Origin: Eledone cirrhosa
Taxonomy: Eukaryota
Direction: 5' to 3'
Assembly: GCA_964016885.1 (NCBI GenBank)
Contig: OZ024740.1
Coordinates: forward strand, 136,648,001-136,712,000
DNA: 64,000 nucleotides
Shown here piece by piece: positions 1-64,000 of the stretch (positions within the stretch are counted from its first letter, which is position 1; each line of letters starts with the position of its first letter). The notes under the pieces are model-generated. The model saw nothing but the letters and a program-made list of their open reading frames with translations. It was not told the origin of the DNA and did not search any database. A program made the translations under genes and the position numbers.

Positions 1-158
1 CGAAAGTCCTGTGGAAGAGAATGGCTAGTTGATTTTCCTCAATGCCCAGAGTTTCCTCAAGAACGTCATCACTTTTACCCATCACTAACGCCTCTATAGA
101 ATGCCAAGGTGGAATTTTCACTGATCGTAGTGCCTGATTGGCTGAGGGTTGTAAGCAC
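1..158 (-). CDS. Probable internal exon of an unidentified gene downstream of CAD (runs off window)
   Basis: atcttcag acceptor; one frame open for 52 codons (CLQPSANQALRSVKIPPWHSIEALVMGKSDDVLEETLGIEENQLAILFHRTF); coding-like composition, no repeat recognised. A shorter reading ending at GG|gtaaaa near 78 is also possible. Confidence 0.5.
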
Positions 159-1659
159 CTGAAGATATATATACATATATTTACAATGAATTTTTGCGCA
201 ATTTCTATCTACCAGATTTCAAACCCATGTTTATAGAAGAAGAAACTTATCCAAGGTACCACTTAGTGGGATCAAACTCAAACCATGTAGTTGTTGAGCA
301 AACTAATTGTACAGTCATGCCTGTACAACTTGCATAACAAATAGCTTGAATTCTATGCAACTTTTTTTCTAAAACAAACTGCATCTTTTTTATTATTTTA
401 GCAATTGCTATTTCAACTTTCATCTGTCAGCATCAATTGAATACAGTGCTAATTTAGATATTTGCTTGAAATTGATAATTTTTATATTCCAAATACTTTT
501 CCTACACCCCTTTACCTCCCTAGCCTAACCAAGGAAACACTGAGTGCCCTAATGTTGTAAAGAGGTAGTGCTGATCCCATGATAAAATGCACCCAGCCAA
601 CCCACTCTGTAAGGTAGTGTTGGAGTCACAATAAAATGCTCACAGTACACAGTATAAGGTGGTTAGTTTTAGGAAGGGCGTCCATACATAGAATTAGAGT
701 GTATGAGCAAGACATAGTCACGTGACCTGTCTAGTCTCAGTATGTGGCAGCCTATTTAACCCATGTAAGCATGGAAAATAAACATTGTATAGTGACGATG
801 ATGATGATGATAACGAGGTCATTTCAAAGTGAAGTGGGACTTATGATTTTTTAATGAATGGCTTAGTCAGAGGATTAAATAACAGCACCCACGGCTCTTT
901 TTGCAAGGCCCAGAAGGTTGCTGGGAATGAATGAAGTATAATCATTGTTTTATGCATGTTAACATTACACATGGAATGAATCATAACAAACTTCTCTGAA
1001 GCTGCAATGTTTATCTCTCTGACATCATACTTCATTCACAAACCGAGAAAGAAGCTCTTTCTTGCCAAATGAAATAGTAGCTCTCTGAACGTTTTACTTT
1101 GGTAACTTCACGTTACAGCCTTATCCACTACTAACCAGATCATCTAGGTAACAGAAACTACCATCTATACTTCAGTAGATAGGCTTGTCTCAGGAAGTTT
1201 CTTAGCCTTATTTATTGTTGCTCTTACTGATAACTATTTTTGTACACTTAGCACATCTGAAGTTTTAGTTTTCAGTTACTCAAATCCTGTTGCGTATTTT
1301 GTTTGTGCTTAATGCACTGTATCAAGTTCCTATGTATTCCCTATATATTGAGCAAAGTCACATAACAGATGTTATTGAAATTTGTAGTCACTGTTACTCT
1401 TGATTTTTGTTGTTGTTGACCCTAGGACTTTGTAACTATTTTGCATCATCGGACTAGAAAGCATAGCACTCTGTTCTTGTCCAGTTAAAAAATACACTGT
1501 AAACTGATTTGTTCTTTGGTAAGAATTTTTTTCTTGCAATTGTTTCAAATGGCCTTTGTAATTATGTTTTAGCACAAACCAAAGCTGCATTTTATCTAAG
1601 TTAAATCTTTCATATGAATGGCAAATTCTTCGCTTGTGAAGATCAGTGGGAAGAATTGT

Positions 1660-1975
1660 TGTCCAGTTCCATGCGGTGACATACACTGAGGTGACTGTAG
1701 AGGCCAATCCTTGACCCACAGGCTCTGGTACAGTTGGGGCAAGTGTATACTTGGTCAGTTGGTGGTTGGGTGGTGGACAGCTTTGATTTTTGTCTTCAGC
1801 TGCCACCTTCCTGCCCTCCTCAAAGCTGGCTGCAGGTGTTTTGATGGTCATTCTCCATTTCCCTGTCTTCTGCCAGGTGTTCCCATTCCCTGTAATCAAT
1901 ATTGCCTTGGATCAGCTGGCGCTTGAGTTGGTTCTTGAAACATTTTCGGGGGAGGGGGGGGGGGCTTGGTTTTGA
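1660..1975 (-). mobile_element. RTE-clade LINE 3' fragment with C-terminal Cys/His motif
   Basis: Frameshifted KCFKNQLKRQL..WEHLAEDR..WRMTIKT..SFEEGRK..YTCPNCTRACGSRIGLYSHL, typical RTE ORF C-terminus. Confidence 0.7.
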
Positions 1976-3229
1976 TTGCCTTGATGTAGTTCACCATAGA
2001 AAACTGACGTAGTTCACTATAGAAACATGCCTTATGCATGAGACATAACCTACCCAACGGAGCTGTCTCAACATCAGTATGCTCTCATCTTTCATATACT
2101 AACCTTTTAAAATCTCCTGCTAATTCTAAGACATGGCCCATCTATTTGAAGTCTTTAATTGCCTCTCCCCAATACAAAGATAATAATGCTATGCTAGTCA
2201 TTAAAAAGAACAGTTCCTTTAGTACCTCCATATGGTGATGTTTTCAACAACCCAGCAACTATACCTAATGGTCATGGCATTTTTTCCTGTCTTCAACACC
2301 CTTATAGCCTTATTAACCTAAATAGCTGGCCCCTCTGTTAATTTAACTGGGTAACTCTTTACTATCCTACCTATATTCTTTATTGAACACTTCTGTGTCT
2401 CTTTAATTTCCCTGTTATTGAGGAGAAACATGCCAGTGTTTCAGACACTCTTCAATCTAAAGTCTATCACTAATTTATGTTAAAGAGTATGTCCCTCGCA
2501 GGGAGAAGATTTGGTGTTCACAGCAATCTATCTGACTTTGCATTGACCAGACAATAATATAATTAATGCCTTCCTTTGTGTTGGGCCTTTAATTCTTATA
2601 GGAGTCATAGGGGTACCATCGGAATATATGGCATATCTTGAGCATTTTAAACCTGGCAAAATACACTCCTCTCCCAGTCTAACAACAGCCAATTTCTTCG
2701 AAAGAGAAAAAGAGAGAAGTGTCAACCCCAGTACTAGATTGGTACTTTATTTATTGAGCTCAAAGGGATGAAAAGCAAATTCAGAGCGCACAGACCTGGA
2801 ACAAATACCACAACAATATTCTATCTAACACTTTAACAACTCTGCCAACTCACTATCTTAATATAGTCTATACACACCAGTGTATCCATATTAGTGTTTC
2901 CTTAACATAGACATTGAAATATTTCTCGTTATGATGATGACAATATTGCTGTCATGAGTCAATAGAAGAGCCTCTTTGATCACTTGACTAGTTAGAAATT
3001 GAAATCATATATCTCTCTCAAATCACAAAACTTGCTAAATAACTACAACCTTAGGAATTTGAGATATTATGAATTTTCTGTCAGCTAGAAAGTTATTGTG
3101 TTTTTTAATCTCAGTTTATTAGCTGCTAGATGAACAGTAAGTAATTTGAGCCACTGAAAAAAAAAAATTAAAGAAAAAGTATTTTGAAAATAAGTGTATT
3201 GCTGGCAGTTTTCTTTACTATAGCCAGAA

Positions 3230-3960
3230 TTTGAATGGGGTAGAAATTTAGGGAGATAGTACCTCTGCTGACAACAAAAGGTTTTTCTCTCAGAGTGAAA
3301 GATAGACTATACGATGTTTGTGTGCAAAATCCGACGCTACATGGAAGTGAGACATGGGCCTTGACTACAAAAGATCAGCAAAGGCTAGAATAAATGAAGT
3401 GAGCATGCTTCTGTGGATGTGTAATGTTGGTGTGCATAAACAATATAACATATGTGAGCTGAAAGAAAAACTCTGTATATATATCCGATCATCATCATCA
3501 CCATTTTACATCTATTCTTCCATGCTATCATGGGTTAGATGAGTTGTCCTGCTGTGGGCAATGCCAGGTCAGGTGACCAGGGCTTGCTCATACAGAACTG
3601 ATTTTGGCTTGATTTCTACAGCTGGATGCCCTTCCTAACACCAACCTCATTTACAGTGAGTACTGGGTTCTTTTTACTGTGGCACCCACATGACCAAGTT
3701 TACAGTGTGGACTGGGTGCTTTTTGTTGTGACGACCACTTTACAGTGGGAGGGAATGGCATACTGTCTATATGCTTCTGCTTCAAGCAAAAAAGAAGACT
3801 CAGCTGGTATGGAAGATAACAGCAGTATAAAAAAGTACAGGGACATTTCTGTGGATGGGACACATTGAAAAGGGAGGCTTTGGAAGACATGGTATGAAGT
3901 AGTGAAGACTGATCAAGATGACAAAGGACAGTAAGCCTTAGTAACATGTAGTACTGGAGA
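3230..3960 (+). mobile_element. Degraded fragments of the dominant RTE LINE, interrupted by an inverted 3'-tail copy (about 3490-3750)
   Basis: KFRE..PLLTTKGFSLRVKDRLYD..LHGSETW remnants matching the 60713-61555 copy. Confidence 0.75.
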
Positions 3961-4964
3961 AGACTCGCCTACTGGTATAAAACAGTGCAGGTTGTGGCCT
4001 GACTCATTCATAGCCAGCTCCTTCCATCATTGCTCTTTAGTAACCATTCACATCACCCTGTTAAAACCCTTCTCCTCTCCCACACCATCCTGTTAAACTC
4101 ACCACACTCATATATACCCATGGGATACTTTCTTTTCTTTTATATCCCTACATTTATTGTCACATACCCATGACAGCATTCTTATTATCATTCTTATTTC
4201 CATTCTGCTCTCACCCACAAAACAATCCCCAAACCCTACTATAAGGTAAAGTGGGCTCTTCATTTGAATCAGTAACTAACAATCTCCTTAGTGCTAGTGA
4301 CATGATAAATGCACCCAGTACCCTCTGTAAAGTGTTTGGTGTTAGGAAGGTTGTGTCACCATAGAAACTATGCCAAAAGTGTTGAGAGAACTCTTCAGTC
4401 ACAGACTCAACAACCTCTAGTGCTAATGCCATGAAAAAATGCACCTGGTATACTCTGTAAAATGGATGGCCTTAGGAAGAACATTCACCCATAGAAAAGC
4501 TGCCAAATACAGAGTTGAGGGGGGCCCTTCAGTTGTGTCAAGGACACAGCAACCTCCCTAGTGCTAGTGCCATGATAAAACGCACATGTAACACATGTAG
4601 TCAAGGTCAATAGATCCACCTGAGTACTGACTTGATCTGTAACAACCTGCCCAAATGAGGCTAGCATGGAGAAACAAGCATTAAATGTTGGTGATAATGA
4701 TGACGATGTGAATAAAAAGTCTGAGTGAACATCTTAATGGGCACCTGCCTTTGGTAGTCCTGATTCATACACTGTTCAATTTCCTGACATTTGTACATTA
4801 TTCTATGTACTATACATGCATTTTTGATAAGTTGTAGTGCCCCTGAGCACTGTACACAATAACTTTGCCTTTCATCCTTACGTGGTTGATAAAATAAAGT
4901 ACCAGTAATGTACTGGGTAATTGCTGGCCTTGTGCCAATAGTAGAAACAATTATTTATTATAAA

Positions 4965-5160
4965 GGGGCGGTGAATTGGCAGTATCGGTAGAGGGTCGGA
5001 CGCCATGCTTTCCAGCATAGTTACGTCCCTTTACGATCTGAGTTCAAATCCGACTGAGGTTAACTTTGCCTTTCATCCTTACGGGGTCGATAAAATAAAG
5101 TACCAGTAATGTACTGGGTAATTGCTGGCCTTGTGCCTAAAATAGAAACAATTATTTATT
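4965..5160 (+). mobile_element. SINE family 1 (tRNA-like head, Nin/Deu-like core), preceded by a tandem partial copy at 4860-4960
   Basis: B-box GAGTTCAAATCC and core GCCTTTCATCCTTACGGGGTCGATAAAATAAAGTACC; near-identical copies at 15676, 37300, 51925 and many decayed copies on both strands. Confidence 0.8.
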
Positions 5161-6228
5161 ATAAAGGAGCTCTAACTCTAACTGGACAATCTAAACAGCT
5201 AAAAAGAGGATAGTCAAATGTAGCATAAGATAAACTGTCTGAAGAGACAGAATAGTCACCTATTCAACATTATGGTTAACACATCTTGAAGTAAATTGCA
5301 CAATCACTTCAAAATCAATGTTTTATTCTCTGGGAGTATGATTGATAGATGAGCAAATATAGAGATCACAGATGCTATTACATAGATTAGTAAAATTTAA
5401 ACTAGTAACATCCTGACTATCTTAGTCACTATATCTACCCATTTCTCTGTTAAGAATATACCTACACTACCCACACAATAGTTGTTGCCCACCCAGTAAT
5501 TCTTGCATCAGCGTTCTTTGACTACAAAATGTTATACTGAAGAATCGTCATCATACTGATAGTACACATCTCTGGATCTCAATTATTTTATCCTATCAAC
5601 TTTTCATTATCCTATAATCTATTTACAGTAGGTAGGTAGATTCAACTATTGAGAGATATACTATGTAATATATGCTGTGTAGTATATGAACTTGACTTTT
5701 CAAGTCAAGAACCAGCCCTTCTTACACCTCACACCTATATAGGTTTAATCAGCCTCCTATGCATTGCATAGGAGGTGTTTTGGTGATAAGAGGCAGGATT
5801 TCAACTCAGAACAGAGCCAGAAGAGATACACACAACTCTAACAATTTTGCTAATCCACCACCGTGGACTAGTACTTTATTTATTGACCCCCAAACAGATG
5901 AAAGGATAAGTTGACTTTGGAAGAAATTAAATTCAGAGCACAAACAAATACTATAAGGCATGTAATCAGATGCTGTAATAACTCTACTAATTTCCTGCCT
6001 TCAAGAACCAATAGGCATTCTGTTTAGTTCTGATTGAGCTAGACTTAAGATATTCCAGCCATAATAATCCTACACTTTTCTTGAATGTATTGTATGGAGT
6101 ATTACATTCTTAATTCTCTGATAGTGGGGTGTGAGGAGGGAGATTTAGCTGCAACACTGATTAGCTGTTCAATTACTTTCAGCATATCTTCCAGTCCTAC
6201 TTACTTCTAGCTAAGCTAATTACATATA

Positions 6229-6369
6229 CTAACATGTTCTTCATTGAAATTGAATTCTTTGAAAAGTTACATTAGGAAGAAGCACATATATGGTAAATCC
6301 TAACATGTTCTTTATTGAAATTAAATTATTTGAAAAGTTACATTAGAAAGAAGCACACATATGGTAAAA
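6229..6369. repeat. Tandem duplication, 2 x about 70 bp
   Basis: ctaacatgttct.tattgaaatt...gaaaagttacattag.aagaagcac.tatatggtaaa repeated head-to-tail. Confidence 0.9.
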
Positions 6370-6989
6370 CTAGATTTGGAAACAAATTTAAATACCAAAT
6401 TAGTTCACTCACTAATTTTACCCCAATATTTAGTATAGATCAACAGCTGTTACATACTTACACACTTTAGAATAAATGAAAAAGTCATCTAATTGATTAG
6501 CAAACTTTCCCAGCATATGATTATTTGGGTGCAAGCACAACATTCACCTCATAGCTATTTAGTTTTAGATTTGACCAAAACCTTGTGAATGGAATTTGCT
6601 AGCTGGAAACTGGATGCCTGTTGGAGAGTTTTTCTTTGTCTTGAGTCATATATTTAATGTCTATTTAACATAACCATTTAGCCTTCAGAGCTCACTTTTG
6701 CAAGCATTCAATCCAGGTCTTGTCAAGAATAACTGTTGGCCTGAGAAAAATCATAGGTATTGCCTTTCTTTCTCCTGACTAAGCTATTAACCCTTTTGAT
6801 ACCAACCTATCCAAATCCCTCCCTGTTTCTTTATAGGGTTCCTACTAATATTAAAACTTTCCAACATAACTTTAAATAAGAACATTTTGTTATGTTACAA
6901 ATACCATCTTAATGAAATAATTATAATTTTAGTAAATCTTTCCCAAATTCTTTAAATAAATAAAAAAACAAAGTATGGGATTGATAGAC

Positions 6990-7640
6990 AGCTTCTTGTT
7001 CTGCAGTCTCTATATGAATACCCTGGTGATTGTGTTCCAGTAAATGGTGCTAAGTTAAAGCCATTCAATTTGTGAGTCAGACCCCGCCAAAGGTGCATAC
7101 TGTCATAACCTTCGTGAACGGGATTGATACACACAGTCAGGTTGGAAGTGGTATCAAGATCAGTGGATGTAGGATCAGTCAGCTGGAATTTGCATGGCAG
7201 GAATAAAAATCAGTGCTGTGAATACTGAGACACTCATCCTCTTAAGGAAACCTGTACAGTGCACTCTACATGTGAGTGGCGTTCCACTGAAGAAGTTCAA
7301 TTATTTCAGGGCAGTATTCACAAGTGATGGGACGCAAGAAGCTGAATTAAATGCAAAAATTGCAGGAGCTGGTGCAGTAATGTAACGTTACTTGATAGAG
7401 TGTGTAGGTCGGAGATCAGAGATTCAATACTTGTTTGGATTGAGAAATCACAGCTCCAATACTTATAAACAAATTTTATGGGCAAAAAACCAACCAGTAG
7501 GAGACCCAGAGGTAGAACTCAAGCAAGATAATTGAACAAGATCCATGAGCTCAGCTATCCAACCAGATCAATTGGAGACAGAACCTGCTGGAAGGCATAC
7601 TTGAGGACTCTGCTACCATGACCCTCCCAGGAATAAATGG
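6990..7640 (+). mobile_element. Degraded RTE (Expander/Rex3-like) LINE fragment
   Basis: AGIKISAVNTETLILLRKPVQCTLHVSG..FNYFRAVFTSDG..ELNAKIAGAGAVM resembles Expander-type RT C-terminus; related pieces at about 30400-30810 (+) and 49650-50230 (-). Confidence 0.7.
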
Positions 7641-9127
7641 ACAAAGGTAACAAAGGAATTAAAAAGCACCTTTACCTCTGTTGTCTACAATTATTACTAT
7701 GATTCCTGTTCCTGTAAGTGACTAAGCCTACCTGCCTATCTCATACCCAAACTTTTCTCCCTAGAGACATATCACCCTTGTAGCCCACTGCTAACAAAGA
7801 TCAAATTATAACCCGAGGCTATAATAGAAGACACTTCACCCATGTGCCACAATTTTCAGAAGTTTGGACTTAAATATCATCTGTATCCACTTCGCTAATG
7901 TAGGAAGCCCTACAAAGACTAGTGATACCCTTCTTCCTTACATTATCTAATAAGAAAAACAGATGACTCACCTCTGATTTTATTTAACAATCAATCTAAA
8001 TTTTAAACTCAGAATTGGTTGTTGTTTTTTTGAGTAACAGATGACGAAGATCTAGAGCAAATCAACACATCTCTCTTCAAGCTATATTCAACTTGTGAGA
8101 TTAAACTCCAAGCTAAACATATGTCCGTTTTTAAGAGATGTAATTGTGTATAGCAGCAATGGCTGTTTTACCCTGCACAAAACCTGTTTAGTTTAGTTAT
8201 TTCAACTCTATGAACCACCTCTTTCAGACAGTTGTCCAGTCTCCTATCGCTTTCACCTTCCACTATCTATTCATGAGAGGATGTAATATAAGTACATTTA
8301 CCAGAGATATGCAGTGCCTGTCTGTGTTGGTGCTAGTGAATGTAATAATATAGAAATACTAGAAATGTGATTTACAGAGCAGAAATCCATTTCTTCCATT
8401 GCAAGGAGAATTACTGTAAGAATTCATTAAAAATAGACTGCTTTAGCACATGTTTAGCATACCTTAAACCAGGATAAAGGATAAGATATCAAATAACAAA
8501 CACTTAATACCAATGATTGAAATTAACACATTTGGAACAGTAGCAGCTCTGATTCTAACATAATTACTTACCAAAAGTAATTATAGTTGGCGAAGTCTAA
8601 AATTAGGATTGAAGTGCAGGCATGGCTGTGTGGTTAAGGATCTTTCTTTACAATGATATGGTTTGGGGTTTGATCCCATTATGTGGCACATTGTACATAA
8701 GTTGGCTGATAACTAACTTCACTGAGAAAGCTAGGAACACGTCTAGTTATTCTAATAATTATCTGAAAGTCATCAACCAATATTATTATTTTTTTTAATC
8801 ATTAGGGTGGTGGATTATCAGACATGTTTGACGAATGTTTAGCCATATCTGTTCCAGCTCTTTACATTCTGAGTTCAAATCCTGCCAAGGTTAGCTTTGT
8901 CTTTCATCCTTACAGGATTAATTTAATCAACTTTGCCCTCCCTCAAAGTTGCTGGCCTTTTGCCTAAATCAGAAACCACTATTTTTTTTAAAAAAAAATC
9001 ATAGCATATTAATTTCTAAAGGAGACTTCACAGAATATCGATAAATTAAATTATGGTGAGAACTAAGTAGTCAAATGCAATTTCCAGACTTTATTAGATA
9101 TGCCTTTGATTTTTAATGTGTAGTGCA

Positions 9128-9313
9128 TTAACCCTTTAGCATTTAAACTGGCTGTATCCGGTCAAAATTCTCTCACCTCTTTCTGTTCAAACTGGCCACA
9201 TACGATGTTATTGTTCTCAAAATAAATAATATCAAAATCTCATAGATTCAATATTATGTGAGATAAAGCCTTTACCATGAAAATACAATAGTAAATATAG
9301 AGTAATGGGTTAA
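9128..9313 (+). mobile_element. piggyBac-type MITE
   Basis: TTAA-CCCTTTAGCATTTAAA ... GGG-TTAA; same family as 41896-42624 and about 13380-13575 (-). Confidence 0.7.
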
Positions 9314-12300
9314 ATACACTAACATCTACTTAAAATCTTATAGATTATGCAAGTGATGCACAATGAGTTTCGTCCCACAGCATTGTTCCTTCCGTATTCC
9401 ATCACTTTCATCCTTCCTCGACACAACCCAATCATCTCATTCTATTCATCATTGGCTCTATTACCATCATCTGCTGCAATTCATTGCCTTCTTCTCTCAG
9501 TGATACTCCACTTATTCAACAAACCATTCTCATTTCTGTTCTATCCAGCCTTCTCTGCTGCTCTACATTCATCTTCCATAAATCATGGCATTAATCACAC
9601 CTCTCCCTTCTGCTTCAGCAACACTTCCTTAATTAGCACATTTCATTTTATAGTTATTAAAATTACAGTAGTGGTGTTTATTTGTAAAACAGTTAAATAT
9701 TTCATGGATTTGGGAAAATAGTTGAAAGCTTCTGCAACAAAAGAAAGAGATCAGTTTTCTTGTATAATGCAATGAATACTTTAATTTAAAGAATCAGAAA
9801 AAAAAGGTAGTGGATTGGTAGAATTATTAGGGGCCTAGACCAATGCAGTATTTGTTCCAGCTGTTTATGTTCTGAATTCAACTTTGCCTATCATCCTTCT
9901 GAAGTTGACAAAATAAAGTACCAGTTAAGTACTGGGGTAGATGCAGTTAACTTTCCACTCCCTTTGTTAGAAAGAATTTAATGTATCAGATGTTTGGTTG
10001 GTCTAACAACTTAATGCTCAATGTTAAAACTGACAGGATCCATCAATCATCTTTAATGTAGACTGATGTAAACCATTGAAATCTTGCTCCATTGTTTTTT
10101 ATAGCTTCATATCAGCCTTGAGAATCCTGACGTTTTTTCCAGAAATGGTGTACCTTGTAATATGTTGCCTGTGTCACTTTTTTTTCCCTCAAGATAGGAC
10201 ATGATTTATTAAGAAACGTTACCTAGTTCCACAATAAAACACACCCAATACATGTGAAATGGCTGACATTAAGAATGGCATCCAGCCATAGAAACCATGC
10301 CACAATGGAACATATGAGACAGTCACCTGACTTGTTTTGGCTTCCGAACATAACCTGTTTATCCTATGCAGTAATGGAAAATAGATGTATGATGTCATTT
10401 TTCTATCCAATCACTGGTAACAGGTTTCTAATGAGCCAATCACTGTAGTTATATTGGTGAAAGTGATAAGGGATTCTCGATGCTTATTTGAAAGAACTAG
10501 CCAATTGGTTTCCATCTTTTGTTGCAAGATGTAGGCATACAATAGGCTTCACTTAAATCCCAAGGCTACAGTAGAAGACTGCCATGAGATCAAACATAAC
10601 ACCACATTATTACAAAATGAACTCTAACTATACGGCTATGAAGAGAAAATGAGATTTAGCTAATTTTCTAGGTTGAGGGACCAGGGAGATGTTCCCACCC
10701 ACTAAATTTCATTTTATAAGTAGATGGAAAGTTAATAGTCTATTATACTGCTCATAAAGATTCCCCAAATTCTTGGTCGAATATACAGAGATTGACCTAC
10801 AATAAGAGCAGCTGAATTCACACCTAACATAAATTGCTGAGATTACACATTAACCTCAAAACCCAAGAAAGCATGCATACAACTGGATCTATAAAAAACT
10901 TACTAACAATATTCATTTGTGGCTTTTGTTTTTAAAACATGCAATTTGCGAGAGATTTAGCTACCTTTGCTAGTTTTATCAGGTACAGACTCATTGGCTT
11001 AGTTATATTTTATGTGCGGTTTTAGATTAAGATTCAGAATATATCTCTTTTGTGTAAGGTTCAATATCCTCAAGTTTGTAAGCCTCCCTTGATTGCTGCT
11101 TAGCCTTAAGTGATGGTTACTCTGTATGCTATGATGTTTTTGAGAAGAGACTTAACAGTCACCAAACTCTAAAATACAAAAATCACTTTAAGATGTTATA
11201 TGCAGGTATTTGTTCTGCTAACAAGAATTGGAATGTGCTTGTTATGATCCATATGCTACTTGGTCGTTTTTCAAACTGATGGTGTAGTGGCAGAACACTG
11301 TGTGTATGTAGCTTAGTACAATCCTTTAATAATGCATTTGTTTGTCTTCAACAACTTTCATCTCCATATGGGATAATCCACAACATAAATGAAACACTGG
11401 TTAATTTGGCTTTGCTATTGGTCCCTGTTAACTGCTTCATTAAATTTAGTATTTCATTTGACTAGATCTTTATAAACTCTTAACATCTGTAATAATTTAG
11501 CAGAAAATGTCTAAAACCAAGTTTGTTAATTCAAATGTTTATAGTAGTGAACAAACTTGTGAACATTTGCAGTATTAGAGTAAAGACTAATTTTTAATGT
11601 GATGCAGTCACAATGCTGTTTTGTTTTATACTTTTCAAAAAAAGTCTTACTAATGTAATACATGACATAAAGAGTTAACTTGAGAAATGAATGTTTTTTT
11701 TTTTGTGTGTATATTTTACAATTGGTTTGGTCTGAAGAGGCTGATTGCCTTCAAAATTAAGACACACACACACAGCCGAAACATATTGCAAGGCATTCTG
11801 TCTGATTCGAAAGGACAAGTTGATCTTGACAGTTTGAATTCAGAATACAGAGAACCAAAACAAATACCACAAGGTATTAAATAATACCTCTGCCAATTCA
11901 CCTTTAATATCTATATGACAGTGTTCCAATATGGTCGCAGCCAACTGGCTGGAAGCAGTCAAAAAGTAAAACATGCACATGTGCTTATAAAAATCTCCAG
12001 TGAATCATATTACAAAATGATTAGTAATATAGGTTGAATGTCTCTACAAATTTAAACAACAAATAAATGATAAAAGAAAAACAAAACAACCAATCCCAGT
12101 ATGTAAATTTCTTTTTTTTATTTTGCTTTATTTATAATTTTAGTTGTTAGTGTGTGTGTTATTGAGTGGAAAAGCAGGAGGGCTGACAGGAGTTGTGGGG
12201 AATATTTTAAAGGCAGCGGGAAGTTGGGGGTCTGAAAAAAAACTGACAGATCTGTAAGTTGGCAGCAAAGAAGACTGTATCCCAACGGATTTTAGGAGTT

Positions 12301-12532
12301 GAGTATTTGCTTTCTTCTGTACAAGGGGAAAGGCAATGCTCTAGATTGTGGCTCTTATTGAGATATTGGAGCATGGAATGAAGATACAGGAGTGTTAAAG
12401 AAGAGAATAAGAAAAAAAAAAGGGGGGGGGGGGTAATCGATGAAATGCAGTTTAGATTTGTTCCAAGAAGACGAACGACTGATGCTAATGTTAATTTGTT
12501 AGTGAAATATTAAACAAATCAGATTAGGTCAC

Positions 12533-12538
12533 TTTATT
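12533..12538 (-). promoter_or_regulatory. Candidate CAD polyadenylation signal AATAAA
   Basis: First AATAAA about 47 nt after the stop; further copies near 12115-12135; common by chance in AT-rich DNA. Confidence 0.4.
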
Positions 12539-12584
12539 TCGTGGTTGTCAGATATAATTCATATATGTATTTATGGATGTGTAA

Positions 12585-12687
12585 TTAAGCCCTTCCAAGT
12601 GTCATAGCAAGAAGTGCCATCCGAACAAACATACCATTCTCAGCCTGGCGGAAGTATGCAGCGCGAGGGTCAGAGTCCAAGGCAGTG
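12585..12687 (-). CDS. CAD: CAD terminal coding exon: [33 protein letters not shown]
   Basis: ttcag acceptor, phase 2 entry, TAA at 12587-12585; canonical CAD C-terminus. Confidence 0.97.
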
Positions 12688-15058
12688 CTGAAATAATACA
12701 AACATTTTTTTAAAAAATAAAATCAAGAATATTACATAAAACTTTTAAACCTTTCATTATCATATTTCTAATGAAAAACACCAAGATTTTCAAATAACTT
12801 GGAAAATAATCAAGAATTTCAAGGGATTTAGTAATGAAACTAATTGCTGTCATTAAGCTGTTTGGAACTTAACCCTTTACATCACTGTGAAATGTCATGT
12901 ATATCTATTTACATTATTTTGAGTTACACATACTTGTAATTTTATTAATTTTCTATGTGCAGACTTGAAATTTTGTTAGATGTTTAAATACCAATGATTT
13001 ACAATTATCTATTTTTACTTGATTTTGTTTTTGTTAAATTTGACTTTTATGGGCAGGTGAAATTAATTAACGAGTATATGGATAAACACAAATATTTTTA
13101 CCCGTTAGGTTTATTACAAAAATTATCCAACAATTTTACCACTTTTCATGAACAGGTGAATTAATTAAAATGCAGGGACAATAAATACAAGGTTTTAATC
13201 TTTCTCTACATTCCATACAAATATTTTCATTGAAAAAAAAAAGTATATAACCCTTTTGCCAGTCAACATTCTATTGGCAATGTACTCCATAATGAACTGA
13301 GTAGATTTACATAACAGAATATGCCCAATTTATAAGTTCATTAACAAGTGACACAGCTGAATGCAGGTGTGAATACAGAAAATCAATATATATTTCTGGT
13401 GTTCATATATAATGTGATTCGTGGTAAAGGCTTTATCTTGCAGTAATCTTGAATTGACGACAAGATTTTAATGACATTGTTTATTTTTAGAACAATATCT
13501 TAGTGTGGGTGTCAGCAGCTGGACTTGGCGAGTTTGAACAAATAATTTTGGCTGATTTGAATGCCAAAGGGTTAAAAGGTTCTTACATTATGATGGAAGA
13601 CTTTTAGATAAATATAAACACTTAAAAAGAAAGAATTTTGTATCAGAACTAGGACTGGTTTCAGATGGTTTGGTATAAAAAAGGGTTAATGACCGTTTTT
13701 ACTTTACAATCAATCTAATATCTAATTTTAAAATTCAGATTATTTATTCTGAAGCCTGATCGAGACAAGATTTTGATTTGATAACCACTCACAGGCACAA
13801 GTACTGCAAGCCTTATTGCACACTGAAGCATCATCTAGTAGATCAACTGGCTACTAGCCTTAACTTATTGTCTTCTATTCACTTTTCATCTCTTTTCTTA
13901 GAGGTCAGTCCACAAAATACTGTTTACAATGCTGTGGATTTACCAGTTGGAGTTGGCCAAACTCATAAATGAGTGTTGACAAGAATAAGTATAACAAGAT
14001 CACCAGTTTCATTAAATCTTATATCACACCTAGCTAGATCATCATCAACTTGTGAATTATATATCTTTTGTAAAACTCCTTTAATGCTATGAAGTGCTGT
14101 AACTTCATTTTTGTGATTTAAAAGAAAGGCTTGGGTATATTTGGTCTCTTAATCTTCTCCCCACCATATTTCCAATCAAATACACTATGTGTTTCAATTC
14201 AATTAATTTTGGAAATAGAAAATTTAAAGAAATTTAGAAAAATAATTTCTTTTGTAATAAAGTTAGTTTTTGGAACACAACTTAAAAGAATTTCTTAATT
14301 TAAAATTTTCCAACATAATTTTATATAAGTATGAACACTTTAAAATGGACAATTTTGTATCATAATACCAGGAGTAGTTTCAAGCGGGTTAGTATCAAGA
14401 GTTAAAGTATATCCAAATGTAAAATGCTATCAACATTTAATGCTTCAACTTCAAACAATATCTATCTCTCAGTACAAGTTTGAGTCATGTATCCACCAAT
14501 TGATTTTTTTTTACATTTTAGTCAGAGAGAGAGTGAGAAAGATATCCTCAAAATAAACACTTGGCCCAATTACTTGTAACAGTGAATTCCACTAAACGCC
14601 TTATTGAATTCCGACAAGTTTTCCCTCAAATTACATAGATGCTCAGATCTGAATCCAACATTCAAGTCTCAATTTCCTACTAAAAGTAGTCAACTTCAAC
14701 TGCCAGTGGTGATTACCATATCTTGGACATGAACAATTAGTGTTCATCCAGCAAGTTTCCACACAGACTGTCTACTCAGTTTCACTTACATAGCTTGAGT
14801 AGAACTCAGAACTTTATGTGTGATAGCAAAGCAAACTTAAACACGACTAACTACAACAGAACAATTTAGAAATGGACATGAGCATGGCTAAAGTTTGTTT
14901 TTAAATCATGAGGGCACACTGTGTTTGTGGAATATTAAGCCGTTTATGTTAATTTAATGAGTCAGAAAAATTGGTTGAATAACTTAATGGTCATTGCTGA
15001 ACTTGACAAAGGATCGATCATTTAGAAAAAGCAGAATGAAGAAAAAATAGATGCGAAC

Positions 15059-15153
15059 CTGATTTCATTAACTCTGGGTAGTGGATGCATAACAACCATC
15101 TTCTTTTTAGCTTTAGTCATTAGTTCTGGAGTCAAAATTATCTGTCCACATGC
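15059..15153 (-). CDS. CAD: CAD exon, ATC: [31 protein letters not shown](S)
   Basis: tacag acceptor, AG|gttcgc donor, 95 nt, phase 0-2; [10 protein letters not shown] motif. Confidence 0.96.
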
Positions 15154-15476
15154 CTGTAAATGGAAAATAACAATACAGATTGAAACATGGAAAACTATTT
15201 TTTCTATATTTTTACTACTTAGTCCGTGTTTAGCCAGAGAGGGAAAGGCACCGCCCATGATCCTTTTCACAGCCTCTGGGATTGATAAGAGTGAGGGAGG
15301 AGGGTATCCTTAAACCAGAAACCTGACTGGAATGATGATGGATTGGTAGAATTGTTTATTTTATTGACCCTCAAAGAATGAAAAGCAGTTAACCATAGTA
15401 GGATTTGAAATCCTTGAACACAGAGAGCCAGAACTAATAACCATAAAATATTTTGTCTTATGCTCTAATGACTGCC

Positions 15477-15662
15477 AATGGTTGGGAAGTAGGGACATGT
15501 CAGTAAGTTAGGGAATACATGTCTGTGTGTAAAGCAATACCATTCCAGGCTTAGGAGCAAACATACATTGGTACGTTTGTTCCTAAGCCTGGAATGGTAT
15601 TGCTATACACACACAAACATGTATTCCCTAACTTACTGACATGTCCCCACTTCCCAACCATT
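15477..15662. repeat. Near-perfect palindrome, about 90-bp arms, 4-nt loop (MITE-like)
   Basis: aatggttgggaagt...cattccaggcttagga.caaac.tac attg gta.gtttgttcctaagcctggaatg...acttcccaaccatt; few mismatches and one 2-nt indel. Confidence 0.92.
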
Positions 15663-15675
15663 ATTACATTTCTAG

Positions 15676-15865
15676 GGCGGAAGATTGGCAGTATCGGTAG
15701 AGGGTCGGACGCCATGCTTTCCAGCATAGTTACGTCCCTTTACGATCTGAGTTCAAATCCCGCCGAGGTTGACTTTGCCTTTCATCCTTACGGGGTCGAT
15801 AAAATAAAGTACCAGTAATGCACTGGGTAATTGCTGGCCTTGTGCCTAAAGTAGAAACAATTATT
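15676..15865 (+). mobile_element. SINE family 1 copy
   Basis: Near-identical to 4965-5160. Confidence 0.8.
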
Positions 15866-16172
15866 ACATTTCTTACTTCTCTGAACAACCAAGTCCCATC
15901 CAATCCACTCACCTTTCTTCTACCTTGCCCTGACCTCTCATTCAAACTTAATTTTTAAAATCTTCAAGTACAACAAAGGTAGTTTGGCCTACTAGAAAAA
16001 CCACCCAAACTTCCTTCAAACTGCACCCTCTTCCCCCTCAAAATACATTGAATAATGTAGTCTTACATACACTGTGCTTGAATATCAGACAGAATGGTCA
16101 GAACTGGAATAGCTTTGATCATATTCTTGCTAAATCAAAGCATAAAATTTATAAGAAAGAAAAGTGATGTAC

Positions 16173-16274
16173 CTTTTCATAATCTGCCAAGCTGTTGAAT
16201 CGTTCTTTCTGTATTCGAGTAATGTAGAGAACATCTGTATCGGCAATTATATCAGTTAATGAATTGTAGGACGT
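16173..16274 (-). CDS. CAD: CAD exon, ATC: [34 protein letters not shown]
   Basis: ttcag acceptor, AAG|gtacat donor, 102 nt; [13 protein letters not shown] motif. Confidence 0.97.
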
Positions 16275-16874
16275 CTGAAATCAGAAAATGCATGCAAATT
16301 ACATCAAATACATAAAGAAAATAAAAAAGTGGCATAGCTGTATGGTTCACTTCTCAAACATGTGGTTTTAGGTTTGATCCCACTACATGACAATTTGGAG
16401 AAGTGCCTTCTACTACAGCTTCAGGTTAACCAATTTATGAGTGCAATTTAGTAGATAGAAAATGTGTGGACACCTGCCATGTCTTTGCTTCCAATTAATT
16501 GGGTAGGCGGTGATGTTTGCTTTGTTCTACAGTTCAATGGTTTGACAGATGAAAATCAATAATACATAAAAAAATGGCGACATATATCAGCAGGAAAGCG
16601 TTCCTTGTTGTGTAGTTAGTTACTATGGTGATATCTATCTGTCTTTCACACACAGTCCCTCTCAACATTCTGTATGGAAAAATAGTTTTGGTTTATGAAC
16701 ATTTTGGGTAACAAATTAAGTTCCAATGTAAATTATGTTTTGTATCTTAGGTCACATTATTGTGATGGTTTTTATAGACAAAATAACTTCTTTCTATTGT
16801 TAATTTGAAGCAAACAGTTATGTACCCTGCTAAAAACAAGTCAAGCCCTACTGTCTTATAACGTTTATCATATT

Positions 16875-17155
16875 GATAATATGCCCCCACACCCCAAGGT
16901 GGTCGTGGAGGTGCCACGGCAAAAAAGCACCCAGCCCACACTGTAAAGTGGACGTGTAGGCGCCACGAAAAAGCACACAGCACTCACTGTAAATGAGGTT
17001 GGTGTTAGGAAGGGCATCCAGCTGTAGAAATCAAGCCAAATCAGTTCCTGTATGAGCAAGGCATGGTCAGCCGACCAGACACTGCCCACAACAGGACAAC
17101 CCATCTAACCCATGCTAGCGTGGAAGAACGGACGTAAAACGGTGATGATGATGAT
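16875..17155 (+). mobile_element. RTE LINE 3' UTR/tail, type A, ending in (GAT)n
   Basis: Almost identical to 61565-61847, the 3' UTR of the ORF-bearing copy. Confidence 0.88.
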
Positions 17156-18027
17156 TATCCATGATGATGGATCCTCTGTCTATTTCAAATATGAACACTT
17201 AGCCATTTTATTAACTGAACATCCAGTTTGTTAAATTAACATGTAAGTAGTTGAGTATTTCACAGACACATGTACCCTTAACAATCATCAAGAATAATCA
17301 GGTTCAATCGAACAAGATTCCACAGAGTTTCCATCTATCCAATTTTACTCACATGGTTTGGGTCAACCCAAAGTTATGGGGAAGACACGTGCCCAATATG
17401 CCATTAAATGAGACTTGTGACTTCATGATTGTAAAGTGAAAATCTTAACCACTCAGTCATGCTTGCATCTCCATTTACCATATTTGCACTGAGGTGGTGG
17501 TGATATTTTGATAGGAGTAAAAATGTTAATAGCTAGATGTTGCTTCACATGCTAGACATAACAATGAGACAGGGGATGGAGCATGTTTATAGTGCTAGAT
17601 TATCTATTTATTCTAAAATATAATTTATACAAATTGGCAGTCATTAATGCACAGGACAAAATGATTCTTGTTTTGACGCTCAGTTCAACTTTGCCTTTCA
17701 GTGTTGGACTGGTGGAATTATTAGTAGTATTTGTTCCCACTCTTTATGGTCTGAGTTCAACCATTCAAACCATGTTTCCAATTTGAGGGCATGTTCCTAA
17801 CTCCTCCCGCTACAAGTACTGGAGACCCTGAAAAGTGTCATTGACAAACTCTCTCTATTCACTAACTGTATGTATGAATGGTCCCATAACTCCGGCTAGA
17901 GTCGGGCGCTGTATTGACAGAGCATTTCTTGGGCATTTTAAGCCTGAGCACAGCAGACCTCTTCAGAGAAAGTTAGAAAGTAAGAGAGAGATATAGAGGA
18001 AGAATCCATCCCAGTACTAGACTGATA

Positions 18028-18073
<46 letters not shown>

Positions 18074-18812
18074 ACCGTGTAAGGCAAAGTTGACCTCGGC
18101 GGAATTTGAACTCAGAGAGCTGGATTGAATACCATAAAGCATTCTAACGACTCTGCCAATTCACCGCCTATTCTCTAACTAAACAGTGGAGGGGAAAAAA
18201 AATAAAATAAATAAATAAATTTTTTAAATGCATTAATGGACCAAGAATACCAGCACAACAAACAGGAGTCAATAAAGTTATGTATTTCAATTAGGCATTA
18301 CACAACACACTGGCTGTAATAATGGTTTCTAATTTAGACACAGGCCAGCAATTTTGAAAGCAAGTCAATATTGGTCCCATACTTGGCAGGATTTGAAACC
18401 AGAGCACAGAGTACTGAAACAAATGCCATATAACATTCTGACGCTTTAACGATTTTGCCAGTTCACTGCCCTACATAGTGGCTGTAATAATAATAGTAAA
18501 GTAAGAACCCATAACCTTGTTTAATAAATAGCACAATCAGGAAGATGGAAAGCACCAATAACCTAGACAGTAGAGTGTACTCTACTAAAGGCACACAAGT
18601 GTCAGGCAGCATTGTGAAACCAAGTTAACAGGTTAAGGCTATCACTCACATATGTAGTAACAGAGAAAGAAAGCACTTAAAATATTGGTAGTAGACACTT
18701 TCTCAAGGCAACATGCTGTGGGATTGAACCTGAAATCATATAGTTATTAAGCAAATTTAATAACCAGTCACATTACACCCAGTTGCTCAGCACCTTAACT
18801 TCGGTTATTGTT

Positions 18813-19038
18813 TTAACTCTTTCGATACCAAACCATATGAAACTGCCCCTGGTTTTATTTTACATAATTTTTGTTTCAAAGTGTTTTTATTTATCTAAAA
18901 ACCTGCTACCATAATTTAAGATACCCTCTAAACATCAGCTTAATAATGAAAAAAATAGTTATATTACTAAATACCACTAAAGTCTTTAAAAACTATAGGC
19001 AGTGTCTTTCATTAAAAATATAGTAACAAAAGGGTTAA
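18813..19038 (+). mobile_element. piggyBac-type MITE, second family
   Basis: TTAA-CTCTTTCGATAC ... GTAACAAAAGGG-TTAA; relatives at 50631-50852, about 54780-55045, 6787 and 43203. Confidence 0.7.
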
Positions 19039-19179
19039 AATATATACGTGGAACGGACACCAATGAACTGCCTAATCCATGAGCAAATAAATACCAAAAC
19101 ATTCAATACAATTCAGAAAAGAGTAAACTATGAAAGGAAAAATTCCCCACTCCCACCCAAAGCTTAAAAAAAGGCTTAC

Positions 19180-19335
19180 TTGTTTGATTCCCTTGGATCT
19201 TACATATTCCCGCACATCGGCTGGCATCTCCAGAGTTGGTGGGGAAATATAGCAGAGATTGACACGATAGAGGGTCAAGATTCGCGCTAAGGAGTGGACT
19301 GTGCGGCCATTTAACAAATCACCAACCATGGTAAT
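19180..19335 (-). CDS. CAD: CAD exon, ATC: [16 protein letters not shown]...VRSKGIKQ
   Basis: ttcag acceptor, CAA|gtaagc donor, 156 nt, phase 0-0. Confidence 0.97.
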
Positions 19336-19744
19336 CTGAAATATATATATATATATATACCTGTAGAAGGATTGCTCAAACATGTAAATGTGTGCATATA
19401 TGTATACAAGAGCCTCTGTATGTATCTGCCTCATCCTGTCACATCATAATGTAAGCATTTTCCAGCCAAGATTGTACAAATATCAGTCTGTGTAAAGCTT
19501 AGAGTCACAACAGGCCTAAGTTTAGTTCTTGATATACTAAGCTTGAAATATAAAAAAAAAAAAAGCAGGATAAACATGGCTGGATCATCAGTTTGAGCAA
19601 TTTGTACAATCATTAGGCTGTAAAGTATATTTGAAGCTCTGACATCCATGTGTTGTATAATCTCACATATCTCTTAATATATAATATAATATAATATAAT
19701 AATTAAATTATTGTGTACAGTGCTCATCATATATATATATATAA

Positions 19745-20217
19745 ATAAATAATAATAAATTTGAAGACTTAAATCCAAAGAGCGCTCGATAAAGATAAAT
19801 ATATATATATGTCTTTAGGGCGGGTAAAATCCTGAGATCCATGGACGAGTTCTCTCTAGCGGTCTTTTTCCTTCATCATCGATGCCATGTCCTGTGTCAC
19901 CCAGAGACCACTCCCAGAACCTCAGTCTCCTCTGTGTTACCTTTGACATTGAGTTGACACCGCACTCAATGGCCCTGTGGGGGCCCCTACATGGAAACAC
20001 TAGAAAAGGGAGACCGAGGATTACATATATTGATGCCCTAAGGACAGGCAGTGGTCTCTGTGTGACACAGGACATGGCATCGATGATGAAGGAAAAAGAC
20101 CGCTAGAGAGAACTCGTCCATGGATCTCAGGATTTTACCCGCCCTAAAGACATATATATATATTTATCTTTATCGAGCGCTCTTTGGATTTAAGTCTTCA
20201 AATTTATTATTATTTAT
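19745..20217. repeat. Long inverted repeat made of two head-to-head LINE 3' fragments
   Basis: 19745-19900 is the exact reverse complement of 20062-20217, extending to 19912/20050 with one mismatch; encodes LW.P.HG..RKGRPRITYIDAL LINE C-terminal motif. Confidence 0.95.
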
Positions 20218-20238
20218 ATATATATATATATATATATA

Positions 20239-20846
20239 CACTCGAGAGAAGGCTACGTTGGTATGGACACGTGATGCGCATGAAAGGCGATAGCTGTATA
20301 ACAAAGTGCAGGGCAATAAAGATAGACGGTAGTCACGGAATAGGCAGACCTAGAAAAACCTGGGACGAGCTGATAAACTCCGACATCACACACTTACACC
20401 TCTCCAAGACAATGTCACTGGACCGAGACCTTTGGCGGTACTCAGTAACAGAGAAGACCCGCCTTACCTAAATATATAGTAAAACCTACTCCAGCCAGTA
20501 GGCATCTCTAACAAAATACACCCCGTCCCACCCCCACCACCCCCACCCCATCCACACCACCCCCTTCTATGTAAAGTTATGTTGGTGCCGCGCCATCGAG
20601 GCCGAAACAAATGAGATCGTGTAGGTGTCACGACAAAAAAACACAGTCCACGCTGTAATGTGGCCGTGTAGGCAACACGGTAAAAACCTCCCAGACCCAC
20701 ACTGTAAATGTGGTTGGTGTTAGGAAGGGCATCCAACTGTAGAAAACCTGCCAGACAGTCCTATGCGAGCAAGACAATCACTCTTGCCTCAAGTGGGACT
20801 ACCCCCGTCCAAACCCATGCAAGCGTGGAACACGGACGTTAAACGT

Positions 20847-20880
<34 letters not shown>
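20239..20880 (+). mobile_element. 5'-truncated RTE LINE, tail type B
   Basis: [31 protein letters not shown], modular 3' UTR and (GAT)n; near-identical inverted copy at 57796-58438. Confidence 0.9.
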
Positions 20881-20881
20881 A

Positions 20882-21124
20882 AAGGAAACAACAACACATC
20901 ACCCGATGTCTTTCCTTGAGCAAGACACTTTATTTCACATTGCTCCAGTTTACTCAGCTGTTGAAATGAGATGATAGGAACTGGGGTCCATATCATTCCA
21001 CTGCAAAAAAGCACCCAGCACTCACTGTAAATGAGTTTGGTGTTAGGAAGGGCATCCAGCGAGAATCAGTTCCCATCCCACCCTTGCAAGCAGGGAAAAG
21101 CGGACGTAAAATGATGATGATGAT
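20882..21124 (+). mobile_element. SINE family 2 copy with truncated, inverted 5' end
   Basis: Matches 57355-57615 with small deletions; first about 24 nt are the reverse complement of the SINE's own 57341-57361 segment. Confidence 0.8.
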
Positions 21125-21229
21125 ACATATATATATTATCAGTTCCCGTATGAGCAAGGTATGGTCAGCCGACTGGCTACTACCCACAACAGGACAACCC
21201 GTCTAACCCATGCTAGCGTGGAAGAACGG

Positions 21230-21263
<34 letters not shown>

Positions 21264-21397
21264 ATATTATACACACACACATATATATTTAGACACATTT
21301 TGTTAGTGAACACAATATGTTTATGTGTGCGATGAAAAATTTTAATTATAAAAAGTGTTTGCTGATGTGAAAAGTCTGATATAACATATATACTTAC

Positions 21398-21736
21398 AGT
21401 AAGGCCATTGACAGTACCTATTTCTTCTCGGATGGTGAAAACATCGAGCAGAGCCTGTGTAGGATGTTCTCCTGTTCCATCACCTGCATTGATCACAGGT
21501 TTGCGACATTGCTGTGCCGCTTTCATAACTGCACCAGGTTTGGGGTGTCGCAACACAATTACGTCGGCATAACCAGACATGGTCTGCACTGTGTCTTCTA
21601 AAGTCTCGCCCTTTTGTACCGATGAGGTAGCTTCATTGAATGTGATCACTGAACCACCAAGTCTCTGCATGGCAGCACCAAAGGAACAGCTGGTCCGAGT
21701 GCTGACTTCGTAGAACATGGAAGCCATCACTTTACC
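21398..21736 (-). CDS. CAD: CAD exon, ATC carbamoyl-phosphate domain: [15 protein letters not shown]...[25 protein letters not shown]
   Basis: tag acceptor, ACT|gtaagt donor, 339 nt; STRT, QKGE, LRH and HPTQ catalytic motifs. Confidence 0.98.
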
Positions 21737-21962
21737 CTAGGAGTTCAAAGGAATCAATTAACAGGCAATAAGATATAAACACACAGGAAAATGAGAGAGA
21801 GAGAGAGAGAGAAAGCGAGAGAGAGAGTGAACAACAGAAGAGATCTTTATTGTTTCAAGAATACTGCTATAAAGTTTAATACTTAATAATATAAAACCTT
21901 GAGTCGTCTGTGTCTACGTTTTTATTAAGAAAATACAAAATGGACACCCACAGAACCATATA

Positions 21963-23249
21963 GGAGGGGGGATCAAAAAGTTCGCGGAATTTTATCGTAG
22001 TAAGAAAAAAATAGGTTAAAACAATATTAAACATGTCAGAACATTGTCACTGGGTGTTTACCTTGCTATTAGTCACTTGCAGTCAGTCATGCGCGGACTA
22101 TTGTACAGTACTGACACTCTTTAAAAAAAACTCTTTTTGGAACAATGGAAAATAGTTATTTTGAGATAAGATCGAATATCAAGTTTCTGGTGAAACTCAA
22201 ATGGAAAGGGACACAGATTATGGAGGCTTTAGTTAAAGTTTACGGTACTACTGCTCCAAAGAAAACTGCTGTCTACAAGTGGATTCATCGATTCAAACAA
22301 GGGAGAGACGACCTTGAAGACAACCATCGCAGTGGAAGACTAGGAACATCAAAAAATGACCAAACGTTGAGGCTGCTCAGACTTTAATTGAAGAAGATCG
22401 AAGAATAACAGTTAATCAGTTAGCCAAGTCCCTAGACATTTCATATGGTTCGGCAAATTCAATTCTGCACGATAATTTGGGACTAAGCAAGCTTTCAGTG
22501 CGATGGGTCCCAAAAGCGTTGCGCCCTGATCAGCTGATTCTTCGAAGTGATCTGTCTTTGGCGATAAACAAAATTGAAGTTGATGAAGAGCATTTCCTGA
22601 CCAGAATCATCACCAGAGATGAAACCTGGATCTACCAGTATGATCCTGAATCCAAACAGCAGTCAAAACAGTGGCTTCCATGTGGATCATCGGGGCCAAT
22701 CAAGTTCAAATCTCAAAAGTCGGATAAAAAAGTGATGGCCACCATTTTCTGGGATTCAGATGGGGTGATGCTAATAGATTATCTTGAAGGTCAAAGAACT
22801 GACAAGAGCTTACTATCCAAATGTTTTAAGGAAACTGAAAGAGGCATTAGTCAAGAAACGAAAAGGGAAACTTCATGGTGGGATCTTGTTTGACTATGAC
22901 AATGCACCAGCGCATTCTGCGCGGGTTGCAAAAGAAGTTGTTCGAGAATTTCGATGGGAAGTGCTTCCTCACCCGCCTTATAGTCCAGATTTAGCCCCAT
23001 CAGACTTTTTCCTCTTTCCAAAACTCAAAGAAATGCTAAAAGGAACCCGTTTTAGTGGTGTTGAAGAAGTTAAAAACACTGCCAACACATGGCTTCGAAC
23101 AAGGCCTTCAACTTTCTTTAGAGACGGCTGACGGTGTTGGAAGCATCGCTTTGTGAAGTGTATTGACCTGGATGGCAACTATGTAGAAAAATAAATTGAA
23201 GGTAAATCATATTTTTTGAAAAATTCCGCGAACTTTTTGACCCCCCTCG
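21963..23249 (+). mobile_element. Full-length mariner (DD34D; TIR resembles the irritans/Hsmar2 group) with defective transposase 22145-23194
   Basis: About 30-bp TIRs (GAGGGGG.TCAAAAAGTTCGCGGAATTT) with TA on both sides; WVPKAL, DETW, DNAPAH, YSPDLAPSD motifs; two frameshifts and one premature stop. Confidence 0.95.
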
Positions 23250-23509
23250 TATATTATTTGCCCTCAGACATGAACATTTTTAGATATATAAATCAGCAAT
23301 GTATTTGTATCCAATTTGTTTTTTCTATTTTACATTTTCATATTTCAATAGAAAAATCTAAATATTTTGTCTCAAAATTTCGCTTGAATTTTTTATGTTA
23401 TAATTCAAAGAGTAATACAAGAGTTGAGAAATCACATCATACTATCTCTGTGTGCGTGTGCCATTTAATGTATTTTCCCTGCTAAATTACATTAAATATT
23501 GCTATGGAT

Positions 23510-24150
23510 ATGAGATACGCATGAAGGATGACAGCTGTATAAAAAGTGCAGGGTGCCTTCCCATGTACATGGGATGAAGCAACATCTAGTGGTCTAGTAT
23601 GCACTTCTCCCACCCTTTCATACATGACGTCTTCACACTCCCCCCTTTATCAACTAAGTATCTCACCCTACATACATGCACCCCACACCCTTAACTCACC
23701 CATGTATACAAGCATAGAAAGATAAACATGCTCTCCCACAATGTTGTTGAAATGGCTAAAAGCATTCAGCTCACCCTGTAAGGTGGTCATGCTAGTGATA
23801 CAACAAAAACCTCTAGTCCACCATGTAAGATGCTCGTGTTGATGCCATGACAAAAGAGCACTTAGCCCTCACAACAAAAGACCCATGATTGTTTTGGAGT
23901 CACAACAAAAAGCTACCAGTCCAAACAGTAAAATGGTTGTGTTGGTGACACGACAAAAAGTGCCTAATCCACACTGTAAAGTAGTCATTTTGGTACCATG
24001 ATAAAAAGCACCCAGTCCACCCAGCCATAGAAACCAAACCAGAAAGTTCTGTATTAGTACGCCAAAGTAATCCGACCTGACTTGTCTCAATGCGACAACC
24101 TGTCTAACTGATGCTAGTGTGGAAAAATAGACATTAAATGATGAAGATAT
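23510..24150 (+). mobile_element. Old RTE 3' end with expanded array of about 45-bp UTR modules
   Basis: [12 protein letters not shown] remnant, then about 6 decayed ..aaaaagcac..agtcca.actgtaa.. units and tail remnant. Confidence 0.7.
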
Positions 24151-24319
24151 AAATACAGATGGACCAAGTAGTTGCTAGACCCGATTCATTTATGTATGAG
24201 CCAATGAGAGAAATAGCATCCAAATGGCTCTCAAATCGATGTGGTAGCTAGATGGGATCATAGGTCTGTTGTATTGAAGGTTACGTAGCACTTAACAACA
24301 GAAAAAAAGTTTTACCTAC

Positions 24320-24397
24320 CTTTAGTATATGATCAAGAGCTCGATCTCTCTGGACAGACATTCGGTAATTATGGGCCTGGTTAAACAGTTGATGTAA
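24320..24397 (-). CDS. CAD: CAD exon, ATC: LHQLFNQAHNYRMSVQRDRALDHILK
   Basis: ttcag acceptor, AAG|gtaggt donor, 78 nt, phase 0-0. Confidence 0.94.
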
Positions 24398-24459
24398 CTG
24401 AAACGACACAAAATACAAGCTTACATTCTTGAAGGTTTTATATAAAGAAGGAAAAGGTT

Positions 24460-24830
24460 ATCTGGTCATCTGGTTCCTCCAGCTTCACGGCAACGGACCA
24501 CTGCTCTTCCATCTTTTCCTGCCTCTGGTAAGGGTTTATACTTGAAACCAGTTTGTTCCAAACCTATACAGGTCATCTTTGGTTTACCCATTGATCTTTT
24601 CGCACCAGCTGGCAACCATGACAAGGAAGTTCTTGCTGATATATTGTCCCCCATTCGTCAGACATGCCCTGCCAACCACATTCTTCTGCTCTTGAGTGTG
24701 TGGCATTGTCTCTTCGAAGGCATCTTTGCTGCCGAGTATCAAACTGTTTTTCAGTTCTGGTGGATATATATCAGCAACGTCAGTTGTTGTTGAGATAACA
24801 ATTGACCAGAATAACCTCAATTTTGTTTGT
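24460..24830 (-). mobile_element. Degraded LINE ORF2 C-terminal fragment
   Basis: RLFWSIVIST..RRRMWLAGHV.RMGDN..SLSWLPAGAKRSMGKPK across frameshifts. Confidence 0.7.
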
Positions 24831-25643
24831 TGAATACTCCAGCACTTTAAGCTATCCTTTGTTAGCTTCAGAAAAGGTTATCAAAGACAGAAAATTGTGA
24901 AATTTGTTATGATGATTTCAACTCAGCTCAAAGATCTGTATCTACCTCTCTGAACATCAGTGTTGCTTAGCACTTGAAGAAGGCAATATCATATTCGCAA
25001 AATTGTAAAGCTATGATTCATAATTGACAGCTAATGAAAAATATATCTATATCCAATGACATTATTTCCAGACTGACAACTGTAGTGGTGCACTATTACT
25101 GTAATTGATTTTGGCAGATACAAGTGTTATGTTACAATTAAAACTCAATATTTCTGAGAAACATTATTGCCAAAATATTATAAGTGTATTAAATAAGTAA
25201 AAATAGTTAACCTATAATTTTCATACTAAACTAACTTATTACATTCTCAACGTAGGAGCCAAAACTCCCTGAAATTCCTTCCTTCCTCTCATTTTTAGGA
25301 AGGGAATGAAGAAAAGTGCAACAGTAGATCTAAACATTGGTTTCAGGAAGGGGTGCAGCTTTAAGTATATACAGGTTCAATTCTACTGCATAGCACTTTG
25401 GGTAAGTATCTATTATAGGCTTATGTTTACCAATGGATTTGGTAGGTGCAAACTCTGCAGAAGTCTATCATATATCATCATCAGCATTAGTAGTAGTAAA
25501 CATTTTATATATATATATATATATATAATGTATGGGTTGGTGCTAGGAAAGGCACTCAGCTTTCAGAAAACTGCTTCCAAAATGTCTTGTACAACCTATG
25601 TCAGCATGGAAAGCAGACATAAAAAACAATGATTATAAGTTAC

Positions 25644-25810
25644 CTGTTCCTTGTGGAATGATTGGACATTGAGGACATGGTGACCAGCTAGACCTGAATG
25701 AACAGGAGGTGTGAACAAGTATGGAGCAGGCTGTGCAGCAGCTTGATCCTTCTTCAGCAAAAGATCACTACAAGGCAACACATTTCCGGAATACTCCCTG
25801 AGGAGAGGTT
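25644..25810 (-). CDS. CAD: CAD exon, linker end and ATC start: (E)PLLREYSG...GLAGHHVLNVQSFHKEQ
   Basis: cag acceptor, CAG|gtaact donor, 167 nt, phase 1-0; LxGxHxLxVxxFxKxQ ATC N-terminus. Confidence 0.93.
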
Positions 25811-27410
25811 CTGTTAAAGATAAAAACATAAAAATTTATATACATACCCTCACCTCCCTATATGAAATGTGTGTGTCCGTGTGTGTATATATATGTTTCT
25901 TGTAAGTCCAAATATATAAAGTACATAATAAATATAATGGAGTTTATTTATGTGAAACTTTCCTCTATTGCTACTTCAAAGCCTCTCAGAACATGAAGAA
26001 CACAAATCTCAGTAGCAACAGATCAAAGCCTCACCTTTCAATAAATGAACATATATAAACAAAATATTTCAAAAACAGTTCTCATTGAACTGGGGGGGAG
26101 GAAAAGTTTAAAAGCCAGCAAAATAGCTATAAAAAAATAAAAGCACACCTTGTTAAAGTTATATATAAAATTACATTTCTGCTTACCAGTTTGGAAGTTT
26201 TTTCATATAAAATCCTCAAGCCAAGGCAGATAATGATAAATTTGAACCTAGTATAAAATCACTAAAATTGTTTACCATGCCACTGTGATTTTGAACCCAT
26301 CAAAGAATTGGCAAAATGTTTTGGCGTGGGTGAGTGAGACTAGAAATGGAGTTTCCAACAGCAAATGTTAGCAGCGGACTTATAATGGTACCAATAACAG
26401 CGAAAGCATCTTCAAATCAAATGAGAGCGGGGTAGCAACAGTAGCATTAGCATTAGTAAACATTTTTTTTTCAAATACAAAGACAAATGTGGCACAGTGA
26501 ATGTATAGCAGTAACAAGATGCAGTGATGTATGAAACAGCAGAATTCCTACAATATATATTTTATTTTAGAACACTCCTTTTACATACTCTATAAACCAA
26601 GTGACATTTCAGTGAAGCTTTCCCACAAAAGCTGTTAGAAAATGTATGTGGTTGCACAACGTGCTAGAAGTGGCTGCCAAATCTATTAAATCACACCCTA
26701 CTGTCTTAAAATAATGGAAAAAACACTAAGATGCAGTCTTACAACATTGAGTTGTATGTACCGAGTTCAATATCTGTCTCTAATTACCAAAAAGAAAGAC
26801 TCCTGACATAGGAGTACAATCTCTTTTAAAGATCTAACAGCAGAATAGCAAACAACAGCCTAAAATTAGTGTGTTACACACATGTCCTGCCCCTATTGTG
26901 TGTGTCTAAGAAGTGTACTTTAAGTGGTTGGATTAGTATATAACAATCATGCAGCAACTTGTTGCCCTTAGTCAATTATAATGCGACCCCTATGAAATAT
27001 TAAATAACTAGTCTGTAGAAACCAAACCAAAATCGGTTCTGTATGAGCATGGCATGGTCACCAGACCTAGCATTGCTCACAACAGGATAACTCATCTAAC
27101 CCATGCCAGCGTAGAAAAATGGATGTTAAACAGTGATGATGATGAATAAAATTCGTTAGTATTATAAAAATCAAATTGGGAAAACAGTAAACAAAACAAC
27201 AAATATTTTAAAGCGGAATAAGGAGAAAAACTAAAGCAAAAAAAAAAAAAATCTTAATAGACAAAATTAGAATATTTTTTTAGTTTTCTAATTTTCATGA
27301 GAAAACTAAAAAAATATTCTAATTCACATAAAGGAGGTAGTCAAAATAACTATAACCAATGCAAAAATGTCATAGCAACTGCAGAGGAGATTAGAGGAGA
27401 GTGGATCCAG

Positions 27411-27566
27411 TCAAACCAAGATGGAAAAAAACCCCCCATCAAATCAAGGCCAGGACTATCAAACATCCATAGCATACTGGTAGGGTTATCAAACCAAGAT
27501 GACCCCCCCCCCCCCCCCAATCAAGGCCAAGACTATCAAACAGCTACAGCAAACTGGTAGGGTTGT
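27411..27566. repeat. Tandem duplication, 2 x about 78 bp
   Basis: tcaaaccaagatg..(C/A run)..aatcaaggcca.gactatcaaaca...actggtagggtt twice. Confidence 0.85.
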
Positions 27567-29361
27567 TAGAACAGTATTTATTCCAGCTACTGACATTGAA
27601 ATCTGTTTTTCAACTTTTTGAGGTTAATAAAATGTACTAAACCAAGGTGGTAGATTGGTTGAATGGTTAGAGCAAATGAGATGCTCTGTGCCATTTTTGT
27701 TCTGAGTTACTTCAGTAGTAGACTTAAGCTCATCTAGTTTAAAACCTTCACTTGATCTTGGATTCCTTTAGTGGAATCCACTTTATTGCAAGCATTTCAA
27801 TCACATCCTTTTCTCCCATCACCTGCCCCAGAGGCCTTGACTAAAGGTCATGTCTCCTAACTAAATAGTAAAAAAAAAAAAATGACAATCAGGATTTCTT
27901 TTTTTTTTTCAGCAAGCCTGAAACTTGTTTAAACCAGGTTAGTTCTGATTGTAAGCATAAGCACCGTGTTTATTCAGACATTTATTTGATACATTTCTTT
28001 TTTTCAAGACAGTAGGGTGTAATTTGAGGAAGATTTGGCTGCTATTTCTAACAGACTGAGTCACCCTAAAGAGACACTCTCATTGCTGGTTGACCAGAAA
28101 CATAGTTTAAGACATTTGTGAATGATTTATAGTGAAGACATTTCACAATGATTTATCAAAGGAAAAAAAAACAAAAATAACCCTGTTAGCACAACATAAT
28201 AGACAACTATTTAAAATTTGAAATGATAACAATGTAGCCTTCAAAATATATGAATGATGAATGCATATATGTAATTTCAAATAGTAAGGCCACCAACAAT
28301 GAACTACAGTAAGTGTATCACTGAGCATGAAAACGATTATTTGAACATTTTTTGTTAAACTCAATGTTTAAATAAAACGTTTGTATGGCAGGGCATCCAC
28401 TTGGTTCAAGATTGTTGCACTTAGCCATCAGAGATAACCAAAAATCTGATTCCAATAACAAGAGATTCTTTTATTTCACTGGTTTCAGACAGACCAGTAG
28501 CCATGATGGGTCACCACTTTCACAAAAGATGTAGTCATTCATATCAACCCCAGTACTTATTTTAGTGATTTCCATGAAACTTACGCAAGTTAAACAAAGG
28601 GACACAACCCTAGTAAATAAACTGCGTGTGTGAAAATCTAAGATAAATTTAACATATTTGAAACTTTAGCTATATCTACAAGACTTATGATATTATAATT
28701 CAAAGGATTTTATTCTCTTCATACATAGACAATTTCTGGCCTCGTGCTAATGTTAGAAAAAAATAAAAATTTAATAGATATTTAATCACAATGGAGCATA
28801 TAAGCACATATTAGATCAGATATAAACATTGCTATTCTCTTCATAAAAAAGAATAAACAAACAAACAAAAAAACATGATTGAACACACATGCTTTTTCTC
28901 CCCCACAAAATGATTTGCGTATTTTTTTTCTCTTCTCACTTTCTATTTTCCAAAACGTTAAAACTAATATAATTCCCCATTGTACTGCATTGTTTACTGC
29001 TTGTTGAGAGAGAGAGAAAGAGAGAGTGTGTGTAATTTATATACACATACATACACACACACACACACATAATATGTACATACATATATATATAAAACTA
29101 CATTGTTCAATGTTGCCTCTTATAATTCAAAATTAGGGTGTGATTTGAAGGAACTTGATTGAACAGACCAAGGTTGAAAAGTGTTGCAGTTATGACCACT
29201 CTGGCTTTTCATACATCAAGAATTATATTACACAATGTACCCTTTAACATAGGATAATTTGAAGGCAATTTGGCTGTTATTTCCAGTAGATCAATAACAG
29301 CTGACATGCATTGCTGTCACCTTATTAGCACAAAATTATATCTATCTAGCAATCTACCCAC

Positions 29362-29412
<51 letters not shown>

Positions 29413-31248
29413 AAATATACATGTTATTAATTCCTTTGAAGAGCTAGCTGGTTTAAGACATAGCGTGAGGCACGAATTACTTAGGGAGGCTGTGGTAGGT
29501 GAAAAGAGAAAAGGCTGACAGTTTCAATTGTGTGTGTATACTTACTCATACAAGTTGACAATAGGAGAGCATCAGAGCTTAGCTTTTGAAATCACAACAT
29601 TGACAGCCACCAAATGTAAAAGTTAAAAAAAATTTTTTTTTTTAAATCCAGGTTCAGTTCTACTGCATGGCACTCTCGGTAAATGTTTTCTATTAGCCTT
29701 GGGTCAACTTGTAAATGCAATTTGGAAGATAAAATTTGTGTGGGGGAGAGAGAGAGAGAGATGGTAGGGAATGGCAGTAAAAAAATATAGACATTCACTT
29801 CCTTTGGCCGTTGTCAACTAAGCATGAGACTAAACATTAGATAATAGATGTAAAAAGGCACCAGAAGCTGGATTCACCAACAAAGATCCAATGATGTATG
29901 CAGGGAAGGCCACTAAAAGATTTCAAGAATGCAGACCATATTTGATCCAATAAGGATTAACATGATTTTTGCTGAATTCATCTACAAAAACAATTATATA
30001 TAGACAGTATTTTTTCAGGTCTAAACAAAATTCAATAGTTTAAATTAATAGCTATCATTCAATAAAGATCGCTGGTTAAGAGAGAGAAGACAAACATCAC
30101 TTAAAATTTCTCCACTAAAATCCTTAATCATAATTGTTTCTACTTTAGGCACAAGGCCAGCAATTACCCAGTGCATTACTGGTGCAGACGAAACATATCT
30201 ACTTGGAGATGAATTTGCCAGATCTTATATCAATACAGAACTGTTACTAAATTTAAAATGATGCAGACAAGCTGTCGATATCAACAATGAGAAAGAAGAG
30301 ACAGACAAATTTAGAATGTCTCAATTAAACAACACAAAATAGTTCAATAATGCTTAAATGGCCATTGAGCTACAATCAGAGTGCCATCATTATTGAAAAA
30401 GCATAACAGAGCAAGTCAACCTGAACTGGGCCCTTCCACTCTCCTAGGCTATTGACTACGCAACAGTGTTCAATTTCACTCCTTGTATTTGTGAATAAAC
30501 TAGCTTGGAGAGCAGAGAGGCATTCCAGATAGAGCCACTACTTCTCTAAATTGAGAGATCACAGCTCTGATACTACAGGTATGTAGTTAGAATGCCTAAA
30601 GAATTTCTGGACAGATTTTAAAGGCAAAACCAACTGGCAAGAAACCCAGGGATAGACACTGAGCAAGATGGTTGTATAACATCTATGAGCTCAGGTAGTC
30701 TCACTTGGGGATCCAGTCAGAAAAATTGGAGACAGTTGCTTCTGACAGGACCTGCTGGAAGGAGTGTTTCAAGACTGCTCCTACAACCTTCCCAGGAATA
30801 AGTGGGTGAAGAAGAACAGAATATGAATCTGTTGTATGGATCAACTTACTGGAAAGTTCACCCCCTACTGAACAGACAAATCTAACCCTTTGGATTCACC
30901 ATTGACATTAAATCCATATATTAGATACAATGACAGCACAAACCACAACATAAGATTAGCAACAACACTGACATTCAATATTAGATAATGCCTATGCACA
31001 CATTTATGTGCGTACATCTGTGACCTGTAAGCGAACAAATGGAAACAACAAATCATGCACACACACACACACAGATTTACCCTGAAAATACAAGCATGTG
31101 TAGAATTTACAAGATGTTGCATCTAAAGGTATGTGTTTTAGTGCATATGTATGTCATATGTAATTAGTGTGTGTGTATGAAAAGTGTACATATCAGTGAT
31201 ATTAAAGACATTTTACTGAGGTAAACAGGCAAGGAAACCAATTGACAC

Positions 31249-31299
31249 CTGATGATGAGCATCTGCCATCATTACTGCTATACTTTGATACATTTCCCA
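31249..31299 (-). CDS. CAD: Candidate 51-nt CAD linker mini-exon (V)GNVSKYSSNDGRCSSS
   Basis: The 220-nt intron from the 31520 donor has no AG on the minus strand before ccttcttccaag; CAG|gtgtca donor; symmetric phase 1, no stop. Confidence 0.5.
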
Positions 31300-31519
31300 C
31301 TTGGAAGAAGGAATGATAAGAGAGGAAGAGAGAGGAAAAAGATGAGGGGAGGGGGGAGTGAGAAGATGAAAGAAACAGAGAAAGTGAGAGAAGTATATAG
31401 TGTTTGAGCAGCAGGAAAGGGTGGATGAACAGACAGAAAAGGGGGGGGGGGTGTTAGCAGGAAGACAATGGATGGGAAAGGGAGAGTAAAAAAAGAAAAA
31501 AAAAAGAAGGAGTATATAC

Positions 31520-31555
31520 CTGTGCCAAGCTCCTTTGAAGTAGGTTCTAAGTGAT
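31520..31555 (-). CDS. CAD: Candidate 36-nt CAD linker mini-exon (D)HLEPTSKELGT
   Basis: ctttccctccag acceptor with about 98 nt free of AG; CAG|gtatat donor; symmetric phase 1, no stop. Confidence 0.65.
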
Positions 31556-31669
31556 CTGGAGGGAAAGGTTACAACAAGAAGTGGAGAACAATTATAAAAA
31601 AAGCAAACAGAAAATGTTATAAATTAGGAAATAAAGTTTGGGGAAATTGAAAAACTCAAGCAATCCCAA

Positions 31670-31673
<4 letters not shown>

Positions 31674-31730
<57 letters not shown>
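31674..31730. repeat. (GT)n microsatellite
   Basis: About 28 GT units, roughly 120 nt upstream (transcript sense) of the 31555 acceptor. Confidence 0.95.
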
Positions 31731-31733
<3 letters not shown>

Positions 31734-31887
31734 TGCATATATATATATATAAAGTAATATTAGGCTGTAACAAATTTTGAAAAAGCCCTCCACCCTTATA
31801 AAAAAAAAGAGTAGAGCTATGATTATCTGAAGCTTGTTTCAAGCTATCTAATCATTAGCAGAAACTTTAGTGCTGGCATTTGTTCTA

Positions 31888-32110
31888 TAATAATAATGAA
31901 ATTATTGTGTACAGTGCTCAGGTGCACTACAACTCATCAAAGGTGCATGTATAGTACATAGAATAATGTACAAATGTCAGGAAAATGAACAGTGTACGAG
32001 TCATGATATAATAACAATAATGAAATATTGTTTACAGTGCCCAGGTGCACCACAACTCATCAAAAAAGTGCATGTACAGTACATAGGGCAATGCACAAAC
32101 ATCAGTAAAA
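31888..32110. repeat. Tandem pair of an interspersed about 120-bp repeat
   Basis: aataatgaaa.tattgt.tacagtgc.caggtgcac.acaactcatcaaa...; inverted copy at 4760-4860, fragment at about 19700. Confidence 0.8.
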
Positions 32111-32714
32111 TTCTGTTTCTTTATGTTCTAAGTTCAAATACCACCAAGGCCAATTTAGTTCCGTTTGTGACTCATTTCTAGTTCAAATCTCCTTGATGTT
32201 GACTTTCCTTAATTTCACTGACAAACAGCACCTATACCAGTATAAATAGTGTTGTTGAAGACAGCTTTTGGATTCACTTCAGCTCCCTTCAACTGGAATT
32301 AGGTATCATCATGCTAAAAACAGAGACTGCCCACCCATCCCTTCTTTAATATAATGATTGCAAGTGAGATGTATGAAGTTTTTTTTCTTAAACCACTTGC
32401 TCAAAGAGGAAAGGGCAATGCCCATGACTGTTTTTTTTTTTTCAGAGCATCCAAGATTGGTGGAAAGTATCTTTAAACAGGTGGTGATGTTAGACTGCGT
32501 GATGGATTAAGTTTACCACCCAAGAACTCAGAATAAAAAGAGATGGAATAAATACACAGAGCATCATGCCTGGTGCCTTAAAAATTCTGCTAATCCACTG
32601 CCCTAGACAGGCACTTTTATTTCAAACCCAAACAACTATATCTAACTGGAATTGAATCAATATGTATCTATAATATTCATAATATATTTTTAAAACTAGC
32701 TAAGTGCAACTATA

Positions 32715-32880
32715 CCGTATTTCCCAGCGCCAAAGACGCTTCGTCCTCGAGGACGCACCCTAATTTTGACAACCAAAAATTTATGGGGGGGGGGGGGGGG
32801 GCATCTGGCCTCCAGGACGCATGGTAGATTTTTTTAGACTTATTTAATGAAAAAAAGTAGCGTCTTCGACACCGAGAAAT
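32715..32880 (+). mobile_element. Truncated end of a Tc2/pogo-like DNA transposon
   Basis: TA-CCGTATTTCCC.GCG..AAGACGC terminus with internal GACGC repeats; no partner TIR found. Confidence 0.5.
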
Positions 32881-33556
32881 ATCGTAGTTTCTTTTGAGGA
32901 ATCTGCTTTCTGAAATGTAACTTTTGATGGAGTTGACAGAGCCCATCACCCGCCAGGTGTGAACACAACCAATTTCTTTCAGAATTGGAGAGAGCACGTG
33001 AAAAAGAGATATAGCAGAATTGACCCCAGTCCAGAACTGGTATTTTTTTTAATTTTATTTTTATCGGCCTCAAAAGGATAAAAGGCAAAGTTGACCATGG
33101 CAGGATTTGAAATCGGAGCATTGGAATGAATGTCAAAGCATTCTATCCGAAGTTCTGTCAATTCATAACCTATCTTTCAAGCAATCTTAATTTTAATGAG
33201 AAATTTGAAGAGATGGATTAGTCAATTAAATTGTGCCCAATACTTGACTGGTATTTTATTGACCAAAAAAGAATGAAAGGTACAGTTGACTTCAGAGAAA
33301 AGCATCTCAAACAAAAATACTGTCTGATGTTCTAATGGTTTTAGGAGTCCAATAATATATGATTGTTTCTAATTTAAGCACAAATCCAGCTATTTATGAG
33401 ATGAGGAAGACCCCAAGTACTTGATTGGTACTTTATTTTATTAACCTTCATGGGATTTGAACTCAAAGCACATTGATTCAAAACATACACCGAGGCATTT
33501 TTAACCGGACACCCTAAAGACTGACAATTTGTTACCTTCAATGCTCTAATATATGG

Positions 33557-33603
<47 letters not shown>

Positions 33604-34345
33604 ATTTTAAAAATACTGATTTAAAAAAATTTTTTTTTTACTGAATGCACATATATAAATATATATTTATATATACACACATACACACACACACAAAAGA
33701 AAAAAAAGTGAAAAGGGATTGAAAAAAAAGAAAAGAAAAAGAAACAAGAATATCAATCATTCAAAGAGATTAATGAAATATTTGATGCGTGCATGTGTGT
33801 ATATGCACAAACAAATGCTTGACTTTAAGCAGATCTTTTTTGTAAATGACACCCTTCAGTACATGGATAACTCAATTTGTTAAGTAATGCTTGCTTCTAA
33901 TGCAGCAAGCTACAAACTATTACCCCTCCCAGCCCCAGCAAAAGCAAGTAAGTATAGATTAAACTACAGGAATTTAATTTTTTTAAATTCTATGGAAGCA
34001 AGGACAAAGTTGTAGCACCATGATGGCATACATGAGAGAGGCTCCCATTTACACAATTTCAACTCAAAGCTAAAGTAGAAGACACTTGTTCAAAACCTTG
34101 TGCATGGAACTTGACTGTTTCTGCATAATTTCATGAACTTCACTATTCAGTCACACCTATACTCATACTAAGTAGAAGAATAACAAAATAGTGATAACTA
34201 GGTTCAAAGTTATAATGTGGTTAATAGTGGAATCCTCTAATTTCCTTTCATTTACCTCAGATCTAGTTCTCCATAATCTCATTAAATAGAGCCGCAGGTG
34301 CGCGCCTCACGAGATGAAATGGCTCTTCCAGCGCATCTCCCTTAC

Positions 34346-34488
34346 CATCCTCCGAGGAAACACCTTTTCCATTCTGTCTGCTGGGGCTGTGGTGCGGCCA
34401 GCACGTGGGACCCCATTTGCTCACTATACAGAGAGATGGGGGCAATAACAGTGGGAGTTTGGCTCTTCCATGTTCGGACACATTGCAC
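34346..34488 (-). CDS. CAD: Candidate CAD linker exon (143 nt from acceptor 34488, or 78 nt from internal acceptor 34423): ...SKWGPTCWPHHSPSRQNGKGVSSED
   Basis: GC-rich island in AT-rich intron; strong ATG|gtaagg donor; acceptors cttgacag (phase 2) and ctctctgtatag (phase 1) give the same open frame. Confidence 0.6.
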
Positions 34489-35393
34489 CTGTCAAGAGTG
34501 TATTTTCATACTTGTGACGAACATTGAATTCCTATTTATAGTTTGAATCCTTAGTATTGTTTTGCTACAAAATATAATCTTGTATCTAGTTCAAAATTGT
34601 TGAGAGAACATCTGCAGCTTATATAATAGGTAGGAACTGTAATTGTAGCAGTTGTCATGAGACAATCTGCAGTGTTATGGAGGCAGAAGTTTTTATGGTA
34701 TAGTAAAAAAATTTGAAAATATTTAATGTTTAATAATAACGTTTAACATAGAAATTTGGGGGAAGGAGACAGTCAATTGAATCAACCCCAGAAGTATGAA
34801 AAGTAAAGTCAATCTTGGCAGGATTTGAACTCAGAAGGTAAAAAAGGTGGAACAAATGCCACAAGATATTTTCTTCAATGTGCTAACAATTCTGTTTCTT
34901 AAACAATATAAGAATCCAAAACAACTAGCAACAAATAAAAATGACATGTTCATGATCTCTTTGAAAGATTCAAAATTCAAAACTACAAACAAAATTAATG
35001 TTCTATTGATTAAATTAAACAAGCATTAAATAAGAAAAACAAACACACACACACAAAACATGGTAAACTGATTAACAAAATTTAAATAACATTTAGAAAT
35101 AGAGCTGAAGAGTGTAATGAAAGTGTAGAGCAGTGTTTTGCAGCATCTACAATAACTTAGTACAAACAGAAATTGGATTATTCATCATATAAAGTGGATC
35201 TTATATACACTTAAGACAGTTTCAAATTTGGGGCAGCTGAGTGATAGGTGAATATTTTTCCTAAGTAGACAATATTTGGTGAAGATCAATAGGAGGAAAT
35301 AAATTTACTCAGCCAATTGTATTGTGTGTGTGAATAGAAAAAAAATTTAGTTAGGCAGGTTACATAGACATTAATTCTTTTTTAATGTATTCA

Positions 35394-35545
35394 GCAGACA
35401 TGGATGTGTGGTTAAAAAGTCTGCTGCAACCATTTGGTTTTAGGTTTCATCCCATTGTGTGGCATCGTGGGCAAGTGTCTACTAGAGCTTTAGGCTGACC
35501 AATACCATATGAATAAAATTTGGTAAATGGAAACAGTGTGAAGTC

Positions 35546-35546
<1 letters not shown>
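35394..35546 (+). mobile_element. SINE family 3 (tRNA head, CORE-like GGGCAAGTGTCT segment), representative copy
   Basis: catgg.tgtgtggttaa...ggtt..atcccatt head; decayed relatives at 8616, 16330, 38895, 41815 (+) and 200, 17325, 29590, 51560 (-). Confidence 0.7.
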
Positions 35547-35577
<31 letters not shown>

Positions 35578-36613
35578 ACACACACATTTGTGTGATCTTC
35601 TCATGTCTTCATATTAATAGCACTTAAATAACAAGTGTCATTTGTTTAAGTCCTGCTTAATCAATGCCTTGCAGCTCATTAGGTGAAGATCAGTGGAATA
35701 AACACTAATTTTAAAAAATGAGAGTTGGTGTCTGGAAGGGCATGAGCAGAGAATTCTGCCTTAATAAAAGTCTCATCCAATCCATGCCAGCATGAAAAAG
35801 TGGATGATTCTGAGTAATTTGGAGTGGAATTAAGGCAACAGAGCTGGCAAGTTTGAAGAAATTGTGCACATTATAGCATTAAATAAAGGAGACAAAATGA
35901 AAATACAATATAGGTTTAAAGGTTAAAGAAAGGTTTGATATAACCAAATGAATAGCTTTCTGAATACAGTCCTGGATATTAGAACAATATTTCATCAGCA
36001 ATTGTATTAAGGGCCTTGCAAAGTATTTGCAACTGCTCATTCAGAGCTAAGTCCTTTTTCATTTTGAAAATATATATATAAAAGGTAAGGTTTTAGGAAC
36101 ACAAATATTTCAGAAAGTTAATGAAATGGGAAGACTGTTGTTTCTTCTTTGTAGCAATATTGTTTGTGCTTTGATATTGTTATTGCTTTCTAATATTGTT
36201 AAATGTTACCAGACTGTCAGATTCTCAGAGGAAAGATTAGTGGGAAACCGCTAACATTAATAGTGAATAGATCATGAGGTTAGAAAGATAAGAAGGATGC
36301 TGCATCAACAGTACAAGAGGAGAGAGCTTTAGTGACAGAATCAAGTCATCAAAGAAGACAGGAAATAGATTCACAAAGATAAATAGATTTCAAGAGGTTT
36401 GCTGCAGTTTATGGGGTTAGGTGTTTTAGAGAACACAGTTGGCATGGTATGTGTAAATGACAATTGAAGAAGCTGTGGGTTCAGGCATAACCCAATAAGA
36501 TGGGGGTTGAACCAAGATATTTTTGTATCTTACTTTGTCACTTGTTTGCAAATACTGAAAACAACCACCTTGGCTTCATATTGCATTCTAGAGTTGAGAA
36601 CCAATGGAGATTT

Positions 36614-36646
<33 letters not shown>

Positions 36647-36757
36647 TTCAAGGAAAGCATCAATAAACAGTAATGCAATCAAATAAAACTAAACAAGTAA
36701 ATATTATTGATATTAATCACCATTTGCCACATCACAGTAGCAACCTACTGTTGTGTT

Positions 36758-36793
<36 letters not shown>

Positions 36794-36838
36794 CAGAACA
36801 TCTTAAATTTAAGGTCTAGGTGCTGTAGCAAATGTTAC

Positions 36839-36869
36839 CTCATCAGCAATCCTGGTCGACTGATGATCT
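36839..36869 (-). CDS. CAD: Candidate 31-nt CAD linker exon (E)IISRPGLLM(R)
   Basis: tttcag acceptor, GAG|gtaaca donor; phase 1-2, in frame only when paired with the 143-nt form of the next exon (31+143=174). Confidence 0.5.
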
Positions 36870-37299
36870 CTGAAATTTATATTACAAAATTAAATACATC
36901 GAATAATTTCTGAAATAGAAAAAATATTAAATTATGGTCTAGGGCCAATAGCACAAGCCTGCATAGCTCAGAATAAAGAGACCATGAACAAAGGCGTAAA
37001 GAAAATTGCTTCCAGCCATAGGATATGGATATTTGTGTGTGTATGGAGAGAGAGAGGGAGAACAACCGATTGCTATTTCAAATTATACTATCTAAAACAT
37101 TACATATCAAAGAAAGCTTTAGATTCTCGCACTATATGTATGGAATGTTTTCCTTTCTACATTTTACATACATTAGCTCTTAATTCTATTAAGAAATTGT
37201 ACAGATTATCCCTTAGCTACAGTTTGGAATAAACATCACCCAAATTCACAATGAGGTGTATATATTTTCAAACCAGTAATAAATGCATGCATTAAGATA

Positions 37300-37487
37300 T
37301 TTGGCAGTATCGGTAGAGAGTTGGACGCCATGCTTTGCAGCAAAGAGTTACAGCCCTTTATGGTCTGAGTTCATATCCCGCCGAGGTTAACTTTGCCTTT
37401 CATCCTTACGGGGTTGATAAAATAAAGTACCAGTAATACACTGGGATAATTGGTGGCTTTGTGCCAAAAGTAGAAACAATTATTATT
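37300..37487 (+). mobile_element. SINE family 1 copy
   Basis: High similarity to 4965-5160. Confidence 0.8.
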
Positions 37488-39594
37488 AATAAGTGCAGTT
37501 GATTGGCAGTATGATAGGAGTATCAGACAAAATATATTGTAGTATTTAGTTATAGCCCTTTAAATTCTGATTTCAACCCCAAAGATGATAACTTTACTGT
37601 TCATCTTTACGAGGTCAGTAAATGAAGTGCCAGTCGAATATTTAGGTTAATTAACTGAAATCTTTCTTCACCTAAAACTTCAGGCCTTCTGCCTGTCAGA
37701 AACAATATCAAAATATTCTACCATATGGCCATACAAAAAAAGCGAAGTTATGCAGTAGATATAATTTTAAAATAAAACAAAATTCTATAATGTTCATGCC
37801 TCAAAAGAGGCATTATCAACACCAGTGAAGTAAATTAACTGCTATCAGGGAAAGTAACTGAGTTGCAGACTTGGCTGTACACTGCTCACCACACCTAGGT
37901 ATTATAAACAATAAAACAAAGTACAGTTGAGGCGCAAAGTTGAAAAAAAATAAAACAAAAAAAAATAAATAAATAAAATAAAGTAACAATGGGGTAGATA
38001 GGGTTTATATATAGGTAGAAAGCTCTAGAATTATAAGATAAATTGAGGTGCTATTGCAATCATGCCTTTCTCAAAGGTATTCAGCACAGCCGAGCAAAGC
38101 CATTCTATTGAGAATCAAGACTTAGCCTGTGATTTCATTCACAGAAACAATTTTATGAATAAAGCACAATACTGCAAAATGTAGTTAGATGATGTAACCT
38201 GCTTAAGGGATATAAGGTAACATCTATACTAGGGTGACTGACCCACTGAAAAGCCATCAGGTTTAATCTTAACTACCCAACCACTGAATAACTGAAAATA
38301 ATGGATGATCCTGTATCAGATTTGATGAGCTTTCAGTCATTCAATTACCTGGATGTCTTACTAATTAAATTAATGCTTAAATGGCTTAGAATTCCACAGT
38401 TGTGTACATTTAATATAACTCACAAACAGAATCAGCACAAACAATGTGACATGGCTGGATCTTTGAATTATAGGTACAACCCATTTGACAGAAATCCTTG
38501 AACCTAATGGCTGTGAAAAGAGTTTCTTAACCACTTAAACATGCCTAATAATGATTATACTATTGACCTCAGTATATGAATTTTATGGGTGGTGAACTGG
38601 CAGAGTCATTAGATAGAACATTAGATAGACTTCTTTGTGTATTCTATCTGGTGTTCTGAGTTCAATAAATAAAGTACCAATCCAGTGCTGGGGTTGATTC
38701 TTTCTGTAAATCCCCACCCCTGGAAGAAACTGACTGTGGTCAGACCTGGAGAGGGATGGGATCCACCAGATTTAACATGCTCAAGACATGTCATATGTCA
38801 AAACAGCACCCCTTTGACTCCAAGAATTACAGGTACATTTGTATATATGAATATCTCTTGATACAGCTAACTGGATCATTTATGTAATGGAGTAGGCATT
38901 GCCATGTAATTAACAAGGTTGTACAGCATCTACATGGTTCAAGGTTCAATCTCATTGCATGACATTTTGGGCAAGTTTATTTTATTATAGGCTCAAGTTG
39001 ACCCATATCGTAGTGTATTTGGGAAACAGATATACATTGGGAAAAAATGTGTAAGAGCCTTTTGCGTGTATATATATATATATATTATACATGTTGAAGA
39101 AAACCAGTACATCAGACAAAAGTACATTGTTATATTGAAGTCCAACCGAGTTATCATCCATCTCCCTTTACGCCAACATAAACTTTGCTTTATATATACT
39201 GACAAAGTACATACATACATATATACACATATACATATATTAGTATAGGTACAATGTGGTAGAAATATATGTGTGTATGTATATAATTTTTCTGACTGAT
39301 AAGTTTCAAAAAGTTGGTACAATGCAGTAGAAATATTTAAAGGGCAAAGGATGACAAATAAATCAAAACAAAGCAAGGTTTTACCCAGTATTTTTATACG
39401 ATATTTCAAGGCTGTTATTTTCTTTTCAATTTTGTTTTGAACAGTTTCCATTTCACATTTGAAAAGAGAGGATTAGCCTCATAATATCACGCTGAAATTT
39501 ATTGGGTAAAACATTACTTTGTTTTGTTTTGTTTTATTTCTACTGCATTATACTGGCTTTCTGAAACTTATCAGTCAGAAAAATTACATACATA

Positions 39595-40480
39595 CAGGGT
39601 GCGGACGATATTTGTTCGCAATTTTCAACTGCTAATTTTATGCAATTTTTTTTTTACTTCCGTTGTCACTCTTGTCTTCATAAAAACAGTGACTATATTT
39701 CCATTATTTATTTTCAGAATAATTGATTATGAATAATTTTGAACCTCCAAATTTGTGGAAGAGACACGGAGTTCTTCTTGGAATCCGTGCCGGGAGGACA
39801 AATAAGACCAGAAGATCAACTCCCAGAACAACAGGTGGCTCGCTGTCTCATCCAAAGATGTGCCCAGAGTCATGCAGACAAAGTTTCCAGCGACAACATT
39901 GGTCTTAGGTGTCGTCAGCAGTCAAAGTGACATCATGCCACCTCACTTCTTCCCTGAGGCCCTCAAGCTGAACACCGATGGCTACATCTGCGTTCTGAAC
40001 GAGGTAGTAAAGTCCTGGATCGACCAGGTAGCTGCAGGTAGGCCGTATGTGTGGCAGCAAGACTCAGCGCCCTGCCATACCAGCCGAAAGACCCAAGCCT
40101 GGCTGTCAGAGAACTTCGTTGACCACACTTCACCTGACATCTGGCCTCCCAGCTCGCCTGACTGCAACCCCCTCGACTTCTTTGTGTGGGTGCAGTAGAA
40201 CGAGACACCAACAGATCTAGCTGCAATACGAAAGACAATCTGAAGGCCAGGATCATAAGTGCCTTTAGGGGCCTAAGTCGGGGGACAGTGACGAAGGCCT
40301 GTAGCCGGTTCCAAGGCCGCCTTGAGGCCGTCATCAAAGCCAATGGTGAGTTTATCGAGTGAGATCGAAAGAACAAGTCATGAAGACAAACTGACCCAAG
40401 TTTGATAAATAAATCTTAAAAAAAATGAAACTTATTTTTCCCAGACAGTAATCTTGTGAACAGATATCGTCCGCACCCTG
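39595..40480 (+). mobile_element. Internally deleted Tc1/mariner element of the DD37D (maT) type
   Basis: TIRs CAGGGTGCGGACGATAT.TGTTC.CAA flanked by TA; WQQDSAPCH...SPDCNPLD with 37 residues between the last two Asp; frameshifted. Confidence 0.92.
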
Positions 40481-41116
40481 TACACACATACGTGTGTGTT
40501 TTATTCTATTGCTAAGACGAAGAAAAAAATGAGTTCAAATATTAGTAAAACAAAACACTAAACACTGCAAACGATGAAGTAATTACATCTTAAAATCCAG
40601 AGATAAAATTATATACACATCACTCAAAACAAAAAGCACACACATAAAAATACAGTGTGTGTATATACATATATATATATATATATATACATAGCTATGC
40701 AAAAAAAGAGGACACTCGGAGGTGGGGAGAAAAGAAATATGAGTGGTGAGGAATTAAAGAAAAAAAAGAAGAAAAAAAAAAACCAAAAATAGCCAGAAAA
40801 CAAAAAAAAATGTAATGAAAATACACTGAATGGAAGGCAAACAGAATTATTAGAGAGACAGACAAAGTGAGTAACAAAGGAAAGAAAAGGCACAAACAAA
40901 TACACAAAAAAAATGGAAAGATCTAACTGGTGGTGGTGATGGGGGTTTTAGGTGTAGAGAAAAATGAATATTGGTGTAATGATGACTTGAACCAGTGGGG
41001 CTGGGGATAAATGTGGGAATGGGAGGGAGAGGAAGAGAGAAAAGCAGAAATTGAATTTTTTAAAACTTTTTTTTTTTAAAGAGAAAAAGTGAAAGACACA
41101 GGCAAACCAGTGGTAC

Positions 41117-41152
41117 CTGCCAACTGTAGTGTTTTTCTGTCTGGTTTCCCTC
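41117..41152 (-). CDS. CAD: Candidate 36-nt CAD linker mini-exon (G)GKPDRKTLQLA
   Basis: ttccag acceptor after about 90 nt free of AG and a long pyrimidine tract; CAG|gtacca donor; symmetric phase 1, no stop. No homology support. Confidence 0.6.
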
Positions 41153-41895
41153 CTGGAATGGGTAAATGTCAAAGGTGATCAGTATTTTTATAGATAGATA
41201 GAGAGAAGAGAAGGAAGGAAGAAACATGGAAAAAGATAATGGGCTAAAAAATTAAAAAAATTAAAAAATAAAGGAAAAAGGGGGTGAGAGAAAAGTGGAC
41301 CCCTTCCTCAAAGAAAAAGAATAGGAGAGATAAAGAAGGTAACTGTGAAAGGAGAGATAGGGGGATGAAAAAGAGAGGAACAGAGGTAAGGGCTGAAAAA
41401 GAGAAATGGAGGGTTAAGGATGAGAAAGACCCCCCCCCCCAAATAGGAGTGGGGGATAAAGACAGAAGAGAGAAGGAAAAGTTAGAAAGAGTGGGAGAGA
41501 CAAAAGAAGAAGGGAGAAATGAAGGAAGAGTAAGAAATAAAAGGAAAATAGGAAAACAAAATAAAGAGAAGGAACAGAAAAAGGAGACGCATTTTCCTTT
41601 GCATAAAAACAAAGTATAATTAATAGAGACAAAAATAAATAAAAAGCAATAAAAAGGAGAGGTTTTTCTAATTAGATGAACAGGAGAGGTGATTAAAGAT
41701 ATGAGAAGTTTTGAAATTGCATCCCACTCTAGGGGGAAGTGGTAATTTTACAAGTGTATTAGTTGTACATGATTAGAAATGTTGGAACAAATTGAACTAC
41801 ACCATTTGCTGCAGTATGGTTGTGGTTAAGAAGTTCACTTCACAACCATGTGGTTTTGGGTTCTGTCCCACTGCGCACACTTGAGGCAAATAGCT

Positions 41896-42624
41896 TTAAG
41901 CCTTTAGCATTTAAACCGGCTGTATCCAACCAGAATTCTCTCTTCTCTTTCCGTTCAAACCGGCCGTAACCTGCCACTCATGCCAATGTTAAGGTATTGT
42001 TCTCAATATCAGAGCTATGAGATTTTGATGATATTTATTTTATCATAATATAGTGCAGGACTGCGTCCAAAATATATCTTTTATTCCGTTTGTAAAATAA
42101 GTTGGATTACTTTGAATAAATAATGAATATTACATAATTTATGTACGAAATTTCGTAACTCTTGATTAAAGATTAAATATAAATAATTTTATTGCTTATT
42201 TCAAGATTCACTTCTTTAAAATTTTCAAATGTCAACACTTGCGGTTAGTGTCCGTTATATTATAACACTTATTACATCGCTTATATAAACGTTCATATAT
42301 TTCCATCGCTAATTTTTTCCTAATGCAGTTTATATATATCGTCTTTTTTAAATGTATCATGGATTACTTTACTGATTGCCATAGAGAGTGTAACACAGTC
42401 TCTCATCAAATTTCTGTGCATATTCTCAATTACAATTTTATTTGACGTATTATATTTAAATGCATATATATTTGCGTATAATATCAATAAGCACACTACA
42501 CATGCTAGCAGAAAACCACCTGAAGGGTGGTTTTTCTGCTAGTGTGGGATAATGATGTGAGGTAAAGCCTTTACCGTGAAAATACAATAGTAAATATAGA
42601 GTAATGTAAATGCTAAAGAGTTAA
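41896..42624 (+). mobile_element. piggyBac-type MITE inserted in a family 3 SINE and carrying a 500-bp insertion
   Basis: TTAA at both ends, TIR CTTTAGCATTTA/TAAATGCTAAAG; flanks align to 9128-9313. Confidence 0.75.
42043..42542 (+). mobile_element. Candidate non-autonomous Helitron
   Basis: A|TC start, CTAG|T end, subterminal hairpin AAAACCACC-TGAAG-GGTGGTTTT; absent from the sister MITE copy. Confidence 0.5.
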
Positions 42625-43539
42625 GGCAGCCGCAAGATGGAAACTAAGGAAGTCTGTCATGTATGTGTATGTGTATGTGTGATAGAAAAAAGTCTTCATA
42701 ACACTTTAGGCTGCCACATCTGTCTCCCACAGCATAGCAGTTGACAATGACAAGTAGTACATACTATACTATTTTTTAAAATCACCAAAGTATATCACCT
42801 ACAGTCATCTTGTTGTGTCAAAAAGCAAAGTTGACCTAAACAAGATTTGAACACAGAAACCAGTATATCCTAAACTAAAAATGCTTTGCAAGGACAACTT
42901 CCCTGCTATACACACATGAATAGAGTCCACAACAAAACTAGAAAGTTGTGACATTCATATCTTTCGAGAGAGTGTTAGTAGCTAAAGTGAAATGAAGTGA
43001 TTTCCATTTGGAACACAGAACCAGTCATGGATATTTGTGTCAGAGACTGCATTTTTAGTATAAATTATACACACACACTTTTCTATCCATGAAAAGAAAG
43101 AAAACGATATTTGTTTAAAATGTCACAATACAATGATGGCAGGTGACAACATATTTATGGCTGTTCGACTTGCGAGAAATAACAAAATCACTTCCTAAAG
43201 TTTTAACCCTTTTGCAATGAAACTATCTGAAACCATACTAAACTGTTTATATTAATCTATAAACTTTCCATCATCATTTTATGTAAAAACCCCAGTTAAG
43301 TTATGCTCTGTTATTACATTTTATTCTGACACATTCACTGTCTCTATACTATCTTATTTATTTCATTATCTAAGACTATGTGTTTGTTACAATTGCTCCA
43401 TCCAAATGTATTTCTTCAGCAATCCAAAGAATCTGATAAATTAAGCATGTCAGTGTTTGTATATGAATGATGTAATGGAAATCAGATCAATTAGCGAAAT
43501 CAATAATTTAGAATATGTGTGTATATCTCACAAATTAGT

Positions 43540-44340
43540 GAACACAAACACATCATCGCTTTTATTTCCAATTCCACACTTCCATGGATCCTTCTCAGCA
43601 CGGCATCTCTCCACTTGTTGCATTTCTTCGTCATCTCCCCCGCCAGGCTTAGTGATTTGAGGTCAGCTCTCACAAGCTCTGCACAGGTCTTTCTTAGTCA
43701 TTCTCTACTGCGGCTTCCTTCCACTGGGATTTACTGGCATTTCTTCACTCATCGGTCATTGTCCATATAAATGCAATCTTCTCTCCTGCACATCATCTAG
43801 GAATCCTCTTGAACCCAGCTTCTCCCTCAGTTCATCCAACGAAACATGGTTGCTTCATTTCTCTTTCTCTCCAGTTTACACGTCTTCTGCAGTCACAGCC
43901 CATGTTTCATTACCTTCCGGCATCATGCACTACACACAAGCATCATACAGCCTTCCTTGTCAGCAGTGGGAGTGGTTCTCTGAAGTTATGTACATAGGGA
44001 GAAACTTTTTGTGGTCAGCAGTGGGAGTAATTCTCTAAACTTCTTCCATCCCATCTTTATTTGAGCTATTATACTATCGTCGCACCTTCCACTGCTAACT
44101 AGGTCACCTAGATAGCAGAAGTTATCAACCATGTCTATGGATCTTTCCTGTAATTGGAAAACGTTTATATCATTGGTACTCTTCCTCCTGTGCATATACA
44201 CGCAAAGTTCTCCCTTCCTGTTAGTCTTCTCGTTATCCCACTACATCGCTTGTGTACCAAAGATTTACTTTGTGTACAGTGTATAGAGTTTATGCCTACT
44301 CCTTTTCTACATATTAAGTATGGCCACTTCCCTGAGGGAA
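43540..44340 (-). mobile_element. Degraded 5'-truncated RTE LINE (PHD-bearing family)
   Basis: [47 protein letters not shown] remnants. Confidence 0.88.
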
Positions 44341-45563
44341 CTTGAAAGTAATGAGTTCAAGAAAAAAAAGATACCAATTGCATATGCACTTCTGGGGTGG
44401 GATGAAGTTTGTACAGAAAATGTTAATTCTAAAAACATTTACATGCATTATATATATATATATATAAATATAAAGACAACAAAATTTGAGCAACAGAAAC
44501 TATGTGGTGAGAGAGAGGGAGAGAGAGAGAAACAGCTGGAGAAGCAGTCATCAGGAATATCCACATGACCAACTAAGTTTTGGGACCAATGATGGTAACA
44601 ATAATGGTTACTAATTTAGGCACAAGATTAGCCATGTAGACAGATGGGAAAGTCGATTATATCGACCCCAGAAGGACAAAAGGTAAAGTTAACCTCAGAA
44701 GGATTCAAACTGTGATGCTTTTAGATAATCTGTTTGTACTAAGTAAGCACTATCAAACAGTCATTAATGCCATACTTCAACCACAACACTAAACTTACAT
44801 CATAGACAACACCTACTTTGACACTAGTGACTTGTTTAGATGTTGAAAAGCAGATCACATCTTAAAGAACATTCTTTTTACAAAAGATTATATACATACA
44901 CACACATATTTTCCTCCTCTATATCTTTTTCTCACTCCCTATCACTCTTCTCTGGAAGAAATTGGTTGTGTTCAGCCATGTAGAGGGATGGGCTCTGCTA
45001 AGTTTAAAATGCCCAAGCAAGGCTTTAATCCATACCTATATATTTCACAACAAACTCTAGAAATTATATTTTCCTTATTGGCATCACAAATCATAGTCTT
45101 ACTTTTATATACTACCCCTGCAAAGATAGTTGAGGTGACCATGCAAAAATTTAGATGCTCATCAGAGAAGTATTAGCTGGGAAGTTAAGATGCTTGGCAA
45201 CAGCCATAGCATGTCTCCTGAGCAAGCTATGTAACTTTGCTGGATTCAGTCTGCTCAAGTGAAAAACATGATCTATCCCTCTTATTTCACACTTGAGTGA
45301 TTAGAAAGAGCATCTAGCTATAATGAAGGCAACCAGCCTAACAATATGTTATAATATAGCATAACCAATGTTATAATTACATTTTTTTTTTTAAATTAAG
45401 CTCCATTGACTGTTAATCCGTACATAGATAGGGCAGGCAAAATACTATTTGCCCAGCAATTCATACCATTCATTCTGAATATGATATAGGGGGAAAAAAA
45501 TGGAGAAAAAGAGATATAAAGGCAGAAAGGTGACCCTCAAAATGATTTGTTGTCTCAACTTAC

Positions 45564-45840
45564 CATGATGGTATGGAGCCTGGTGTGGTTCATGTGTTGG
45601 TTGTGGCACCTTTGGTATGCCACGATTGGGGAAGGCAAATGAGGCGGGTTGGTTACCAGCAGCAGTTAGTGTTGTAGATGGTATCATTTTACGAGGGCTT
45701 GTAGGTTCAGATGGTGGCTGTGACAGTGATGCCATAGTTGGAATCTGAACAGTTAATTGCTCACTGATGGGTAGTTGGGTTGATACTGTTGGTTGTGGCA
45801 TTGAGCGGACATCTATACCAAAACCAGGCTGTACTAGAAC
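45564..45840 (-). CDS. CAD: CAD exon, end of DHO plus Pro/Ser/Thr-rich linker: VLVQPGFGIDVRSMPQPTVS...QAPYHH
   Basis: cag acceptor, G|gtaagt donor, 277 nt, phase 0-1; VLVxPGxGxDVR matches the DHO end. Confidence 0.93.
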
Positions 45841-46828
45841 CTGAGTTTAATATTAGTTAAAAAAAAAAAATAAATAAATAAAAATTAAATAAAGGAGAAA
45901 ATCAAAAATTCTCAAACATTGTGATCTGATTGCTAATCTGAGCACTATAGGATGCAGTTACATTTATGTCATCATTTTTACATGTTTTTCCATTCTGGCA
46001 TAGATTGCATAAGACTTTTCGAATTAATTTTTCAATGGCTAGGTGCCTTCTTGTTGGCAACTTATACTTTATTTTTTTTTTTTAATATGGCATATTATTT
46101 ATGTTAGACATGTCACCACTTAGTTTAAACAATAGTAATATGAAGGTAGATGGTAAATTGGCAGAGTTGTTAGAATGTCAGATAAAATGTTTTGACTCTG
46201 CTGAGATAAAATTCTACAAAAGTCAACTTTGCCTATCCTCCATTTCAGGGTCAATATAAGAACAATGTAGCAGTCTAGTACTGGGCTCGATTCTCTCTAT
46301 ATATCTCTTTGTCACAGCCATTCTCTCTCTATCCTTCTCTGGAAGAAATCCACTATAATCAGACTTCGAGAGAACAGTTCTGACAGGTTAAAAAAATAAA
46401 ATGCCTAGAAATTCTATATATCAATACGCTACCCCTAGGAGATATGAACCACATGTGGTTGCAAAGTAAACTTCTTTACCACTCAGCTATACCATTACCA
46501 ACAATGAAAACCAGCAGGTTGATTTGATGAGTAGGACATTCACTTGATTAAATAACTGAATATTTATCGAAACTGATGGAGGATCCTCACTATAAGATGA
46601 CCTTCCTTCAAGCAATGTAGCGCACTCCCTTATCTTGGCCAGGGACACAATAAGCAACCTAGTGCTATAATGAGGCAGTACTGGTGCCCTGATAAAATAC
46701 ACCCAGCCCACTTTGTAAAGTAGTAGTGTTGGTCCCACAGTATTCACCTAGCCATGCAAGCATAGAAAATATGTTAAATAATGACAATGATGGACATACA
46801 AGACAGTTGGCAAGTTATGTACAATCAA

Positions 46829-49530
46829 TCATCATCATTTTACGTCTGCTTTTCCTATTCAGCACAGCATCTCTCCACTTGTCACGGTCCTTCATCATCT
46901 CCCCCGGGAGCTTCAGTGATCTGAGGTCTGCTCTCATCACCTCCGCCCATGTTTTTCGTGGTCCTCCTCTACTACGGCTTCCTTCACCCATCGGTCATCC
47001 TCCATGCACATCACATGTCCATACCATCGCAGTCTCTTCTCCCGCACACTACAATTTATCCCTCTCAACACATCCATACTTGCCTCATTTCTCTCCAGCC
47101 GTCGCATATCTTCTGCAGTTGCTGCCCATGTCTCACTACCATGCAGCATTGTGCACCTCACACAGGCATTATATAACCGGCCTTTCGTATGCAGGGAGAA
47201 ACCCTTCTTCGTCAGCAGAGGAAGCAGCTCCCTAAACTTCTTCCAGCCCGTCATTCTAGATACTATGGCCTCGGAACACCCCCCTCCCATGCTAATCTGA
47301 TCACCTAGGTACCGGAAGCTATCAACCACTTCTATAGAACCCACCTGCATTTGAACAATGTGTCTATCAATGCGACTTCTGTCAAATTTCCCTCTACATC
47401 TACTGCATATGTATTTCTCCCTACCCGTTAGTTTGCCTGCTATCCCACTACATCTCTTGTGTACATTTTATAGAATTTATGCCAGTTCCTTTTCTGCATA
47501 TCGAACATCGCCATTTCCCTGATGGAATCAGAGTTTTGTCTCTTTTCTACTCATCAACACTTTTGTCTTAGCTAGGTTCACTCTCTGTCCTCTTGATTCC
47601 AACTGCTGTTTCCATAGCCAGAATTTATTCTCTAGCTCCTCTACAGATTCTGCTATAAGAACCAGATCGTTAGCATAGAGAAGTTCCCATGGACAGCCAG
47701 TCTTAAACTCTTCTGTTATGGCTTGGAGGAGTATAATAAACAAGATCGAGCTGAGGACCGAACCCTGATGTACTCCTACTTGTATCTGGAATTCCTCACA
47801 AAACTCCATTCCTACCCTCACTTTACTGACAGCACCTCTGTACAAAGCTTGCACGAGCCATTCCTCAACACCTAGTTTCCTTAGGGACCACCAGATGACA
47901 GATCGGGGTACCCTATCAAAGGCCTTCTCTAAGTCAACAAAAGCTAAGTATAGTGGCTTATTTTTCTCTAAGAACCTCTCTTGTAGTTGGCTCACTAAGA
48001 AGAGAGTATCTGTTGTACTTTTCCTAGGCACAAAACCAAACTGCATCTCATCTAGTTTGACCCTTTCTCTAATTAGTTGCGCTAATATCCTTTCTGCCAC
48101 TTTCATAACCTGATCCATCAGTTTTATGCCCCTATAATTGCCCATCTCCAGAGCACCCCCCTTTACTTTTGTAGCAATTTATGAGAATACTGTTGCACCA
48201 GTCTTTGGGTATGACACCACCATATATAGCCTGATTGATGATGTGTGCAACCAGTTTAGTGCCTACGTCCCCTGATGCCTTCAGCATCTCAGCAACTATC
48301 CCCGACGGTCCAGCGGCCTTACCATTTTTCATTTCCTTAATCGCCTCTTGTACCCTATATTCGTCACTCTCAATAGCTGGTCCCTGTCGGGTCTACTGGG
48401 GGTAATTTCTCTCTCTCCCATTCGTTCTCCACATTCATAATGACATTTCCAGGCCTCCTTTTTCTGATCATTTGTGACACTAAGTACACCGGCATCATTC
48501 CGGATACACTGCCTTGCAATACGGAACACCACACATCTCTGATCTTCCCATCGCAGAACATTGGCAAACCTCCTACTCTCAGCCTCCCTGCGTGCTAAGT
48601 ACACCTGACGTCTAGCTTCTTGCTTAGCGGCTGTGTATCCTTCTCTACTCCCACCATTTTTCCAAGCAAGTCTTTTGTCTCTAATGGCCCTATCTACTGT
48701 GCTGTTCCACCACCAGGTCACTGTCTGGTTGAAGCTCTGCTCCAGCCACGAGTTTCTTCAGTAGCCTGCACTAAGTTGTCACGTAAGAAATTCCAGTTAT
48801 CATCTATGTCATACGACTCTAAATCATCTTTTTCGTCATACACATCTTGAAGGGCTTTCCTAAATTTATATGTTAGTGAAAGGTCTTTTAACTTCCAGAC
48901 CTTCCTGTATGTCTCATTCTGTCTCTTGCTTACTAACATATCACTAACAACTAACCTATGCTGTGGGGTACATTCTTCCCCGGGGTATGCCTTGGTATTT
49001 GACACCATCTATCTGTTTCGCTGCCTAACTAGCAAGAAGTCAATCTGGCTTATGTGCTCGCCTGATTTGTAGGTTATTAGGTGGTTGGCAGGTTTCTGGA
49101 AGTTAGTGTTGCAAATGGTTAGTGCACTTGCATCACAAAATTCAAGAAGCCTCACTCTTTCTATCATTTCTTGAGCCGTAACCGTGCCCACCATATACCC
49201 CAGTGTATCCATCCTGGAGCTGTCCAACATGACCATTGAAGTCCCCTGCTAGCATAACGATGTCACCGTCCTCTGTTATTATGGCTGTTTGTAAAAGTTG
49301 CTCACAAAAGCAGTCTTTCTCTTCTTTACCTAGGCCTGCCTGGAGAGCACAGGCAGAGATGATTGTACAACTAATCTAAGCTTAATTATTCTATTACTAA
49401 CTCTAACTACCTCTATTGTCTTATTGATCCATCTCTCAGCCAGTAAAATGCCTACCCTACCTAACCCATCATCATTACCCACCCAGAAAAGCTTATAACT
49501 AAGATGTTTGCCTGTTAGATTATTGTTCAA
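46829..49530 (-). mobile_element. Near-full-length, inactive RTE LINE ORF (APE endonuclease, RT, PHD insert, thumb)
   Basis: GVGILL-like, GDFNGH, SQIDFLL, TWWWN, GKAAGPSG, NYRGIKL, FVDLEKAFDRV, GVHQGSVLS, YAND (YADD mutated), FRYLG; many frameshifts. Confidence 0.95.
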
Positions 49531-50630
49531 CACCCTATTTCAAACATACATACATACATACATACTCCCTAAATCAGAGCTATCCATTTTTTTGTGACAC
49601 ATTGAGTTTTTGTTCAGCATGAAATTAATTGAATTCACATGGCAGTATTCCCACAATTTCTCAAAGACCTGCTGAAATGTGAATATTTGCTTGGCTATGC
49701 TGTGTCTGGGGTAAAAACCACACTGTTCATCAGTTAGCTTGGACGCAATCTCCCTTCATCTCTTTGTCAGACACGGCATAGACTTTACCAGGAAGGCTTA
49801 ACAAGGAGATCCCTCTATAATTGGAGCAATCTCTCTCATCTTCCTTTTATAAAATTTGGATCATCACTCCTAATTGACATTGCTTAGGTACATTTCCAGA
49901 GATCCAGGCCACCCAGCACACGAGTCAGCCAGAGAATACATTCTCTATTTAAGGCTTTTAATATTTCAGGTCAAATTTCATCCCCGCTATTGGCCTTGTC
50001 ACATTTAAGCTCTTTAATTGCTCATGTGACCTCAGCCTTTGAGAGATAAGTCATTGCTCCCAGATGTACCTTGTGTACATCAGAAGATGCTGTTGTGATC
50101 AGGTTTAGGGGATCAGCAAAATATTCTCTCCACCTCTCTGTATTTAATAGCTGAAGCAGAAACTGCTGACCTGAACAATCTCCACTCTATTTCAACATCC
50201 TCAGTTTTCTTAGGGGGTTCGCTGAATTGGATGCATTAGTATCTGCATACTTGGTCACATCATATACAAACAGTATAATATATCTATATATGAATATACA
50301 ATCCACACTGTAAATGTGGCTGGTGTTAGAAAGGGCATCCAGCTGAAAAATACCCAACCTAATTTATAGTTCCATCTGAACACGGTACAGCCTGGCCAAT
50401 CTGGCCAGACTTGCCTCCCGGCATGGATGACCTGTCTCATGGAAAAATGGACACTAAATGGTGATGATAATATACCACTTACTAATCAAATTTCTAATTG
50501 CATACAAAATTCTCAGATCTCAAATATATTTTGCAAAACAAATTGAGCAGATTTGACAATTTTATGACATGCTTAAGAATTATCAGCAATACAGTAAAGT
50601 GTTGCAACACACAGACTGGAAACCTCTGCT

Positions 50631-50852
50631 TTAACCCTTTTGATATCAAGTTACCTGAAACAGTTGTTATTTCTACAATATAAAACCTGCTGATTTTAAA
50701 ATTTTCATACTAAAATTAAGCTATTACATTATATTTTCTGGAGTATGTTCCAAACACTTAATTTTAGTCGTTTTAAAAATATCAAAATTTTTGATATTCC
50801 AAATCAATTTGAAAACATAGGGAATAAATTTCATCAGAATCCAAAGGGTTAA
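50631..50852 (+). mobile_element. piggyBac-type MITE, second family
   Basis: TTAA-CCCTTT ... AAAGGG-TTAA, ending about 30 nt from the 50885 donor. Confidence 0.7.
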
Positions 50853-50884
50853 ACGAGAGAGAGAGAAAGAGAAAGAGTATTCAC

Positions 50885-51100
50885 CTCGCCATCAATATAG
50901 GCAATTTCTCCTCTGATCACCACACGTCGAACTGCTCCACACACATTACGTCCTGCAAATGGTGTCCACTTGCATTTGCTCTGTTTTGGTTGTTTAGGTA
51001 TCGTATAAAAGGTGTCCATATCCACCTCTACATAGGTATCAAGTTGGTCTGGCAAATTGAAGATCTTCTTTGGGTTGGAGTGTAGTCGGAGTATAATGTC
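50885..51100 (-). CDS. CAD: CAD exon, DHO C-term: [17 protein letters not shown]...[28 protein letters not shown]
   Basis: cag acceptor, GAG|gtgaat donor, 216 nt, phase 0-0. Confidence 0.96.
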
Positions 51101-51924
51101 CTGAAATACATGAACCACACCAACTGTGCTGAATTATTGCGCTCTTGTTAAAATGACTTGCCTTGTTATCTCCTATCAATGAGTGCTACCGCATTATAAA
51201 TGTTGTGCGTCATCTTGTTGATTACAATGATGAATGTTCCAGTTATTTAAACACTTAAACAACTTGCTTGTGAAATTAACATGTAATTGTTTGAGTAGTC
51301 CAGTGTCTAACAAGGCTGGGTCACAATGCTCTACTGGGAATCAAACTTACGAACTAACGATTGTGAACCAAGACATTTTTAGGTGGAAATCTATGGCTAG
51401 ATACTCTTTCTGATGCCAACATCCACCTCTATTTTTTAAGGTAAAGATCTTTGCATGTTTAACAGCTGAACATTCATATCTATGTTTATCTCAAATGTAA
51501 ACAAATATCATTGCTGGTGATGTTGAAAGCAATGAAAAGAGACAAACACATACACACAATAGGCTTCCTTAAAATTTCTACCAACCAAATTCACTCATTG
51601 GCCAGAGGCTACAGAAAATATTTGCTCTGGGTGGCATGCAACAGGATATAACACCTCACCAGATGGTTGCAAAACAAGCTTCTTAACCACACAGCCATGA
51701 CTGCCCCTACCATAAATATGATATAATGTCTACCAACAGCAATATATGCAAGCAAGTCAGCAAAACATTGAATGTTTTTCGGTGTTTTGTGCCGTGATCA
51801 TATCAGAAACTGAGAATTCTTAAGAAGCGCATCAGTGCAAAAACTCCAAGACAAGTGATAAAACAAAGAATGTGACTGGCTGGTCACATATGTACAGCAG
51901 CAGTCAGATCATTGGCATGAAAAA

Positions 51925-52108
51925 AGTGGCAGCATCGGTAGAGGGTCGGACACCATGCTTTGCAGCATAGAGTTACGGCCCTTCGTGAGCTGAGTTCAAA
52001 TCCCGCCAAGGTTAACTTTGCCATTCATCCTCATGAGGTCGATAAAATAAAGCACCAGAAATGCACTGGGATAATTGCTGGCCTTGTGCCAAAAATAGAA
52101 ACAATTAT
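51925..52108 (+). mobile_element. SINE family 1 copy
   Basis: High similarity to 4965-5160. Confidence 0.8.
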
Positions 52109-52423
52109 GATGAAAACTAACAGGAGGAAGACAAAGAAGACCATAAACCACATGGCTTCAAACTTTTCAGGACCTGAAAGCTGTCAATAGCCATTGGGAA
52201 AACAGAACATACAGCTGATTGTGAGCACTGGAAAATTGCTATGTTCAACCATGAACAGGATGGACTGACATTATTACAAATGTGCTATATAAATTATATT
52301 TTTCTCATTGTGTTAAAGGAATATTTTCTTTTTTGCATGTCATCATGTGCTAGAATTGTTTTTGGAGATGAAACAATTGAATATTATTGAATTTTAGTTG
52401 AGTACCACACAAAGATCTTTTAC

Positions 52424-52539
52424 CTCAAGGGTGAGTCTTCCATCATTAACAGCTGTTAACAGCAAAGGAAGCATTGTCTCCAAACCTGGGAAGCCTGGTG
52501 GTGGATTTTTACTGTCCTTCTCTTCTATGGTGTGTGGGG
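52424..52539 (-). CDS. CAD: CAD exon, DHO: (A)[38 protein letters not shown]
   Basis: cag acceptor, GAG|gtaaaa donor, 116 nt, phase 1-0; [16 protein letters not shown] motif. Confidence 0.96.
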
Positions 52540-53508
52540 CTGCAAAAATAAACATTACATTTTAATTGTTAGATATTGACATGGCATAAAGTGACCTAAA
52601 CATATGTGAATATTAATTACTATTATGTCCAATACTGCCATCATAACCAATAGAGGTATTACAACACCCTAAACCCTTCCCTACATTTCAAAATAGAAAA
52701 CTAAATCTACTGATCAATTCTTTCTCTTCACAAATCTTTCAACCCTTAACTATAGTCAAAATGTGATGCCCAGGCTACACTACTTAAAACTTCCCTGAAA
52801 AGGTGGTCTGTGCATATGTAGATTCCACCATTCCTGCAATTCATCCCTCTCATTTAGATATCAAGAACAAAAGCTTCCCGATACTCTGACTAAAAGTTAC
52901 TTTCCCATTCTTTAAATACATCTGCATCCACTCCCCAAACTCGTATAACCACCAATAACACTTCAACCATACCTCTTTCTGCATTGCAAACATCTACCAC
53001 ATTCTATCCTTGAAGCATTGTCTTTGGAGAATTAAATGCTCACAACTCTTGGCTTTTACATACATCTTGTATGAAACCAAGGCAAAAACCAAATCTTTTA
53101 CAATTCTCAATGCCCCACTTCAGCTAGTTTAAAACCTGGCACACATACCTGACCAACACACACACATATGCTATAAAATCCCCCCCCCCCCCCCCCCCGA
53201 ACCTATGGCACTTCAAGCCAGTTGACTGGTCAAAATTTCACCAGTACAAAGACAGCACAGAAATTCAGAGTTCAAACCAAATTCAAATAAATGAGCTTCT
53301 CTGTTTGCTTGACCTGCTAAAAACATCAGCTAACTCTTCCTCAGATGACATCCTACCATCTGAAAACATGGATACATTAGATAATCTAGTCTTACATAAG
53401 CCTAAAAAGATGGATTCGCCATGACAGGAATGTCTGATTACAGAGTCAGTTCGTTTAGGGTTATCTTGGAGCTAAACAACAAATAAAGAAAAAGAAACTG
53501 TTTCCCAC

Positions 53509-53710
53509 CATGGTCAGTCGCAAAGCAGTCAATGACATCCATGTGGTCCCAAAGGGCTTGCTGATCTTCTGGGGTCTGCAGTGAAGGTCGTACCTGGGAA
53601 CGGCCTTCACCAATTACCACATTGTCATCAGTGCTCAAAAACAAATGATGAGGGGCAACTTCACAGGTCACTGGAATACCCATGTCTTTTGCAGCTTTGA
53701 TAATCATGAT
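53509..53710 (-). CDS. CAD: CAD exon, DHO: [25 protein letters not shown]...VIDCFATDH
   Basis: tag acceptor, G|gtggga donor, 202 nt, phase 0-1; TCEVAPHHL and catalytic Asp motif ATDH. Confidence 0.96.
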
Positions 53711-54086
53711 CTAAAGAAATGGAAAGGAATAGAAATATAATAAAGACACCAGTTACTGAAGTGTATGCAGTCTTTTAGGAGTTAACTCTTAACATCCCAT
53801 AATGATTCAGTAGAAAATATTTTTAAATGGGTCGTTAATTCAAATGTTTACTGTATCTTCACCCACCGACAAACTTGTGAAAATGTGCAATATTGTATTT
53901 AAGACTATTTTTAATGTGATCTAAATAGTATTTTATACTTTTAAAAAATGCCTCGCAGTGCAGTTTGTTTTTGTACAGGATCTTATGAATTAACGAGTGA
54001 GGAATGCAATGTAAGCAAATGTTTTTTCTGAACTATTAACATGTAAAACAATAACAATGTAGATTTGCACCTGTGGTCCTCCTTAC

Positions 54087-54218
54087 CTCTTCCTTGCGAG
54101 CCACATGGCAAATGTGCACTGGTCTCTGGTATAGTTCAGCAAGCAGTATCACAGCAGCAGTTGTGGTCCCTTCAGCATGAACACACAGTGGTAAGTTGGC
54201 AGGCCAGTTCTCAAAATG
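54087..54218 (-). CDS. CAD: CAD exon, DHO: HFENWPANLPLCVHAEGTTTAAVILLAELYQRPVHICHVARKEE
   Basis: tag acceptor, GAG|gtaagg donor, 132 nt, phase 0-0; metal-ligand motifs HAE and HICHV. Confidence 0.96.
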
Positions 54219-54361
54219 CTATAAAGAACAAACAAATAAAAACCCATAAAGTCATGTTCAAGTATTTTACATCAACATCATTTAATGTTTATCTTCCACG
54301 CTACCATGGGTTAGACGGACATGCATGTAAAATAATATGGTGAAAGAGAGATATAGAGTAC

Positions 54362-54526
54362 CTTTTGCCAGTCTGCCATGCTATCCAGTTTGAGGGTGGT
54401 GTACGTCTCATTGAGGTACATCTTCAATGCTCCTGCCTTAGCTCCAATTTGAACCAGAGTCTGTGCATTATCCTTACTGGCACCAACATTGATACCATAA
54501 TCACAGTGGGCCGAGTTCTTGGCTAT
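54362..54526 (-). CDS. CAD: CAD exon, DHO: IAKNSAHCDYGINVGASKDNAQTLVQIGAKAGALKMYLNETYTTLKLDSMADWQK
   Basis: cag acceptor, AAG|gtactc donor, 165 nt, phase 0-0; contains the carboxylated-Lys motif LKxYLNET. Confidence 0.95.
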
Positions 54527-55140
54527 CTGTAAAGACAGAAATGGAAACTTATACTGTGATATGTGGAGGGAATGGAGACTTGAATTATATGGGGGGGGGG
54601 GGGGGAGTAAAGTGGAGAAGAGTTGTAGAAACAGGAGTTAGGAGCCGAGAAGTAATGAGAAGTCTAGAGAAAAAGGGGGGGGGCCTTGAAATGAGAGAGG
54701 GTGGTTGTTGTTCAGCTCTGTGTCAACCTTAATCGAGTAGACCTATGATCAAAAACATTCCAGTTGTGACCATATCTTTTAAACTCTTTTGTTACCATAT
54801 TTCTAATGAAAACCACAGACAATAATTTCCAAATAAAATAGATTCAGTAAAATAACTTTCTTATTAAGATGGTGTTTAGAGCATAACCTAGGAATTGTTT
54901 ATTTTTACATAAAATCATGCAAAATTTTTAGATAAATATAAACATCAAAAGTTTTCTATTCATAGAACCGTGGTTGATTTTGGCCAGTTCGTATCAAAAT
55001 GGTTAAGGACAATTTCCAATATCCCAAGCACATAGAGGCTTCCTGATAGGAAAGGGCAATTGTGAAGTGTAATGACTGTAAAAAAGAAAAAGTGTATATA
55101 TGTATGTGCACTCATGCCTGTATCAATACATAAAACGGAG

Positions 55141-55207
55141 TATATACATATACATATATACATATACATATATATATATATATATACATACATATATATA
55201 TATATAC

Positions 55208-55302
<95 letters not shown>

Positions 55303-55391
55303 CATACATACATACATATATACATATATATATACATACATATATATATACATATATACATATATACATATATACATATATATATATATAC

Positions 55392-55424
<33 letters not shown>

Positions 55425-56049
55425 CATACATACATATATATATACATACATACATATATATATACATACATACATATATACATACATATATATACATATA
55501 TGCATACATATATATATATATACATATATACATACATATATATATATATACATATATACATACATATATATATATATACATATATACATACATATATATA
55601 TATATATACATATATACATACATATATATATATATACATATATACATACATATATATATATATACATATATACATACATATATATATATATACATACATA
55701 TATACATACATATATACATACATACATACATATATACATACATATATACATACATATATATATATATACATACATATATACATACATATATACATACATA
55801 TATATATACATATATATATACATATATACATACATATATATATACATATATATATACATATATACATATATACATACATATATATATACATATATACATA
55901 CATATATACATATATACATACATATATATATACATATATACATACATATATACATACATATATACATACATATATACATACATATATACATACATATATA
56001 CATACATATATACATACATATATATATACATATATACATACATATATAC

Positions 56050-56098
<49 letters not shown>

Positions 56099-56109
56099 CA
56101 TATATATAC

Positions 56110-56156
<47 letters not shown>

Positions 56157-56179
56157 CATATATATATATATACATATAC

Positions 56180-56272
<93 letters not shown>

Positions 56273-56581
56273 CATATATATACATATATATATATATATA
56301 TACATATATACATATATATACATATATATACATATATATATACATATATATATATACATATATATATATACATATATATATATATACATATATATATACA
56401 TATATACATATATATACATATATACATATATATACATATATATGCATATATACATATATACATATATATACATATATATACATATATACATATATATACA
56501 TATATATACATATATATATATACATATATATATATACATATATATATATACATATATACATATATATATATACATATATAC

Positions 56582-56660
<79 letters not shown>

Positions 56661-56958
56661 CATATATATATATACATATATATATATATACATATATATA
56701 TATACATATATATATATACATATATACATATATATATACACATATATACATATATATATACATATATATATATATACATATATATATATACATATATATA
56801 TATACATATATATATATACATATATACATATATATATACATATATATATATATACATATATATGGTGGCTGCCAACTCGTTTTCGAGTACGGCCACTACT
56901 TTATATCCATGTAGGAGAACCCCTACATATATATATATACATATATACATATATATAT

Positions 56959-57021
<63 letters not shown>

Positions 57022-57036
57022 CATATATATATATAC

Positions 57037-57067
<31 letters not shown>

Positions 57068-57172
57068 CATATATATATATACATATATATATATATACAT
57101 ATATATATATACATATATATATATACATATATACATATATATATACATATATATATATATACATATATATAC

Positions 57173-57267
<95 letters not shown>

Positions 57268-57270
57268 TAC
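55141..57270. repeat. Compound (TA)n/TACA microsatellite, about 2.1 kb, with a short unique island at 56864-56925
   Basis: Directly visible. Confidence 0.98.
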
Positions 57271-57271
57271 T

Positions 57272-57615
57272 GGAGGCACATGGCTTAGTGGTTAGAGCAT
57301 TGGCCTTGCAATCGAAAGGTTGTGAGTTCAATTCTCAGACCGGGTGATGTGTTGTTTCCTTGAGCAAGACACTTTATTTCACATTGCTCCAGTTTACTCA
57401 GCTGTAGAAATGAGATGATAGGGACTGGGGTCCCTATCATTCCACTGCAAAGTGGTCGTGGAGGTGCCACGGCAAAAAAGCACCCAGCACTCACTGTAAA
57501 TGAGGTTGGTGTTAGGAAGGGCATCCGGCTGTAGAAATCAAGCCAGAACCAGTTCCCGTCCCACCCTTGCAAGCAGGGAAAAGCGGACGTAAAATGATGA
57601 TGATGATGATGATGA
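57272..57615 (+). mobile_element. Full-length SINE family 2: tRNA head, core, RTE-derived tail, (GAT)n
   Basis: A-box TGGCTTAGTGG, B-box GAGTTCAATTC, CCTTGAGCAAGACACTT core; 57452-57546 matches the RTE 3' UTR at 61588-61728 minus one module. Confidence 0.9.
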
Positions 57616-57644
57616 TATATATACATATATATATATATATACAC

Positions 57645-57691
<47 letters not shown>

Positions 57692-57795
57692 CATATATAT
57701 ATATACATATATATATATACATATACATATATACATATATATATATATATAACATATATATATATACATATATATATATATACATATATATATAT

Positions 57796-58438
57796 CATCA
57801 TCATCATCATCATCAACGTTTAACGTCCGTGTTCCACGCTTGCATGGGTTTGGACGGGGGTAGTCCCACTTGAGGCAAGAGTGATTGTCTTGCTCGCATA
57901 GGACTGTCTGGCAGGTTTTCTACAGTTGGATGCCCTTCCTAACACCAACCACATTTACAGTGTGGGTCTGGGAGGTTTTTACCGTGTTGCCTACACGGCC
58001 ACATTACAGCGTGGACTGTGTTTTTTTGTCGTGACACCTACACGATCTCATTTGTTTCGGCCTGGATGGCGCGGCACCAACATAACTTTACATAGAACGG
58101 GGTGGTGTGGATGGGGTGGGGGTGGCGGCGGGAGGGGTGTATTTTGTTAGAGATGCCTACTGGCAAGGCGGGTCTTCTCTGTTACTGAGTACCGCCAAAG
58201 GTCACGGTCCAGTGACATTGTCTTGGAGAGGTGTAAGTGTGTGAGGTCGGAGTTTATCAGCTCATCCCATGTTTTTCTAGGTCTGCCTATTCCGTGGCTA
58301 CCGTCTATCTTTATTGCCCTGCACTTTGTAATACAGCTATCGACTTTCATGCGCATCACGTGTCCATACCAACGCAGCCTTCTCTCGAGTAAACAACATC
58401 TGATCCCTCTTATCTCTAATTTTTTTCTAATATCTCTA
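57796..58438 (-). mobile_element. 5'-truncated RTE LINE, tail type B
   Basis: [28 protein letters not shown]...[11 protein letters not shown]; near-identical to 20239-20880. Confidence 0.92.
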
Positions 58439-60712
<2,274 letters not shown>

Positions 60713-61847
60713 ATGAAAAACAGACGAGAAAACAGAACCCAGATCCCCTCAGGGAAATGGCCTTGCTCAGTATGTAGGAAAGGTGTAGGTAGGAACTCCA
60801 TTCTCTGCCTCAAATGCAAACAATGGGTACACAAGAGATGTAGCGGGATCTCAGGAAGCTTAATTAAGAATGTAGGATTCACATGCAGCAGCTGTGCTGA
60901 AACAGCAAGCAAACAGCCACAGGAAACAAGTACCACCAATCTCTGGGAGGGCCCTGTAGAAACAGTAGACAGCTTCTGCTACCTAGGTGACCGAATTAGC
61001 AACGGAGGTGGGTGCTCAGAAAGTACAATAACTAGGGTAAGAACGGGATGGAAGAAGTTTAGGGAACTACTACCACTGCTAGCTGCAAAAGGCTTCTCCC
61101 TCAGAATGAAAGGCAGACTGTATGATGCGTGTATCCGAACAGCGATGTTGCATGGTAGTGAGACCTGGGCGCTGAAGGTGGAAGACTTACGTAGATTAGA
61201 GAGAAACGAAGCCTGCATGCTCCGATGGATGTGTAACAGTAATATATGTGAACGACAAAGCATAAAGGAATTGAGAGAGAGACTGAGCATAAGAGGAATC
61301 AAATGCTGCGTGCAGGAGAGGCGGTTACGCTGGTATGGACATGTGATGCGTATGAAGGATGACAGCTGCATAAAAAGGTGCACAGCACTAGAAGTTGATG
61401 GAAACCGCGGAGTGGGGAGACCCAAGATGACTTGGGATGAGGTGATAAAAGCCGACCTTACCCAACTACACCTCTCACAGTCAATGACACACGACCGTGA
61501 CTTCTGGCGTCACGCAGTAATACAGGGTACCCGACCTCCCATGGGTACATGCTGAAGCATATAAACAATATGCCCCCCCACCGCAAGGTGGTCGTGGAGG
61601 TGCCACGGCAAAAAAGCACCCAGCCCACACTGTAAAGTGGACGTGTAGGCGCCACGAAAAAGCACCCAGCACTCACTGTAAATGAGGTTGGTGTTAGGAA
61701 GGGCATCCAGCTGTAGAAATCAAGCCAGATCAGTTCCTGTATGAGCAAGGCATGGTCAGCCGACCAGACACTGCCCACAACAGGACAACCCGTCTAACCC
61801 ATGCTAGCGTGGAAGAACGGACGTAAAACGGTGATGATGATGATGAC
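60713..61847 (+). mobile_element. Young 5'-truncated RTE LINE, tail type A; ORF intact to stop at 61555
   Basis: About 280 uninterrupted codons: PHD-like finger, [30 protein letters not shown]; modular 3' UTR; (GAT)n. Confidence 0.95.
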
Positions 61848-62249
61848 ATACATATATATATATACATATATATATACATATATATACATATATATACATA
61901 TACACATATATATACATATATATATATACATATATATATGTATATATATATATGTATATATATGTATATATGTATATGTATATATATACATATATATATA
62001 TACATACATATACATATATATATGTATATATATATACATATATATACATATATATATACATATATATATGTATATATATACATATATATATATACATATA
62101 TACATATATATATATACATATATATACATATATATATATACATATATACATATATATATATACATATATATACATATATATATATACATATATATACATA
62201 TACATATATATATATATACATATATATATATACATATATATACATATAC

Positions 62250-62280
<31 letters not shown>

Positions 62281-62635
62281 CATATATATACATATATATA
62301 CATATACATATATATATACATATATATACATATATATACATATATATACATATATATACATATATATACATATATATACATATATATACATATATATATA
62401 CATATATATATACATATATATATACACATATATATACATATACATACATATACATATATATATACATATATATACATATACATATATATATACATACATA
62501 TACATATATATACATATACATATATATATACATACATATATATACATATACATATATATATACATATATATACATATACATATACATACATATATACATA
62601 TATATACATACATATATATATACATACATATATAC

Positions 62636-62674
<39 letters not shown>

Positions 62675-62819
62675 CATACATATATATATACATATATATA
62701 TATATACATACATATATATATACATACATATATATATACATATATATATATATACATACATATATATATACATACATATATATATACATATATATATATA
62801 TACATACATATATATATAC

Positions 62820-62850
<31 letters not shown>

Positions 62851-63223
62851 CATATATACATATATACATATACATATATATATACATACAAATATACATA
62901 TACATATATATATACATACATATATACATATATATATACATATATATATACATATATATATATATACATATATATATACATATACATATACATATATACA
63001 TATACATATATATATATATACATATATATATATACATATATATATATACATATATATATATACATATATATATATACATATATATACATACATATACATA
63101 TATATATACATATATATATATACATATACATATATATATATACATATACATATATATATATACATATACATATACATATATATATATACATATACATATA
63201 TATATATACATACACATATATAT

Positions 63224-63270
<47 letters not shown>

Positions 63271-63901
63271 TATATACATATATATATATACATATACATA
63301 TACATATATATATATACATATACATATACATATATATACATATACATATATATACATATACATATATATATACATATACATATATATATACATATATATA
63401 TATATATACATATATATATACATATATATATATATATACATATATATATACATATACATATATATATACATATATATATACATATATATATACATATACA
63501 TATATATATACATATATATATATATACATATATATATACATATACATATATATATACATATATATATATATACATATATATATACATATATATATATATA
63601 CATATATATATACATATATATATATACATACATATATATATACATATATATATACATATATATATACATATATATATACATATATATACATATATATATA
63701 CATATATATATATATATACATATATATATACATATATATATATATATACATATATATATACATATATATATATATATACATATATATATACATATATATA
63801 TATATATACATATATATATACATATATATATATATATACATATATATATACATATATATATATATATACATATATATATACATATATATATACATATATA
63901 C

Positions 63902-63992
<91 letters not shown>

Positions 63993-64000
63993 CATATATA
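61848..64000. repeat. Compound (TA)n/TACA microsatellite, more than 2.1 kb, runs off window
   Basis: Directly visible. Confidence 0.98.

What the first reader, a model, noticed from the sequence alone, without database searches (positions are those of the whole stretch)
25811..45563. Cassette of frame-preserving phase-1 mini-exons in the CAD DHO-ATC linker intron
Seen: this phase-1 intron is 19.75 kb, far longer than any other complete CAD intron here. It holds stop-free GT-AG units that keep frame: 36 nt (41117-41152), 31+143 nt (36839-36869 with 34346-34488) or 78 nt (34346-34423), 36 nt (31520-31555) and 51 nt (31249-31299). Several have long AG-free pyrimidine tracts. Known: the CAD linker is disordered, poorly conserved, and in mammals carries the S6K1 site Ser1859. 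Inference: combinatorial splicing could tune linker length and Ser/Thr content of a housekeeping enzyme, adding up to about 99 aa.
Basis: partly seen in the sequence, partly recalled or inferred. Interest (0 to 1): 0.75.

Follow-up and report, generated by a model that had tools for sequence, protein, structure and literature searches.

The report
Two optional mini-exons in octopus CAD
Two tiny exons hidden in a long intron of the octopus pyrimidine-synthesis enzyme CAD are likely spliced in or out independently, lengthening a flexible linker by up to 23-24 amino acids; database isoforms of other molluscs, amphioxus and fishes vary at a matching spot, while the other four proposed exons found no support.

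Summary
Partly right. All proposed AG..GT units exist and keep frame, but the intron holds 779 such units by chance. Two are real exons. 31520-31555 is spliced straight onto the next exon in a transcript contig. Both it (12/12 residues) and 41117-41152 (9-10/11) appear in four combinatorial isoforms (neither, either, both) annotated for three Octopus species. The added length is 23-24 aa, not about 99. The 143/78-nt unit is an antisense piece of a high-copy repeat whose copies carry the same splice-like sites. The 51-nt and 31-nt peptides occur in 0 of 20 cephalopod records. The octopus linker has no RxRxxS/T motif. The wider result: 21 of 25 record groups compared (molluscs, amphioxus, fishes) differ by an optional segment of unrelated sequence at a matching linker position, which in fishes lies just behind the S6K-type motif. 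The isoforms are in databases; my paper searches found no description of them. Tissue specificity and function are untested.

The parts
45564..45840 (-). CAD exon A: end of the DHO domain and first ~80 aa of the DHO-ATC linker; ends in phase 1
   Evidence: Frame and splice sites; 65-69 of 80 linker residues identical to Octopus records
41117..41152 (-). Cassette mini-exon 1. 36 nt from the CAG acceptor (12 aa) or 33 nt from the tandem GAG acceptor (41117-41149, 11 aa, the length in the three named Octopus species)
   Evidence: Peptide present in 6 of 20 cephalopod records, i.e. isoforms X1 and X3-type of three Octopus species; rank 1 of 775 by gene-trained splice model; single-copy. Not tested by RNA in this species
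41180..41609 (-). Long pyrimidine tract upstream of mini-exon 1 (a second one at 40682-40858 downstream)
   Evidence: 8 sense-strand tracts of >=80% pyrimidine over 100 nt versus 0 antisense in 124.5 kb; 5 adjoin constitutive exons, 3 flank the two mini-exons
31520..31555 (-). Cassette mini-exon 2, 36 nt, 12 aa
   Evidence: 30 of 30 loose-end letters of a contig at the start of exon B in run X1 are this exon; 12/12 identical in three Octopus species and a diverged form in an unnamed sister cephalopod cluster; present in 11 of 20 records
31283..31531 (-). Pyrimidine tract downstream of mini-exon 2; also the AG-free stretch that made the 51-nt unit look like an exon
25644..25810 (-). CAD exon B: end of linker and start of the ATC domain
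   Evidence: Covered exactly by a depth-144 contig with loose ends matching the neighbouring exons
34290..34494 (+). Fragment of a dispersed repeat, antisense to CAD; contains the proposed 143/78-nt unit. Not considered a CAD exon
   Evidence: 4,448 candidates in the genome; the three splice-like sites are all in copy L003; + strand reads as the end of a retroelement-like ORF (family label recalled, Pfam gave no hit)
36839..36909 (-). Unresolved: strong acceptor/donor pair (71 nt, or 31 nt from 36869) that would shift frame and stop; possible poison exon or decoy
   Evidence: Rank 1 (71 nt) and 8 (31 nt) of 295 any-frame units; single-copy; no use shown
31249..31299 (-). Proposed 51-nt unit, probably not an exon
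   Evidence: AAG acceptor (0 of 35 true CAD acceptors), rank 80 of 775; skipped in the X1 contig; 0 of 20 records. In its favour: CTAAC 158 nt upstream of the acceptor

Best explanation
The 19.75-kb stretch is three introns around two short phase-1 exons (41117-41152 and 31520-31555) that are likely included independently, giving four CAD forms whose DHO-ATC linker differs by 0, 11-12, 12 or 23-24 residues. Shown: exon 2 is spliced to exon B in a transcript contig from this species; both peptides occur alone, together or not at all in records of three Octopus species. Inferred: exon 1 is used the same way here; weak donors plus long pyrimidine tracts make inclusion depend on RNA-binding regulators, probably by tissue or stage. 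Inferred and untested: because the inserts fall in the disordered tether between solved DHO and ATC domains, they leave catalysis intact and at most adjust linker reach, packing in the hexamer or kinase access. The same intron position appears to be a long-lived splicing hotspot refilled with unrelated sequence in different animal lineages.
For: Junction exon 2 to exon B in run X1, while X2-X4 run through the intron as DNA. Four isoforms of 2244/2255/2256/2267 aa in each of three Octopus species, differing only by these two inserts. Exon 2 with and without in two near-identical pairs from an unnamed cluster that is sister to octopods (SH-aLRT 100, quick tree). Exon 1 ranks 1 of 775 and above 4,447 control units. 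Strand-biased pyrimidine tracts flank both. Inserts at residues 1899-1921 of P0416, between the DHO match (to ~1824-1841) and the ATC match (from ~1956). Optional segment 20-45 aa after the SP[RK] motif and 37-55 aa before ATC in 20 of 25 groups, plus the chiton pair.
Against: Only one RNA-like run, of unrecorded type and possibly from the assembly's own project; it shows one junction, so alternative use is not shown in this species. Exon 1 was not covered by the laid stretch. The isoform records are database gene models, and the O. vulgaris set may be derived from another annotation. The window's exon 1 is 36 nt from the better acceptor but the named species have 11 aa. The Argonauta record has neither exon and no record of the unnamed cluster has exon 1. 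12/12 identity of exon 2 against 81-86% in the flanks is not significant by itself (about 0.1). No tissue data and no functional data. Intron-position homology across phyla is read from proteins only.
Confidence: 0.85

Rival explanations
1. One reading: five or six units combine and add up to about 99 aa.
For: All units are frame-compatible; the 51-nt unit has a 218-nt AG-free tract and a CTAAC; the 31-nt unit has strong sites.
Against: 0 of 20 cephalopod records hold the 31, 143/78 or 51-nt peptides; largest insert 23 aa; the 143/78 unit is a repeat whose copies carry the same sites; the X1 contig skips the 51-nt unit; 779 chance units.
Confidence: 0.04
2. In this species exon 2 is constitutive and exon 1 is dead or rare, so there is a single invariant chain.
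For: In X1 the exon B contig begins with the four letters shared by exon 2 and the intron, so no direct A-to-B branch is left in that graph, and the upstream contig runs at least 255 letters.
Against: Contigs drop rare variants and come from one sample; exon 1 keeps 9-10 of 11 residues and the best splice score; skipping of exon 2 is recorded in three Octopus species and the unnamed sister cluster.
Confidence: 0.08
3. The exons are real and alternative but close to neutral: a disordered linker tolerates inserts, so small exons arise and vanish at this intron without a regulated role. (Compatible with the best explanation's anatomy; differs on purpose.)
For: Optional segments of different lineages share no sequence; no S6K-type motif in the octopus inserts; one review passage says Ser1859 phosphorylation has a minor effect on catalysis or allostery (PMC8508918).
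Against: Exon 2 is recognisable across the deepest cephalopod split sampled and the fish segment across sharks, sturgeon and teleosts; all 14 named mollusc groups compared vary at this one place.
Confidence: 0.35
4. The two 36-nt units are a mutually exclusive, duplicated pair.
For: Same length, same phase, same tract architecture.
Against: Isoforms with both exist in three species; 11 matching bases at best, reached by 81% of shuffles.
Confidence: 0.02

Closest known systems
RefSeq/UniRef CAD isoforms X1-X4 of Octopus bimaculoides (XP_014788813/14/15/17) and O. sinensis (XP_029635733-36); O. vulgaris CAI9721148-51
   Same: Same two inserts at the same junction, all four combinations.
   Different: The window's animal is another octopod (65-69 of 80 linker residues identical); its exon 1 has a tandem CAG/GAG acceptor and may be one residue longer.
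Optional 13-15 aa segment after RxHRxSDPGLP in fish CAD (Megalops X1/X2, Myripristis X1/X2, Astyanax, Centroberyx X1)
   Same: Short optional segment in the DHO-ATC linker, 27 aa after SP[RK], 42-51 aa before ATC.
   Different: No sequence similarity; one segment, not two; it directly follows the S6K-type motif, which octopus lacks.
Two combinatorial linker cassettes of venerid clams (Ruditapes, Mercenaria X1-X4)
   Same: Two optional segments, four isoforms, same place.
   Different: Unrelated sequences, 12-18 aa each; probably independent origin (inference).
eMIC/SRRM3/4-dependent neural microexons (PMC8797185, passages read)
   Same: Short, frame-preserving, long AG exclusion zones, long CU-rich tracts, weak donors.
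   Different: No UGC within 40 nt of either acceptor; 33-36 nt is above the 27-nt class limit (limit recalled); neural inclusion untested.
Human CAD 96-aa DHO-ATC linker with S6K site S1859 (PMC8442968, 10.1101/2024.07.30.605799; passages)
   Same: Same disordered linker, modelled as filling gaps between CPS-2 domains in the hexamer.
   Different: Octopus linker is 136-159 aa by the measure and has no RxRxxS/T; the passages searched give no hit for 'isoform' and none on linker splicing.

Membership tests
CAD (CPS-DHO-ATC fusion) | GLN/CPS, DHO and ATC domains in one gene | tested here: met
   tblastn of two CAD proteins maps exons over 12.6-136 kb; Pfam OTCace_N on the ATC exon
Frame-preserving alternative cassette microexon | Canonical AG/GT ends, 3n length, same phase on both sides, no stop | tested here: met
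   for both exons
Frame-preserving alternative cassette microexon | Spliced junction in transcripts of this species | tested here: inconclusive
   Met for the 3' end of 31520-31555; 41117-41152 not covered
Frame-preserving alternative cassette microexon | Isoforms with and without the exon | tested here: met
   In orthologue records of three Octopus species; not shown within this species
eMIC/SRRM3/4 neural microexon | Long AG exclusion zone and long pyrimidine tract | tested here: met
   89 and 97 nt; upstream 100 nt 74-75% pyrimidine. True constitutive CAD acceptors range 19-149 nt, so this is not unique to them
eMIC/SRRM3/4 neural microexon | UGC motif close to the 3' splice site | tested here: not met
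   No TGC within 40 nt of either acceptor
eMIC/SRRM3/4 neural microexon | Strong CUAAY branch point | tested here: inconclusive
   CTAAT at -72 for exon 2; only looser YTRAY at -30 and -20 for exon 1
eMIC/SRRM3/4 neural microexon | Neuron-restricted, eMIC-dependent inclusion | not testable with these tools
   No tissue-labelled RNA available
Mutually exclusive duplicated exons | Never both included; homologous to each other | tested here: not met
   Both-included isoforms; no similarity above shuffles
Exonised transposable element (143/78-nt unit) | Derived from a dispersed repeat | tested here: met
Exonised transposable element (143/78-nt unit) | Spliced into mRNA | tested here: not met
   0 of 20 cephalopod records; a species-specific rare use is not excluded
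Poison (NMD) exon (36839-36909/36869) | Good splice sites and a premature stop when included | tested here: met
   Ranks 1 and 8 of 295; the 31-nt form stops early in exon B; the 71-nt form has an in-frame TAA (sequence)
Poison (NMD) exon (36839-36909/36869) | Inclusion seen, rises on NMD inhibition, conserved | not testable with these tools
   Invisible in protein records; no read-laying run left; no related genomes held

The most novel reading that the evidence does not exclude
One intron in the CAD DHO-ATC linker has been a regulated splice switch since the bilaterian ancestor: the position is kept while the cassette sequence is reinvented in each lineage, and inclusion rewires kinase control of de novo pyrimidine synthesis. 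In scallops inclusion creates an RxRxxS motif and in amphioxus adds one; in fishes the cassette starts 7 residues behind the S6K-type serine and would span the position of the human PKC site S1873; in octopus two cassettes give four linker lengths.
Probability: 0.3. Interest if true: 0.72.

Novelty: new member of a known kind. Interest (0 to 1): 0.42.

Why it matters
CAD sets the rate of de novo pyrimidine synthesis and is studied as one 250-kDa chain whose DHO-ATC linker is controlled by phosphorylation. If that linker is also switched by splicing in molluscs, amphioxus and vertebrates, then a second, overlooked control layer sits beside the mTORC1/S6K site, and the open question of how the linker affects hexamer assembly gets natural variants to test. 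For octopus alone the result is modest: two small exons that databases already annotate in related species.

Tried and rejected
Exon A as protein query found nothing among 162-2000 aa proteins, because full-length CAD is longer. The look-up of sequencing runs: no RNA holder listed; four runs of unrecorded type from one study. Laying reads over the whole intron was not possible, so junctions of exon 1 and of the 31/71-nt unit are open. The representative search with the ATC exon returned no cephalopod among the 10 hits looked up. A first profile search was swamped by fungal proteins. A 41-row alignment of all exons was misaligned and dropped. In one search row L002 was given in the wrong orientation and is ignored. 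Duplication of exon 1 from exon 2 rejected. Four of 25 groups did not show the optional segment as a within-group difference: Paramormyrops (both lack it), Salvelinus (both have it), Oreochromis and Gadus (unclear models). The careful tree did not finish; the quick tree is cited. Paper searches on CAD splicing (8, 0, 3, 2, 0, 0 papers, listings only, none about the linker), on octopus microexons (one preprint, no 'CAD' in its main text; its supplements are closed and could list this exon) and on the linker. The one supplement searched lists only a different, 99-nt mouse Cad exon. Earlier findings of this scan: none.
Full report
Setting. The window holds the 3' half of CAD on the minus strand. 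With 200 kb of neighbouring genome, tblastn and a junction search gave a gene model with 38 junctions, 34 of them trusted; with the two outer sites of the linker intron that makes 35 donors and 35 acceptors for training. Exon A (45564-45840) ends the DHO domain and starts the linker; exon B (25644-25810) ends the linker and starts ATC. The genome is an octopod's: the ATC exon is 112/113 identical to Octopus and Argonauta records, but the linker part of exon A only 62-69/80, so it is none of the named records.

Observation. That alone means little: the intron has 779 such units. It is the longest complete intron in the window but not in the gene, which has one of 31.4 kb. At least 21% of it has a second copy within 264 kb.

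Sorting the units by sequence. A splice model trained on the gene's own sites ranks 41117-41152 first of 775 units and above all 4,447 units in 78 kb of other CAD introns; 31520-31555 is tenth (12 of 4,447 controls score as well), the 78-nt unit fortieth, the 51-nt unit eightieth. A stricter filter on tract architecture keeps only the two 36-nt units, but I chose it after seeing them. Pyrimidine tracts of at least 80% over 100 nt occur 8 times on the sense strand and never on the other in 124.5 kb; five adjoin constitutive exons and three flank the two 36-nt units. The long tract before the 51-nt unit is the downstream tract of 31520-31555, and its AAG acceptor matches 0 of 35 true acceptors. 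The 143/78-nt unit lies inside a repeat with 4,448 candidate copies; copy L003 carries both acceptors and the donor, so they came with the repeat. On the + strand it reads like the C-terminal end of a non-LTR retroelement ORF; that label is recalled, and Pfam gave no hit. The other units are single-copy.

Transcript evidence. Of four runs of unrecorded type, X2-X4 run through the intron as DNA. X1 behaves as RNA: a contig of depth 144 covers 25644-25814 only, its loose end at 25644 matches the next exon (24320-24397), and a loose end at 25814 matches 30 of 30 letters of 31520-31555. So that exon is spliced directly to exon B and the 51-nt unit is skipped in that molecule. No other predecessor of exon B is visible, but contigs drop rare forms and this is one sample. 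Exon 1 was outside the stretch laid.

Orthologues. A profile search reached the Octopus CAD cluster. Its members include four isoforms each for O. bimaculoides, O. sinensis and O. vulgaris, of 2244, 2255, 2256 and 2267 aa. They differ only at the A/B junction: an 11-aa insert matching 41117-41152 (10/11 in O. bimaculoides, 9/11 in the others), a 12-aa insert identical to 31520-31555, both, or neither. The window has CAG-GAG at the exon 1 acceptor, so it makes 12 aa from the usual CAG or 11 from GAG; I could not tell which. An unnamed cluster, sister to octopods in a quick tree (support 100) and so probably squid or cuttlefish, has a diverged exon 2 in 5 of its 7 long records and lacks it in 2; none has exon 1. 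The single Argonauta record has neither. Peptides of the 31, 143/78 and 51-nt units match 0 of 20 records in any open frame. These are database gene models, not experiments.

A shared hotspot. Comparing records within 25 species groups, 20 differ by an optional segment 20-45 aa after the SP[RK] motif and 37-55 aa before ATC, and the chiton pair, which that script failed to parse, does too. This covers all 14 named mollusc groups (the Magallana pair is across two sister species), both amphioxus groups and three fishes. The groups were picked for having several records, so the informative point is that they differ at this place. The segments share no sequence. Clams have two combinatorial segments, as octopus does. 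In scallops inclusion creates RxRxxS and in amphioxus adds one. In fishes the segment starts 7 residues after the serine of RxHRxS and is recognisable in sharks, sturgeon and teleosts. That this serine is human S1859 is recalled; papers place S1859 in this linker (PMC8442968; 10.1101/2024.07.30.605799) and name S1873 as a PKC site (PMC8508918), which by arithmetic would fall in the equivalent segment. I saw passages of these papers, not whole texts. That all these segments sit in one homologous intron is inferred from proteins.

How it likely works. Shown: exon 2 is spliced; four combinations are on record in relatives; the inserts (1899-1921 of P0416) lie between the solved DHO and ATC domains. 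Inferred: weak donors (2.4 and 1.9 bits against a median near 5 for true sites) and long CU-rich tracts make inclusion depend on splicing regulators. The exons share the long AG-free zone of eMIC-type neural microexons but lack the UGC, so they are not filed there. Inferred and untested: the linker fills gaps between CPS-2 domains in a hexamer model, so 11-24 extra residues could alter reach, packing or kinase access without touching active sites. The octopus linker has no RxRxxS/T, so direct S6K tuning is unsupported here. Near-neutral turnover remains a serious rival.

Novelty. The two exons are already annotated in related species. Six searches on CAD splicing and one on octopus microexons found no paper describing them or the cross-phylum pattern; the library lacks most subscription papers, and the closed supplements of one exon-orthology preprint may list the event. 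Verdict: a new member of a known kind, with an apparently unreported evolutionary pattern worth a follow-up. Interest 0.42.

Noticed in passing
window:36839-36909 (-): Best-scoring acceptor/donor pair of 295 any-frame units in about 98 kb of CAD introns, as strong as the best true exons, single-copy, followed by a 30-nt U run; both the 71-nt and 31-nt forms would truncate CAD before ATC. Candidate poison exon.
   Followed up: partly
window:31249-31519 (-): A CTAAC lies 63 nt after the donor of exon 2 and 158 nt before the AAG of the 51-nt unit, with an unbroken pyrimidine tract between: the layout of a distant branch point. No use seen.
   Followed up: partly
window:41149-41152 (-); P0430 vs P0428: Tandem CAG/GAG acceptor at exon 1; abalone isoforms X1 and X2 also differ by one residue at the start of their optional segment.
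   Followed up: partly
P0454, P0449 (scallops); P0489, P0488 (amphioxus): Including the optional segment creates or adds an RxRxxS motif; one amphioxus record has it twice.
   Followed up: no
P0463, P0466, P0397, P0467 (Dreissena): Three different optional segments (22, 14, 7 aa) or none at the same point, suggesting mutually exclusive choices.
   Followed up: no
P0487 (amphioxus), P0279 and P0341 (fishes): A second optional segment earlier in the linker, about 31-33 aa from its start in amphioxus and Salvelinus.
   Followed up: no
window:55141-64000 and on to G000:C1:136733926: The gene's longest intron (31.4 kb) contains about 9 kb of AT-rich tandem repeat with embedded retroelement pieces.
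   Followed up: no
window:22115-23131 (+), 39806-40198 (+), 46937-49375 (-): Broken ORFs that look like Tc1/mariner transposases and a LINE reverse transcriptase (labels recalled, not tested).
   Followed up: no
L004:1790-2642: One copy of the repeat behind the 143-nt unit ends in about 11 tandem units of 79 bp.
   Followed up: no
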